DNA of 64,000 nt from Mobula hypostoma (lineage: Eukaryota): positions 42,534,001 to 42,598,000 of the forward strand of contig NC_086097.1 of assembly GCF_963921235.1 (NCBI RefSeq), written 5' to 3'. Positions 1-64,000 of this stretch are shown here, one piece after another (position 1 is the first letter of the stretch; each line of letters opens with the position of its first letter). Position numbers and translations under genes: made by a program. The notes below the pieces were generated by a model. That model had not been told where the DNA came from. It worked only from the letters and a program-made list of their open reading frames with translations, and did not search any database.

Positions 1-35
1 GACTGATTGGAGGACTGATTGGAGGACTGATTGGG
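1..35. repeat. 13-bp tandem repeat (GACTGATTGGGAG), ~2.7 copies, cut by window edge
   Basis: Read directly: gactgattgggag gactgattgggag gactgattg... Confidence 0.8.
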
Positions 36-186
36 AATTCAAGGAAAACTACAGTGCACTTTGCTGGTGCTTTGTTTTTAGCGTGTCGCACTAGTCAGTC
101 AGCCATTCTTTGTCTGGCATGTGGTGTCAGGATTGGTCTCCTTTCAGATTAACCGGGTCACGATATGAACGTTCCTGACCCAACCC

Positions 187-344
187 TTTTTTTTTTATGA
201 GGCTGAGTGGCTAGCTCGACGCTCAACCCGGCACGGATGGAAAGCGTTTTCGTGGGCGGGGGGGGGGGTGGCCTGACTTGGATTCGAACTCAGGAGCCTT
301 CGCTCTGGAGTCCGGTGCTGATGCCATTGCGCCACCAGCCAGCC
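187..344 (-). mobile_element. Short tRNA-derived SINE
   Basis: Minus strand begins GGCTGGCTGGTGGCGCAATGGCATC (Pol III A box) and has GAGTTCGAATCC (B box, 280-291). It ends in a poly(A) tail (T run 187-196) and retains CpGs. Confidence 0.75.
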
Positions 345-1249
345 TGTTGGTGCTGATCTTAAAGGGAGTGAATAAAAGAGGGGAGCATTGGACACTGAAG
401 TCAGGTTTCCACAGGAACACCTTCTACCTTGCCAATATACTTCAATTTACAGAATCTCCCACTAAATGTGAACTTTGGCAGAATCTGATATGGGCATGAA
501 GGAATGGAGTACACCCTCTCTTACACCATGGTATGTAACTCTCTGTTTATCCATGTCCTGAGTCAAATTTACTCCAGCTTGCTTCATTGTTTCATCTTCA
601 GTCAAATATTGCTACTTCAAGATTATCTATTTCATACTTCCACTGATCTGCACAGATATTGTAAAAGATTTTGCTCTTATTGTCTCTTATGTTAGAGTGT
701 GCCCCATCTGGTTGTTCATGATATCTCACCATTTCATCATTGTACTTAGTATGTTCAAGATGGAAAACTGCTTTGTTTGATATGCCTCCATAGCAAAGCT
801 TCTTCCATTTGAACATCTTGGAGTTGCTGATATCATCTGGAGGAGCAAATGTAAGAAGTGTTTAGGTGCACACTTTAACATTCACAAATCCATTTTCCTT
901 TATTAAAGAATTAGTTTCAAATGGAATACTTAATCTAGCAATTATCGGTATACTCGCTAACTACAGATCAGACAGATACTAGATTTCTCCCAGTTTCGGC
1001 AAATTTGCCCTTTACATAAGAAGAAAGCCAACAAATTAAAATGCAGCAACATACAAAGCACTGAAGGAATTCAGCATTTATTGATGCTGCCAGTCTTGAC
1101 CCAAAACATTAACTGTCCATTTCCCTCCATTGGTGCTGCCTGATCTGCTAAGTTCCTTCAATAAGTTTGCCTTCAATCTGTGGCTTGCTCCATATTCTGC
1201 TCTGTCTTGTATCACCAACAGATTAACATGATGTTCTCTTAGTTCAGGT

Positions 1250-2265
1250 GAGACTGTAACTGGATCATTGATTTCCTCACCAGGAGATCACAGTCTGTGC
1301 AGGTTGGAATTAACATCTCCTCCTCACTGACAATCAACACTGGTGCACCTCAAGGATGCATGCTTAGTGCACCGCTCTACTCTGTCTACACCCACGACTA
1401 TGTGGCTAGGTGCAGCTCAAACAACATCCCTAAATTTTCCAATGACACAATTATTGTTTCACTTGGTGATGAAGAGGCATACTGGAGTGAGATAGATCAG
1501 CTGGTTGACTGGTATTCTAACCACAACCTTCTACTCAAAGAATTGATTTTGGACTTCAGGAAGGGTAAGTCATGGGTCCTCATGAGGGATCAGAAGTGGA
1601 ATGGGTGAGCAGTTTCAGGCTTCTGGTTGTCAACTTCTGATGATCTATGCTGAGCCCAGCATATTGATGCAATTGCATAGAAGGCACATCAGCGGTGTAT
1701 TTCTCTCAGCATTTGAGGAGAATTGGTATGTCAAAGAGATTCACAGATTTTTACAGATGTACCAAGGAGAGCATTCTAACTGATTGCATCACTGTCTGGT
1801 ATGGAGGGACCACTTGCACAGGTTTGGAAAAAGCTGCAGAAAGTTGTAAACTCAGCCAGCTCCATCATGAGCACTATCCTCCACAGCATCCAGGACATCT
1901 TCGAAAGGTGATGCCTCAAAAAAAGGCGGTATCCATCATTAAGGACCGCCCATCATCCAGGACATGCCCTCTTCTCATTACTACCATCAGAAGGCAGGTA
2001 CAGGAGCCTGAAGACACACACTCAACATTTCAGGAACAGCTTCTTCCCCTCTGCCATCAGGTTTCTGAATGGAAAATGAACCCACAAACACTTCCTCAGT
2101 ACTTCTCCCTCTCTTCTTACACCGCTTATATAATTTATTTTTATATATACTTATTGTAATTTATAGTTTATATTACTATGTATTGCAATATACTGCTGCC
2201 ACAAAACAACAAATTTCACAATATATGCCAGTGGTATTAAACCTGATTCTGTTTCTTCTGATTCT
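1250..2265 (+). mobile_element. Rex1/Babar LINE, 3' fragment (decayed RT C-terminus)
   Basis: ORF 1297-1608 has [21 protein letters not shown] and ORF 1695-2159 has FYRCTKESILTDCITVWYG; (GATTCT)-like tail. Confidence 0.85.
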
Positions 2266-2518
2266 GGCTGTTCAACAATGTCCATAAATTAGATTTAAAT
2301 CTCCACACTGTGCTAGTCTTGACATAAAGGGACAGTGTACAAATGGTGATATTATGGAATGCGTATCATCTCTCTAAGCACCAAGTGACACCAGATCCAA
2401 CAAGAGCTAAAGAAATTGCCCAGGATTTACCATTTGGAAGTCAAGACTGAAGATGGCCAAAAAGATGAGCACAAACTGAGTCAATGCTTCTCCAGCAAAG
2501 GGCATTAAAGTATAAACT

Positions 2519-2590
2519 TTAATGGGTTGAGGAACAGATGTCTGGGAGAATCAAACTTTTCTCCCAGCCATCTGTTCCTCAACCCAATAA
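2519..2590. repeat. Near-perfect ~70-bp hairpin, MITE-like
   Basis: TTAATGGGTTGAGGAACAGATGTCTGGGAGAA pairs with TTCTCCCAGCCATCTGTTCCTCAACCCAATAA (32 bp, 2 mismatches, 8-nt loop). Confidence 0.9.
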
Positions 2591-4149
2591 CCTGCGAACT
2601 ACTCGAGCCACTAATGGCATGCTGTAGGTCTGTGAGGATCTTCTCCAGATAAAGAGAAGCAAATTCTGAAGGCAAAATGTATCAAATATTAATAATTCAA
2701 AAATAAATGTATTAAAAACCTTTTTTTTAGTTTCTGATTTATAAATCTTTAGGAATCATCAAATCATAGAACGGTACATCATAGAAGAACAATTAGCCCA
2801 TGGTACCCATGCAGATGTTAAATTCCTATATCTATTCTCTTTAGACATTCCTTTGCAACTGTTTTATTAATCTTTCTATTCATTAAATACCAATTTGAAA
2901 GTCATTTTTGAATCTATTGCTCTTTCATGCAGTGTACTCCACATCATAACAAGTTGCTAATCCAAGTACATTTCTCACAATGTCCACTGACTTCTGTTCC
3001 TTCTAGTACAGGAAACACACTTCTTCGCTTAAACTATTCCCAAACAAATATTATTCACTGACCAGTCTCTTTTAACCACTTCATTTCTAAGAAAAGCAAC
3101 CCAGTCTCTCTCCCCATGAGTGAAGTCCCTCAGCCCAAGGACCAGTATGGTATACCTCGTCTGCACTTTCCTGCAGACTTTAAAATCACTCTAACTGAGC
3201 TCTAAGCAGTTCAACACTTACACTTAATAAAGATAAACAAATTTCAATACTTTGTTTAGACAGCCTTCTAAACTATCTTGTCACCTTCAATGACAAGAAC
3301 GCGTGCATCCTAGTGTCTCTCCTCCATGGCCCAATTTTTATTTGTATGTTCTAGTTAAATATTTCCTCTTCGTACTTCCCTTAAAAAGTATATTGTATCA
3401 CTGCACATATGGACAGTTCTCCTTAGGGAAGAAAGTTAGGAGATTTAACAGTGAATCAATATGTGACCAAAGTGGTCTTCCTTGAGCAAATAAAGAGAAA
3501 TGGTTTCCTGTGCAAAAGTAGTCAAAGTGAGAGCACCTGTGAGCCGGCATTTCTCATTAACAAAATTGACTGATGGATGTGCAATTGTACATTTTATTTA
3601 TTGTACCTCTTTCAACAATTCCATTGCTCAAACATCATGGAACATTGACCCAGTTCATTTTCACGACTTATTTTAAATGCCGTTCTACACGTTTAGGAAC
3701 AGAAGCAATAGCATGTTAATGATGCCTCAGTGAATTATCTTGTGAATACAGGCCAGCCACAACTTTTTAGTGAGGAGCCAATGAATTTGAGCAGCTGTGC
3801 CCTTCCTGGAGAGTAGGATGTTAAGGTAGAGATTAGGTACAGTGAGTGGTGTTTGATGGGTTTGCAGAGTTTCCCTATAAGACAACTGAATATCATATGC
3901 GTGCCATATATTGCAAACATGCGTCAAGGGAAAGCAAATATACTGTATGTCTTGAGTGAAGGTCCAGAGGCAAGACAGTTGTCATTCAGGACATTGATGT
4001 TTGTTGTTTACCATCCAATAAGTGATGTTTAAATTAAAATAGACCACAAGGGCTGTTACTTGAAAGAAAGAATGTAGTGGCACAGTGGTGTACCAGAGTG
4101 AGCTGATACTACACAGCTCCAGGGATTCTGACTCCAGATGCAGGTTGTA

Positions 4150-6510
4150 CTCTATGATCACGTGGCAGGGGGACGGGAAGCAGAATGACAGGGCTGAGGA
4201 TGGGACAGTTGGTATACAAGTCAATGCACTGGCTAGTGAGACAGTGAGGATGGACAGGCAGATGACAGAGCATAATTACAGTCTGTGGGATGAGCTGAAC
4301 TGTAACATGGGGGCAAAATCAAAAAGGAAGACACCTGTAAGACTGAATGTGTTATATTTGAATGCACGCAGTATGCAGAATAAGGTAGATGATCTTATAG
4401 CACAGTTCGAGATTATGACGTTGTGGGCATCACAGTGAGTCATAGCTGAAAGAAGATTATAGGTGGGAGCTTAACATCCGAGGATACACATTGTATCAAA
4501 AGGACAGGCAGGTAGGCATAGGGGGTGGGGTGGCACTGTTGGTAAAAAATGAAATCAAATCCTTAGAAAGAGGTATCATATGATAAGAAGATGCAGAATC
4601 CTTGTGGGCAGAGTTAAGAAACGGCAAAGGTAAAAAGACCCTGTTGGAAGTTATATACAGGCTTTCGAAAAGTAGCCAGGATGTGAGATATAAATTACAA
4701 CAGGAGATAGAAAATGCATGTGAAAAGGACAATGTTACAATAGTCATGGAGAATTTCAATAATCAGATAGAGTGGGAAAATCAGGTTGGTACTAGATCCC
4801 ATGAGAGGGAACTTGTAGAATGTCTATGAGATGGCTTTTTAGAGCAGCTTGTGGCTGAGACCACTAGAGGAATGACAATTCTGGATTGTGTATTATGTAG
4901 TGAACCAGATTTTATTAGGGAGCTTAGGGTAGTGAGACCCTTAGGAGGCAGTGATCATAATATGATAGAATTCACCCTGCAGTTTGAGAGGGAGAAACTA
5001 AAGTCAGATGTGTTAGTATTACAATAGACTAAGTAGAATTACAGAGGCATGAGACAGGAGTTGGAAGAGGACACTATCATGGAAGACAGCTAAACAGCAA
5101 TGGCTTGAGTTTCTGGGAGCAATTCAGAAGGCACAGGATAGATATAGTACATCCCAAAGATGAAGAAGTATTCAAAAGGAAGGATGAGGCAACCATGGCT
5201 GACAAGGGAAGTCAAAGACAGCATAAAATCAAAAAAGAAGGTATATGACAGAGCAAAAATTAGTAGGAAGGCAGAGGATTGGGAAGTTTTTAAAAACCAA
5301 TGGAAGACAATTAAAAAAGCCACAAAGAGAGAAAAGATGAACTATAAAGGTAATCCAGCCAAATATATAAAAGAAGATACCAGAAGTTTTTCTCAGATAT
5401 ATAAAGAGTAAGAAAAGAGGCAAGAGTGAATATTGGACCAATGGGAAATGATGCTGGAGAGATAGTAATAGGAGACAAAGAAAAAGCAGATGAACTTCAT
5501 AAGTATTTTGATTTTGTATGAGTCTTCACACTGGATGGCACTTTCAATATGCCAGAAATTTGAGATCGGGGTTAGAGGTGAATGTAGCTGCTATGCCTAA
5601 GGAGAAAGCTGAAAGGTCTGAAGGCTGATAAGTCACCTAGACCAGATAGACTACACTCAAGGGTTCGGAAAGAGATACAGCAGCTGAAAAAATTGTGGAG
5701 GCATTCGTAATGCTCTTTCAAGAATCACTAGATTCTGGAATGGTTCTAGAGGAGTGGAAAACTACAAACGTAACTCTACTCTTGAAGATGGGAGAAAGGC
5801 AGAAGAAAGGAAATTATAGGCCACACACACAAAATGCTGGAGGAACTTAGCAGGCCAGAAAGCACCCATGGAAAAAAGAACAGTCGACGCTTCAGGCCAA
5901 GACCCTTCGGCAGGATGCTGCTGGCCTGCTGAGTTCCTCCAGCATTTTGTGTGTGTTGCTCAGATTTACAGCATCTGCAGATTTTCTCTTGTTTGAAATT
6001 ATAGGCCAGTTAGCCTGACTTCAATGGTTGGGAAGATTATCAAGGATAAGGTATCAGGGTTCTTAGAGACACACAATAAAGTAAGCCAAAGTTAACACAG
6101 TTTACAAAGGGAAGATCTTACCTGACAACCCTGTTGGAATTCATTGAGGAAATAAGAGACAGCACATACAAGGAAAGTTAGTAGATGTTGTTTACTTTGA
6201 TTTTCAGAAGGTTTTTGACAAGGTACCACACATGAGACTGCTTAACAAGTTAAGACCCCAATGTAATTACAAGAAAGATGCTCGCAGAAGATTGGCTGAC
6301 TGGCAGGAGGCAAAGAGTGGGAATAAAGGGGATCTGTTCTGGTTGGTTGCTGTTCTGGTGTGCCACAGAGGTTGGTGTTGGGACACCTTCTTTTCAAGTT
6401 AAATGTCAACGATTTGGATGACGTAATTGATCGTTTTGTGACCAGGTTTGGTGATAAATAGAAGATAGGGGGACGGGCAGGTCGTGTTGAGGAAAGAGAG
6501 AGTCTGCAGA
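4150..6510 (+). mobile_element. CR1 LINE fragment (APE endonuclease and RT, decayed)
   Basis: LNVLYLNARSMQNKVDDL (APE start), WAELRNGKGKKTLLEVIYR, QPWLTREVKDSI, and DFQKVFDKVPH-type RT motif near 6195-6235. Confidence 0.9.
5824..5994. mobile_element. 171-bp PLE-derived fold-back mini-element inserted in CR1
   Basis: TSD GAAATTATAGGCCA at 5810-5823 and 5995-6008; inverted arms 5824-5857 and 5921-5955; decayed hammerhead on the minus strand at ~5882-5915. Confidence 0.85.
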
Positions 6511-8436
6511 AGGAGATTACATATAGAGAAATAAGTGGGGGAATGGGACAGGCGGGGATGTTCTAAGACTCAATGCCCAATTGGCCTCTAGCCACGCTTG
6601 AGAAAACATGAGATAATAAATGTCAGAATGACGCCCAGAAGATGAATCACTGCAGTGCTGAGGCAAATAAAAATCTTCCAGCATTTTCCTAATTATGCGC
6701 AGCTAAGCTTGTCGTTATTAATTTTTACAATTTGGTAATAAAGGTCCTTTTTTCCATTTCTGACTGCACCTAATGATGTCGGGAATACTTCTCCCAGCAG
6801 GTCTCATCAAACATTGTACAATATCCCAATTAACAGAATCAAAATTCCACTAAATTGCAGATAAACATGTTTATTGCTTAAAATGCTAATTAAATAAATA
6901 ATGTTTGGAGGTTGAGAATAGGCAGCTGCTGCTTTTTTGTGTAATTAGACAAACAGAGTAAAGGAGCTTGTCAGCTGCTGCCCTGGACTTCCCATTGAGC
7001 TGTATCCCTATAGGACTGTAACTAGGGAAGAAGTCACTGCATTCATAACTGAGTGAATATTCGCATCAATATGTTCATGGATGAATTGGAGGCAGGAGAG
7101 GATTTATGACTTACTTACCACAAAAGGAGGAAGATACATGCAGTCCCTCACTGGCACACAATGAATGGATCCCATCTGCCCCATTTTCTCTCCTTATTTG
7201 CCCTGCAAGTTGTTCTCTCTCACACACACCTCTCAATTCCCCTATTGATTCTTTTGTCACTTACTTAATGTAGGAGCAAACTGAAAGATCACACGGAGTT
7301 GGTGCTCAGAATAACAGGTGACTTATTAAGAAAACTGGTGACCTCCAAGAGACCAGTCAAAACTGATCAACCTGAGCATGAATTGATACAGCTTTTACAT
7401 TCTCAGTTGATGGCATTACCAAAAAAAAACTACATTTTGGTAACAGAATGGTGGTTACAGAAATTCTTAATTAAGTAACATACTAGGTCCTAATTACAGA
7501 ATGCAATGATTATCCTTAGGTCTGCTAGTAAATCCAATTTTCTGTTACAACAATGGATGCACGTAATAACGTTCTGTAATTAATGAAATGTCTGAAACTT
7601 GCATGCCATGTGTCTACTTCTAGGCTTTGTCTATAGTTCCCTGTTACCACATCGGCACAATCTACATCCCAATTTACTGGCTAAAAACCCTTACTATTCT
7701 TACCCCTCCAGCATGACACTGAGGTGCGGTAAACCTACAGCAACCAATTAATCCAAAATGTATTTTTGTGGTATGGGACGAAACCCATCAGAGACTTGGG
7801 AAATCACAAGAAGGATACGTAGACATGTCAGGGTCGAACCCAGGTCCCTGGATCTATGAGGTGGTAGAGCTAACTGCTCAGTCACCATTCAGTTAGATAT
7901 TGGACCAAACCTTCTGAGGGTTTGCCAGCAGCTACCACTGTCACTGTTGGCACTTATAGATCTTTCTGGCCAGAAGACAGCCACGCAGGTGAAGCACTTT
8001 CCCTGTCTGGCTCTTGTTCATCTTTCTGTAGATCTGCCTACAAATCTGAGCTCTCTCTAGACCACAGCTCCAAGTGGAAGCTCCTGAGCCTTAAGATGGC
8101 TGACAAGTTCTACTGCTGGGGTTTCTGAATACTGTAGTGCTGGTATGAAGAAAGTGGTATCACAGGTTTTCCAGTTGCCACAGTTACTCAGTCCCAGGTT
8201 TTCTTCAAGGAGTTTCCAGCCTTACATATGGGCTTTGTCCTGCGTGTTCTATATTTATGATGATTATGAAGACACACAGTCCTCGTTTATTGCCATTTAG
8301 TAATGCATGCATTAAGAAATGATACATTATTTCCTCCCAAACAACAGGAATTCTGCAGATGCTGGAAATTCAAGCAACACACATCAAAGTTGCTGGTGAA
8401 CGCAGCAGGCCAGGCAGCATCTGTAGGAAGAGGTGC

Positions 8437-8472
8437 AGTCGACGTTTCAGGCCGAGACCCTTCGTCAGGACT
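8437..8472 (-). ncRNA. Minimal type I hammerhead ribozyme motif, intact core
   Basis: Minus strand reads AGTC CTGACGA A GGGTCTCGGCCT GAAA CGTC GACT: stem I AGUC/GACU, CUGANGA, stem II, GAAA, GUC cleavage triplet. Confidence 0.85.
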
Positions 8473-9899
8473 AACTGAAGGAAGAATGAGTAAGGGATTT
8501 GAAAGTTGGAGGGGGAGGGGGAGATCCAAAATGATAGGAGAAGACAGAAGGGGGAGGGATAGAACCAAGAGCTGGACAAAGGAGTTGCGTAGGGAGCGAT
8601 CCCTGCGGAATGCAGAGGGGGGCGGAGGGAAAGATGTGCTTAGTGGTGGGATCCCGTTGGAGGTGGCGGAAGTTACGGAGAATAATATGTTGGACCCGGA
8701 GGCTGGTGGGGTGGTAGGTGAGGACCAGGGGAACCCTATTCCTATTGGGGTGGCGGGAGGATGGAGTGAGAGCAGATGTACGTGAAATGGGGGAGATGCA
8801 TTTAAGAGCAGAGTTGATAATGGAGGAAGGGAAGCCCCTTTCTTTAAAAAAGGAAGACATCTCCCTCGTCCTAGAATGAAAAGCCTCATCCTGAGAGCAG
8901 ATGCGGCGGAGATGGAGGAATTGCGAGAAGGGGATGGTGTTTTTGCAAGAGACAGGTTGAGAAGAGGAATAGGTTTCACTAGGAATAGGGTTCCCCTGGT
9001 CCTCACCTACCACCCCACCAGCCTCCGGGTCCAACATATTATTCTCCGTAACTTCCACCACCTCCAACGAGATCCCACCACTAAGCACATCTTTCCCTCC
9101 CCCCCTCTCTCTGCATTCCGCAGGGATCGCTCCCTACGCAACTCCCTTGTCCATTCGTCCCCCCCATCCCTCCCCACTGATCTCCCTCCTGGTACTTAAC
9201 CGTGTAAGCGGAACAAGTGCTACACATGCCCTTACACTTCCTCCCTTAACACCATTCAGGGCCCCAAACAGTCCTTCCAGGTGAGGCAACACTTCACCTG
9301 TGAGTCGACTGGGGTGATATACTGCGTCCGGTGCTCCCGATGTGGCCTTTTGTATATTGGCGAGACCCGACGCAGACTGGGAGACCGCTTTGCTGAACAT
9401 CTATGCTCTGTCTGCCAGAGAAAGCAGGATCTCCCAGTGGCCACATATTTTAATTCCACATCCCATTCCCATTCTGACATGTCTATCCACGGCCTCCTCT
9501 ACTGTAAAGATGAAGCCACACTCAGGATGGAGGAACAACACCTTATATTCCGTCTGGGTAGCCTCCAACCCCTTGGCATGAACATCGACTTCTCTAACTT
9601 CCGCTAAGGCCCCACCTCCCCCTCGTACCCCATCTGTTACTTATTTTTTATGCACACATTCTTTCTCTCACTCTCCTTTTTCTCCCTCTGTCCCTCTGAA
9701 TATACCTCTTGCCCATCCTCTGGGACCCCCCCCCATCTTTCTTCCCGGACCTCCTGTCCCATGATCCTCTCGTATCCCCTTTTGCCTATCACCTGTCCAG
9801 CTCTTGGCTCTATCCCTCCCCCTCCTGTCTTCTCCTATCATTTTGGATCTCCCCCTCCCCCTCCAACTTTCAAATCCCTTACTCACTCTTCCTTCAGTT

Positions 9900-9935
9900 A
9901 GTCCTGACGAAGGGTCTCGGCCTGAAACGTCAACT
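9900..9935 (+). ncRNA. Minimal hammerhead ribozyme motif (core intact, one stem I mismatch)
   Basis: AGTCCTGACGAAGGGTCTCGGCCTGAAACGTCAACT. Confidence 0.78.
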
Positions 9936-10559
9936 GCACCTCTTCCTACAGATGCTGCCTGGCCTGCTGTGTTCACCAGCAACTTTGATGTGTGTTACAT
10001 TATTTCCTCCAGTGTGATATCACAAAACACAGGACAAACCAAGACTGAAAAAACTGACAAAACCACATAATTATAACAGATAGTTAGAACAGTGCACAAT
10101 ACCATAACTTGATGAAGAAGTTCGTGAGCACAGTAAAGTTCCAAGTTTCTCAAATGTCCCACATCTCACGCAGACGGGAGAGGGAAGAAAAACTCTCCCT
10201 GCCATGCCGACCACAATCTGACTCTGAGTCATCAGAAAACTTCGAGCTCTGATCAGCTCTCCGACACCGAGTACCCAGCGCCATCTCTGTCCAAGTGATT
10301 CAACCTCCTTCTCGGTCGCCAAAAGCAGGCAAGGCCGGGGATTTTGAGGCCTACCCTCCGAAAGATTCCCGACCACACGGTAACGACAGCAGTGAACGGG
10401 CGTTTCAGAAATTTCTCCAGATGTTCCTCTGTGCTTTCACGTCCATTCTCCATCAAATCAGAATTGTCCACGGCCCCCATTTAACAGATACGATATCATT
10501 TTCACCGGAGAGCTGCTCACGCACGGCGCGCTGCTCTCTCTCCTCCATTTTGATGCAAC

Positions 10560-11030
10560 ACTTCAAAGTTCGAAGTAAATTTATTATCGAAGTAAACTTA
10601 TCCTACCATATAGTACATTGAGATTAATTTTCTTGGGTGCATTTACAGAAAAGAAAAAGAAATACAACATAATTAGACAAGACTGACGAACAACCATTGT
10701 GCAAAAGAGGACAAACTGTGCAAATGAAAAAAACTGAGAACAAGAGTTGTGAAGAGTCTTTGCAAGTGAGCCTGTAGGTCACAGAGTCACTTCAGAGAGG
10801 TGGTGATTGAATTTATCCATTTGGTTCAGGAATCAGATGGTTGTAGGGTAGCGATTGTTCCTGAACCTAGTGGCATGAGCCTAAGGCTTCTGCACCTCTT
10901 CCTCGATGGTAGTTGTCAAAAGAGGGCATGGTAGGGGTCTTTCATGGTGGGTGCTGCCTTGTTGTGGCAGCACTCCATGTAAATGTACTCAAGTGGTGAG
11001 AGGGCTTTGCCAGTGATGGACTGGAGATTA
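10560..11030 (-). mobile_element. Rex1/Babar-type LINE 3' end
   Basis: Reverse-complement similarity to the 3' regions of the other Rex1 copies (HPGHALF..LPSGRR-type segment, ending in a (GAACTT) tail). Confidence 0.65.
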
Positions 11031-11599
11031 CCTGGGCCACAGTCAGTCAGCATGTAAGGTTCCGATTGTAAATGGAGGCTCCTAACGGTTTAAGGTTTAC
11101 CTTTTCCCAATGCGTCTACTCTGTTACTTTGATGGACATTATTCAGTCTGCCCTTATTTATCAGTGGTCGTGCCACATCGAGGAACAAACAGGACAATAG
11201 TATGCTGAAGGGATGGAGCTGAAGCCTCGTCAGGAGGACAGGTTAGCCACTCAGTTACTCAAATAAATGGAGTTGATTTGTTGTTAACAACCCAATGGAC
11301 CAGAGGGTACAAGGAAAGGTTGGACAAACATGGATTTTTTTTTTTCTGGAGTGACTGAGGCTAAGGGGTTGCTTCATACTAAATTATCAGATACATTGAT
11401 AGGGTAGATAGTCAAAGCCTTTTTCCTAAGATATAAATGTCAAATATTTGACGGCGTGTTTAAATTTGAAGGATTAAGAGATTTTACATAGAGAGTAGTC
11501 AAAATCAGCAACTGTTAAGTTCACATTGACTATCAAGCACTAAATCAAACCAGATTCTACCACTTATCAACTCTCCAGGGGCAATTAATGGTGACCAAT

Positions 11600-11760
11600 A
11601 TACTTGCCAACCTACGTGTCTTCTGGAGGTGGGAGGAAACTGCAGTGTTCAATGGAAACCTGTACAACCAAAGGGAGAATACAGAAACTGCACACAGATA
11701 TCAGAGACCAGGATTGAACCTGGGTCACTAGTGGCAGCACAACCTGCAGTGCCACCTGAG
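11600..11760 (-). mobile_element. tRNA-derived SINE remnant
   Basis: GTGGGAGGAAAC core shared with other SINE copies; B-box-like GGTTCAATCC on the minus strand. Confidence 0.6.
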
Positions 11761-11914
11761 AAAAAGTAACTCTATTTCTACTGGGAGAAGTTGATATACT
11801 TTCCAATCATCATTTATTTCTCCTCTACTCTTCCAAACAAGTCTGTTTTGTGATTAAATTGACAAGCTCCATATTGTCTCTAACTTAAGCACCAGGACCA
11901 ATTTGACCCCGTAC

Positions 11915-12180
11915 TGCCATCTTAGCGCAGCAGTTAGCACAATACTTTGCAGCATCAGCTGTGAGATCGGGGTTCAGTTCCCACCACTGTCTGTGACCAG
12001 GTGGGGTTCTTCTAGGTGCTCTGGTTTCCTCCCACATTCCAAAGACATGTGGTTCGGATTAGTGCGTTGTGGCCCAGAAATGTGGCGACACTCGTGGGCT
12101 GCCCAACACATTCCTCGCTGATTTGGTTTGATGCAAGTGGAGCACTTCATTCCATGTTTCGATGTGCTTGTGACAAATAA
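11915..12180 (+). mobile_element. tRNA-derived SINE; tail interrupted by the RTE and resuming at ~13031
   Basis: A-box-like TAGCGCAGCAGTTAGC, B-box-like GGTTCAGTTCC, and GGTTTCCTCCCACATTCCAAAGAC core. Confidence 0.75.
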
Positions 12181-13030
12181 CTTACTCACTGCCCGTTATA
12201 CCGCTGGTGCTTGGGGCAGCAATGAAGGTCCTCTTTGTCTGTCTGTCCTTAGCCACCTTCTCTAACGTGCTCCAGATGTGGTTCCGAGTCCTCATTTCTG
12301 CCTCTACTGTACGGTGCCAAGTTCTCTTTGGTCTCCCATATTTCCTCTGCCCTTCAGATGTCCAATGACATGCTGTCTTGATGCTGGAGTTGGTCTGTCT
12401 TCTCATCACATGCCCAATCCATCTCCAGCATTTCCTCATGATGATTCTTTCCATGTCCTCTAGATGACACTGAAGGAGATCTTTGTTGGCCAAAAAACAC
12501 GGAGGATCTTCCGGAGGCTCGTGGTGCGGAATGACAACTGCTTGGCAAGGTTGCTGTCTATGATGCAACGGCATTCTGTCCCATAACGCCCAGTATGTGT
12601 AGGTTGTAACGACGCATTTCTGCAGTTACTTGTGCTAACTTGTACACGGTTTGCATAATCCAAAAACCTGTTTTGGTCTTGGTCTTGGCAGTGTTCAGGG
12701 CTTCCCTCATCATGCCAGTAGCTTCGTCATGTCAGCCATGCGAGTCCCGGGCACAGACTCAAGAATACTGTTGCACAAACAGTGACATAGAAGGATTTTT
12801 CATTGCTGTTTCCATAATCACTTATTTTGATTAGTTAGAGCTGTTAGCCCTGAACCTGGAGGACCGATGGACCACTCTTAGTCTGGCCTCTACCCTTTGA
12901 GCTGTTTGGGATGGTTGACCCCACTAAGAATCAAAGCACCAAGCCCTGACTCCAGCCAACATAGCTCTCTAGGTCATTGAGACACACAAACCTCCAGACC
13001 CTATGACAAAGTTGTGGTCATCTTGGAGGA
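12181..13030 (-). mobile_element. Internally deleted RTE (Expander/Rex3-like) element
   Basis: ORF 12182-12574 has WRWIGHVMRR...HWTSEGQRKYGRPKRTWHRTVEAEM (RTE C-terminus). RTE-like 5' UTR at 12830-13030. Degenerate TSD TGTGACAAATAA (12169-12180) / TGTGATATATAA (13031-13042). Confidence 0.8.
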
Positions 13031-14384
13031 TGTGATATATAAAGCTAATTGTTACCTTTATCACTGTCTAGATAAACCAAAGATATTGCCTGCCTTGCAA
13101 AGCAGTTTCACAATAAGCCCATGCACTTACCAACTGAGCCATATTGAGTATTTTTCTATTCTATTCTGTTCTACCTTATACACACCAGAAGGTGATCCGT
13201 AGAATGGAATTTGAACTCATTCCTTGGTTGCCATTATAATCTCTACAGGTTAACATTGGCAAAATGTTAGTGATGCATTCAAATACAGATTTCCCAGTTG
13301 TGTTTTACATTAATTCCAGCATTAATTTATCCTGCTTCATTGGCAAAATCATAAAACCATCACAGGACAAAAGGAGGCTATTCAGCACATGGAGCATAAA
13401 TACACATCAAAACAAAATTCTATAACATGTTATGCCATTGATATTGTTTCTTTAATACAAGGATATTAAAGTAATCTAAGGAATCACTGCGAGTGATAAA
13501 TATCGTATTCCTTAAAACACATAATTAGCTACATTTTACTCATGTTGTCAATTTTTATTATCAGTATTTGATTGAGTGACAATAACATGCATATTTTCTT
13601 AGGGATTTTAATTGCTTAGTGGGTATTAAAGCTGATAATTGTGTCAATCATATTGATGGAGCTGTCATATATTTTTGCTCAAGTTTCTAGACTTATTCCT
13701 GGGAATAAGCATTCAGCAGCACACAGACCAAGCACTAACATGTTTGTCTTTTCTTGCTAACTGCACTATCTAATGTACAATGTTTAAATTTACCAATGAT
13801 CGACATCTTTGCTGACTAAGACTGGCAGGAGACCAGGTGGGAGTAGAGTAGGGGAAAGGGGCTGTGGGTGAACCTTGCAGTCATTCTATCAATGTCAAGT
13901 ACAATGGAGGCAAACCAGCTGCAGGAGCAGGTTCAAAATGTACACTGCCAGGACTCAGTGTTACAGGATGCCATACAAATAAATCTATAAAGGTTTCAAC
14001 TACACATTTCACAATAAGAAACAGAAGAAACAGAAGCAGGAATAGGTCATACAGTCCCTTGTGTCTACTCCATCATTCAATAAATTGATCCTGGCCTCAA
14101 CATGATTTTCTTGTCTGATCCCCATAACCCTTGCTTCTTCAGTAGACAAAAAATCAATCTTACCCTACCTTAATGACTCCACCTCCACATCTCTCTGGGC
14201 CAGACAATTTCACAGATATTCACAACACTCTGGGAGAGAATATTCTTGCCGATTCCAGTCCTTCATCCTGAGACTCTACCCTTGAAATCTAAATGCAAGG
14301 GGAATTCTCACAGCATATATCCTGTTAAGAGCATTTGAACCCTGCTTCTTTTAATGATATCACCTCATTTTATTCTAAACTTCA

Positions 14385-15890
14385 GGGAATAGAGATTACA
14401 AATAGCGTAGATAAAGGGGATGCAGTGGATTTTGCATATTTGGACTTTTTAAAGGCCTTTGACAAGGTGCCACGCATGAGGCTGCTTTTTTGCCACATTT
14501 GCAGATGATACGAAGTAGTTGGTAAGACGTTGGAGTCAATTGTTAAAGGTGAGGTTATGGAGTACTTGGTGACACAGGACAAGATAGGACAACATGAGCA
14601 TGGTTTCTTTAAGGGAAAATCTTACCTGATGAGCCTGTTAGAATTCTTTGAGGAGATTACACATCGGATAGATAAAGGGGATGCAGTGCATGTTGTATAT
14701 TTGGACTTTCAGAAGACCTTTGACAAGGTGCCACACATGAGGCTGCTAACCAAGTCAAGAGTTCATGGTATTACAATGAAGTTACGGGCATGGTTAGAGC
14801 ATTGACTGATTGGTAGGAGGCAGAGAGTAGGAATAAAAGGATCCTTTTCTGGTTGGCTGCAAGTGGCAAGTGGTGTTCCGTAGGGGTCAGTGTTGGGACC
14901 ACTTCTTTTTATGCTGTAGATCAATGATTTAGAATGGAATAGATGACTTTGTTGCTAAGTTTGCAGATGATATGAAGATTGGTGGAGGGGCAGGTAGTAT
15001 TGAGGAAAAAGTAGGCTGCAGAAGGACTTAGACAGATTAGGAGAATGGGCAAGAAAGTGGCAAATGAAATATAATGTTGGAAAATGCATGGTCAGGCACT
15101 TTGGTAGAAGAAATAAATGTGCAGGCTATTTTCTAAACGAGGAGAAAATCAAAAAATCTGCAATGCAAAGGGACTTGGGAGTCCTTGTGCAGAACACCTT
15201 AAAGGTAAACTTGCAGATTGAGTTGGTGGTGAGGAAGGCAAATGCAGTGTTAGCATTCATTTCAAGAGGTCGAGAATATAAGAACAGGGAAGTGATGCTG
15301 AGGCTTTATAAGGCACAGGTGAGGCCTCACCTAAAGTATTGTGAACAGTTTTGTGCTCCTCATCTAAAAAAAGATGTGCTGGCATTGAAGAGGGTCCAGA
15401 GGAGGTTCACAAGGATGATTCTGGGAATGAAAGGGTTATCATACAAGGAACGTTTGATGGCTCTGGGTCTGTACTCACTGGAATTTAGAAGGATAAAGGG
15501 GAATCTCTTTGAAACCTTTCAAATGTTGAAAGGCCTATACAGAGTAGATGTGGAAAGAATGTTTCCTATGGTGGGGGAGCCTAGAGCAAGAGACCACAGC
15601 CCCAGGATAGAGGGGCATCCATTTAAAACAGAGATGCAGAGAAATTTCTTTAGCCAGAGGGTGGTAAATTGTGGAACTTGTTACCAGAGATAGCTGTAGA
15701 GGCCAGGTCATTGGGTGTGTTTAAGGCAGAGCTTGATAGGTTCTTGATTGGACACGGCATCAAAGGTTACGGGGAGAAGTCCTGGGAGTGGGGCTGAGGA
15801 GGGGAAAAAAGGATCACCCATAATTGAATGGTGGAGCAGTCTTGATGGGCCAAATGGCCTATTCCTGCTCATATGTCTTATGGTCTTATA
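14385..15890 (+). mobile_element. CR1 LINE, 5'-truncated (RT C-terminal half), preceded by a short duplicated RT segment
   Basis: VVYLDFQKTFDKVPHMRLL, KFADD, VRPHLKYCEQF and RNFFSQRVVN (ORFs 14530-14805 and 15064-15693); (TCTTATGG) tail. Confidence 0.92.
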
Positions 15891-15954
15891 AGTTAATCTC
15901 TCATCCAAGAAATAAATTTAGTACACTGCATCAGCATACCTTGCCATAAATGGT

Positions 15955-16365
15955 TGAGTGATCTCAGCCTTTTCTCCTTGGGGCAACGGAGGATGAGAGG
16001 TGACCTGATAGAGGTGTGCAAGATAATGAGAAAGCATTGATCACGTGGATAGTCAGAGGCTTTTTCCCAGGTCTGAAATGGCCAGCACAAGAGGGCATAG
16101 TTTTAAGGTGCTTGGAAGTAGGTATAGAGGAGACATCAGTGGTAAGTTTTTTACACAGAGAGTGGTGAGTGCGTGGAATGGGCTGCGGGCGGCGGTGGTG
16201 GAGTCGGAAACGATAGGGTCTTTTAAGAGACTCCTGGATAGGTACATGGAGCTTAGAAAAACAGAGGGCTATGGGTAAGCCTAGGTAGTTCTAAGGTAAA
16301 AACATGTTCAGCACAGCTTTGTGGGTCGAAGGGCCTGTATTGTGCTGTAGGTTTTCTATGTTTCT
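15955..16365 (+). mobile_element. CR1 LINE 3' end (different subfamily)
   Basis: TRGHSFKVLGSRYRGDISGKFFTQRVVSAWNGL; (TTCTATGT) tail. Confidence 0.88.
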
Positions 16366-19300
16366 AAATAAGGAGACCAAAAGTGCATGGAGCTCATACA
16401 ATGTGACCACCTTTTCAAATAAAGAGCAACATTCTGAAGCTTTCCTGATTATTTTCTGTACTTGAGTGTTATTTATTTCATTGGGAGGCTCAGAACAGAG
16501 TCATTGCTGTTAGAGCACAGTGGGAGTAAGTGTGCACCATTATCATGCAGGGGTGGGAATTTCTGAGCTGGCTGCTCTGGGACTGTGCTGCCCACTATTT
16601 TCAAGCTCAAGGCTGGAGTAGTGGCCTTCAGGATGGTATAAGAGAGAGTGGAGTTTCTCTGGCCACCTTTCCAGTGAACGGTACCGAAATGTCAGATTTT
16701 GCTAAAATCTGGTGCAGCTCCAGTGTCACCCACTGGTCAGAACATTTCTGGTTTATTGCTTTTTTTTATCAGAGAGACAGGGAAATAATCACCATAAATG
16801 CATTTGGATATATTGCTGCTGATTTTCACCTTACACCATCACTTCATTATATTGATCAGTTGATCAGGAGCTGCACTGTTGTGTTGTTTTTACATAAAAT
16901 TAGTTTTGATGTATCTACATTTCACTTTTAATGAGCTGGTTCCCTTCGCCCCATACGGCCATCCCTCTAAACCCCTCAACCCACAAACTTAGCTCCATCA
17001 CCCCTCACCTGTCTCCACGGCTTCCCGTATCTTCACTACACCTCCTCTGTGCTATTTGTAGTTTTAACCAAGATGTAAAACTACTTGATATATCTTCTTC
17101 TTCATCAACAATTCCATGTTTGAGCTGATGCAGTGCATGTTATTTATAGCTGTTACTATCAGTGGGAGTTATTGAATAGCCATTGAGAAGACCTGCAATA
17201 ATGATTAGCCACTTAGTCTGCTCAATCATACATTGGTGAGAATGTCACTTATGCAGCTGAGGCCCAAGAATGTGTTATTAGACAACCGATACAAGAGAGA
17301 AAACAAATAATTCCTGCTTAATGCACAAGAGCACATGAAACCCCTTTTTCCATCTGCTGGAGGCTAAGACACAGGTTAATTCATCTTCTCATTAACTGAC
17401 CTGAATTGTAATTAAAGAGACTATTTTCTTCTAACAAATTCATCACCTGCTCTATGATCTAAGTGATGGTAACATCAAATGTTGTTCACACTGGAAAGGC
17501 TTCCTGATTTCCTCCTGCTGTTGTTTGAGATTTCAGAAAAACAATTTTCCTTTCACTTACACACTATTCTAAACAAAATCATTCTAACCTTCAGATTCAA
17601 TGTTCTCCAACATGCAGAATTGCAGTCCATAATTCTGTAGTGGTGAATATTTTCAATTTGAGTTGAATTCTGATAGGAAGATCTGTGAAGCTTATGTAGA
17701 GTCTGTCACTGTTTTATGAACAGTTAGATGTGAAGCCCAATGCCAGAATTTATTTGAACTGTTTAAATTCAGGAGAAAAAAATCATTAGGATTAAAATAT
17801 GAAAATCAAAACCTGCTTCCCATGATGAATTTTGTTATTGCATTGGTATTCTTTGTAAATCCATGCACAACTTGACTAGATCTACAAACCCATCAAATGA
17901 ATGAATGCTTGTTAAAGCAAGACAACAACAGCACACTTACCAGTGGCCAGCATGGATTGAAAAGGCAAGTTTTCCACTGTAGATGAAAGGATATCAATTA
18001 AATGCATTGTTCTTGCTATTCAGAACAAACCTTGGAATGGTGTAAAAGATAAGAAATACCATTACTTGTTAAAAGAATTATATTGGAATGAGTGGGAAAC
18101 TATTAAATGGGTCATTTCCAAGCTGAGACATGTAAAATACATAAAAAATTAGCCTCCCGGCCTCATAATAACACTTACATAGCCAAACACATGCTATCTT
18201 CAACCTCGCCATTTTGAGCTAAATCTAGAAGTAGTCAGCTTGAAGATGCGCTGGAATCAAGCTTGAGATTTAACCATTTTTGCATCTCATTTGAATCTCA
18301 GTCCAGGCCCTTTTGGTAGGTAGCATTAACCCTCAAAGCTTTTGCAACAACATTAAGTTGGACAAGGTTGAAAATCAGGAATTCTAAAGTCCCTTCCAAA
18401 TTATACCTTGACACCTGCATGTCCAAAAGCAAACAATATTGTGGACATCACTCACCCAGTCAAAAGATCCTTTAAGCCCTTTGTCACAAGCATACGTCAG
18501 AGTGCTGCCAGGCTTTTCTACCAATGTGTCTGAATGTACCTGAACTTCAAGCTCCCCTGGAAGCAGATGTTAAGTTGACATGACAAACAGATGCAGATTC
18601 GCATTAATTTTCTTTCTATCCACAGGGCTGCCAAGATGGCAAAACATACTAAAAGTGAGCATGCTTTCTTCCATGATAATTCGATGACTAATTCTTGCCA
18701 AGGGTAAATTATACTCTTAAATTTTGAATTATGTTATTTTATATATGTTTACTGTAATTGTTTTGCACAAAGCAAAATACAGTGCAGAGCACAAGTAGAT
18801 CCCACTCTGCTCAGTTGTTGATATACTGTATGTTTATTGAGAAGTACTTGTTAAAGACCGTAAAGTCTCGCAGTTCTTCTGTTTATTAACTGTCCTGTGA
18901 AAGACCCTGGAACATTTTTAGTAAAAGTTATAGATGCCACATAAATAGACATTGTTGCTGTTCTTTGGAGCTTCGGACACATCTGTTATATATGCAAATC
19001 TGGATCCTTTGTCAATAGCAGGAGTGTGTGTAATTTTTGGGTAAAATGGGAGGCTAGTGCACCCTTCACACTCGGCCCATTTGCAACCTGCAAGGCATGA
19101 ATTAACCAGCAGTCCTTAAAACTAGTAGCTGCATGGGAAAAGGCCTGGTTTTTGTGCAATATAAACTGTATGGCCAGGAGGATATGTGTGCCTCCTATCT
19201 CCATAGAAATATTACGGCCTGCCAATGGCAGGTGCTTGAGTTCTTCACCTGGTTCGTTTTTCCTTCTGTACTAGGCCTGAACTATTGTCTGATTCTACAT

Positions 19301-20289
19301 GGAAGCCAGTCATATTCCCAATCTCCCACAACTTCCATTACTTGAGGACATTGGTTTGAGAAACGCATAGCCTCCTGATACTGGGCTTCTGTTCATTCCT
19401 GGTGCCTTGACTTTTCCTTATTTCCTTGTTTGCAATTAAATTCTCCACTTCCTGAAACATAGGTAATTCATATAATCCTGGGAATGTGATTGTTTTTTGA
19501 AGAACTGTAGCATGTGAACAGGGCAGAACTAGTTAGCTTGTATACAAGTTGACAACAGCAACAATGCTGTCGCTAAGTGTAAGCTTTTCTTTCATTTCAT
19601 TTCATAACATATTATTGTTCAATTCCAGGTGGACAACTACTTCAATACTCCTCACCCCTTCAGTAATATATGCCTAATCTTCATCCACAGCAGTCAACAC
19701 ATGCACATTTGCAATCTATATAGAAGAAATACTAACAGCAATCCTACCGCAGGACAATTGATAATTTTGTAAATAAAGGTTCATGTTTATTTCTTCAGAA
19801 TGAAATCTTATTTCCACAAAAGCAGTATTGTTGTTGCCATTAAAACAGTTCTATATTAGTTCCGTTTCGGTGTTGTGAGACACTCAATGTTGGAATTTTT
19901 ATTCTACAATTCATAGCTCTAAGGAATAACTTCTGGTAGAAAGGGGAATGGGAATATGGGGAGAGGAGACAGTACACCAATAAGACACTGTTGTGTGGTT
20001 CTGTATTTTATAATTTCGCCATTGCCCCTAAATTAACTCCTCTACCTTCCACAAATGTAACTGCTTTGCAGTTAGGAGACGCTAAGCCCATGTAAACCAA
20101 CAAATGCATTTGTTTTGCATATAATATAAACATAAAGTTTGTTCATCAGATTTAGTCTAATCTTTAGCCGCTTGTGACATCAAACACAGCTAATCATGCA
20201 ACCATATCACTTCTGATAGAGGGCTAGTTGCAGGACTATGTATCCACTCAGACGTGCAACTCTAATTGTAGTGAGGGGGAGATCTCAGA

Positions 20290-20518
20290 ATTAGAATTTG
20301 AATCAGGTTTACTGTCTCTGACATATATCATGAAATTTGTTATTTTGTTGCAGCAGTACAGTGCAATACCTGAAATATACTATAAATTACAATAAGAAAT
20401 ATTATTAAAAATGATATTATCTAGTCTAAAAAGAGAGCAAAAATACCGAAGTAGTGTTCATGGGATCATGGTGCGTTCAGAAATCTGATGGTGGAAGGGA
20501 AGAAGCTGTCCTGATACG

Positions 20519-20565
<47 letters not shown>

Positions 20566-21023
20566 TGTCTGTCTGTCTGTCTGTCTGTCTTTAGGTCCTG
20601 TACTTCCCCTCTAATGAGAAGAGAAGAGAACAAGGATCCTTAATGATGGATGCTGGCCTTTCTCTGGGATCTCCTTTCCGAGATGTCCTTGATGCGGGGA
20701 AGCTAGTGCCCGGCTGAGTTTGCATCTTCCTGCAGCATTTTCCAATCCTGTGCGGCGGCCCCCTCCATACCAGACAGTCATGCAACCTGTTAGAATGTGG
20801 TCCGTAGTACATCTGTAAAAGTTTGCTGAAGTCTTTGGTGACATATCAAACCACCTCAAACTCATGAAGTAATACACCCTCTGTCAGGCTTTCTTAGTAA
20901 TTGCATCAATATATTGGGCCCAAGATAGATCTAGAGAGATGTTGACACCCACGAATTCTTTGCACTGCTGATCCCTCAATGAAGAATGGTGTGCGTATCC
21001 TCAATGTACCCTTCCTGAAGTCT
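20290..21023 (-). mobile_element. Rex1/Babar LINE 3' part; an upstream piece is at ~23345-23450
   Basis: NFYRCTTDHILTGCMTVWYG (ORF 20611-20877); (GATTCT/AATTCT) tail. Confidence 0.85.
20521..20590. repeat. Compound microsatellite (GT)n(CTGT)n
   Basis: Read directly. Confidence 0.97.
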
Positions 21024-23340
21024 TGTACTGTTCGTTTGCCCATAAGTACTGATGAGACCCAAACTCAGGAGACAGAACAAAACCAGAACACAAACTAAAC
21101 CTTTATTCAGTAAAAGCACTCAACTAAAGAACTCAACGGTGTTTCCCAAAGCACGATTATTTAAACGACTTAACCAAGAATGTACGAGACTTTGTTGGGA
21201 ACAACAACCAATCAGTGAAAGTCAGCCTGGGATTGGTTGTCAGCCAATCAATAAGTGGTTGTTTCAGCTCACTGTAACACCTCCCTCTTGAAGATGATTA
21301 CCTGTAGGATTTGAGCCAAGGTTGATTTGGATTGGAACAATCGGCTTGCACTGGTAATCAGTCCTCCTTAGTGGTCGCAGGCTGTCACTCCCACCTCACA
21401 ATGTTGCTTGTGGCTATGCTGGCGCTGGTGGCTGATTCAGTCAGGATAACTCAAACCCTTCCAGGAGGAGGTGAAGATCCAGTTTCACATTTGATGATCT
21501 GCCTGATGAACCTGTTGTGCCTTCTAGAGCACGTGGACACAACTAGTTGATGTGGCACTGCCATTGACGTCCATCTGTGATAACTTTGCAGAGAACTTTC
21601 CCCATTCTTTTGACATCTGACCTGATAACTAGGGGTCTGGAACATTGCAATACTGTCTGGCCAACACTGCAACTCTTGGCTTGAGTGGCTTCACCCATCG
21701 ACCAAGGGCAATGTGGCTGCTTCTGAGTACCTGGCCATCTGCTACATCAGATGTTGGACGCTATGGCAGCATTACATTCGAAACTGTGTGCCGTGTTCTT
21801 CCCAGCTGGAGACTTCCCTCTGAGGCCTGGATGTGTTGTAATTCGATATGTCAGCAGAAATATGTTGAGAGCATCAACTGATGCTCCATCCCCTTTTGAT
21901 TTCAGAAGTGAAGGTATCCATAAACCTGTCGCTTGGCCGCTGGACTCTTGATGACGGCCCAGCGAATTGTCAGGATGGAGCTCCCAGGACTGGATACCAT
22001 CTATTCCAGCAGACTCAGGAGGAAAACAATCAGCATAACCACAGACACCACACACCCCGGCCACTCCCTGTCTGACCCGCTGCCATCCAACAAAAAGTTC
22101 AGGACACTAAAAGCCAGAACAAGTAGACTGAGGAACAGCTGTGGCCTCCATCACACCACTCCCACGGAACAATGACTGAAACTGTGAGCACACACATGCA
22201 GACACAGGGACTCAAATACTTGCACTAACGGCACTTTGTGCATTACTGTGAAATTCTGGTGCTGCTGCAACTTATTTTCTGCTACTTATCTATTTAATGC
22301 TGTTCTTCTATTACTGTCTTGTTTATATCTACCACTTTATTTAATTACCTGAGAGGAAGCCAAACAAAGTTTCATTGTACCTACATATAATGACAATAAA
22401 GATCATTCAATTCAATTCAATATCGGGGTGAGCAGATGTGGACATCTGCTGTTCTGGGAAAATGGAGCAAACTGCTGTGAACTAAATTGAGTGCCATTGA
22501 ATGTTAAATGTTTCTACCACTCCAGGGAGGATGTAGATCTACAGTGGATGTTGAATTGTAGCCTCTGTCACTGTTGATCTGTTCATAGGTTATCCTTCTG
22601 GCCATTTGGAATTGGCATCAACCAGGACAAGGGAGCTTCACCCATTGATTGGGCCAGTGATGTCAATATGTGCACGACTCCAAGATCTGGTAGCTGAGGC
22701 CCTGGCTGTGGAGCAGCTTTATTTGGATTCTTTGCTGCCATAGAACACCGATTACACTGCTCGCACATGGGTGTGATACCTTTAACTATGCCCAGCCACT
22801 ACACAGAGCTTCTTGCCTGATCTTTCATTTGATTGATACCAGAGTGGCCACAGTGGAATGTTCTCAGTACTTTTGGTTGAAGTGTTTGTGGAATCATTAT
22901 TCTATCTTCAAACATTAGGCAGGGGTTCGCAGTTGAGAGCGATGCATGACATCAGTAGAAGGGTAAAACATCTTCCTCAACTTTGACTGGCCGTCCATCA
23001 ATGAGGTATTCAGAGATGCTGAAGAGGAGGGTCTGCAGCTGTATCTGCTCTGATCTTGTCAATCATGCAGCATCCAAACAACCCATGGACTTCACAATCA
23101 ACTGAAATCGCAGCCACAACTGCATCTTCGTTTTAGTAATCAGCTGATTAATAAGTCTGGACAGGGCATCTGCCTCACAAGTTCATGGGTTAATGTGTAC
23201 TTGATTTCAAAATTGTAGGCTAATAACATCATTGCCCACTTTGGAAGACAGTTAGCTGTTTACTCTGGGATGCTTTTCTTAGACCTGAAGATGGACAACA
23301 ATGGCTTGTGATCAGTAAGGAGAGTGAAGTATCTGGTATA
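21024..23340 (-). mobile_element. Decayed Ty3/Gypsy LTR retrotransposon (RNase H - integrase - PPT - 3' LTR)
   Basis: FTLLTDHKPLLSIF...WAMMLLAYNFEIKY (RNase H end); FHCGHSGINQMKDQARSSV..CEQCNRC (integrase Zn finger); NGTQFSSQQF and SPRYQESSGQA (integrase core); PPT AAGAGGGAGG (21280-21289); LTR TG...CA at 21024-21279 with AATAAA. Confidence 0.85.
21950..22420 (+). mobile_element. Rex1/Babar 3' fragment inserted in the Gypsy integrase
   Basis: TAQRIV...DTTHPGHSLSDPLPSNKKFRTLKARTSRLRNS; (ATTCA)n tail. Confidence 0.85.
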
Positions 23341-25516
23341 ATTGTCACCCTTTTGAAGCAGGTGAGAACCACCAACTACACCAGTGAGATATTGAAGATG
23401 TTCTTGAACTCCCAACAGTTGGTTGGCACAGGTTTTTGGTGCCTGAAATGTGTACGAAGAAAGTTATTTCCAATGAACTCTTCCTAGGGAATTTCTTCCA
23501 CTGAAATATCTGCAGAGTCCCTTGAGGAAACCAAAGACTACTTTTCCAAGTTTCTTCAGCTCTCCATTGTTAAAGATCATCCAGTTAAATTTCCATAATG
23601 TCTGGTAACAACTTGACAGGTTTATTGCCTGCTATTTCCTACTAGGTTAAGATCCACGAATGAAAAACCTGATAGGGAATCATTCCAATGGTGCAATTTT
23701 ACACCACTGCCGACAGTTAACTTTGATTGATGTGACCTCAGAGTACGTTTACCCTGAATTCCTCCAGTCAAGGATTCCAAAATGTGACAATTATGTTAAG
23801 TTCATTTCAAAATACCTTTTATTTTCTTAGAGAAAACATAAGGTGATATTTGGTAATAAAGGTTAATATTTCCAGCTTGTATATTGAAACTAAATTTAGA
23901 AAGACCTCCTTTTGCACATCAACATATTTAATAGACGACTCCATGGGCAACAATGTTACCTTAATTATTTTAGTTTTCAAGTACTACACTTGTTCTTGGC
24001 AAATAATATTAATTCAGGAGAAGTAATTCAGTAATTATTTTAAGTGAATTGATTTTCTTCCCTTTATTCCCACAGATGCTTCCCTCTGCCACTTGGCACC
24101 TTCCTGTTGAAAGCACAGGTGCTCAGAGGTCTAAGTTCCTCCACGGTTTGTCAACTTCATTCTATGACTGCCCAATCAAAAATATATTTCTGATGAGATA
24201 GCACAACTGTGTGGTGCTCCTTGTCCATCCTCAACTCAAGAAGGTGTATTCCATTAAACTGGGAGGGTATTATAGCCAAGGCAACAGAATTGAATCCCAG
24301 TCAGTGGTAGGTGCTTTTGATTGCCAGTCTGTCTGCACAGATCCACCCACAGCTCCCTCCAAGCAGTGTTCTGCTCCCTGTTAAATTAAAGCCCTTGAAT
24401 TATTCTCAAAAGCTACATGCTTAGTATTACTAGACTGTATAATTAATGAAAAAGCAAGACATAGTTTGAATGCCAATTCATTAGAGCAGGTAAAGGTCTC
24501 AAGAGCTGGCTTGCCTATTAAGTCTGATAGCCTCAAATACACAACAAAGAACAAGATCACTTAAGCTATAATTTTTGCTTGTTTTTGAAGATATTGGTTT
24601 ATAAATATAAAGAACGGGGTTATTTATACACAGGCAGAATCATAAAAAAATTACTTGGAAAGGAGAAGATTTGTCTGCACATCGATGATCTATTGCCCTC
24701 CACTGGATAACATTTGTATAAACTGTTTAACACACAATACCATGTATGCATCCACCAAGCAAAATTTCTCAATGTTCACGGCTCTAGTAGCAATTTTGGA
24801 CACCAGAAAACATAACGAGCATAGACAATCCAAAAATTATTGTCATAGGGTCCACCATGCTGGATATATAGAATGATAATTTGGCAAGAAGTAATTTCAA
24901 ATAACTCTATTATCAAATGCTTAACACAATGATTGATGCATCTTAATGCATGTATATATGTGCAGGCTAAGTTGTTTCCCAAAACTTAAAAGGAATCTAT
25001 TGATTATTTTAGCTCTAACATTCTAACTTCTCCAATTTAGTTTGCAGACCTAATGAGATTGAAACCTACAACCTTCTACAAAAATAGTTGTACTTCACTG
25101 ATCTTCCAAGGTTGTGAAAGTCACTGTAAAAATGAAGTCTTCCTTTTCTTTTCTGTTCCTGTCTATAGGTTTGAGGCCACTTCTCCACCAGCTGCACTTC
25201 TCAATGACAATCTGTTTAATTTTTTTTTTCATTAGCTATTAGCCATTTTGATTTAAGGCATCGCACAAAATTTCTGGTGTTTTTATGAATAGAAAGTTCG
25301 TAAACCTGAGTCCTGAACTTTCTCAGGACCTAACTTTTCACAGGAAATTACACAACATGGTTTGCCATTGATTCCTGCATTTCCAGTTGGTTTTAAAGGA
25401 GTTTTTTGAGGCTTAAAAAATTTGAATACTGAGGTACACAGTGGCAGATCTAGAATAATTTATAGCAGAGAGATATATATATTCACATAGCTTGTACCCG
25501 GAAATTTGGCGAGAAG

Positions 25517-26312
25517 ATGTGCAGGAACGAGATAGATCAGATAGTTGAGTGGTGTCATAACAACAACCTTGCACTCAGCGTCAGTAAGACCAAAGAATTG
25601 ATTGTGGACTTCAGAAAGGGTAAGATGAGGGAACACACACCAGTCCTCACAGAGGGATCAGAAGTGCAGAGAAAGAGCAATTTCAAGTTTCTGGGAGTCA
25701 TCTTCTCTGAGAATCTATCCTGTGCCCAACATTTCGACACAGTTACAAAGAAGGCACAACAGTGGATATATTTCATTTGGAGTTTGAGGAGATTGGTATG
25801 TCACCAAAGACACTTTCTACAGATGTACTATGGACAGCATTCTCACCATCTGGTGTGGAGGGGGGCCACTGCACAGGATCAAAATAAGCTGCAGAGAGCT
25901 GTCAACCTAGTCAGCTCCATTATGGGCACTAGCCTCTGTATTCAAGGAGCAATGATTCAAAAAGGTGGCATCCATCATTAAGGACTCCCATCACCCAGGA
26001 CATGTCTTGTTCTCATTGCTACCATCAAGAGGAAAGTACAGGAGTTTGAAGGCACAGACTCAATGATTCAGAAACAGCTTCTTGTCCTCTGCCGTCCAAT
26101 TTCTGAATAGGCATTGAATCTATGAACCTTACTATTTTTTATTTCCATGTTTGCACTACTTATTTAATTTAACTATTTAATACATATAAATACTTACTGT
26201 AATGCATGTGATTTTTCCTCTATTATTATGTATTGCATTGTGCTGCTGCTGGAAAGACAACAGATTTCATGACAAACGCTGGTGATATTAAACCCGATTC
26301 TCATTTTGATTC
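25517..26312 (+). mobile_element. Rex1/Babar LINE 3' fragment
   Basis: WCHNNNLALSVSKTKELIVDFRK...FKFLGV; (GATTCT) tail. Confidence 0.9.
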
Positions 26313-26399
26313 TGCTCACACCCTACAAGTCCAATAAAGGCCAATAAGAAATCTGGGATGGAGGTTGCTTTTTTGAGAGTTTTAACTTCCCTTCAACCC

Positions 26400-27915
26400 T
26401 GTGGGAGGTTAGTGCAGAAATTGCAGGTGCCCTAAAAGAGATATTTAAAATGTCCTTAGCCAGGAGTGAGGTGCTAGGAGATTAGAGGATAGCTAAAGCT
26501 GTTCCATTGTTTAAGAAAGGCTCCGAGAATAAGCCAGGAAAATATAGGCTGGTGAGCCTGACATCAGTAGTGGGTAAGTTATTGGAAGGTATTCTAAGGA
26601 ACCAGATCCAGATATATAAGTATTTGGATCGACAGGGCCTGATTAGGGATAGTCAGCATGGCTTTGTGCATGGTAGTCATGTCTAACCAATCTCATAGAG
26701 TTTTTTCGAGGAAGTTACCAGGAAAGTCGATGAAGGCAAGGCAGTGGATGTTGCCTACATGGACTTCAGCGAGGCTTTTGACAAGGTTCCACATGGAAGG
26801 TAGGTCAAAAAGGCTCAGATGTTGGTAAGGCATTGAAAATGAGTTAGTAAATTGGATTTGACATTAGCTGCACTACAGAAGCCAGAGAGTGGTAGTAGAT
26901 AGTTGCCTCTCTAACTGGAGGCCTGTGACTAGTGGAGTGCTGCAGGGATCAGTGCTGGGTCTGTCGTTGTTAGTCATCTATATAAATTATCTGGATCAGC
27001 AAATTTGAAGATGACACCAAGGTTGGGGGTGTAGTAGACAGCAAGAGAGACTATCAAAATGTGCAGTGGGATCTGGATCAGCTGGAAAAATGGGTTAAAA
27101 TGGCAGGTGGAATTTAATGTAAACAAGTGTGAGACGTTGCATTGTGGGGGGGACAAAGCAAAGTAAGACTTACCCATTAAGCAGAAGGGAAGGAGGAAGT
27201 GCACTGGAACAGAGGAATCTGGGAATTCAGCTCAATAGTGTCTTGAAAGTGGTGTCACAGGTAGATAGAGCCATAAAGAAAGCTTTTGGCACACTGGGCC
27301 TTCATAAATCAAAGTACAGAGTGCAGCAATTGGAAGGTTTTGTTGAAATAGTATAAGATGTTGCTAAGGCTTAATTTGGAGTATGTGTGCAGTTTTGGTC
27401 ACCTACCTACAGGAAAGATGAAAATAAGGTTGAAAGAGTGCAGAGCAAATTTACAAGGACATTGCCAGGACTTGAGGACCTGAGTCATAGAGAAAGGTTG
27501 AATCGGTTGAGACTTTATTCCTTGATCATAGAAGTATGAGGGGAAATTTGATAGAGGTATACAAAATTATGAGAGGTATAGATAGGGTAAATTCAAGCAG
27601 ATTTTTTTCCGCTAGGTTAGGTGAGGCTAGAACTAGGGGTCATGGGTTAAAGATGAAAGGTGAAATGTTTAAGGGCAACATGGAAGGGAACCTCTTCACT
27701 CACAGGGTAGTGAGAGTGTGGAGCAAGCTGCCAGCAGAGGTGATATTGATTTCAACATTCAAGAGAAGTCTGGATGGGTACATGGATGGGAAGGGTATGG
27801 AGGGCTATCGTATGGGGGCTGGTCAATGGGACTAGGCAGATTTATAATTTGGTATGGACCAAGTGGACTGAAGAGCCTATTTCTGTACTGTAGTGTTCTA
27901 CAACTTTGTAACTCT
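26400..27915 (+). mobile_element. CR1 LINE, 5'-truncated and decayed
   Basis: YRLVSLTSVVGK, MDFSEAFDKVPH, TRGHGLKMKGEMFKGNMEGNLFTHRVVRVW. Confidence 0.9.
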
Positions 27916-28739
27916 GTGTGCTAGGACTCAGCATATGATCAATGCACCAGTCTCCACATGACAACAAGTGTACTCTCTGGCTGAGACCTGCTTTAGAATC
28001 AATCTGGACTCCCAAAGATTGAAGTAACTTTATAATAGCTACATACTGACATTTTTAGTGAGGCAGAGCAACTGTGTTATGCTCCTTCCCCCATTCTTGT
28101 CCAGTTGCTCATCTCAAAGTGTGTTTCAATAAATTTCGGGGATGTTACAGCCAGATTAACAGAAGTGTATCCGATGTAGGTGTGTTTGATTGCTAGCCCA
28201 TCTGCTCAGATCCACCCACAATTCTCTCAGGTGTTATGTTCCCTGTTAAATTAAAGTTTGGATTATTCACTAAAGCTGCGTGTTTAGTATTACCAGAATG
28301 TGTAATTAATGTAAGAGCAAGCCTTTCTTTGAATAGTAATTTTTAGAGCAGGTTAAGTTCTCAAAGGGCTGTCTTGCTCGTGAGGCCATGGTGACACTAC
28401 TTCTGATGATACACAGGTGTGAGCTTGACGAGCTGCATGAGCACACAGCTTCCAGGACGATACCCAAAGTGCACTTGCCTTTCCAGCTCAATCCAAATGG
28501 GATACTTTCTCCTCAATCCCATGAGGTGTGGCATGAGTATCAGAGGGAACACTAACAAGTTTCCAGCAGACAGAATTTTGGAATCTTTTACTCTATTTTG
28601 CATTATATTTGAGGTAATGTTTCATAAATCTGTGGGAAGGTCAAGTCACATGATTTAAACATCCAAATAGCGCCTCATGTCCCATCACGCAGAGATCGAT
28701 AAATTCTCTGCAGCAATACTAATCCACTAGATTTTAAAG

Positions 28740-29392
28740 CATTGTCTGCCAGAACAAGTGGGATTTCCCAGTGGCCACCCACTTTAATTCCACTTCCCAC
28801 TCCCGTTCCAATATGTCCATCCATGGCCTCCTCCACTGTCGCGATGAGGCCACTCTTAGGTTGGAGGAACACCACCTTATATTCAGTCTGTGTAGTCTCC
28901 AACCTGATTTCTCAAACTTCTGGTAATACCCCCACCTCTGCTTCACCATTCCCCATCCCCTTTTCCCACTCTCACCCTATCTCCTTGTCTGCCCATCGCC
29001 TCCCTCTGATGCTCCTTCCCCCCTTTTCTTTCTTCCATGGCCTTCTGTTCTCATCTATCACTCTTCTCCTTCTCCAGCCAACTTCCCAGCTCTTTACTTC
29101 ATCCCTCCCCCTTCAGGTTTCACCTATCACCTTTTGTTTCTCTCGCCCCTCCCCTCACCTTTTAAATCTACTCCTCGGCTTTTTTTCCTCCAGTTCCACC
29201 CAATAGTCTCTTTTTTTTTATTAAGTGCAATCATGAACAATAGCCAGATCAGAAGTGCTGATCAAGTCAACTAGTTCCCAAAGAGAACTCTGATAGGCCA
29301 ATCAAATAGTTTGATCAGCCAATCAGCCCAAAACGTCGACTGCTCTCTTTTCCATAGATGCTGCCTAGCCTGCTGAGTTCCTCCAGCAGTTT
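28740..29392 (+). mobile_element. Older PLE 3' fragment (GIY-YIG end and terminal repeat)
   Basis: Homologous to 9410-9990 (GATTTCCCAGTGGCCACCCACTTTAATTCC...TTGGAGGAACACCACCTTATATTC); partial hammerhead tail AAAACGTCGACTG at ~29330. Confidence 0.8.
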
Positions 29393-29394
29393 AG

Positions 29395-30775
29395 ACCACT
29401 AGACCATAAGAAACATGAGCAGAATTAGGCCATCTGTCCCATTGAGTTTGCTCCACCATTCAATCATGGCTGGTCCTTTTTTTTTCTCCTCCTTTACCCC
29501 TGTTCCCAGCCTTCTCCCTGTAACCTTTGATGTCATGTCCAATCAAGAACCTATCAATCTCTGCCTTAAATACACCCAAGAACCTGGCCTCCATAGCTGT
29601 ACGTGGCAACAAATTCCACAAATTCACCACCCTTTGACTAAAGAAATTTCTTCGCATCTCTGTTTTGAAAGGGCACCCCTCTATCCTGTGGCTGTGCCCT
29701 CTTGTCTTAGACTCTCCCACCATGGGAAACATCTCTTTCACATCTACTCTGTCTAGGCCTTTCAACATTTAGAAGGTTTCAATGAGATCACCCCTCTTCC
29801 TACTTAATTCCATCGAGTATGGACCTACAGCCATCAAACATTCCTCATATGAGAACCCTTTCATTCCTGGAATCATCCTTGTGACCTTCTCCAATGCCAG
29901 CACATCTTTTCTAAGATGAAGGGCCCAAAACTGTTCACAATAGTCGAGGTGAGGCCTCACCTGTGCCTTATAAAGCCTCAGGATCACATCCCTGTTCTTA
30001 TATTCTAGACCTCTTGAAATGAATGCTAACACTGCATTTGCCTTCCTCACCACTGACTCAACCTGCAAGTTTACCTTTAAGGTGTTCTGCACAAGGACTC
30101 CCAAGTCCCTTTGTATTGCAGATTTTTTGATTTTCTCCTCGTTTAGAAAATAGTCTACACATTTATTTCTTCTACCAAAGTGCCTGACCATGCATTTTCC
30201 AACATTGTATTTCATTTGCCACTTTCTTGCCCATTCTCCTAACCTGTCTAAGTCCTTCTGCAGCCTACTTTTTCCTCAATACTACCTGCCCCTCCAACAA
30301 TTTCTATATCATCTGCAAACTTGGCAACAAATCCATCTATTCCATCATCTAAATCATTTATTTACAGCAAAAAAAGAAGTGGTCCCAACACTGACCCCTG
30401 CGGAACACCACTAGTCACTTGCAGCCAACCAGAAAAGGATCCTTTTATTCCCACTTGCTGCCTCCTACCAATCAGCCAATGCTCTAACCATGTTAGTAAT
30501 TGTCCTGTAATACCGTGGGCTCTTAACTTGGTAAGCAGCCTCATGTGTGGCATCTTGTCAAAGGCCTCTGAAAGTCCAAATATACAACACCCATTGCATC
30601 CCTTTATCTATCCTACTTGTAATCTCCTCAAAGAATTCCAACCGTCAGGCAGAATTTTCGCTGAAGGAAACCATGCTGCCTTTGTACTATCTTGTCCTGT
30701 GTCACCAAGTACTCCATCACCTCATCCTTAACAATTGACTCTAACATCTTCCCAACCCCTGAAGTCAGCCTAACT
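29395..30775 (-). mobile_element. CR1 LINE, 5'-truncated; same subfamily as 14515-15890
   Basis: ORFs 29460-29768, 29769-30215 and 30362-30553 (SGVPQGSVLGPLLF; MKYNVGKCMVRHFGRRNK). Confidence 0.92.
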
Positions 30776-33649
30776 TTGTGTGTGTTGTTCGCTTTGCTAA
30801 TATAAGGTTCAAACAATAAATACCTAGTTTAGCAGAATTGTTGAGATATTTATTCTTCTGCTTTAGATGACTAATGCTTACACATAAACTATTCCTTTCA
30901 CGGCAGTGTAAATGAATATTATACATTTGTACGGGTAAACAATAACCATTTTTATAAGTTGAAGTTTTAGAAATCAAAGTTTGAAATGTCAACCCATATG
31001 AGTAAATTGATGTGCAATCGTAACACCAAACTAACAATTTGCATCCCACTTAAGTAATTATTTTAACTTATTGCAAAATTGTTGCCATGATTACACAAGG
31101 GAAAGGGCGAAACAAGTGCTAATTCTAAAATTTAGCAAATCGCACATTGAAAATATACAAAATTCAAAGATTCTGCACCAATTGAAATGTATGAGCTGCA
31201 CAATTGCTTTAATTAATATATTGAAATTTTTATCAAGTCATTGAAACTATGAAGTCATATCTTACTGAAGTTTCAATAAATTCATCATAGCACGTAAAAT
31301 ATGAATTACATTTATGTAAAATTAGAACAACTTTTAATAAATACTTAGCTGTGAATCATTATCATTTATATTTATTTTATGGGCAGTTTTTGGGGAACAA
31401 ATTGTCAGCAAAGTGTACCATCTTCTGTGGTTTGGAGGTTCATCCAGGATTCTCAAATACTTGTGAGTAAAATACATTCTGCCTAATGATTTCTTTTGTT
31501 GTTTTTAATTATAAGTTGTCCTGGCTTGACTCCTACAGTTTGCATTTAATCAAATGGCGTTTGTCCTGAATGCTTTAAGGTGTGCAGGAACTATGTGACC
31601 ATCCTGGTTTCTCTGTAATGGTTAATTAACTCCCCATAGAGTGATACAGGAACATGAGAGACACATTGGCTGACGTCTCTGTGTCAAAGTGAGTTAGCCA
31701 CAGCTAAAGATATGAATACAGCTGTACAGCACAGTTCTCTCAACCAGGCTCAGGCTGTTCATTAGGAGTGAAAATGGAAGTGAGCATGTCCTCTTCAAAC
31801 AGTAAAATGCTAGTTCACTTGTCTTTTCCTACTGATGGCTGCAAGCTTAGGAATTAATGTGCTGAAGTAAACTTGAAATGCTTAGGCTGCTTCACAACAC
31901 CTGTCACAATGGAATTCCATTAGCCAAATGAAGAAAAAATGCAGTTAATGTTTAGTAATCAGAAACATGGTAATCCAAAAATAAGTTTTGCTCATTTCCG
32001 TCGATTACTTACAGGAGAAGCTCAAATTATATCTGGTCAAATACATTTCTTTCCTGGAATCTAAGTGTTTAAAATGGCAATCCATAGTCTTTCCTGATTT
32101 CTTCTCAATTGTTTCTTTTTGTATTCCCATATAAAAATAATTAGTGCAAATTATAATCTGTCAAAATTGCAATCAGATTATTGGAATATTTTTATAGTGA
32201 CACCTTCATGCAGCAATTAACTGGAGATGGTATTAGTTAACTAAGGAAAACCAGCTCAAAAGCAGATGCAAAACTCACCTTACTTTCTTTATTCATCTAC
32301 AGTATAAAAACATTGCGTACATATTCAAAAATTGAAAGTACATATATTATCAAAATATGTAGTATGTGGTATATAACCCTGAGGTTCATCTTCCTCACAG
32401 ACAGCCACGTAACAAAGAAAACTACTGAACCCATTCAAAGAAAATCATCAAACCCTCCCCCACACATACATGCAAAAAAAAATCACACAACCAGCAACAA
32501 AAAAAAATGAGAAGAGTCCAGGTATATTCAGTTCAGCTCAGTGCCCAGTATTTGCAGGCTGCCTCGACTCAAAGTTGCCCAAAATAACAACAAAAAAAGG
32601 AGCGACCAGAAACCAGGATCACATCATTGAGTAATGATATTCAAATATTGGGTGAACATGGATTATGCTGAAAGTAACTAATTGTGAACAAATGATTAAA
32701 AAAAATGTGAAAACATGCAACAATTAATCATGGCATTATCTAATTCATGGGATGAAATTCCTTCTTGGTTGCAAACATAATTTGTGTTTATTAATTTAGA
32801 CTTTTGTAATTTATTAATAAAGGCAGGATTAACAATGTGGTTTTTGAGTAAACAGGTTTTCAATCAGTATTTAATTCTGTGGCCTTTATTATTGCAATAT
32901 TTATTCTGTTCATTAATCTGTTTATTATGAAAGACAATTCACTTTTGTTATTTACTATAAAGTAGCATTAATAAATACACTTAAATAGTATTTCCCCTCT
33001 TCGGTTCCACAACTATTTTGCAGAGCAAGCTTTCAAATTGAAAATTGAAAATGAATCTGAAAGATTCCATTTCTCCTTTAGTAATTTTTAAATTTAGCAT
33101 ATTGTCTGTTGAAAGTACTCTTTAAATCCAGGCAATTATTATTCTTCAAAATTTAAAAAAAATACAATAAATATATTCACTTCATTATTTTGCATTGATC
33201 TTTGGGGAAAATAGGTCGGAAGTCAGATATCACAAGAGAGTAAAGCTCCAGGTTTGAATCAATTAATGCTGTAAGTTGCCATTCAAGGAAGTGTAAAAAA
33301 AACACAATGGCATCTAAATTAATACGAAGCTCCATTTGTACATACTGTAGCTGTTCAAATTCCAAAGTAGTTGTCTTCCAGTTCTACCCTGCACCCTATA
33401 TTTTCAACTCTAGAAAACCTCTTTTAAATGGCATTAGTTCTCTATAAACATCATTTCGTTCAAAGGAGAGACATACATTGTTAACTTCACTATGTAGTTT
33501 AATCATATTGCCCCACTTCTTACCAAATTGCACTGATTCTCCTGATGTCATTTCACATTCTTCTTGAATGTTGCCAGGTTCCTCTCTGTCATTTTTGTCA
33601 TTTCATTTTCCCCCAGCTTTTCCTTTCTCCACTCCTATCATTTCCATTC

Positions 33650-33930
33650 AATCCCCATACTTATGATTGTGAGGCTAAGCACAGCTCCAATGCCGTATTT
33701 AAGTTTGCTGAGGACACCACTGTCGTGGGCCGAGTCAAAGGTGGTGACGAATCAGCAGTGGGAGGTGGTTTGGAAATCTGGCTTAGTGGTGCCACAGCAA
33801 CAACCTCCCAGTCAATGTCAGCAAGACCAGGGAGCTGATGATTATTGGCTATAGGAGGAGGAAGCTGGAGGTCCATGAGCCAGTCCTTAACAGGGGAGCA
33901 GAAGTGGAGAGAGTCAGCAGCTTTAAGTTC
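33650..33930 (+). mobile_element. Rex1/Babar RT internal fragment
   Basis: HTYDCEAKHSSNAVFKFAEDTTVVG; EVERVSSFKF. Confidence 0.8.
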
Positions 33931-34306
33931 CGTATTAAGTTCTCATTTACAGAAGTCCCATTATTTCTTCTCACATCACTTCCAACTTTGCCCAACTCTC
34001 CCAATACCCATCTACTTCAGAGCAATTCCCTGCAGCCAATTAATCTAGCTACTGGCATATATTTGGCTTGTGGTAGGGAAGCAAGATGCCTAGGAGAAAC
34101 TAATGTGGTTGTAAGGAGAACATACACCCTCCACACTGACAGCAACGTACAGGATCAAACCTGGATCCCTGGAGTTATGAGGTATAGTAATACACTATTA
34201 CAAAAGCAAGACAGTAAGGCTTAATGTACACATCCACACAAGAACTGATTTTCAAATACAATTTTAATTCAATAAATAAACCTGTTGTTAACTTGTTGCT
34301 GCTTAG

Positions 34307-34489
34307 ATGCCAGAGCATACAACCATTCAATTACTCAAGTGTTTTCGATTCGGAGAGTTGCTCAGAACTGCGCAATGTCTCAACAGGGCTTTGCAGCCAA
34401 ATGGACACAGTGACATTTGAACTTGACAGGGCAGATTTTGCAACAATGAACTTAACGGATTTTGGATTTGGCTTCCATTCATGCATTGA
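34307..34489 (+). CDS. Candidate internal coding exon (phase 2-2) of an unidentified extracellular/luminal glycoprotein
   Basis: Acceptor ttgttgctgcttag and donor GA|gtatgt; 183 nt and open. Translates as CQSIQPFNYSSVFDSESCSELRNVSTGLCSQMDTVTFELDRADFATMNLTDFGFGFHSCI, with 4 Cys and 3 N-X-S/T sequons. CpGs retained; no resemblance to the window's transposons. Confidence 0.6.
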
Positions 34490-34636
34490 GTATGTTTAGC
34501 TTATTGCGTAGCTTCATATAATCCCGATTACAAGAAATTGCTTTGAGAACGTAAAGCTCCTGCTTCTGAAGCCATTTCGCAGAGGAGGGGACTGCAGCAA
34601 GACTTCGGTGTTGGAGCACTCAAAGTGGGTAAAGCA

Positions 34637-36147
34637 TGGCAGATAGTGCAACACTACTACAGCCTGGAGCGTTGGAATTCGGAGATCAATTCTGACGCCA
34701 TCTGTAAGTACGTCCTCCCTCTGAACACATGGGTTTCCTCTGGGCGCTCTGGTTCCCTCACACACCAGGTAGTAGGTTAATTGGTGATTGCAAATTGTCC
34801 TGTGTTTGCTGAGCACCGCGCCCCCCCCAACTCCTACCCCGCTAGTTGGAGTCCACCATAAATGTTTCCAGATACGCAAGTCAGGACAGTATGTTATGGA
34901 GAGCGAGCTGCTGCCCATGCATCGGCCTTCCCCTCTCCATGAAACCGATGAATCCAAAGCATCATCAGAGACCATTACACTTTGGCACCAGTGGCACCTC
35001 AGGAGTTGCCAGTCAGCGTTGAACTTAGAGTAGGACTGCTTTAGGGACTCCAGCTCCAGATTTTTCCCTCAGGATTTACTCCCAAAGCCTTCTCCATGAG
35101 TGGGTATAGCTGCAAAGCAGCAGAGGCTTGAGATCAGAGCTTTACACTGTAGGTAGGTCTCTGAGCAGGTACAGTTTATTGATCCGGTGATTAGACTGGG
35201 GTTAAACACTGTAGGTAGGTCTCTGGGCGGTACAGTTTATTGATCCTGTGATTAGACTGGGGTTAAACACTGTAGGTAGGTCTCTGAGCAGGTACAGTTT
35301 ATTGATCCTGTGATTAGACTGGGGTTAAACACTGTAGGTAGGTCTCTGGGCGGTACAGTTTATTGATCCTGTGATTAGACTGGGGTTAAACACTGTAGGT
35401 AGGTCTCTGAGCAGGTACAGTTTATTGATCCGGTGATTAGACTGGGGTTAAACACTGTAGGTAGGTCTCTGAGCAGGTACAGTTTATTGATCCGGTGATT
35501 AGACTGGGGTTAAACACTGTAGGTAGGTCTCTGGGCGGTACAGTTTATTGATCCTGTGATTAGACTGGGGTTAAACACTGTAGGTAGGTCTCTGGGCGGT
35601 ACAGTTTATTGATCCTGTGATTAGACTGGGGTTAAACACTGTAGGTAGGTCTCTGGGCGGTACAGTTTATTGATCCTGTGTTTAGACTGGGGTTAAACAC
35701 TGTAGGTAGGTCTCTGAGCAGGTACAGTTTATTGATCCGGTGATTAGACTGGGGTTAAACACTGTAGGTAGGTCTCTGAGCAGGTACAGTTTATTGATCC
35801 TGTGATTAGACTGGGGTTAAACACTGTAGGTAGGTCTCTGAGCAGGTACAGTTTATTGATCCTGTGATTAGACTGGGGTTAAACACTGTAGGTAGGTCTC
35901 TGGGCGGTACAGTTTATTGATCCTGTGATTAGACTGGGGTTAAACACTGTAGGTAGGTCTCCGGGCGGTACAGTTTATTGATCCTGTGATTAGACTGGGG
36001 TTAAACACTGTAGGTAGGTCTCTGAGCAGGTACAGTTTATTGATCCTGTGTTTAGACTGGGGTTAAACACTGTAGGTAGGTTTCCAGGTGGTACAGCTTG
36101 TTGGGCCAGAAAGTTCTGTTCCACTGTGAATCTAAATAAATAAATAA
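34637..36147 (+). mobile_element. tRNA-derived SINE split by an insertion (~34810-35140) and the minisatellite
   Basis: The 5' half (34637-34806) and 3' end (36082-36147, TTGGGCCAGAAAG...TAAATAAATAAATA) match the uninterrupted SINE at 62825-63120. Confidence 0.7.
35144..36081. repeat. Minisatellite: 15 full copies and 1 partial copy of a 61/62-bp unit
   Basis: Unit ACACTGTAGGTAGGTCTCTG(AGCAG|GGCG)GTACAGTTTATTGATCC(G/T)GTGATTAGACTGGGGTTAA; no spacers. Confidence 0.98.
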
Positions 36148-39100
36148 CTTCATCAATCTCCTTTGCTCCATTTGATGCTAGCAAGGAACTCTCATTCCAC
36201 ATAAGCAGCAAGCAGGTCACTTTAGCCAAATGTGCCTAATCATCTTCTCATGACTTTCAATGCTCTGTTGATTTTTTCTCCATCAGTGTGCTGGAATCAC
36301 CACAGATTATGAACACTCCAGAGACAGCTATCCTGTGGCCGTGGGAACTGAGGCTGCATATCCATTGGGGTGTGACTCACCTCCTGATCCACAAACCTTT
36401 CCATTTTATGATTCATGCCAGGAGTATGATATTATTCCATCCATATCCCGACATGATTGCCGTTCCAACAGTATTCTACTAACCACCATCCAAGCCAAAG
36501 CAGCCCGTTTGATCAATGCACCACCTATCACTTTAAATATTTGTTCCGTCCACCGTCCATACAAAATGCCCAGAATGTGAACCAATTAGATGATGCACTA
36601 TAACAATTTATCAAATCTATTTTGGAGGGCACCTTCTTCCACCTGGATCAAAGGTGGCGATCACCTGTAAATTCCCCTTCAAGCCACACACTTTTCTAAC
36701 TTTGAAATATATTGCTCTGCCTGCATCATCACTGACTTATGGGCCTGGTACTTCCTACTCATCGCGGCAAAACCTTCAATGCAAGGAAGACAAGTTCCCC
36801 CCTGCAGCAGTGGCTCCGACTGGTTTTGCCAGTGTAGATGGAGTCCCACAAAAACATTTAAATGGAATTACATATTGTCGCTGGGCAAAAATATTACTTT
36901 CAGCAGTGATATCCGGATATCTAATCCAATGCTATATGTTTAAAGTAGCTTGCTCACAAATAAACAGGATGAAAAAGGACCTAGTACTTTCCTGGCGTAT
37001 ATGATGCATAAACTCTTCTTGGGCTTCCAGCTGGCTCCCAGTGTCAGAATAAATAGATCTCAGCCTTTATCTACACTTATTGTGAAGTCAGCACAGCATT
37101 GTTGAAAGCTTTCTCCAGGCAGAACTAGATGGACAATTTCATCTTTGTTCATCAGGTACTTAAAGCTATTGGATTTCACAAGACAAAGTGGTGCCTGGTT
37201 TCCTTGAAATGTGCTTGGTCGTGTCTTCAGTAATCACAAGATCCAGCTGTTTACACTTGTTCCACAAAACTCCAGTTGACACTAACCATTTCTCCACTTT
37301 GGCATTCTAGATGTTCAACAGTGTTAATTCTGGGTCCACGTGGTGCTGTTTCTTACTTCAGGACATATTCCATCATGTATTCTCCTGTTGCTGTTTCACA
37401 AAAATCGGTTAAACTGCACAAGAGTTTAACTAATCCCACATAGAACAACTAAGCCACTGCAATTGCCTCATTACTCTATTACAGCACAATGTTACTTTCA
37501 GCGGGTACAAAACACACTTAAATATTCTACTCAGCAATTCTTTCTAACATTTACCCTTCTTGTACAACAACTAAACTTAATGAGGAGATTGTTCCATAAC
37601 ATGTTGTGTGTTTGGAATGCTAAAGAGAAAGAAAAGCTTTACATTTTACACCCGGGAAATATGGTTTCCCTTGCATTGATCTTCTAGAACAAAGATAACA
37701 TTAACATTATTCTTTATAAATCAGCAGTTCAATCTGTAGGTGGAATAATTTGCTACTTGATTAAAATGCTGGTATGGAATTTGCTGGAAACTTAATACCT
37801 TTGCTGTTATTGGTGTATAAATACATTAGAAATGTGACAAGGGAAAGATATGCCCATCAGTTGTGAATCAACACAGATTACTGAGCAACCAGGAGCCCTT
37901 AACAGCTATTAGGCTCCCTGTTACTCCACACACGTATAATCTGTGGCTGAGTGTTGGGTGTAATATTCATTCTCAAATTCAGAGAGCAATTGAAACTGTG
38001 GTGTCTAACAGGCAGAAAGCTATTCCTATAGGTTTCTAAATTAGATTATTTATAAATTTTTTGCCATTCCTTTCTGCTTCATTTTTTTCTATTAATCCAC
38101 TTCTTTTTTACATACTTAACTTGTCACTAACACTTCTTCCATATTCTTTTCTCCTTTTGTTTCTTCAATTGGTTTTGTTTAAGGAGATGGACTGTTGGCC
38201 TTGTCATTCACTAGGGTCCCAGGTGCTTTGCTGAACTTACCATACCCTTATTAGTTCTCAGATCCAGCAGTAGTACAAACTCTTTTTACAGGTGACTGGA
38301 AAGGGAATTTAAAAATCTAATATAAAAGCCAGTGAAATGTCCAACACTACTGAATTCTGAGAGAATATAATATAATCTCTTTAGGTTTCTGGTACAAGTG
38401 TAAGAGCCAGAAAAAGTTCACTCCTTTGCCTCAGACCATGTTGCAATGTTGTCAGTGCACAGTGAAAATCTGTTCCTTTCCCTTTTGACAGCCATTCATT
38501 TTATCGGTCAAGCACGTAACACAGTGAGAGTAGGGCATATAATTAATACATGGATGTAGATTACGTAGGCAGGCCTCATTCGAATTATGGAACAATCTTG
38601 AAAACTCTTCTCTAAGATGGAACAGGATAATGTTATATTTGGTATTTACCATACCACAGATTTCCTTTTTGTAAAAAAGGTAAGGCACATCAGAGAGGGA
38701 TTTCAAACCATTCAGTCTGAAAGATACAACCCAATGTTCTACTCTAATAGTCTCTGAATCATACTGATTTGGAATTGGAATTGGTTTAGTTTCTAGTTGT
38801 TACAGGTGCCCATGATGTTGGAAAGTCTGGCAACAGTTGATATCCCTGTCTTGAATTCTAATGACAGTATGAATGTTTTATTCTTTTCAATTTTAAGAGC
38901 CTTGGGGATGGGTAATTTAATGAATTTCTGTATGTAGTTCAAGAAGTGCATGTATTTTATTATCGTATATATTAAACTACTTAAAGATTTTGTGTATTTG
39001 CTGAGGCCTAAAAAAAATCACTTGATTTCTGGGGCTTTGGAATGGACAATTCTTCCAGCAAACATGTATTTATTCATTATTGATAATTATCTAATCTTTT

Positions 39101-39902
39101 AATGTTACATTTGACTACATTTCAATTTTATATTCAGGTGGAGAAGTGATTCAAAAATTTAATCTAACACCCACTTAACTGGAAAAGCTGCTCTGGATAC
39201 ATTCCATGAATTGGAAAAAAGAATATTCGAATAATGATTGAAATAAATGTCTTAAAATACTTCTAACTGGGCTACAGGAAGTAATTATTTTAACCCAATT
39301 TTGTTCTGAAGCCAAGTTTTGAAGTGTTGTTTTATCAGTTAATTATTGCAGCTCCAAATCATTAAGCTTCCCAGTAATTAGGAACAACACATTTAGTATA
39401 AGCTGACAAGCTGTCATTAAAAGTCTTTATGCAGAAGAATGAAATAAGAGTCAGATTGTCCTTAACACACTACTGTCAATTCATCACCAGTTTTTCCTTT
39501 CACTTTCTTAAAGACACAGCAATAGCCTATATGTTTGTAGATCAGAGCCCAGCCACATAATGACTAATACAGCTAATTAGAATGTATCCAAAATAAGCAA
39601 TTTAATATTCTTAATAAATAAAACAATAAAGTCCTGTTTTAGATAAATATATCAACCACTCCACTTTGATGGAAACTCTTTGGATGTGAAAATCTTTGAG
39701 ATGTTCTGCTGTTGCAAATTCTCCAAATGGCCATCTAAGAGAGTTGTAAAGCTCCATCCATGTTGCTGAGTTTTTCAAGTATTCCTCTTGCCTGTTCCAT
39801 TAATCCCTCAATTCTACCCAACTGCCTTCTTTACTGCAGCTCAAGACAATGTCGAATTAAGGCAATGTGTGAACCAATCAAAACCTGCATAAATTTGCAG
39901 AC

Positions 39903-41257
39903 AACACACAAAAAATACTGGTGGACGCAGCAGGCCAGGCAGCATCTCTAGGAAGAGGTACAGTCAACGTTTCGGGCCAAGACCCTTCGTCAAGACTAAC
40001 TGAAAGAAAAGATAGTAAGAGATCTGAAAGTGGGAGGGGGAGGGGGAGACCTGAAATGATAGGAGAAGACAGGAGGGGGAGGAATGAAGCTAAGAGCTGG
40101 AAAGTTGGTTGGCAAAAGGGATACAGAGTTGGAGAAGGGGAAGGATCATGGGAAGCCTAGGGAGAAAGAAAGGGGGAGGGGAGCACCAGAGGAAAATGGA
40201 GAGCAGGCAACCCCTTTCTTGATCCATTTCCAACACCTCCCTCCCCTTTCTTGATCTTTCTGTCTCTGTCTCTGGAGACAGCTTATCTGCTGATGTCTAC
40301 TATAAGCCTACGGACTCTCACAGCTATCTGGACTATTCCTCTTCCCACCCTGTCTCTTGCAAAAACGCCATTCCCGTCTCGCAATTCCTTCGTCTCCACC
40401 GCATCTGCTGTCAGGATGAGGCTTTTCATTCCAGAATGAAGGAGATGTCCTCCTTTTTTAAAGAAAGGGGCTTCCTTTCCTCCACCATCAACTCTGCTCT
40501 CAAACGCATCTCTCCCATTTCATGCACATCTGCACTCACTCCATCCTCCCGCCACCCCACTAGGAATAGGGTTCCCCTGGTCCTCACCTATCACCCCACC
40601 AGCCTCCGGGTCCAACATATTATTCTCCGTAACTTCCGCCACCTCCAACAGGATCCCACCACTAAACGCATCTTTCCCTCCCTCCCCCCGTCTGCTTTTC
40701 ACAGGGATCGCTCCCTACGCAACTCCTTTGTCCATTTGTTCTCCCCCCATCCCTTGCCACCGATCTCCCTCCCAGCACTTATCCGTGTAAGCGTAACAAG
40801 TGCTACACATGCCCTTACACTTCCTCCCTCACCACCATTCAGGGCCCCAGACAGTCCTTCCAGGTGAGGCAACACTACACCTGTGAGTCAGCTGGGGTGA
40901 TATACTGCGTCCGGTGCTCCCAATTAGTCCTTCTATATATTGGTGTGACCCAACACAGACTGGGAGACCGCTTCGCTGAACACGTACACTCTGTCCGCCA
41001 GAGAAAGCAGGATCTCCCAGTGGCCACACATTTTAATTCCACGTCCCATTCCCATTCTGATATGTCTATCCATGGCCTCCTCTACTGACAAGATGGAACC
41101 ACACTCAGGTTGGAGGAACAACACCTTATATTCCGTTTGGGTAGCCTCCAACCTGATAGCATGAACATCGATTTCTCTAACTTCCATTAATGCCCCTCCT
41201 TCCCTTCATACCCTATCATTCATTCATTCATTCATTTATTTATTTATTTTTCCTTTT

Positions 41258-41302
<45 letters not shown>

Positions 41303-41662
41303 CTCTCTCTGTCCCTCTCACAATAACTCCTTGCCTGCTCTCCATCCTCTCGGCTTCCCTCCCACTTTCTTTCTCCCTAGGCCTCCCATCCCATGATCCT
41401 CTCCCTTCTCCAGCCTTAGATCCCTTTTACCAATCAACTTTCCAGCTCTTAGCTTCATCCCTCCCCCCCCCATCTTTTCGGATCACCCCCCCCCCTCCCA
41501 CTTTCAAATCTCTTACTATCTTCTTTCAGTTAGTTCTGACTAGGGGTCTCGGCCCGAAACGTTGACTGTACTTCTTCCTATAGATGCTGCCTGGCCTGCT
41601 GTGTTCCACCAGCATTTTGTGCGTCTGCTTGAATTTCCAGCATCTGCAGATTTCCTCATGTT
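39903..41662 (+). mobile_element. Neptune-type PLE with an inverted 5' terminal repeat
   Basis: TSD TAAATTTGCAGAC at 39890-39902 and 41663-41675. Inverted repeat at 39903-40210. RT end (LPFLDL..YYKPTDSHSYLDYSSSHP), Cys linker and GIY-YIG (ORF 40864-41088). Mutated hammerheads at 39962-39997 (-) and 41532-41567 (+). Confidence 0.92.
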
Positions 41663-42019
41663 TAAATTTGCAGACTATCTGTTTGTTCCTGCTTCCAGCT
41701 AGTCAGGCCAACATCTGACTCAAAGTTACATTGTTTCCTACCTGGATCATACACAGCAGCTGGAGTAAAGTTATTAAGACTGACAGTAAAAAAATGTGAA
41801 AAATAATGTTAACATTCAAAGTTTAAGTAGGGCAACAGGGTCAAACTGTCACCTTACTCTCACTGGCCTCTAATTCTTATTCTTACAGTGAGAATTACTC
41901 TATTTGCAATCTGCTGCATGTAATTTCCATTTCAGCAATATATCTTAATTGACTTAATGAACTACATGTTTCACGATCTTCTGAAGGACTCGGCAGACTA
42001 AACTCTCAAGCAAGAGGGC

Positions 42020-43020
42020 ATGGCACCTTTAAGCAGATGAAGGTTCATACCATAGCCAGAAGTGAGGTGGGTGGAGGACTCCAGGCCAGGATGAAACACA
42101 GAGAAATGAGACTCCCTCTACCCAGCATCTTGTTAGCAGATGTGTAGTAGCTGGAGAACAAAATTGAGGACCTGAGGGCAAGATTACTGTATTGAAGGAA
42201 AATGTGAGATTGTTGTGTTCTGCATGCATCTGAGACATGGCTTACTCTCGGCACACCAGATACAGTGATCATACCTGAAGGCTTCTCAATTCACAGGATG
42301 AACCGAACTGCTGTTTCTGAAAAGGCAAAATGTGAAGGTGTGTGTTTCATGATAGGTTCTTGGTGGTGCTTCGATGCTCTCAGTTTTGTCAATCCCATGT
42401 TCTGCTTACCAATGTAGTTCTCCTCCATATTCCTAACCACAGCTTACATACCACCAGTGGCCAACAATAATCAAGCAAGTGAGATACTGCATGATGCTGT
42501 TCTCAAACAAGAAACAGTCCATCCCAACGCTCTCAAATCATTGTTGTAGACTTCAACCATGCTTGCTTGAAGAAATCCCTGCCCAATTATCATCAGCATA
42601 TAACCTGTAGCACCAGAGGTCCCAACACACTAGACCATTGTTATACTAAGATAAGGAATACCTACTGTTCCATACTCAGACCACATTTCAGTAGATCAGA
42701 TCACTTGGCTGGCCTCCTTCTACCTGCACTCAGGCAGAGGCTAAAGAGCAAAGCTCCAGAGATTAGGACAACAAAGAGGTGGTGACGAAGAGGAGCGGCT
42801 ATGGGATTGCTTCGAGTCAGTGGACTGGGTCATGTAAACAGGACTTATCTATGGATCTGAATGAATACACCATGGTTATCACAGACTTCAGTGGTGGAGA
42901 GTACTTTGACTGGCTGTATCACAGTGGTGGAGAGTATATTGACTGGCTGTATGGAAACACCAGTGCCCTTGAACAGAAACTACAAAACATAGTGGACATA
43001 TTCCAGTCTAGCACAGGTAA
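42020..43020 (+). mobile_element. Rex1/Babar fragment with APE endonuclease
   Basis: DFNHACLKKSLPNYHQHITCSTRGPNTLDHCY...HFSRSDH; a ~33-bp tandem duplication at ~42889-42951. Confidence 0.85.
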
Positions 43021-43029
43021 AGCCTTCTC

Positions 43030-43760
43030 CATCAGGATGTTCCTACAGAGTGGCTACAAGCCAAAGGAAGTCAATTGGGCCCTTAAAAGGGCTGACAGAA
43101 AAATCAGGAAACCTAACAATGAGGAAGAACCCATCACTACCCCCTGTCTTCCCTATATTTCCACAGTTTCTGGAAGAAATACTTGATTAATACTCTCCAC
43201 AAACCCATAAGGAAGCTCAAATCCTAGCTTATGTGGTTCACAGGTAACCTGGGACTCAGGACAGCTGCTGTTTACAGGATTAGATGTGAATGTAAAACAA
43301 TGTCTATCGGCAAGGCGGGAACCCACATCAAGGAGCACAGGAGGTGTATCAGTTTGGGTTACCCAGAGAAGTCGTCAGTAGCAGAACACTGCATATGCAA
43401 TGACCACAGGATCGATTTCAATGGCCCTAAACTACTGTTTCGCGCCAATGGCTTTTGGAACCACCTGGTGAAGGAAGCCATTGAAATAAGACTAGAGAAT
43501 AAGAATTTTAACAAAGATGTAGGTCTCGCTCCAAGTAAGAACGGAATACAATTTTAAACTAGGTGGGATAGCAGAAACCTGATTGGTTGAGGACTAACCA
43601 GTCAGGACGGACAGACAATGGAATTGGATTATATGTATCACCTGACTAGACATGCCTGATGAAGATGGCAGAGCCTGTCATCAAAACATCAGTTAAAATT
43701 GCCACATGTACCTGCTGGAAGACCGAGAAGAGTTTGTACATCATATATGCCAGGAAAACA
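43030..43760 (+). mobile_element. Poseidon/Penelope-clade PLE 3' fragment
   Basis: FLQSGYK..CLPYISTVSG; AVYRIRCEC..HIKEHRR..SSVAEHC..HRIDF..KEAIEI..NFNKDVG (GIY-YIG, ORF 43231-43557). Confidence 0.85.
43652..43694 (+). ncRNA. Decayed hammerhead ribozyme with an 8-bp stem II
   Basis: CTGATGA A GATGGCAG AGC CTGTCATC AAAA CATC; two CpG>CpA changes convert GAAACGTC into AAAACATC. Confidence 0.6.
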
Positions 43761-44107
43761 CTAGATCCTATTTCAGAAGCAGATATGATAGTAACTTTTA
43801 AAAGGGGAGGTCTTGTTGATAGTGAAATTGCAAAGAGATCTTGATCAATTGAGGAGCTTGGATAGGTGTGAGGTGACGCATTTTGGACATTCAAACCCAG
43901 GGTAGCATTGATACAGTGAATAACAAAGCACCAACAAGTGTTGTGAAACAGAGGGACCTTGGAGTGCAAGTGCATAGTTCACTTAAAAAGGCTGGGCAAG
44001 TCAACAGGGCAGTGAAGAAGAAATTTAGTGTACTGACCTTCGTCAATCAGGGCATAATTTTGCAAATATACAAGATGTTGGTGAAATGGCACTTTGAATA
44101 TTATGCA

Positions 44108-44470
44108 CAGACTGTGAAAATGGGGGACATCTCCCTCTCCCTTGCCAGGGAGAGAGAGAACCTGTGGGTTACCGAATGCTGGATGAATTGCGATAGTCTT
44201 TGGGGTAACTGCAAGGTCTGTGTCTTTGCTATCGCTTAGCTCACGCTTGTGCTCGGTAGTGGGTGTGCTTTTTTGTTTTGCCACTGGGGGGAGGGGGGAT
44301 TGTCCCTCACTTACGCACTGGAGGGAGGAGCTAGGGGGGTACTTTGGGGTCCTCATGTTTAACTGTCGTTCATTCTTTGGGGCACTTCTCTGTTTTCATG
44401 GACGTTTGTGAAGAAAAAGCATTTCAGGGTGTATATTGTATACATTTCTCTGACATTCAATTGAACCTTT
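44108..44470 (+). mobile_element. Non-autonomous retroposon with (TTGAACC)-type tail; second copy at ~50380-51040
   Basis: Clear similarity to 50650-51035 (CTGCAAG(G)TCTGTGTCTTTGCTAT...CATTCTTTGGGGCACTTCT...TGTATACATTTCT). Confidence 0.7.
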
Positions 44471-44667
44471 GAGATTTGGTCACTCTGTTATAAAATATAG
44501 TCAGGCTGGACAAGGTATCCTTGTAAATTTCTTTACAAGGATGCTGTCTGGACTGGATTATATGGGTTATATGGGGAGGTTTGCCACACTGAATTTTTAT
44601 TCTCTGAAGCCTAGGAAAATGACAGGAGACCTCAGAGGAGTTTATAAAATCATGAGGGGTAGTAAAT

Positions 44668-45405
44668 CACCAACAAGAGAAAACCTGCTGGTGCTGGAAA
44701 TCCAAAGCAACATACACAAAATGCTGGAGAAACTGAGCAGGCCAGGCAACACCTATGGAAAAGAGTAAGTTGTCATGGTTTAGAGCTGAGACCCTTCAGC
44801 AAGACTGGAAAGGAAAGGGGAAGAAGTCAGAATAAGAAGGTGGGCAGGGAGAAGGAAGAAGTACAAGGTGGCAGGTGATAGGTGAAATCAGAAGAGGGGA
44901 GGGGTTGAAGCAAAGAGCTGGGAAGTTGATTGGTGAAAGAGATGGGGCTGGAGAAGGAGGAACCTGATAGAAGAGGACAGAAGAGCCTTAAACAAAGAGA
45001 TGGGGGAGGAGCACTAGAGGGAGATGATGGGCAGGTAAGAAGAGAAGATGTGAGAGGGAAATACAAATGGGAATTGGTGAAGGACAGGAGGTCAGAGAAG
45101 TACGAGCAATCAATGTTCATGCCATCAGGTTGGTGGCTACTCAAGCAGAATATGAGGTGTTGCTCCTTTAACATGAGTGTGGCCTTATCGTGGCAGTAGA
45201 GGAGGCTATGGACTGACATGTCAGAATAGGAATGGGAAGAAGAACCGAAATGGGTGGCCACCAAGAAATCCCACTTTTTGAGGCAGACAGAACAAAGATA
45301 TTCAACGAAGCAGTCTCCCAATCTACGTTGGGCCTCACTAATATACAGATGGCCACACCAGGAGCACAGGATACAATAAATGACCCCAACAGACTCACAG
45401 GTGAA
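44668..45405 (-). mobile_element. Older Neptune-type PLE 3' fragment
   Basis: GDCFVEYLCSV..VATHFGSSSHSYSDMSVHSLL..EQHLIF (ORF 44827-45321); decayed terminal repeat. Confidence 0.85.
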
Positions 45406-45419
45406 GATGGACAGTCATA

Positions 45420-45810
45420 GTCTTTACCGCAAGATTTGTTCATTATGTACCATGTCATATGACATGGGCAATCATGGTCTTTCCATGACCATAGTTGTTC
45501 TTGGCAAATTTTTCTACAGAAGTGGTTTGCCATCGCCTTCTTCTGGGCAGTGTCTTTATAAGACAAGTGACCCCAGCCATGATCAATACTCTTCAGTGAT
45601 TTTCTGCCTGGCATCAGTGGTCACATAAACAAGACTTGTGATACTCACCAGCTGCTCACACAACCATCCACCACTTGCTCCCATGGCTTCATGTGACTCG
45701 GATTGGGCGGCTAAACAGGTGCTACACCCTTGCCCAAGGTGACCTGCAGGCTAGTGGAGGGAAGAATTACACCTCCTTTGGTAGAGACGTATCTCCACCC
45801 CACCTCCCCA
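45420..45810 (-). mobile_element. Non-autonomous element, probably RTE-associated
   Basis: GGCAAACCACT motif, 3' stem-loops, no ORF; sits between the PLE and the resumed CR1. Confidence 0.45.
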
Positions 45811-46334
45811 CCATAGGATTGGGGAGTCCAAAACTAGAAGGCACAGGTACAAGATAAGAGGGAAGAGGTTTAAAGAGATCTCAGAGGTAAATATTTATGT
45901 AGCGAATACCTGGAATGTGCTGCCAGAGGAAGTGGGAGAGGCAGGTACAATTGAAACATCTGAGAGGCATTTAGATAGGTACATGGAAGAGAAGGGCTTT
46001 GAAGGTCATGGGTCAAATGCAGGCAATTAGGACTAGCAGGGAGGATATTGTGGTTACCATTGACCAGTCAGACTGAAGGACATGTGTCTGTGATGTATTA
46101 CTTACACTATGATTCCAAGCACTTACGCAGGCACATACAACAGGCAGGAAACGGAGGGATATTGACCACATGTAGGAAGATGGGATTTAAGTTTAAGTTG
46201 ACATCATGGTTGGCACAGATATCTTGGACCAAGGCCTGTTCCTGTGACACACTTTCACATGTTCCATATTCTACAAATGATAAGGACAATTATCCCCTAT
46301 GTCCTTACCGGAGCAGCCACACCCTGTAAACATT

Positions 46335-46740
46335 AGAGTATAGAAGAATGAGAGGGGATCTCATAGAAACATTTCGAATGTTGAAAGGGTTGGACAGAGT
46401 AGATGTGGAAAGGTTGTTTCCCTTGGTGGGTGAGTCCAGGACAAGTGGCCATAGTCTTAGGATTAGAAGGTACCCAGTTAAAACAGAGATGAGGAGAAAT
46501 TTTTTTAGCCAGAGGGTCGTGGATTTGTGGAATTCGTTGCCACATACAGCTGTGGAGGCCCGATCATTGAGGGTGTTTAAGGAGGAGATTGACAGGTATC
46601 TAATTAGTCAGGGTATCAAGGGATATGGGGAAAAAGCCGGAAATTGGAACTAGATGGGTGAATAGTTTAGCTCATGGGGGAGCTGCGGAGCAGACTCGAT
46701 GGGCCGAATGGTCTACTTCTGCTCCTTTGTCTTGTCTTGT
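46335..46740 (+). mobile_element. Young CR1 3' end
   Basis: Uninterrupted ORF 46348-46653 (MRGDLIETFRMLKGLDRVD...RRNFFSQRVVDLWNSLP); (TCTTG) tail. Confidence 0.92.
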
Positions 46741-48504
46741 GAAACTATTTACAGTTTTTGATAACAATTAGCCACCTTTAAAACCTATAGATTGAATTGA
46801 AACAGAAATCAAAGATTTTTAAAAATTTTCTAAGGGACTTCCCCAATTGAAATAAACATTAAAAATGTAAAAAATACAAATTTTAAATCCTAATCCATAT
46901 ATAAAATCATCAAAATATACTAAAGTAACTCGACTTCATGTTTTTTCTCAGTTGGATTGGAATGGGGTTTCTGCTTATTCACCCAAACTACTCCAACACA
47001 GCAATGAAGATGCAATAGGCTTCTCTCCTCAAAATAACACCAATGTTCCAGTGGCTTTAGTTATAAATCCAGCAAGGGAGTTCAGATTTTGTGACAGGTG
47101 ATCTCTTGCTTCTCTATAAGTTGTACACTTCATTAGGCAATTAGAGAGCTGAACACAGATAGAGATGCCTGGTAGCTCCTCTGGCAGTTCCAGTTGGATC
47201 ATCTTCTGTACTCTTCTAACCAGTGGATTACACATCATAAAAACTAATGTTTCTCATGCCATCTCTGTTTCCTTTAAGAATCCTTGACTTCAGGAAGCAG
47301 TTTTAACTGTTTCGTTCTATCAAAAGTCTTCAATACTCTGAATATTTCTGTCAAATCTCCATTCTGTGCAAAAGCATAGGTGTATTTAATCTCACAACAA
47401 TTAAAGTCATTCAAACCTTGTAACTTTTTTTTTCTGCCAACTCTCATAGGTTTTGCCATCCTTCTAAGTATTTGGTGCCCAGTGCAGGAGACATGATCCT
47501 AGCAGGGGCCTTACCAATGTTTTCTAAAAGCTTAGCACAATGTTCTTGATTTTGCATGAAATGCCTTTATTAGTATAGCCAAAAGCTGTATTCGTATATA
47601 ATTTCAATAGCCTCCTCATATTGTTCAAGATCTGTAGATCCACCAGCATCCCTCCCCTAAAGTTAATCTATTCCAACTCTCCTTTTAAAACTGTACCATC
47701 TCTGAATAGCAAAACGAATGGATTCAAACACCTTTGTGCTGAGTTTCATTACCCACGCGTCTCTCCATTTCTATATCCTCTAGAAATCTTTCTATTCTCC
47801 TCCTCACAATATCTCCAAGCAGACTTTGGAACAATGACCTGCATACCCACATTGTATCTATCAACAGACATCAAAAAGAACAATGGGAATAGGAGCACAT
47901 TTCCTTCCCCTCTGAAAAACAAATTATATGCTTTGCAGCTGGTTTGCTCTGTGGACGGAGTTGCAGAAGTCTCATTGCTAATTCTATTGGCACATTCTTT
48001 CTACATGATAATAGTAACAACTGATTCTGTTGGGAACACATTAGTAGTTACACAGTCCCTAAAGACATCCAGAAAGATTAGAAAGTATTGCCAATATTTT
48101 CTCAATTGACTCCTTAGCCTCTGGAGAAAAACTAAAGTGACAAAAAGAACGTGAGAAAACAAAGCTTAATAAGAATATACAGTATCTCTGATCTGAGGTA
48201 CTTTTCACAACAATGTGCCTGTGTTTAATGACAAAACCAGAAATATGCTTGTCCTCTAATCCTGATCTTTGTGGTGTTTTGTATTCACAGAATCATACAA
48301 CATGGAAACAGCTTACTCAACCGAATCCCTCAGTATTATGCAAGCAAGTGTTAAATATGGAACATCAGTTTCTTATCAAAAGGAGCATTGTCCATGAAAT
48401 AACAATAGAGAACATCAGAAATTAAGGCAGCAGTGATCCACCTAGGCAGTATGGTAAAGTTCAAATTATATACAGTAGCAGGCATTTTCCGACAACTGCG
48501 CTAC

Positions 48505-51500
48505 AGAATCAGAATCCGGTTTATTATCACTGGCATGTGTCGTGAAATTTGTTAACTTATTAGCAGCAGTTCAATACAATACATAATCCAGCAGAGGGGG
48601 AAAAATAATAAATAAAATATAATAATAAATAAGTATATCAATTACAGTGTACATATATTGAATAGTTAACAAAATGTGCAAAAACAGAAATGCTGTATAT
48701 TACATGTCTATCCACGGCCTCCTCTACTGTAAAGATGAAGCCACACTCAGGTTGGAGGAACAACACCTTATATTCCGTCTGGGTAGCCTCCAACCTGATG
48801 GCATGAACATTGACTTCTCTAACTTCCGCTAGGCCCCACCTCCCCCTCGTACCCCATCTGTTACTCATTTTTATGCACACATTCTTTCTCTCACTCTCCT
48901 TTTTCTCCGGCTGTCCCTCTGAATATACCTCTTGCCCATCCTCTGGGTCACCCCCCCCCTTGTCTTTCTTCCCGGACCTCCTGTCCCATGATCCTCTCGT
49001 ATCCCCTTTTGCCTATCACCTGTCCAGCTCTCGGCTCTATCCCTCCCCCTCCTATCTTCTCCTATCATTTTGCATCTCCCCCTCCCCCTCCAGCTTTAAA
49101 ATCCCTTACTCACTCTTCCTTCAGTTAGTCCTGACAAAGGGTCTGGGCCTGAAACGTCGACTGTGCCTCTTCCTATAGATGCTGCTTGGCCTGCTGCGTT
49201 CACCAGCAACTTTGATGTATGTTGCTGTATATTACGTTTGTAAAAAAAAAAGTGAGGTAGTGTCCAAAGATTCAATGTCCATTTAGGAATCAGACGGCAG
49301 AGGGGAAGAAGCTGTTCCTGAATCGCTGAGTGTGTGCCTTCAGGCTTCTGTACCTGCTTCTTGATGGTAACAGTGAGAAAAGGGCATACACTGGGTGCTG
49401 GGGGTCCTTAATAATGGACGCTTCCTTTCTGAGAAACTGCTCCTTGAAGATGTCCTGGGTATTTTGTAGGCTAGTATCCAAGATGGAACTGACTAGATTT
49501 ACAATCCTCTGCAGCTTCTTTCGGTCCTGTGTAGTAGCTCCTCCATACCAGACAGTGATGCAGCCTGTCAGAATGTTCTCCATGATACAACAATAGATGT
49601 TTTTGAGTGTATTTGTTGACATGCCAAATCTCTTCAAACTCCTAATGAAGTATAGCTGCTGTTTTGCCTTCTTTATGACTACATCGATATGTTGGGACCA
49701 GGTTAGATCCTCCGAGATCTTGACACCCAGGAAATTGAAACTGCTCACTCTCTCCACTTCTGATCCCTCTATGAGGATTGGTATGTGTTCTTTCGTCTTA
49801 CCCTTCTTGAAGTCCACAATCAGCTCTTTCGTCTTACTGAATTTGAGTGCCAGGTTGTTGCTGTGGCACCACTCCACTAGTTGGCATATCTCACTCCTGT
49901 GCACCCTCTCGTCACCACCTGAGATTCTACCAACAATGGTTGTACCGTCAGCAAATTTATAGATGGTACTTGAGCTATGCCTAGCCACACAGTCATGTGT
50001 ATATAGAGAGTAGAGCAGTGGGCTAAGCACACACCCCTGAGGTGCGCCAGTGTTGACCATCAGCGAGGAGAATATGTTATCACCAATCCGCACAGATGTG
50101 GTCTTCTGGTTAGGAAGTCAAGAACCCAATTGCAGAGGGATGTATAGAGGCCCAGGTTCTGCAACTTCTCAATCAGGATTGTGGGAATGATGGCATTAAA
50201 TGCTGAGCTATAGTCAATGAACAGCATCCTGACGCAGGTGTTTGTGTTGTGCAGGTGGGCTAAAGCCGTGTGAAGAGCCATTGAGATTGCATCTGCAGTT
50301 GACCTATTGTGGTGATAGGCAAATTGCAATGGGTCCAGGTCTTTGCAGAGACAGAAGTTCAGTCTAGTTATGAACTAGACTAGTTCAGTCTGGCCGTTGT
50401 TTGGCACACCAAGGGTCTGGCCTGACAGCCTGGCTCAAATTCAAAAGCCTAAGATCTCAGGGCTCTGAAGACAGGCAGATCAAGGGTCGGTGTCATGACA
50501 GGACACCCGTGTGTCGTCGGGGGAGACAGGATATCTGCCGTGGGCCCAAAGACCTGGGATCTTTGCGATCTTCGGGCACAGAGCTCAAAAAAGCAACGTA
50601 ACGGACTTTTAACATCGTAAACCAGTGAGTTGTTTGTTATGTCTCCCCACTCGCTGGGAAAATGGAGACACCTTTTTCTCCCTTATTAGGGAGAGGGAAA
50701 ATCTGTGGTTTGTCGATGCAGGGTGTAACACAAAGACTTTGGGGTTACTGCAAGTCTGTGTCTTTGCTATTGCTTTGCTCACGCTTGAAGTGCTTGGTGA
50801 CGGTGCTGATACCTGCTTTTTTTTTGCCAGTGGGGGAAGGGGGGGCTTGTTGCTCACTGCCACTTCTGTGCGGCGAGGGAGCTGGGGGGGGGGACTTTGG
50901 GGTTCTCACGTCTAACTGTCATTCATTCTTTGGGGCACTTCTCCGTTTTCATGGATGTTTGCGAAGAAAAAGCATTTCAGGATGTATGTTGTATACATTT
51001 CTTTGACATTAAATTGGACCTTTGAACCTTTGACCTTCGAACCAACCTCTCAAAGCATTTCGTCACTGTCCATGTGAGTATTACTGGGCGATAGTCATTA
51101 AGGCAGCTCACAATATTCTTCTTAGGCGCTGGTATAATTGTTGCCTTTTTGAAGCAAGTGGGAACTTCTGCCCATAGCAGTGAGAGGTTGAAAATGTCCT
51201 TGAATACACCCGCTAGTTGGTTGGCACAGGTTTTCAGAGCCTTACCAGGTACTCCATTGGGACCTTCCACCTTGCAAGGGTTCACTCTCTTTAAAGACAC
51301 CCTAATATCAGCCTCTGAGACGGAGATCATAGCGTCATCAGGTGCAGCAGGGATCTTCACAGCTGTAGTTGTGTTCTCAACATAGAAGGTGTTGAGTTCA
51401 TCTGGTAGTGAAACATCGCTGCTATTCATGCTATTGAGTTTCGCTTTGTGGCAAGTAATGTCTTGCAGACCCCACCAGAGTTGCCGTGCATTCAATATCG

Positions 51501-51620
51501 CCTCCAACCTCCTTCGAAATTGCCTCTTCGCCCTTGAGATAGCCCTCTGTAAATCATACCTGGTTTTCTGGTACAGGCCTGGGTCACCAGACTTGAATGC
51601 CACAGATCTAGCCTTCAGAT
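48505..51620 (-). mobile_element. Rex1/Babar LINE with most of the RT, carrying two nested insertions
   Basis: ORFs 50977-51645 (CLNDYRPVILT), 50060-50329 ([17 protein letters not shown]) and 49290-50093 ([27 protein letters not shown]). Confidence 0.93.
48704..49222 (+). mobile_element. 5'-truncated Neptune-type PLE inserted in the Rex1 3' UTR
   Basis: TSD TGCTGTATATTAC at 48691-48703 and 49223-49235; hammerhead at 49127-49162 with CTGACAA (core G>A). Confidence 0.9.
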
Positions 51621-54294
51621 AAAGGAAGTCCAGATATGGCTTCATCTAGTTTAGTAAACAATGATGAAGGTTTCTTACTCAGCTGAAATGCACACCCTAA
51701 TTTCAGATCAATACTTATTATGGACCAGTCCTGGATATCAGATCTCAGTTACACCATTTACACCATAGCTCTTCACACTCAGCCCAAAACAAAGGGCTGC
51801 ATATGCATGTGTCCAGTTGCTTTAAGAATGCAACACGACAAACTTCTTGCTAAAAAAAAATTTTAAAACAGAAGTCTGAGTACAGGATAAGAGCTTCTAA
51901 CATAGGCTTTATGGAAATGTTTTTTCTTACAGTGGCCATTGAATCAAGCTTCTGCCAGGAGTTGCCTACAGATCACTACAGCTTAACCACAAACTTTATA
52001 CTGAATCTTCATGAAGTTTATGTTAAACTGCAATAAAGTCTTTTGCGTTTCTGAACTAATAGGTTCAGTTTTGAAACATGGCTGAGTTAACGGAATATAT
52101 AAATCTGTATCCTAACATATGCAGTAATATCAAGGAAGCTGAGCAGATGAACTGGATTCTGAAATGTATTTTAATTTCTGAAAGAAGAAGATAATTTCAT
52201 TCACATGGTTTAGTGGCTCCCAAGTAACTGGTCAATGGCCTGAAACTTAAAGGGAAATACTGGCAGTTCCATACACAGCCTTTGGCACTTTTACACAAAA
52301 GTGTCCAGTACGTTTGGCATTTCCATATGATCAAATATGTAAGTTCCAATCTAGACACTGGTGTCCCGGGGTTTTGCAATGGAGCACGAAGTTTGAGCAA
52401 TTCTCAAGCATTTATGTCGGAATTCTGCCTCTCAAGCACTTACATTGGAAATCTGCCTGAAAATATGCTTCCTGCTCTAGGAACATTGTGTTCATTTGTG
52501 TGAATGCTCCAAGAGTGTAGATATTAGGTAATTCACACTAATTTTGGAATTAATTCAATGTAGTCAAATGTTTTTATTTTATTTTTAAAATACTTCAATA
52601 GTTCTTAAAAACATTGTAAATAATTAATATTCAATACCTTCTTCTTAAGTTTTAATATTCATGAATGTCAGAGACAGTCAGAAACAGTTTTGTTGGCGTA
52701 TCTGGCAGTCAGGAGTTTGTTTACTCAGAATGGCATAAAGATCAATGCTGGGACCTTTGTTAGTCAGCTTTGACATGGACAATTTGGGTTCAGAAATCAG
52801 AAGCAATAAATTTAAATTTACAGAAAACATTAAATTCAAGAATACATTACAAAAAAAAGATGCAGATGTAGGTAATGTGATATCTCAAGCCTGCACTCTG
52901 TTCTGCAAAATCATAGCTTAAAGCTCTATTTTCTTACCAATTTCCCATAACCATTGTTGCCTTTAATACCCAAAAAATCTATAATCTCCATTTTAATTAT
53001 ATTTATCCATTGAATAGCTACATCACCTAGGAGCCAGGAATGTCTAACAATCATAATTTTCTGAAACCATGCTGGTTTATTCCTCATCATGTGACAGTGC
53101 AGAGTCATGCTTAGCTCGAAAGCAGGAGGAAAGTACTTTCCAGTATCTGACCCGTCACAGCCTCAAAGAAGTTTACATTCTCATTCTTAGAAACATCTGA
53201 GAATATCAACCCATTTTATTCAATTTCACCTCGTAGACCTCACTTTCTTTCTAAGACTCATCCTGGTGGACTTTCTTTGCACCCCTTCCAAGAGGATAAG
53301 CTTCCTCAGGTAAAGTGTGAAAGCAATCCAGGGCATAGCAGGTGTGTTCTCACAATACTTGGTATAACTTCCTTACAGTACAACTTCCTTCACCTTTTAT
53401 TTCAACCCTCTTTGAAAAGGAATATATCTCAATTCCCTTCTTATTTATTTATCATAGTTACACATTCTGCAATTCATTCTCAACATCATATCTCCCCAAA
53501 TGTAAATATTAATTAGTCTCACATTGTTGGAAATACAGTACTCTGATTTTCCATTCTTCCTTGTAAAATGGATAATCTCATATTTCTCCATTTTAGATGG
53601 TGACACTTAACACTTTCTATATCCTCCTCACAACACGTAGTTTCAAAAAAAACTTACATACATTGTACTTAGTCTCTCCATCTAAGTCACTCATATAGGT
53701 TGTTTAAATAACTGAAGCCTGAGGGTTCCCAACCTGGCCCTCCTGACAATGATTTCAATGTTTTCTGTCTGTTAGCTAATATTTAATTAACATTAATATA
53801 TTACCCCCTAATCCTATGAGCTATAATCTTGTATAATACTATTTTGTTAATCTTCCAAAATTGTAAGTGCAAAACATCTTATCAGTTTCTTCTTATCTCC
53901 ATCCCTAAAAAAAACATTAACAAGAATTGTCTTTCATAAAACCACATTGACTTGGCTAGGTGCCAAATGTCCCGTTATCGTGCTTAAAAACAAATGCTTA
54001 CAAATTGGATGTCCGCCTACTTCAGTGGCCTATCCGAAGAACCTACGGATTCTGTTTCATTACTTGCCCCTTTCTCAGACAACAGTTCAAAATCCTTGGG
54101 AATCATTGAAGAACCAAATGAATTCCAAAAAATCAAAACTGCTGCATCAATGCCATCATCACTTTTTGAAAACTCAAGTATAGTGGTCTAAAGGATTATG
54201 GGCTTTTTTACTCCATTAATTTCTACTACAATATTTTGGTTGTAACATTCTCATTTTGAATTTTGCTGTGGTTACCCATAATTTCTTCGATCAT

Positions 54295-55580
54295 GGAAGG
54301 TATCTTCTTTGGAAAGTATTGTAAGGGATCGGATATATAAGAATTTGGACAGAGTGGGATTGATTAGGGATGGTCAATGTGGCTTTGTGAGTGGTAGATT
54401 GTACCTTACAAATCTTACAGAGTTTTCTAAGGAAGTTACCAGGAAAGTTGATGAAGGCAAGGCAGTGGATGAAGGTCGCACATGAGAGATTGGTTAAGAA
54501 GGTTCATTCAAGATGAGGTAGTAATTTGGATTAGACATTGGCTTTGTGAGAGAAGCCAGAGAGTGGTAGTAAAGTGTTGCCTCTCTGGTGGTCTGTGACT
54601 AGCAGCGTGCCACGGAAAATGGTGCTGAGTCCATTGTTGTTTGTCATCTATGATCAATGATCTGGATGACAATGTGGTAAACTGGGTTGGCAAAAATTTG
54701 CAGATGACACCAAGACTGAGGGTGTAGTGGACAGCAAGGAAGGGTCCACTATGGCTTGCAAATGGACCTGGACCAACTGGAAAAATAGGCTGAAAAATAG
54801 TAGATGGAAGTTAATGGAGACAAGTGTGAGGTGTTGCACTTTGGGAGGACCATCTAGAGTAAGGCTTATACGGTGAGCAGTAGAGCACTGCGGAGTACGG
54901 TCGAACAGAATGACCTGGGAATACAGATCTGTAATTCCTTGAAAGTGACAGCACAGGTCATAAAGAAAGTTTTTGGCTAATTGGCTTCATAATTCAAAGT
55001 ATTGAGCACAGGAGTTGAGATGTTATGTTGAAGTTATATAAGACATTGGCAAGGCCTAACTTGGAGCACTGAGTGCAAGTTTGGTCATCTACCTGCAGGA
55101 AAAATTGTCAATATGTTTGAAAGAGTCCAGAGAAAATTTACAAGGATGTTGCCAGGACTTGAGGACCTGAGATACAGGGAAGGGTTAAATAGGCTAGGAC
55201 TTTATTCCCTGGAGCACAGAAAATGAGGAGAGGCTTGATAAATTTATACTAAACTATGACGGATATAGAGGGGGTAAATTCAAGCAGGCTTTTTCCACTG
55301 AGGTTGGGTGTGACTACAACTAGAGGTCATGGGTTAAGGGTGAAAGGTGAAATGTTTAAGGGGAACTTCTTCACTCAGAGGATGGTGAGAGTAACGAACA
55401 ACGGCAGAAGTGGTGGGTGTGTGTTCAATTTCAATGTTTAAGAGAAATTTGGATTGGTACAGGATATGGAGGGTTATGATCCAGGTGCTGGTTGATGGGA
55501 CTGGGCAGTTTAACAGTCCAGCATGGACAAGATGGGTCGAAGGACCTGTTTTGGTGCTGTAGTTTTCTATCACTCCATGC
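54295..55580 (+). mobile_element. CR1 LINE, decayed; same subfamily as 26400-27915
   Basis: KFADDTK; NSSRLFPLRLGVTTTRGHGLRVKGEMFKG. Confidence 0.88.
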
Positions 55581-57117
55581 TGACAATTAACAGTTCTATT
55601 CCACTACAAGTTCCTTATTCCCCATTATAATTTTTCTGCCTCTGTCTCAGAAAGTTTATTAATCTTTTCTTGCTGATGTATTATCAAATTCTACCTTTTT
55701 TCTCCCTCTTTAACAATTTTTTTGAAATCCTTTGTTAATCTTCAAAATCCTCCAAATCCTCCACTCATAACATTGAAATCCTGCTTCAAATCCAATATTA
55801 CTTAACATTTGTGCTTAGAAATTGCTGAACCACTTCTCTGGTGGAATTTTTATCAAACCACATTAGGGACACCAAATATGATTATAAGGCAAACTTGACA
55901 CCATCAACTTTTGTTTCAGCCCACTGAAGAGCAGCACTCTAAAAAAGAAGGCCCCAACATTCCAAGCACCACAGGATGTAACACAAACTTTGTGGTTAAA
56001 TGGTCCTGACCTAAATTGGAACGTCAGTTTAAATGAGTTGAGAGGATAGAGTGCAGGTGGAGGAGAAAATAAAAAACTCAGTGCTAGAAGTATATAAGAG
56101 AAGAATCATGAAGTTTATGAGTAGGTCAACAAACCCATCTAAATTTCATGCAGTTTGAAGTCATTCTAAGATGAGTAGAATGCCATCAATGAAAATTTAA
56201 TAAAACAGGTTAAATCTTGATTAGAGTGGTTCTGTTGCACTTTGAATATATAGTCTCCATATCACTATACAACTCCATTAATCAGACAGACTTGGCAATT
56301 TGGTAGTGCCAAACCAACAGATTTTCTGGACTATTGAATGTTAATGTAAACACTTTTTTAATTACCTTTTGCTCAAATGTTATCTGGTAGAATGTTCCAG
56401 TGAAGTTGCTAAGGAAACAAGGGCCTGGTAGGCTTCAAGGGAGCATGGTACAGGATCAAATGCATTCCAAGAGAGTGTGGAAAGTAAAAGAGAGAGCACA
56501 GAAACCAAAGCCCCAGTAAGCTTAAAGAGAGTGCTGTGGATGAGGATCCAGTGAGCTTAAAGGGAGCATGAGAGTCAGGGCCTTCAGTATTTAAAAGAAG
56601 GCGTGGGAATCCACACCCTGGTGAATCCCAGGAAAGCACAAGAGCCAAGGCCCTGTAAGTGACAACGGAATATCGGGAAAAGGGCCCCAGTGAATTCGAA
56701 GGGGGTGCAGGAATCAGCATCCTGTTAAGTTGTAAAGGATCACAATAAACATCATCTGATGGGCCTAATACTGAATCTTCAGGATTTCCCAACAGTTGGA
56801 TAGTGGATTATCAGAGTTTTATATTAAAAATAAACCCAAGAAGGAGCTTGAAATGTTAAGTATCAAGAATAAGAGAAAAAGAGATAAGTCTCCATTGGCA
56901 TTTCATTTTGAACTTAACATGATGAAAGTTTGTTTAGTCTGGAGCAACATTTTATAACAGTAACATTTTCTACTATGAATGAATTCCAATACCTATACTT
57001 CAACATTTTAACAATAATTGAAGTGGGAACAATAAAATAATTGTACTAGCATTCAAGACCCACATTAAAGTTGCTGGTGAACGCAGCAGGCCAGGCAGCA
57101 TCTATAGGAAGAGGTAC

Positions 57118-57153
57118 AGTCGACGTTTCAGGCCGAGACCCTTCGTCAGGACT
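57118..57153 (-). ncRNA. Minimal hammerhead ribozyme motif, intact core
   Basis: Identical to the motif at 8437-8472. Confidence 0.85.
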
Positions 57154-58006
57154 AACTGAAGGAAGAGTTAGTAAGAGATTTGAAAGTGGGAGGGGGAGGG
57201 GGAGATCCAAAATGGTAGGAGAAGACAGGAGGGGGAGGGATGGAGCCAAGAGCTGGACAGGTGATTGGCAAAGGGGATATGAGAGGATCAGGGGACAGGA
57301 GGTCTGGGGAGAAAGACAAGGTGGGGGGGGGGAACCCAGAGGATGGGCAAGGGGTATAGTCAAGGGACAGAGGGAGAAAAAGGAGAGTGAAAGAAAGAAT
57401 GTGTGTATAAAAAAAAATAACGGATGGGGTATGAGGGGGAGGTGGGGCATTAGCAGAAGTTAGAGAAGTCGATGTTCACGCCATCAGGTTGGAGGCTACC
57501 CAGATGGAATATAAGGTGTTGTTCCTCCAACCTGAGTGTGGCTTCATCTTTACAGTAGAGGAGGCCGTGGATAGACATGTCAGAATGGGAATGGGGTGTG
57601 GAATTAAAATGTGTGGCCACTGGGATATCCTGCTTTCTCTGGCGGACAGAGCATAGGTGTTCAGCAAAGCAGTCTCCCAGTCTGCGTCGGGTCTCGCCAA
57701 TATATAGAAGGCCACTTCGGGAGAACCAGACGCAGTATATCACTGACTGGGGTGATATACTGCATCCGGTGCTCCCAAAGTGGCCTTCTATATCTCCCTC
57801 TAACTATACCACTTGCCCATCCTCTGGGTTCCCCCCCACCTTGTCTTTCTCCCCAGACCTCCTGTCTCATGATCCTCTCATATCCCTTTTGCCAATCACC
57901 TGTCCAGCTCTTGGCTCCATCCCTCCCCCTCCTGTCTTCTCCTACCATTTTGGATCTCCCCCTCCCCCTCCCACTTTCAAATCTCTTACTAGCTCTTCCT
58001 TCAGTT

Positions 58007-58042
58007 AGTCCTGACGAAGGGTCTCGGCCTGAAACGTCCACT
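58007..58042 (+). ncRNA. Minimal hammerhead ribozyme motif (core intact, one stem I mismatch)
   Basis: AGTCCTGACGAAGGGTCTCGGCCTGAAACGTCCACT. Confidence 0.78.
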
Positions 58043-61000
58043 GTACCTCTTTCTATAGATGCTGCCTGGCCTGCTGCGTTCACCAGCAACTTTTATGTGT
58101 GTTGCTTGAATTTCCAGCATCTGCAGAATTCCTGTTGTTAGCATTCAAGACCACTGGTTTTGACAAAATGGGTGAGAAACAATGAACTGTAACTAGAAAA
58201 AAAGGTATGAGAATGATAAGTGAAAAAAATTAAAGATTTATTACAACTATAATGTCTGTATTGTAAAATAGATGAATAACATATAAATCTAAATATAAGG
58301 AATTGAATAAGATTAAGGAAAAAAATAATTTAGAGCTATAATTGTTTGAAAGGACCTTAAGAAATTGATATAAGATGTGCAAAATCAAATGGACATCCAT
58401 AATAACATCTCCCAGTATCTACTGCTCTTAACCTTAATGCTAAACCATTTGTTTTAAAGACATCATTTGCAACAGAAAAGTAGACGACCTTCCACGCAAC
58501 ATTCTATAGGGAAAAAATCAAGCAAAGGAAACGTTCATTGAAAATTCAGACCCGATCCTTAAAGTAAAGAGAGAATGGAACCTGAATAGCAAATGAAGAG
58601 AGTGCATAAGCCAGCTGGATTTTGGAAGAAACTTTTCAAAGCTTCTTAGACACAGGAAAGATGCCAGAGGAAAGAAAAACTAATGTAATCATGATCTTTT
58701 AGAAAAGAAGATTAGAGAAATGATGTGTGAAACACCGGCTTGTAAATTTGGTACATGTAAAGGAGAAAAACACTGGATTAAGATTGGAATCGATTTTAGC
58801 CTGGAAATGTTGAATCTAGCTAACTTTACAGCAGGTGGTGATAGTTGAGATAAATATATACAATGGAAAGAACCTTATCGATAGCAAAGTGGCATCAACG
58901 TAGCAGTTCGCATTTGTAGATGACAAGCAGGAGAGGTCAGCTGATCCATGGAGACTGCTCCATACTCACCATGGCTGGAGCCCTTGAGTAAATATTTCCT
59001 AAGATCACCTCAGTTGTTTCCAGGAATATTTCAAAGGATTATTTCAAAAAAATAAAAAGATTTGACCTAAATCCCCTTACAATAACCAATGCAAGGTAAA
59101 AATCCATCAGAAAATGTTTCTTTGAAGCAAACAACCTTGAAATTCAAATTTGATGGGACCACAGAGCTCTCAACTATACAGTTCAATATCATCAATATCA
59201 TGCATAGCATGTTTAACACTCCAAAAAAGGAATTAATTTATTGGCAAATATCACATGTCAGGCCTTAAGTAAGTGTAACAATTATGTGGAGAAATTTGTC
59301 AGCCAAAATGACTAACATCATTATTTAAAATGACTTGACTTCAAGTTTAATACCCTAAACTGTTGGCTTATTTCACTATTGCCCCTCTCTTTGAACTAAA
59401 GGTGTGACAGGATTGCAGGTGTTCGAATGGAATGACTCACTGGACAGATACATTGCATTTAATAGTGAGCTGTTTACAAAATGACCAAATCTGAAAATTT
59501 ACCCCTTCACTGACTTTAAACTAACATAGGAAGTGAATTTCAACATACTGAGGTCAATATTAACGGCCATTATTTGGTGCTAATATACCATCAGTACCCT
59601 CGAAATGGATTGATGACTACAAAACCCCATTACACCAACAGCTCCATTTTGAAAGGTGTGTAACACTAAATGTCCAACACAGTAACCCATTTTGGACACA
59701 CTGAAAATTAGAATTAAAGTCCAATGACAAAAATAAGGATCAGACTCATTTCTATTTTTGCCCAGAACTTCTGGCCCATACAGGAACTGTAAAATTATCT
59801 GGGCCACTATTACTAAAGATTCATACAGTATCTCAAATTAAACTCCCACCCTGCAGTCTACATTCAGGGACCAATCCACCAAAATATATAGCGAAGATTG
59901 TCTGGCACCTCCACAAGTCATCTGTCAAAATTTCAGTGAGATCAGTCTCAAAAATCATAGACACTTGAGTCAACACAAACTTTGTCCATTTCTGACCAAA
60001 CATAGCACTTGGGATCCTATTAATGTTTAGACCCCTGAACTTACACTTCAAGTGGGACTATTTAATAGAAGTAAACATGCATGGGGACATTTGATGGATG
60101 ATTCTTTCAAAGTGAATCCTGTTCACTCACCAGCAGGTGTTCACTCACTCCTGTTCACTCACTCACTCATTAACAGGTAGTACAAATAAAGACCCAGTTT
60201 TGATGTAGTTTCCTGCCAGATTTTAAAAATAGAAACTGACTGTGGTATCCACTGCTTTAGACTGAACAATGCACTATTGCTTCTTGGAAAGTTCAATAGC
60301 TGCAAGATTATAAATTATGTGGTTTTCCCCTCCAGTAAGATTCTCCAAGAGATAGGGAGTTTTCTGAAGATTAAAGTTACATAGATCAGAAAATATTATC
60401 TCCCTTATGGGATAATCCTTCAGTTTAGATCATGAAGAAGGCTTATTTTGACTCTGGGCAAAGAAAGAATATAACACCCTCGAGATATGTTTGAAGCTAA
60501 CAGATGTTCTTCAGCCAAAGGAAAAATATTGCATTTGCATCAGCATTTGAGATCCATAGCTTCAGAAAGTCTTTGAAAAGCCTTAGGCAGAGGCTTTGTA
60601 CTTACGGGTTTAAATGCTTTTTTCATAATCTTCTAAAAGTGTCCTGATTCTGTGCAAGGTAAATGGCTTGCCAAATACTAAGGGTTTTAATGTTGCTTAA
60701 GAATTCATGAGATTCAATGAAATGGAGGGGTTATTGAAAGATCCATATGAATGGTCAAATTTGAGAGATAGTAAAACATGGTTAAAGACCCACTTGTGCA
60801 AAGTAAGAGAGAGAAAAAGATAAGGTTAGAAAGTTTACCTACTCAGTGAGACCATTGCTTTCAACCAGACTATAAGAATTACTACATAAAAATACTTTTT
60901 AAAATATATAAATTAATAAAAATCCAACTTTGAAAATGACTTGTGAGTAAATTTCTGATCACAAAGCCTCTTGGGAACTGATTGAACTCAGATATTCAAG

Positions 61001-61799
61001 TTTATGCTCTGTCCAAAGACATAGCAAAGAATTGGGCTGAGTTCTGATAAAGAACCTTTGACCTGAAGCTGTTTTACATTCCACAGGTGCTGAGGGTTTC
61101 CAGCAGTTCTGTTCCTTATTTATTTCAGATTTCTAGCAACAAAAATTTGACTCAACATTTAGGGCTTTTCCTTTCAGTAAAATAATGGTGAAAGTGATGC
61201 TGTTTGCACACCATCAGAGGAAAGCAAAAGAGAGAGGAGAGAGTTAACACTTCAGGTTGAGCACCTTGCATTAGGTTCCATTTCTAGGCCATTCAGCCCA
61301 TCAAGATTCCTCCCTTCAACCCTTCCATAATTGACCCCACCTGTATAACTCGAATCACTACCCTCAGTATGGTGAGGTATGACACTTTGATCATATTCAC
61401 TACAATGAACTTTGTTAATTTTTTAGTTCTAATTGTGTTTGCTTGTACAAATTTTATATAATTTAAGTTTTCTTTTCTTTTGAACGCTAGACCTCTATTA
61501 TCTGTGATGCTGCTGCAAGTTTTTCATTGCACCTCTGTATACATGTAATTGTACATATAACAATAAACTCAGCTTGACTTAACTCAGTCTGCTATTCAGT
61601 AAGAATGTGGCTGTTCTGCATTTTAATTCCCATCTTCATTCCAATTTATTACTGTAGTCTATCAAAAACATATTGATTTCAGGTTTGAATTCATTAGTTT
61701 ACTATACTTTATATGCGGAAAAAGTTCCATTCATTGACCATGCTTACAGAATAATTTTCCTAAATTTTCACCTGAATATCCTGAGTCAGCTTATAAAAT

Positions 61800-62260
61800 T
61801 AAGATCATAAGACATAGGTGCAGAATTAGGCCATTTGGCCCATCAAGTCTGCTCCACTATTCAATTATGGCTGATCTTTTTTTCCCCTCCTTGGCCTTCT
61901 TCCCGTAACCTTTGAATCCGTGTCCAATCAAGAACCTATCAAGCTCTGCCTTAAATACACCTAATGACCTGGTCTCTACAGCTGCCTCTGGTAATAAATT
62001 CCACAAATTCACCACCCTCTAGCTCAAGAAATTTCTCCACATCTCTGTTTTAAATAGGCGCCCCTCTATCCTGAGGCTCTGCCCTCTTGCCCTCTTGCCC
62101 TCACCATGGGAAATAGCCTTTCCACACCTACTCTTTCTAGGCCTTTCAACATCTGAATTGTTTCAATGAGATCTCCCCTCATCCTTCTAAATTATAGCAT
62201 GTACAGACCCAGAGCCATCAAGTGTTCCTCGTATGATAACCCTTTCATTCCCAGAATCAC
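61800..62260 (-). mobile_element. CR1 3' end
   Basis: Closely similar to 29400-29880. Confidence 0.88.
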
Positions 62261-62367
62261 CCCAGAATCAATTCTCTTTATCTTAGTCCACTCAGCTCAT
62301 ACAGAAAAACATGTTTTTTCTATCCACTCCATCAATTCCTTTCAAAATTCTAAAAAATGCAAAATAG

Positions 62368-62374
<7 letters not shown>

Positions 62375-62402
<28 letters not shown>
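62375..62402. repeat. (CA)n microsatellite
   Basis: Read directly. Confidence 0.95.
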
Positions 62403-62405
<3 letters not shown>

Positions 62406-62824
62406 CCTTCTTAATTCGAGAGAATTAAAAGTAGGTTTATGAAACCTCCCTTCATAAGCCAGACCTTAAAGTCCAGATAATATTCTAATAGATCAGCTCA
62501 ACACTCCGACAAAGTCCAATTTATCCTTTCAAAGGCTGGAAGATGACTCCAGATCTGGTCAAACTGGCTTTTATACTTCCTCACATTTATATTGCATGAT
62601 TTTAATCAATTCAATATACACAAACTGTAATTGATTTACTTAGTTCTTTTTCTCTTCTGTATTATGTATTGCATTGAACTGTTGCTGCTAAGTTAACAAA
62701 TTTCACGACATGCTGGTGATAATAAATCTGATTCTGATTATTATAAAGGGAAATTTGTATTAATCTTTTTAATTATCACCCAGTTAATTACGAGATGACA
62801 TGTTCCTGTTCACTAATATTTATT

Positions 62825-63120
62825 TCTATTTATTTATTTAGAGGTACAGCACATAACAGGCCCTTCCAGCCCAACGAGCTGCCTCACCCAGCAAGCCACC
62901 TATTTAATCCTAACCTAATCACGAGGCAATTTCCAATCACCAATTGCGCTACTAACCGGTACAACTTTGGACTATGGGAGGAAACCAGAGCACCTGAAAA
63001 AAGCCCACACACTGCATGGGGAGAAGGTACAAACTCGTTGCAGAGGATGCCGGGATTGAACTCTGAACTCTGACATAGTGAGCTGTAATCATGTCATGTT
63101 AACCACTACGGTAGCGTGAC
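62825..63120 (-). mobile_element. tRNA-derived SINE (uninterrupted copy)
   Basis: A-box-like TACCGTAGTGG, B box GAGTTCAATCCC, GGTTTCCTCCCA core, CR1-like tail GAAGGGCCTGTT...TAAATAAATA. Confidence 0.8.
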
Positions 63121-64000
63121 GCACAACGTTGACTTGTTAACTGAATCCATCTATATTCTATATGGGAAAGGCCATAGCCACACCTGGGCCTTATACATTT
63201 CAATACTTTCAGATTGGAGACCCAGAACATGTCACACATGCAAAGCAATGGAGAATGTTTTGACAGCAGCTTAAGCATAGTCAGCTGTCAAGGACTTCGA
63301 ATGGTCCTAAGAAAACTCATACAATAAAAAGACAATTAAAATTTAGAACAAAAGATTCTTTTAAAAAAAACAAAACATTTTGAAACGCTGAAACATTCAA
63401 ACAAACTCAATAAATTAAAATAAATACAAAACATTTCCAAAAAAAGAGGCAAGAACTCCATAAGAAGTGACATATGTGGACTACATGAATATTGGCATTC
63501 CAAAGGAAGATAGATTTTATCCTGGTGAGTAGCTCTATATAAAGTGATGCTAAAAAAAAGTTAACTATACATTAACTCATTCACCAAAATAATATTTCTT
63601 TAGAGGATCCATGCTGTAGGTACAAATAAAATTTAGCCTCTGCTTTTATATCTTGTTCAGCAATATATAGATTGTTGGGCTTGTCACCCTTATGTCACCC
63701 AGATTCCCATCTGTCCTGCCCTTACTGACAAGTTTGATCTCACTAGCCAAGATCCTCATGAATCCAAGCCATGAGCTGTACAACTGCATCACTCAATAAA
63801 CCTTTGATTGAGAGCAATTCAATGACCCAAGATTTGCCATCTGACTGTACCAACATTCACAAGCTTTCCAAAGCTATGAGATAAAAATAACTTTTAATAA
63901 TTACAGCATACTTTGAGTCATAGAGCACAGCACTACCTCACAGAAAAAGGCCCTCCGCCCATCTAGTCCATACCAAACAATTATTCCACCTCGTCCCGAA

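What the first reader, a model, noticed from the sequence alone, without database searches (positions are those of the whole stretch)
8437..8472. Family of minimal hammerhead ribozymes in the Neptune PLE terminal repeats
Seen: a 36-nt motif with the full hammerhead core, AGUC-CUGACGA-A-GGGU(CUCG)GCCU-GAAA-CGUC^GACU. It is intact at 8437-8472(-) and 57118-57153(-), has an intact core at 9900-9935(+) and 58007-58042(+), and is mutated at ~5882-5915, 39962-39997, 41532-41567, 49127-49162 and ~44770-44808. Stem II varies between GGGU/GCCU and GGGU/GCCC, so pairing is preserved. Stem III is reduced to the self-complementary ACGU. Known: PLEs carry minimal hammerheads whose palindromic stem III lets them cleave as dimers. 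Inference: these motifs processed the retroelement RNA, and at this density (>=9 per 64 kb, both strands) they could also cleave host pre-mRNA. The class is known; whether this family is described cannot be determined here.
Basis: partly seen in the sequence, partly recalled or inferred. Interest (0 to 1): 0.72.

Follow-up and report, generated by a model that had tools for sequence, protein, structure and literature searches.

The report
Jumping-gene hammerheads, mostly silent
The 36-letter motif is the already known minimal "hammerhead" self-cutting RNA motif at the end of a Penelope-type jumping gene, present in tens of thousands of intact copies in this genome; the copies show that the element's RNA was copied without being cut there, and the scattered copies likely do not cut host RNAs.

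Summary
Observation confirmed: all nine sites exist, and the genome holds 62,581 exact-core matches (control 0). The motif lies 293 nt past the stop of an RT + CX4CXXC + GIY-YIG ORF (a 1,016-aa open copy exists), so it is the minimal type I hammerhead of a Neptune-type Penelope-like element, a class described in 2014 (PMC4209133). New member of a known kind.

The host-cleavage idea is not supported: intact same-strand copies lie at least 5.7 kb apart, half of the motifs have a head-to-head partner that would bury them in double-stranded RNA, and the active dimer is predicted to lose to an inactive hairpin. GCCU/GCCC is one-sided and CpG-type, not covariation.

Extras: 93.9% of copies run through the cut site against 94.2% for a control step; a lineage with the core change A6C reached 6,885 matches; 5' ends pile up at the motif's front edge. 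So cutting is likely not needed for spread. The scan noted this family, and these extras, many times before in this and other genomes.

The parts
8437..8472 (-). Minimal type I hammerhead, intact (stem I 4 bp, CUGACGA, extra A, stem II 4 bp with G.U and U.G, GAAA, ACGU palindrome, predicted cut between 8441 and 8440)
8339..9996 (.). One Penelope-like insertion with two head-to-head arms: left arm 8339-8972 (-, internally deleted, ends with the ~35-nt tail), right arm 8977-9996 (+, no tail); flanked by a 14-bp target duplication (8325-8338 and 9997-10010)
9200..9607 (+). C-terminal ORF remnant: CX4CXXC linker and GIY-YIG endonuclease (Pfam PF01541, E 1.1e-4)
9900..9935 (+). Hammerhead copy, core intact, G1.1 changed to A; inverted partner of the 8437 copy
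57118..57153 (-). Hammerhead copy, intact
58007..58042 (+). Hammerhead copy, core intact, G1.1 changed to C; inverted partner of the 57118 copy
57058..58139 (.). Second two-armed insertion, tail on the right arm only, 13-bp target duplication
49127..49162 (+). Young copy, G8 changed to A; end of a 525-bp 5'-truncated insertion (48702-49226)
39962..39997 (-). Decayed copy (C3 to U, C17 to U); inverted partner of the 41532 copy
41532..41567 (+). Decayed copy at the end of the longest element remnant (about 40223-41626, RT C-terminal part to endonuclease)
5882..5917 (-). Copy with C at core position 6 (A6C lineage), in a short fold-back (5819-5915 minus arm, plus arm from 5914)
44771..44806 (-). 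Old copy, also C at core position 6; endonuclease remnant upstream (45097-45406)
29323..29392 (+). Partial old copy lacking the first half of the core
1093..1167 (+). Partial old copy lacking the first half of the core

Best explanation
The motif is the minimal type I hammerhead in the terminal repeat of a very abundant Neptune-type Penelope-like retrotransposon, and it is predicted to cut only weakly, as a pair or with the element's own protein, so the copies scattered through the genome are likely silent passengers. Shown: it sits 293 nt after the ORF stop and about 100-135 nt before the element's two 3' ends; in a tandem copy it also lies about 140 nt before the start codon. Every new insertion begins 3' of the motif and copies through it, which is why it is the most numerous part of the element. 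The templates were almost always uncut at this site. Inferred: the source elements kept the motif under selection for a long time, probably for occasional protein-assisted processing of tandem transcripts or as part of the RNA structure bound by the protein; cutting is not a required step, since a lineage with A6C multiplied. Inferred: single genomic copies fold into an inactive hairpin (GACG of the core pairs with CGUC at the cut site) or into long double-stranded RNA with their inverted partner.
For: Element: open ORF of 1,016 aa with RVT_1 (E 6.8e-6) and GIY-YIG (E 2e-4), CX4CXXC linker and CxxC between the VIY and YIG motifs; tandem motif-ORF-motif copy with 3,516-bp spacing in 1 of 20 long-ORF loci; 3' ends at about +99 or +134; target duplications at 13 of 13 inverted pairs and 12 of 27 solo copies against 12 of 150 random intervals. 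Motif class: same features as min-HHR in PMC4209133. Long-term retention: four flank classes share the 36-mer while the sequence just upstream differs; master-level changes fall on N7, loop II, 11.1 (C/U) and 11.4 (G/A), all compatible with pairing; in the young group non-CpG core mismatches are 4 of 441 against 82 of 2,559 in the 3' flank (p 0.005). Uncut templates: 99,564 of 105,986 anchors extend across the cut (93.9%), control step 101,119 of 107,343 (94.2%); 0 of 53 5' ends at +29..+37. A6C: 6,885 matches against 1,014 for the transition A6G and 100,245 for A6, tied to one flank class (8 of 11 against 0 of 43). Silent copies: monomer hairpin -12.2 kcal/mol each, active dimer -11.1 in all, alternative dimer -32.7; 35-36 of 36 motif bases pair with the far arm in both two-armed window insertions.
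Against: No cleavage assay and no raw RNA reads, so activity is neither shown nor excluded. Nearest-neighbour energies leave out the core's tertiary contacts and any protein help; the anole hammerhead did cut once protein was added (PMC11167929). The core-versus-flank difference is not seen in the two older groups (p 0.066 with more core change, and 0.57), and the young flank includes variation between source elements. The cut step and the control step differ in base make-up, so an excess of 1-2% of copies starting at the cut cannot be excluded. A6C hammerheads keep some activity, good activity in Mn2+ (PMC7151607), and the A6C lineage may have been helped in trans. Neptune rather than Nematis rests on linker and host range, not on a tree with labelled references.
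Confidence: 0.75

Rival explanations
1. The hammerhead is an essential processing step: tandem transcripts are cut (and perhaps circularised) at two motifs, and the product is the template for new copies.
For: Model proposed in PMC4209133. The 36-mer is kept across lineages whose upstream flanks differ. A tandem copy with two same-strand motifs 3,516 bp apart exists. A circle religated at the cut would leave no end at the cut site, so the read-through counts do not exclude it.
Against: No pile-up of 5' ends at the cut. A6C lineage amplified. Core mutants did not affect insertion in vitro for the anole element, and no RNA-seq ends were found at its cut site (PMC11167929). Naiad elements spread without canonical hammerheads (PMC8557442).
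Confidence: 0.15
2. Dispersed copies are active in host transcripts and cut pre-mRNA often enough to matter.
For: About 60,000-70,000 copies keep a full core (62,581 exact matches; 29 of 253 sampled copies intact). Contigs from runs guessed to be RNA hold the motif region in related organisms, though these may include DNA. Trans-dimers or protein help are possible in principle.
Against: Nearest same-strand intact copy 5.7 kb or more away in all 26 of 29 cases with one in the block; 4 of 144 motifs have any same-strand neighbour within 1 kb; 72 of 144 have a head-to-head partner within 2 kb (tail-to-tail control 21) that would mask them. No sign of extra core damage in young copies (4 of 441). 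A single min-HHR showed no cleavage in vitro (PMC4209133).
Confidence: 0.07
3. The motif is no longer a ribozyme at all; it is kept only as a protein-binding, promoter or splice-acceptor structure at the front of the element's RNA.
For: 5' ends pile up at the motif's front edge (12 of 53 within -7..+8, 0.75 per nt, against 0.036 per nt at -165..-27). A branch-point-like heptamer, pyrimidine run and AG end at stem I. The youngest group mostly has G.U at the normally G-C pair 10.1-11.1 (31 of 49).
Against: All the catalytic bases are the majority letter in three of four groups and in the youngest one, which is hard to explain without some selection on catalysis. No GT..AG joint ending at the motif among the 15 of 129 joints shown.
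Confidence: 0.15

Closest known systems
Minimal hammerheads (min-HHR) in the pLTRs of metazoan Penelope-like elements, including Xena, Poseidon and Neptune elements of fishes (Cervera and De la Pena 2014, PMC4209133; parts 1-2 of 4 read, one of the supplement files searched)
   Same: Type I topology, full core, one extra base between 9 and 10.1, short stem I, no loop 3, palindromic 15.2-16.2, position in the terminal repeat, mostly single dispersed copies, some close pairs on opposite strands.
   Different: Copy number (62,581 exact-core matches here against about 4,000 in coelacanth and 9,000 in Xenopus); sequence nearly uniform rather than highly variable; G.U instead of G-C at 10.1-11.1 in the youngest group; an amplified A6C lineage. 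Sharks and rays are not named in the parts read or in the one supplement file that could be searched.
Hammerhead of the anole Poseidon element PAc (Frangieh et al. 2024, PMC11167929; parts 1-2 of 4 read)
   Same: Hammerhead just 5' of two reverse-transcription start points about a tail's length apart; cleavage not needed for insertion there, which fits the uncut templates here.
   Different: In PAc the ORF starts inside stem II; here the start codon lies about 140 nt past the cut. Different clade (Poseidon, no Zn-finger linker). Activity was measured there, not here.
EN+ PLE insertion architecture and Neptune clade (Craig et al. 2021, PMC8557442; passages read)
   Same: 5' truncation, partial tandems, adjacent inverted copy, 30-40-bp tail at one end only, CX2-5CxxC linker, CCHH endonuclease.
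   Different: No strong (TA)n target bias seen in the flanks printed (not counted); many very short two-armed insertions that turn at the hammerhead.
Non-LTR retrozymes (Li et al. 2026 preprint 10.64898/2026.07.22.740005; parts 1-3 of 5 read, supplements closed)
   Same: Type I hammerheads derived from PLE terminal repeats; reported in the one cartilaginous fish sampled.
   Different: Retrozymes are head-to-tail arrays; here only 4 of 144 motifs have a same-strand neighbour within 1 kb.

Membership tests
min-HHR of metazoan PLEs | Core C3 U4 G5 A6 N7 G8 A9 / G12 A13 A14 / A15.1-U16.1 / H17 | tested here: met
   (not met for the A6C lineage)
min-HHR of metazoan PLEs | Extra base between 9 and 10.1 | tested here: met
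   A in 49 of 49 young copies
min-HHR of metazoan PLEs | Palindromic 15.2-16.2, no loop 3 | tested here: met
   ACGU
min-HHR of metazoan PLEs | G10.1-C11.1 pair | tested here: inconclusive
   G-C is the majority in two older groups, about even in the third; G.U in 31 of 49 young copies
min-HHR of metazoan PLEs | Compensatory changes in stems I and II | tested here: inconclusive
   Only one-sided, pair-keeping changes at 10.1-11.1 and 10.4-11.4; no lineage-level two-sided change; one genome only
min-HHR of metazoan PLEs | Located in the pLTR of a PLE | tested here: met
min-HHR of metazoan PLEs | Self-cleavage as dimer or with protein | not testable with these tools
   no assay; only contigs available
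EN+ Penelope-like elements | Single ORF with RT and C-terminal GIY-YIG, CCHH motif | tested here: met
EN+ Penelope-like elements | Tandem or inverted pLTR, one-sided tail, target duplication | tested here: met
Neptune clade | CX2-5CxxC linker between RT and endonuclease (shared with Nematis) | tested here: met
   CX4CXXC; definition from PMC8557442
Neptune clade | RT phylogeny places it with Neptune, not Nematis | not tested
   no labelled references among 120 listed homologs; only Neptune and Poseidon reported in vertebrates
Non-LTR retrozymes | Head-to-tail arrays of short units, each with a hammerhead | tested here: not met
   4 of 144 with a same-strand neighbour within 1 kb; no such array in the window
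Rfam hammerhead families | Match to a covariance model | tested here: not met
   no hammerhead hit at E<=1

The most novel reading that the evidence does not exclude
This genome is a natural experiment showing that a Penelope-like element spreads from uncut RNA and does not need full hammerhead cutting: about 100,000 young copies run through the cut site, a lineage with the crippling A6C core reached thousands of copies, and every two-armed insertion has one arm started at each of the two 3' start points, as expected if a protein dimer primes both cut DNA strands on RNA whose 5' end (or a barrier) lies at the hammerhead's front edge.
Probability: 0.45. Interest if true: 0.5.

Novelty: new member of a known kind. 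Interest (0 to 1): 0.22.

Why it matters
The motif class and its place in Penelope-like elements have been known since 2014, so the finding itself is ordinary. What it adds is scale: tens of thousands of intact cores in one vertebrate genome, several times the published vertebrate counts that I read. That scale lets one ask, from DNA alone, what the hammerhead does for these elements, which PMC8557442 calls unclear. The answer here leans towards 'cutting is not required', matching the one in vitro study. If the dispersed copies did cut host RNA it would matter a great deal, but the evidence points against it.

Tried and rejected
Rfam scan: no hammerhead hit. Folding z-scores of the motif near 0: no support from energy. 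First script timed out with no output. Sequencing runs: no RNA holder listed on record; 22 runs, all contigs, so RNA ends at the cut, strand and expression could not be read; table 6 was empty, which says nothing for contigs. Splicing into the AG at stem I: no GT..AG joint among the 10 joints or the 15 of 129 shown; joints into position +1 come with unknown intervening letters and fit older lineages with another 3' UTR. True covariation: none found at lineage level in one genome. Retrozyme array: rejected. Strand bias in introns: not tested, no gene annotation; whether the window lies in a gene is unknown. Literature: 'Penelope-like' + 'cartilaginous fish' + 'hammerhead ribozyme' gave 0 papers; 'hammerhead ribozymes' + 'A6C' gave 4, none on Penelope elements by title and abstract start; two searches gave nothing on this family by listing. 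Repbase and Dfam could not be searched, so the family may be catalogued there.

Full report
Observation. The 36-mer is at 8437-8472 on the minus strand and at the eight other places listed, with 0 to 11 differences. The core pattern occurs 13 times in the window against 3.6 expected (0 of 100 shuffles reach 13). Read with standard hammerhead numbering (recalled) it is stem I strand AGUC, core CUGACGA, one extra A, stem II GGGU/CUCG/GCCU, GAA, A15.1 C G U16.1, C17, cut, GACU. Rfam has no hit and the fold is no more stable than shuffles. A tight pattern with the full core matches 62,581 times in the 3.48-Gb genome, 0 for the reversed control. In 1.44 Mb of sample (six blocks; I cut 24 kb from one block because it repeated a segment) a profile finds 254 copies, 0 on reversed DNA, 80-230 per Mb by block, which extrapolates to several hundred thousand; 29 of 253 (one dropped for lack of flank) keep core and stems.

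What carries it. The motif follows a GIY-YIG remnant at 9200-9607. A search with the RT-side remnant found a copy with an open frame of 1,041 codons, 1,016 from the first Met, with RVT_1 and GIY-YIG hits, a CX4CXXC linker and a CxxC between the two endonuclease motifs. The closest listed homolog is a bamboo-shark protein at 70%, so the host is likely a cartilaginous fish (inference). Of 20 long-ORF loci, one is a tandem with two same-strand motifs 3,516 bp apart and ten carry an opposite-strand arm facing away from the ORF; in the tandem the start codon lies about 140 nt past the cut. Among 53 young 3' ends, most stop near +99 or +134 from the motif's first base. All 13 inverted pairs have one long and one short arm (p 0.0002 if independent) and a target duplication (13 of 13; solo 12 of 27; random 12 of 150). 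The window's own insertions 8339-9996 and 57058-58139 are such pairs. This is the architecture described for endonuclease-bearing Penelope-like elements, and the linker marks Neptune or Nematis (PMC8557442, passages); only Neptune and Poseidon were found in vertebrates (Li et al. preprint).

Is it kept as a ribozyme? Four groups defined by flanks share the 36-mer although the bases just upstream differ from group to group. Changes common enough to be inherited fall on N7, loop II, 11.1 (C or U) and 11.4 (G or A); all keep pairing, all are one-sided. In the young group the non-CpG core differs at 4 of 441 cells and the 3' flank at 82 of 2,559 (p 0.005); the two large older groups show no such difference. 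So there is modest support for selection in source elements and none for selection on inserted copies.

Was the template cut? Of 105,986 matches that start just 3' of the cut, 99,564 continue five bases across it (93.9%). The next five-base step keeps 101,119 of 107,343 (94.2%). The steps differ in base make-up, so 1-2% excess is possible, but not more than 6%. In the sample 0 of 53 5' ends lie at +29..+37, while 12 lie at -7..+8 (0.75 per nt against 0.036 per nt further upstream). A religated circle would also leave no end, so this does not exclude the circle model. Second, C at core position 6 occurs in 6,885 matches, against 1,014 for the transition to G and 100,245 for A; it goes with one upstream flank class (8 of 11 against 0 of 43), and six of 30 fetched A6C loci with older-type flanks have endonuclease-coding DNA directly upstream at 71-78% identity to the young protein. 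A6C strongly lowers cleavage in Mg2+ but not in Mn2+ in two other hammerheads (PMC7151607, passages; PMC3088659, passages). The window's 5882 and 44771 copies belong to this type. Together these fit the anole result that core mutants insert normally and that the hammerhead cuts only with protein (PMC11167929).

Could dispersed copies cut host RNA? A min-HHR needs a same-strand partner (PMC4209133). The nearest intact same-strand copy was 5.7 kb or more away; 4 of 144 whole motifs have any same-strand neighbour within 1 kb, while 72 of 144 have a head-to-head partner within 2 kb (tail-to-tail control 21). In a transcript through either two-armed window insertion, 35-36 of the 36 bases pair with the far arm. 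A lone copy is predicted to fold its core onto its cut site (-12.2 kcal/mol); the active dimer scores -11.1 in all, against -24.4 for two such hairpins (no tertiary terms). No RNA-end data were available, so this is a prediction.

Mechanism, committed: reverse transcription starts at one of two points about 100 and 134 nt past the motif's first base and copies through an uncut hammerhead (shown by copy ends); two-armed insertions likely come from priming on both cut strands (inferred); many short copies stop at the motif's front edge, likely an RNA start or a barrier (pile-up shown, cause inferred); cutting is likely an occasional, protein-assisted event in tandem transcripts (inferred from other elements).

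Novelty. The class is published, with Neptune fish elements named, and a 2026 preprint reports related repeats in one cartilaginous fish (its supplements were closed, and one supplement file of PMC4209133 could not be searched). My searches found no paper on this family or on an A6C lineage, but repeat databases were not available. The scan has filed the family 46 times in at least 19 genomes, and the A6C, front-edge and two-arm points before in this genome; these are unchecked notes. The front-edge idea came from them; A6C I had counted before reading them. Verdict: real, new member of a known kind, interest 0.22.

Noticed in passing
window 8473-8500 (-) and the same place in other copies: Directly 5' of stem I the young copies read as a 3' splice site (branch-point-like heptamer, pyrimidine run, CAG, then a second AG that is part of stem I); older groups have different sequence but also a pyrimidine run and CAG. 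PMC4209133 reports an intron ending at helix I in the fly element. The whole strand is pyrimidine-rich, and no GT..AG joint was seen in contigs.
   Followed up: partly
window 5819-5990; nine more pairs in the sample: Short two-armed insertions of 130-255 bp whose arms meet near the hammerhead, each with a target duplication where tested.
   Followed up: partly
L101:7206-7248: One fold-back joint (motif position 2 to position 44, opposite strands) recurs at high depth in contigs of three runs from two organisms; a shared, well-covered locus or a recurring junction.
   Followed up: no
window 35144-36103: Minisatellite, 62-bp unit, 15 copies, 97% matches.
   Followed up: no
window 2520-2589: Near-perfect 70-nt hairpin, weak miRNA-family hits far below gathering scores; likely a small inverted-repeat element.
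   Followed up: no
window 14934-15693, 29503-30567, 49290-51645, 25466-26132: Decayed LINE reverse-transcriptase pieces (RVT_1 hit at 49293-50117, E 1.9e-10), several in inverted orientation to each other.
   Followed up: no
window 42767-43186 (+): Frame ending in a stretch like another Penelope-type ORF (recalled resemblance; no Pfam hit), with a 33-bp duplication; possibly a second family.
   Followed up: no
G000:C1 about 42.753-42.792 Mb (L096-L100): A segment of at least 9 kb with four motif copies is repeated about 30 kb downstream, near a run of N: recent duplication or assembly repeat.
   Followed up: no
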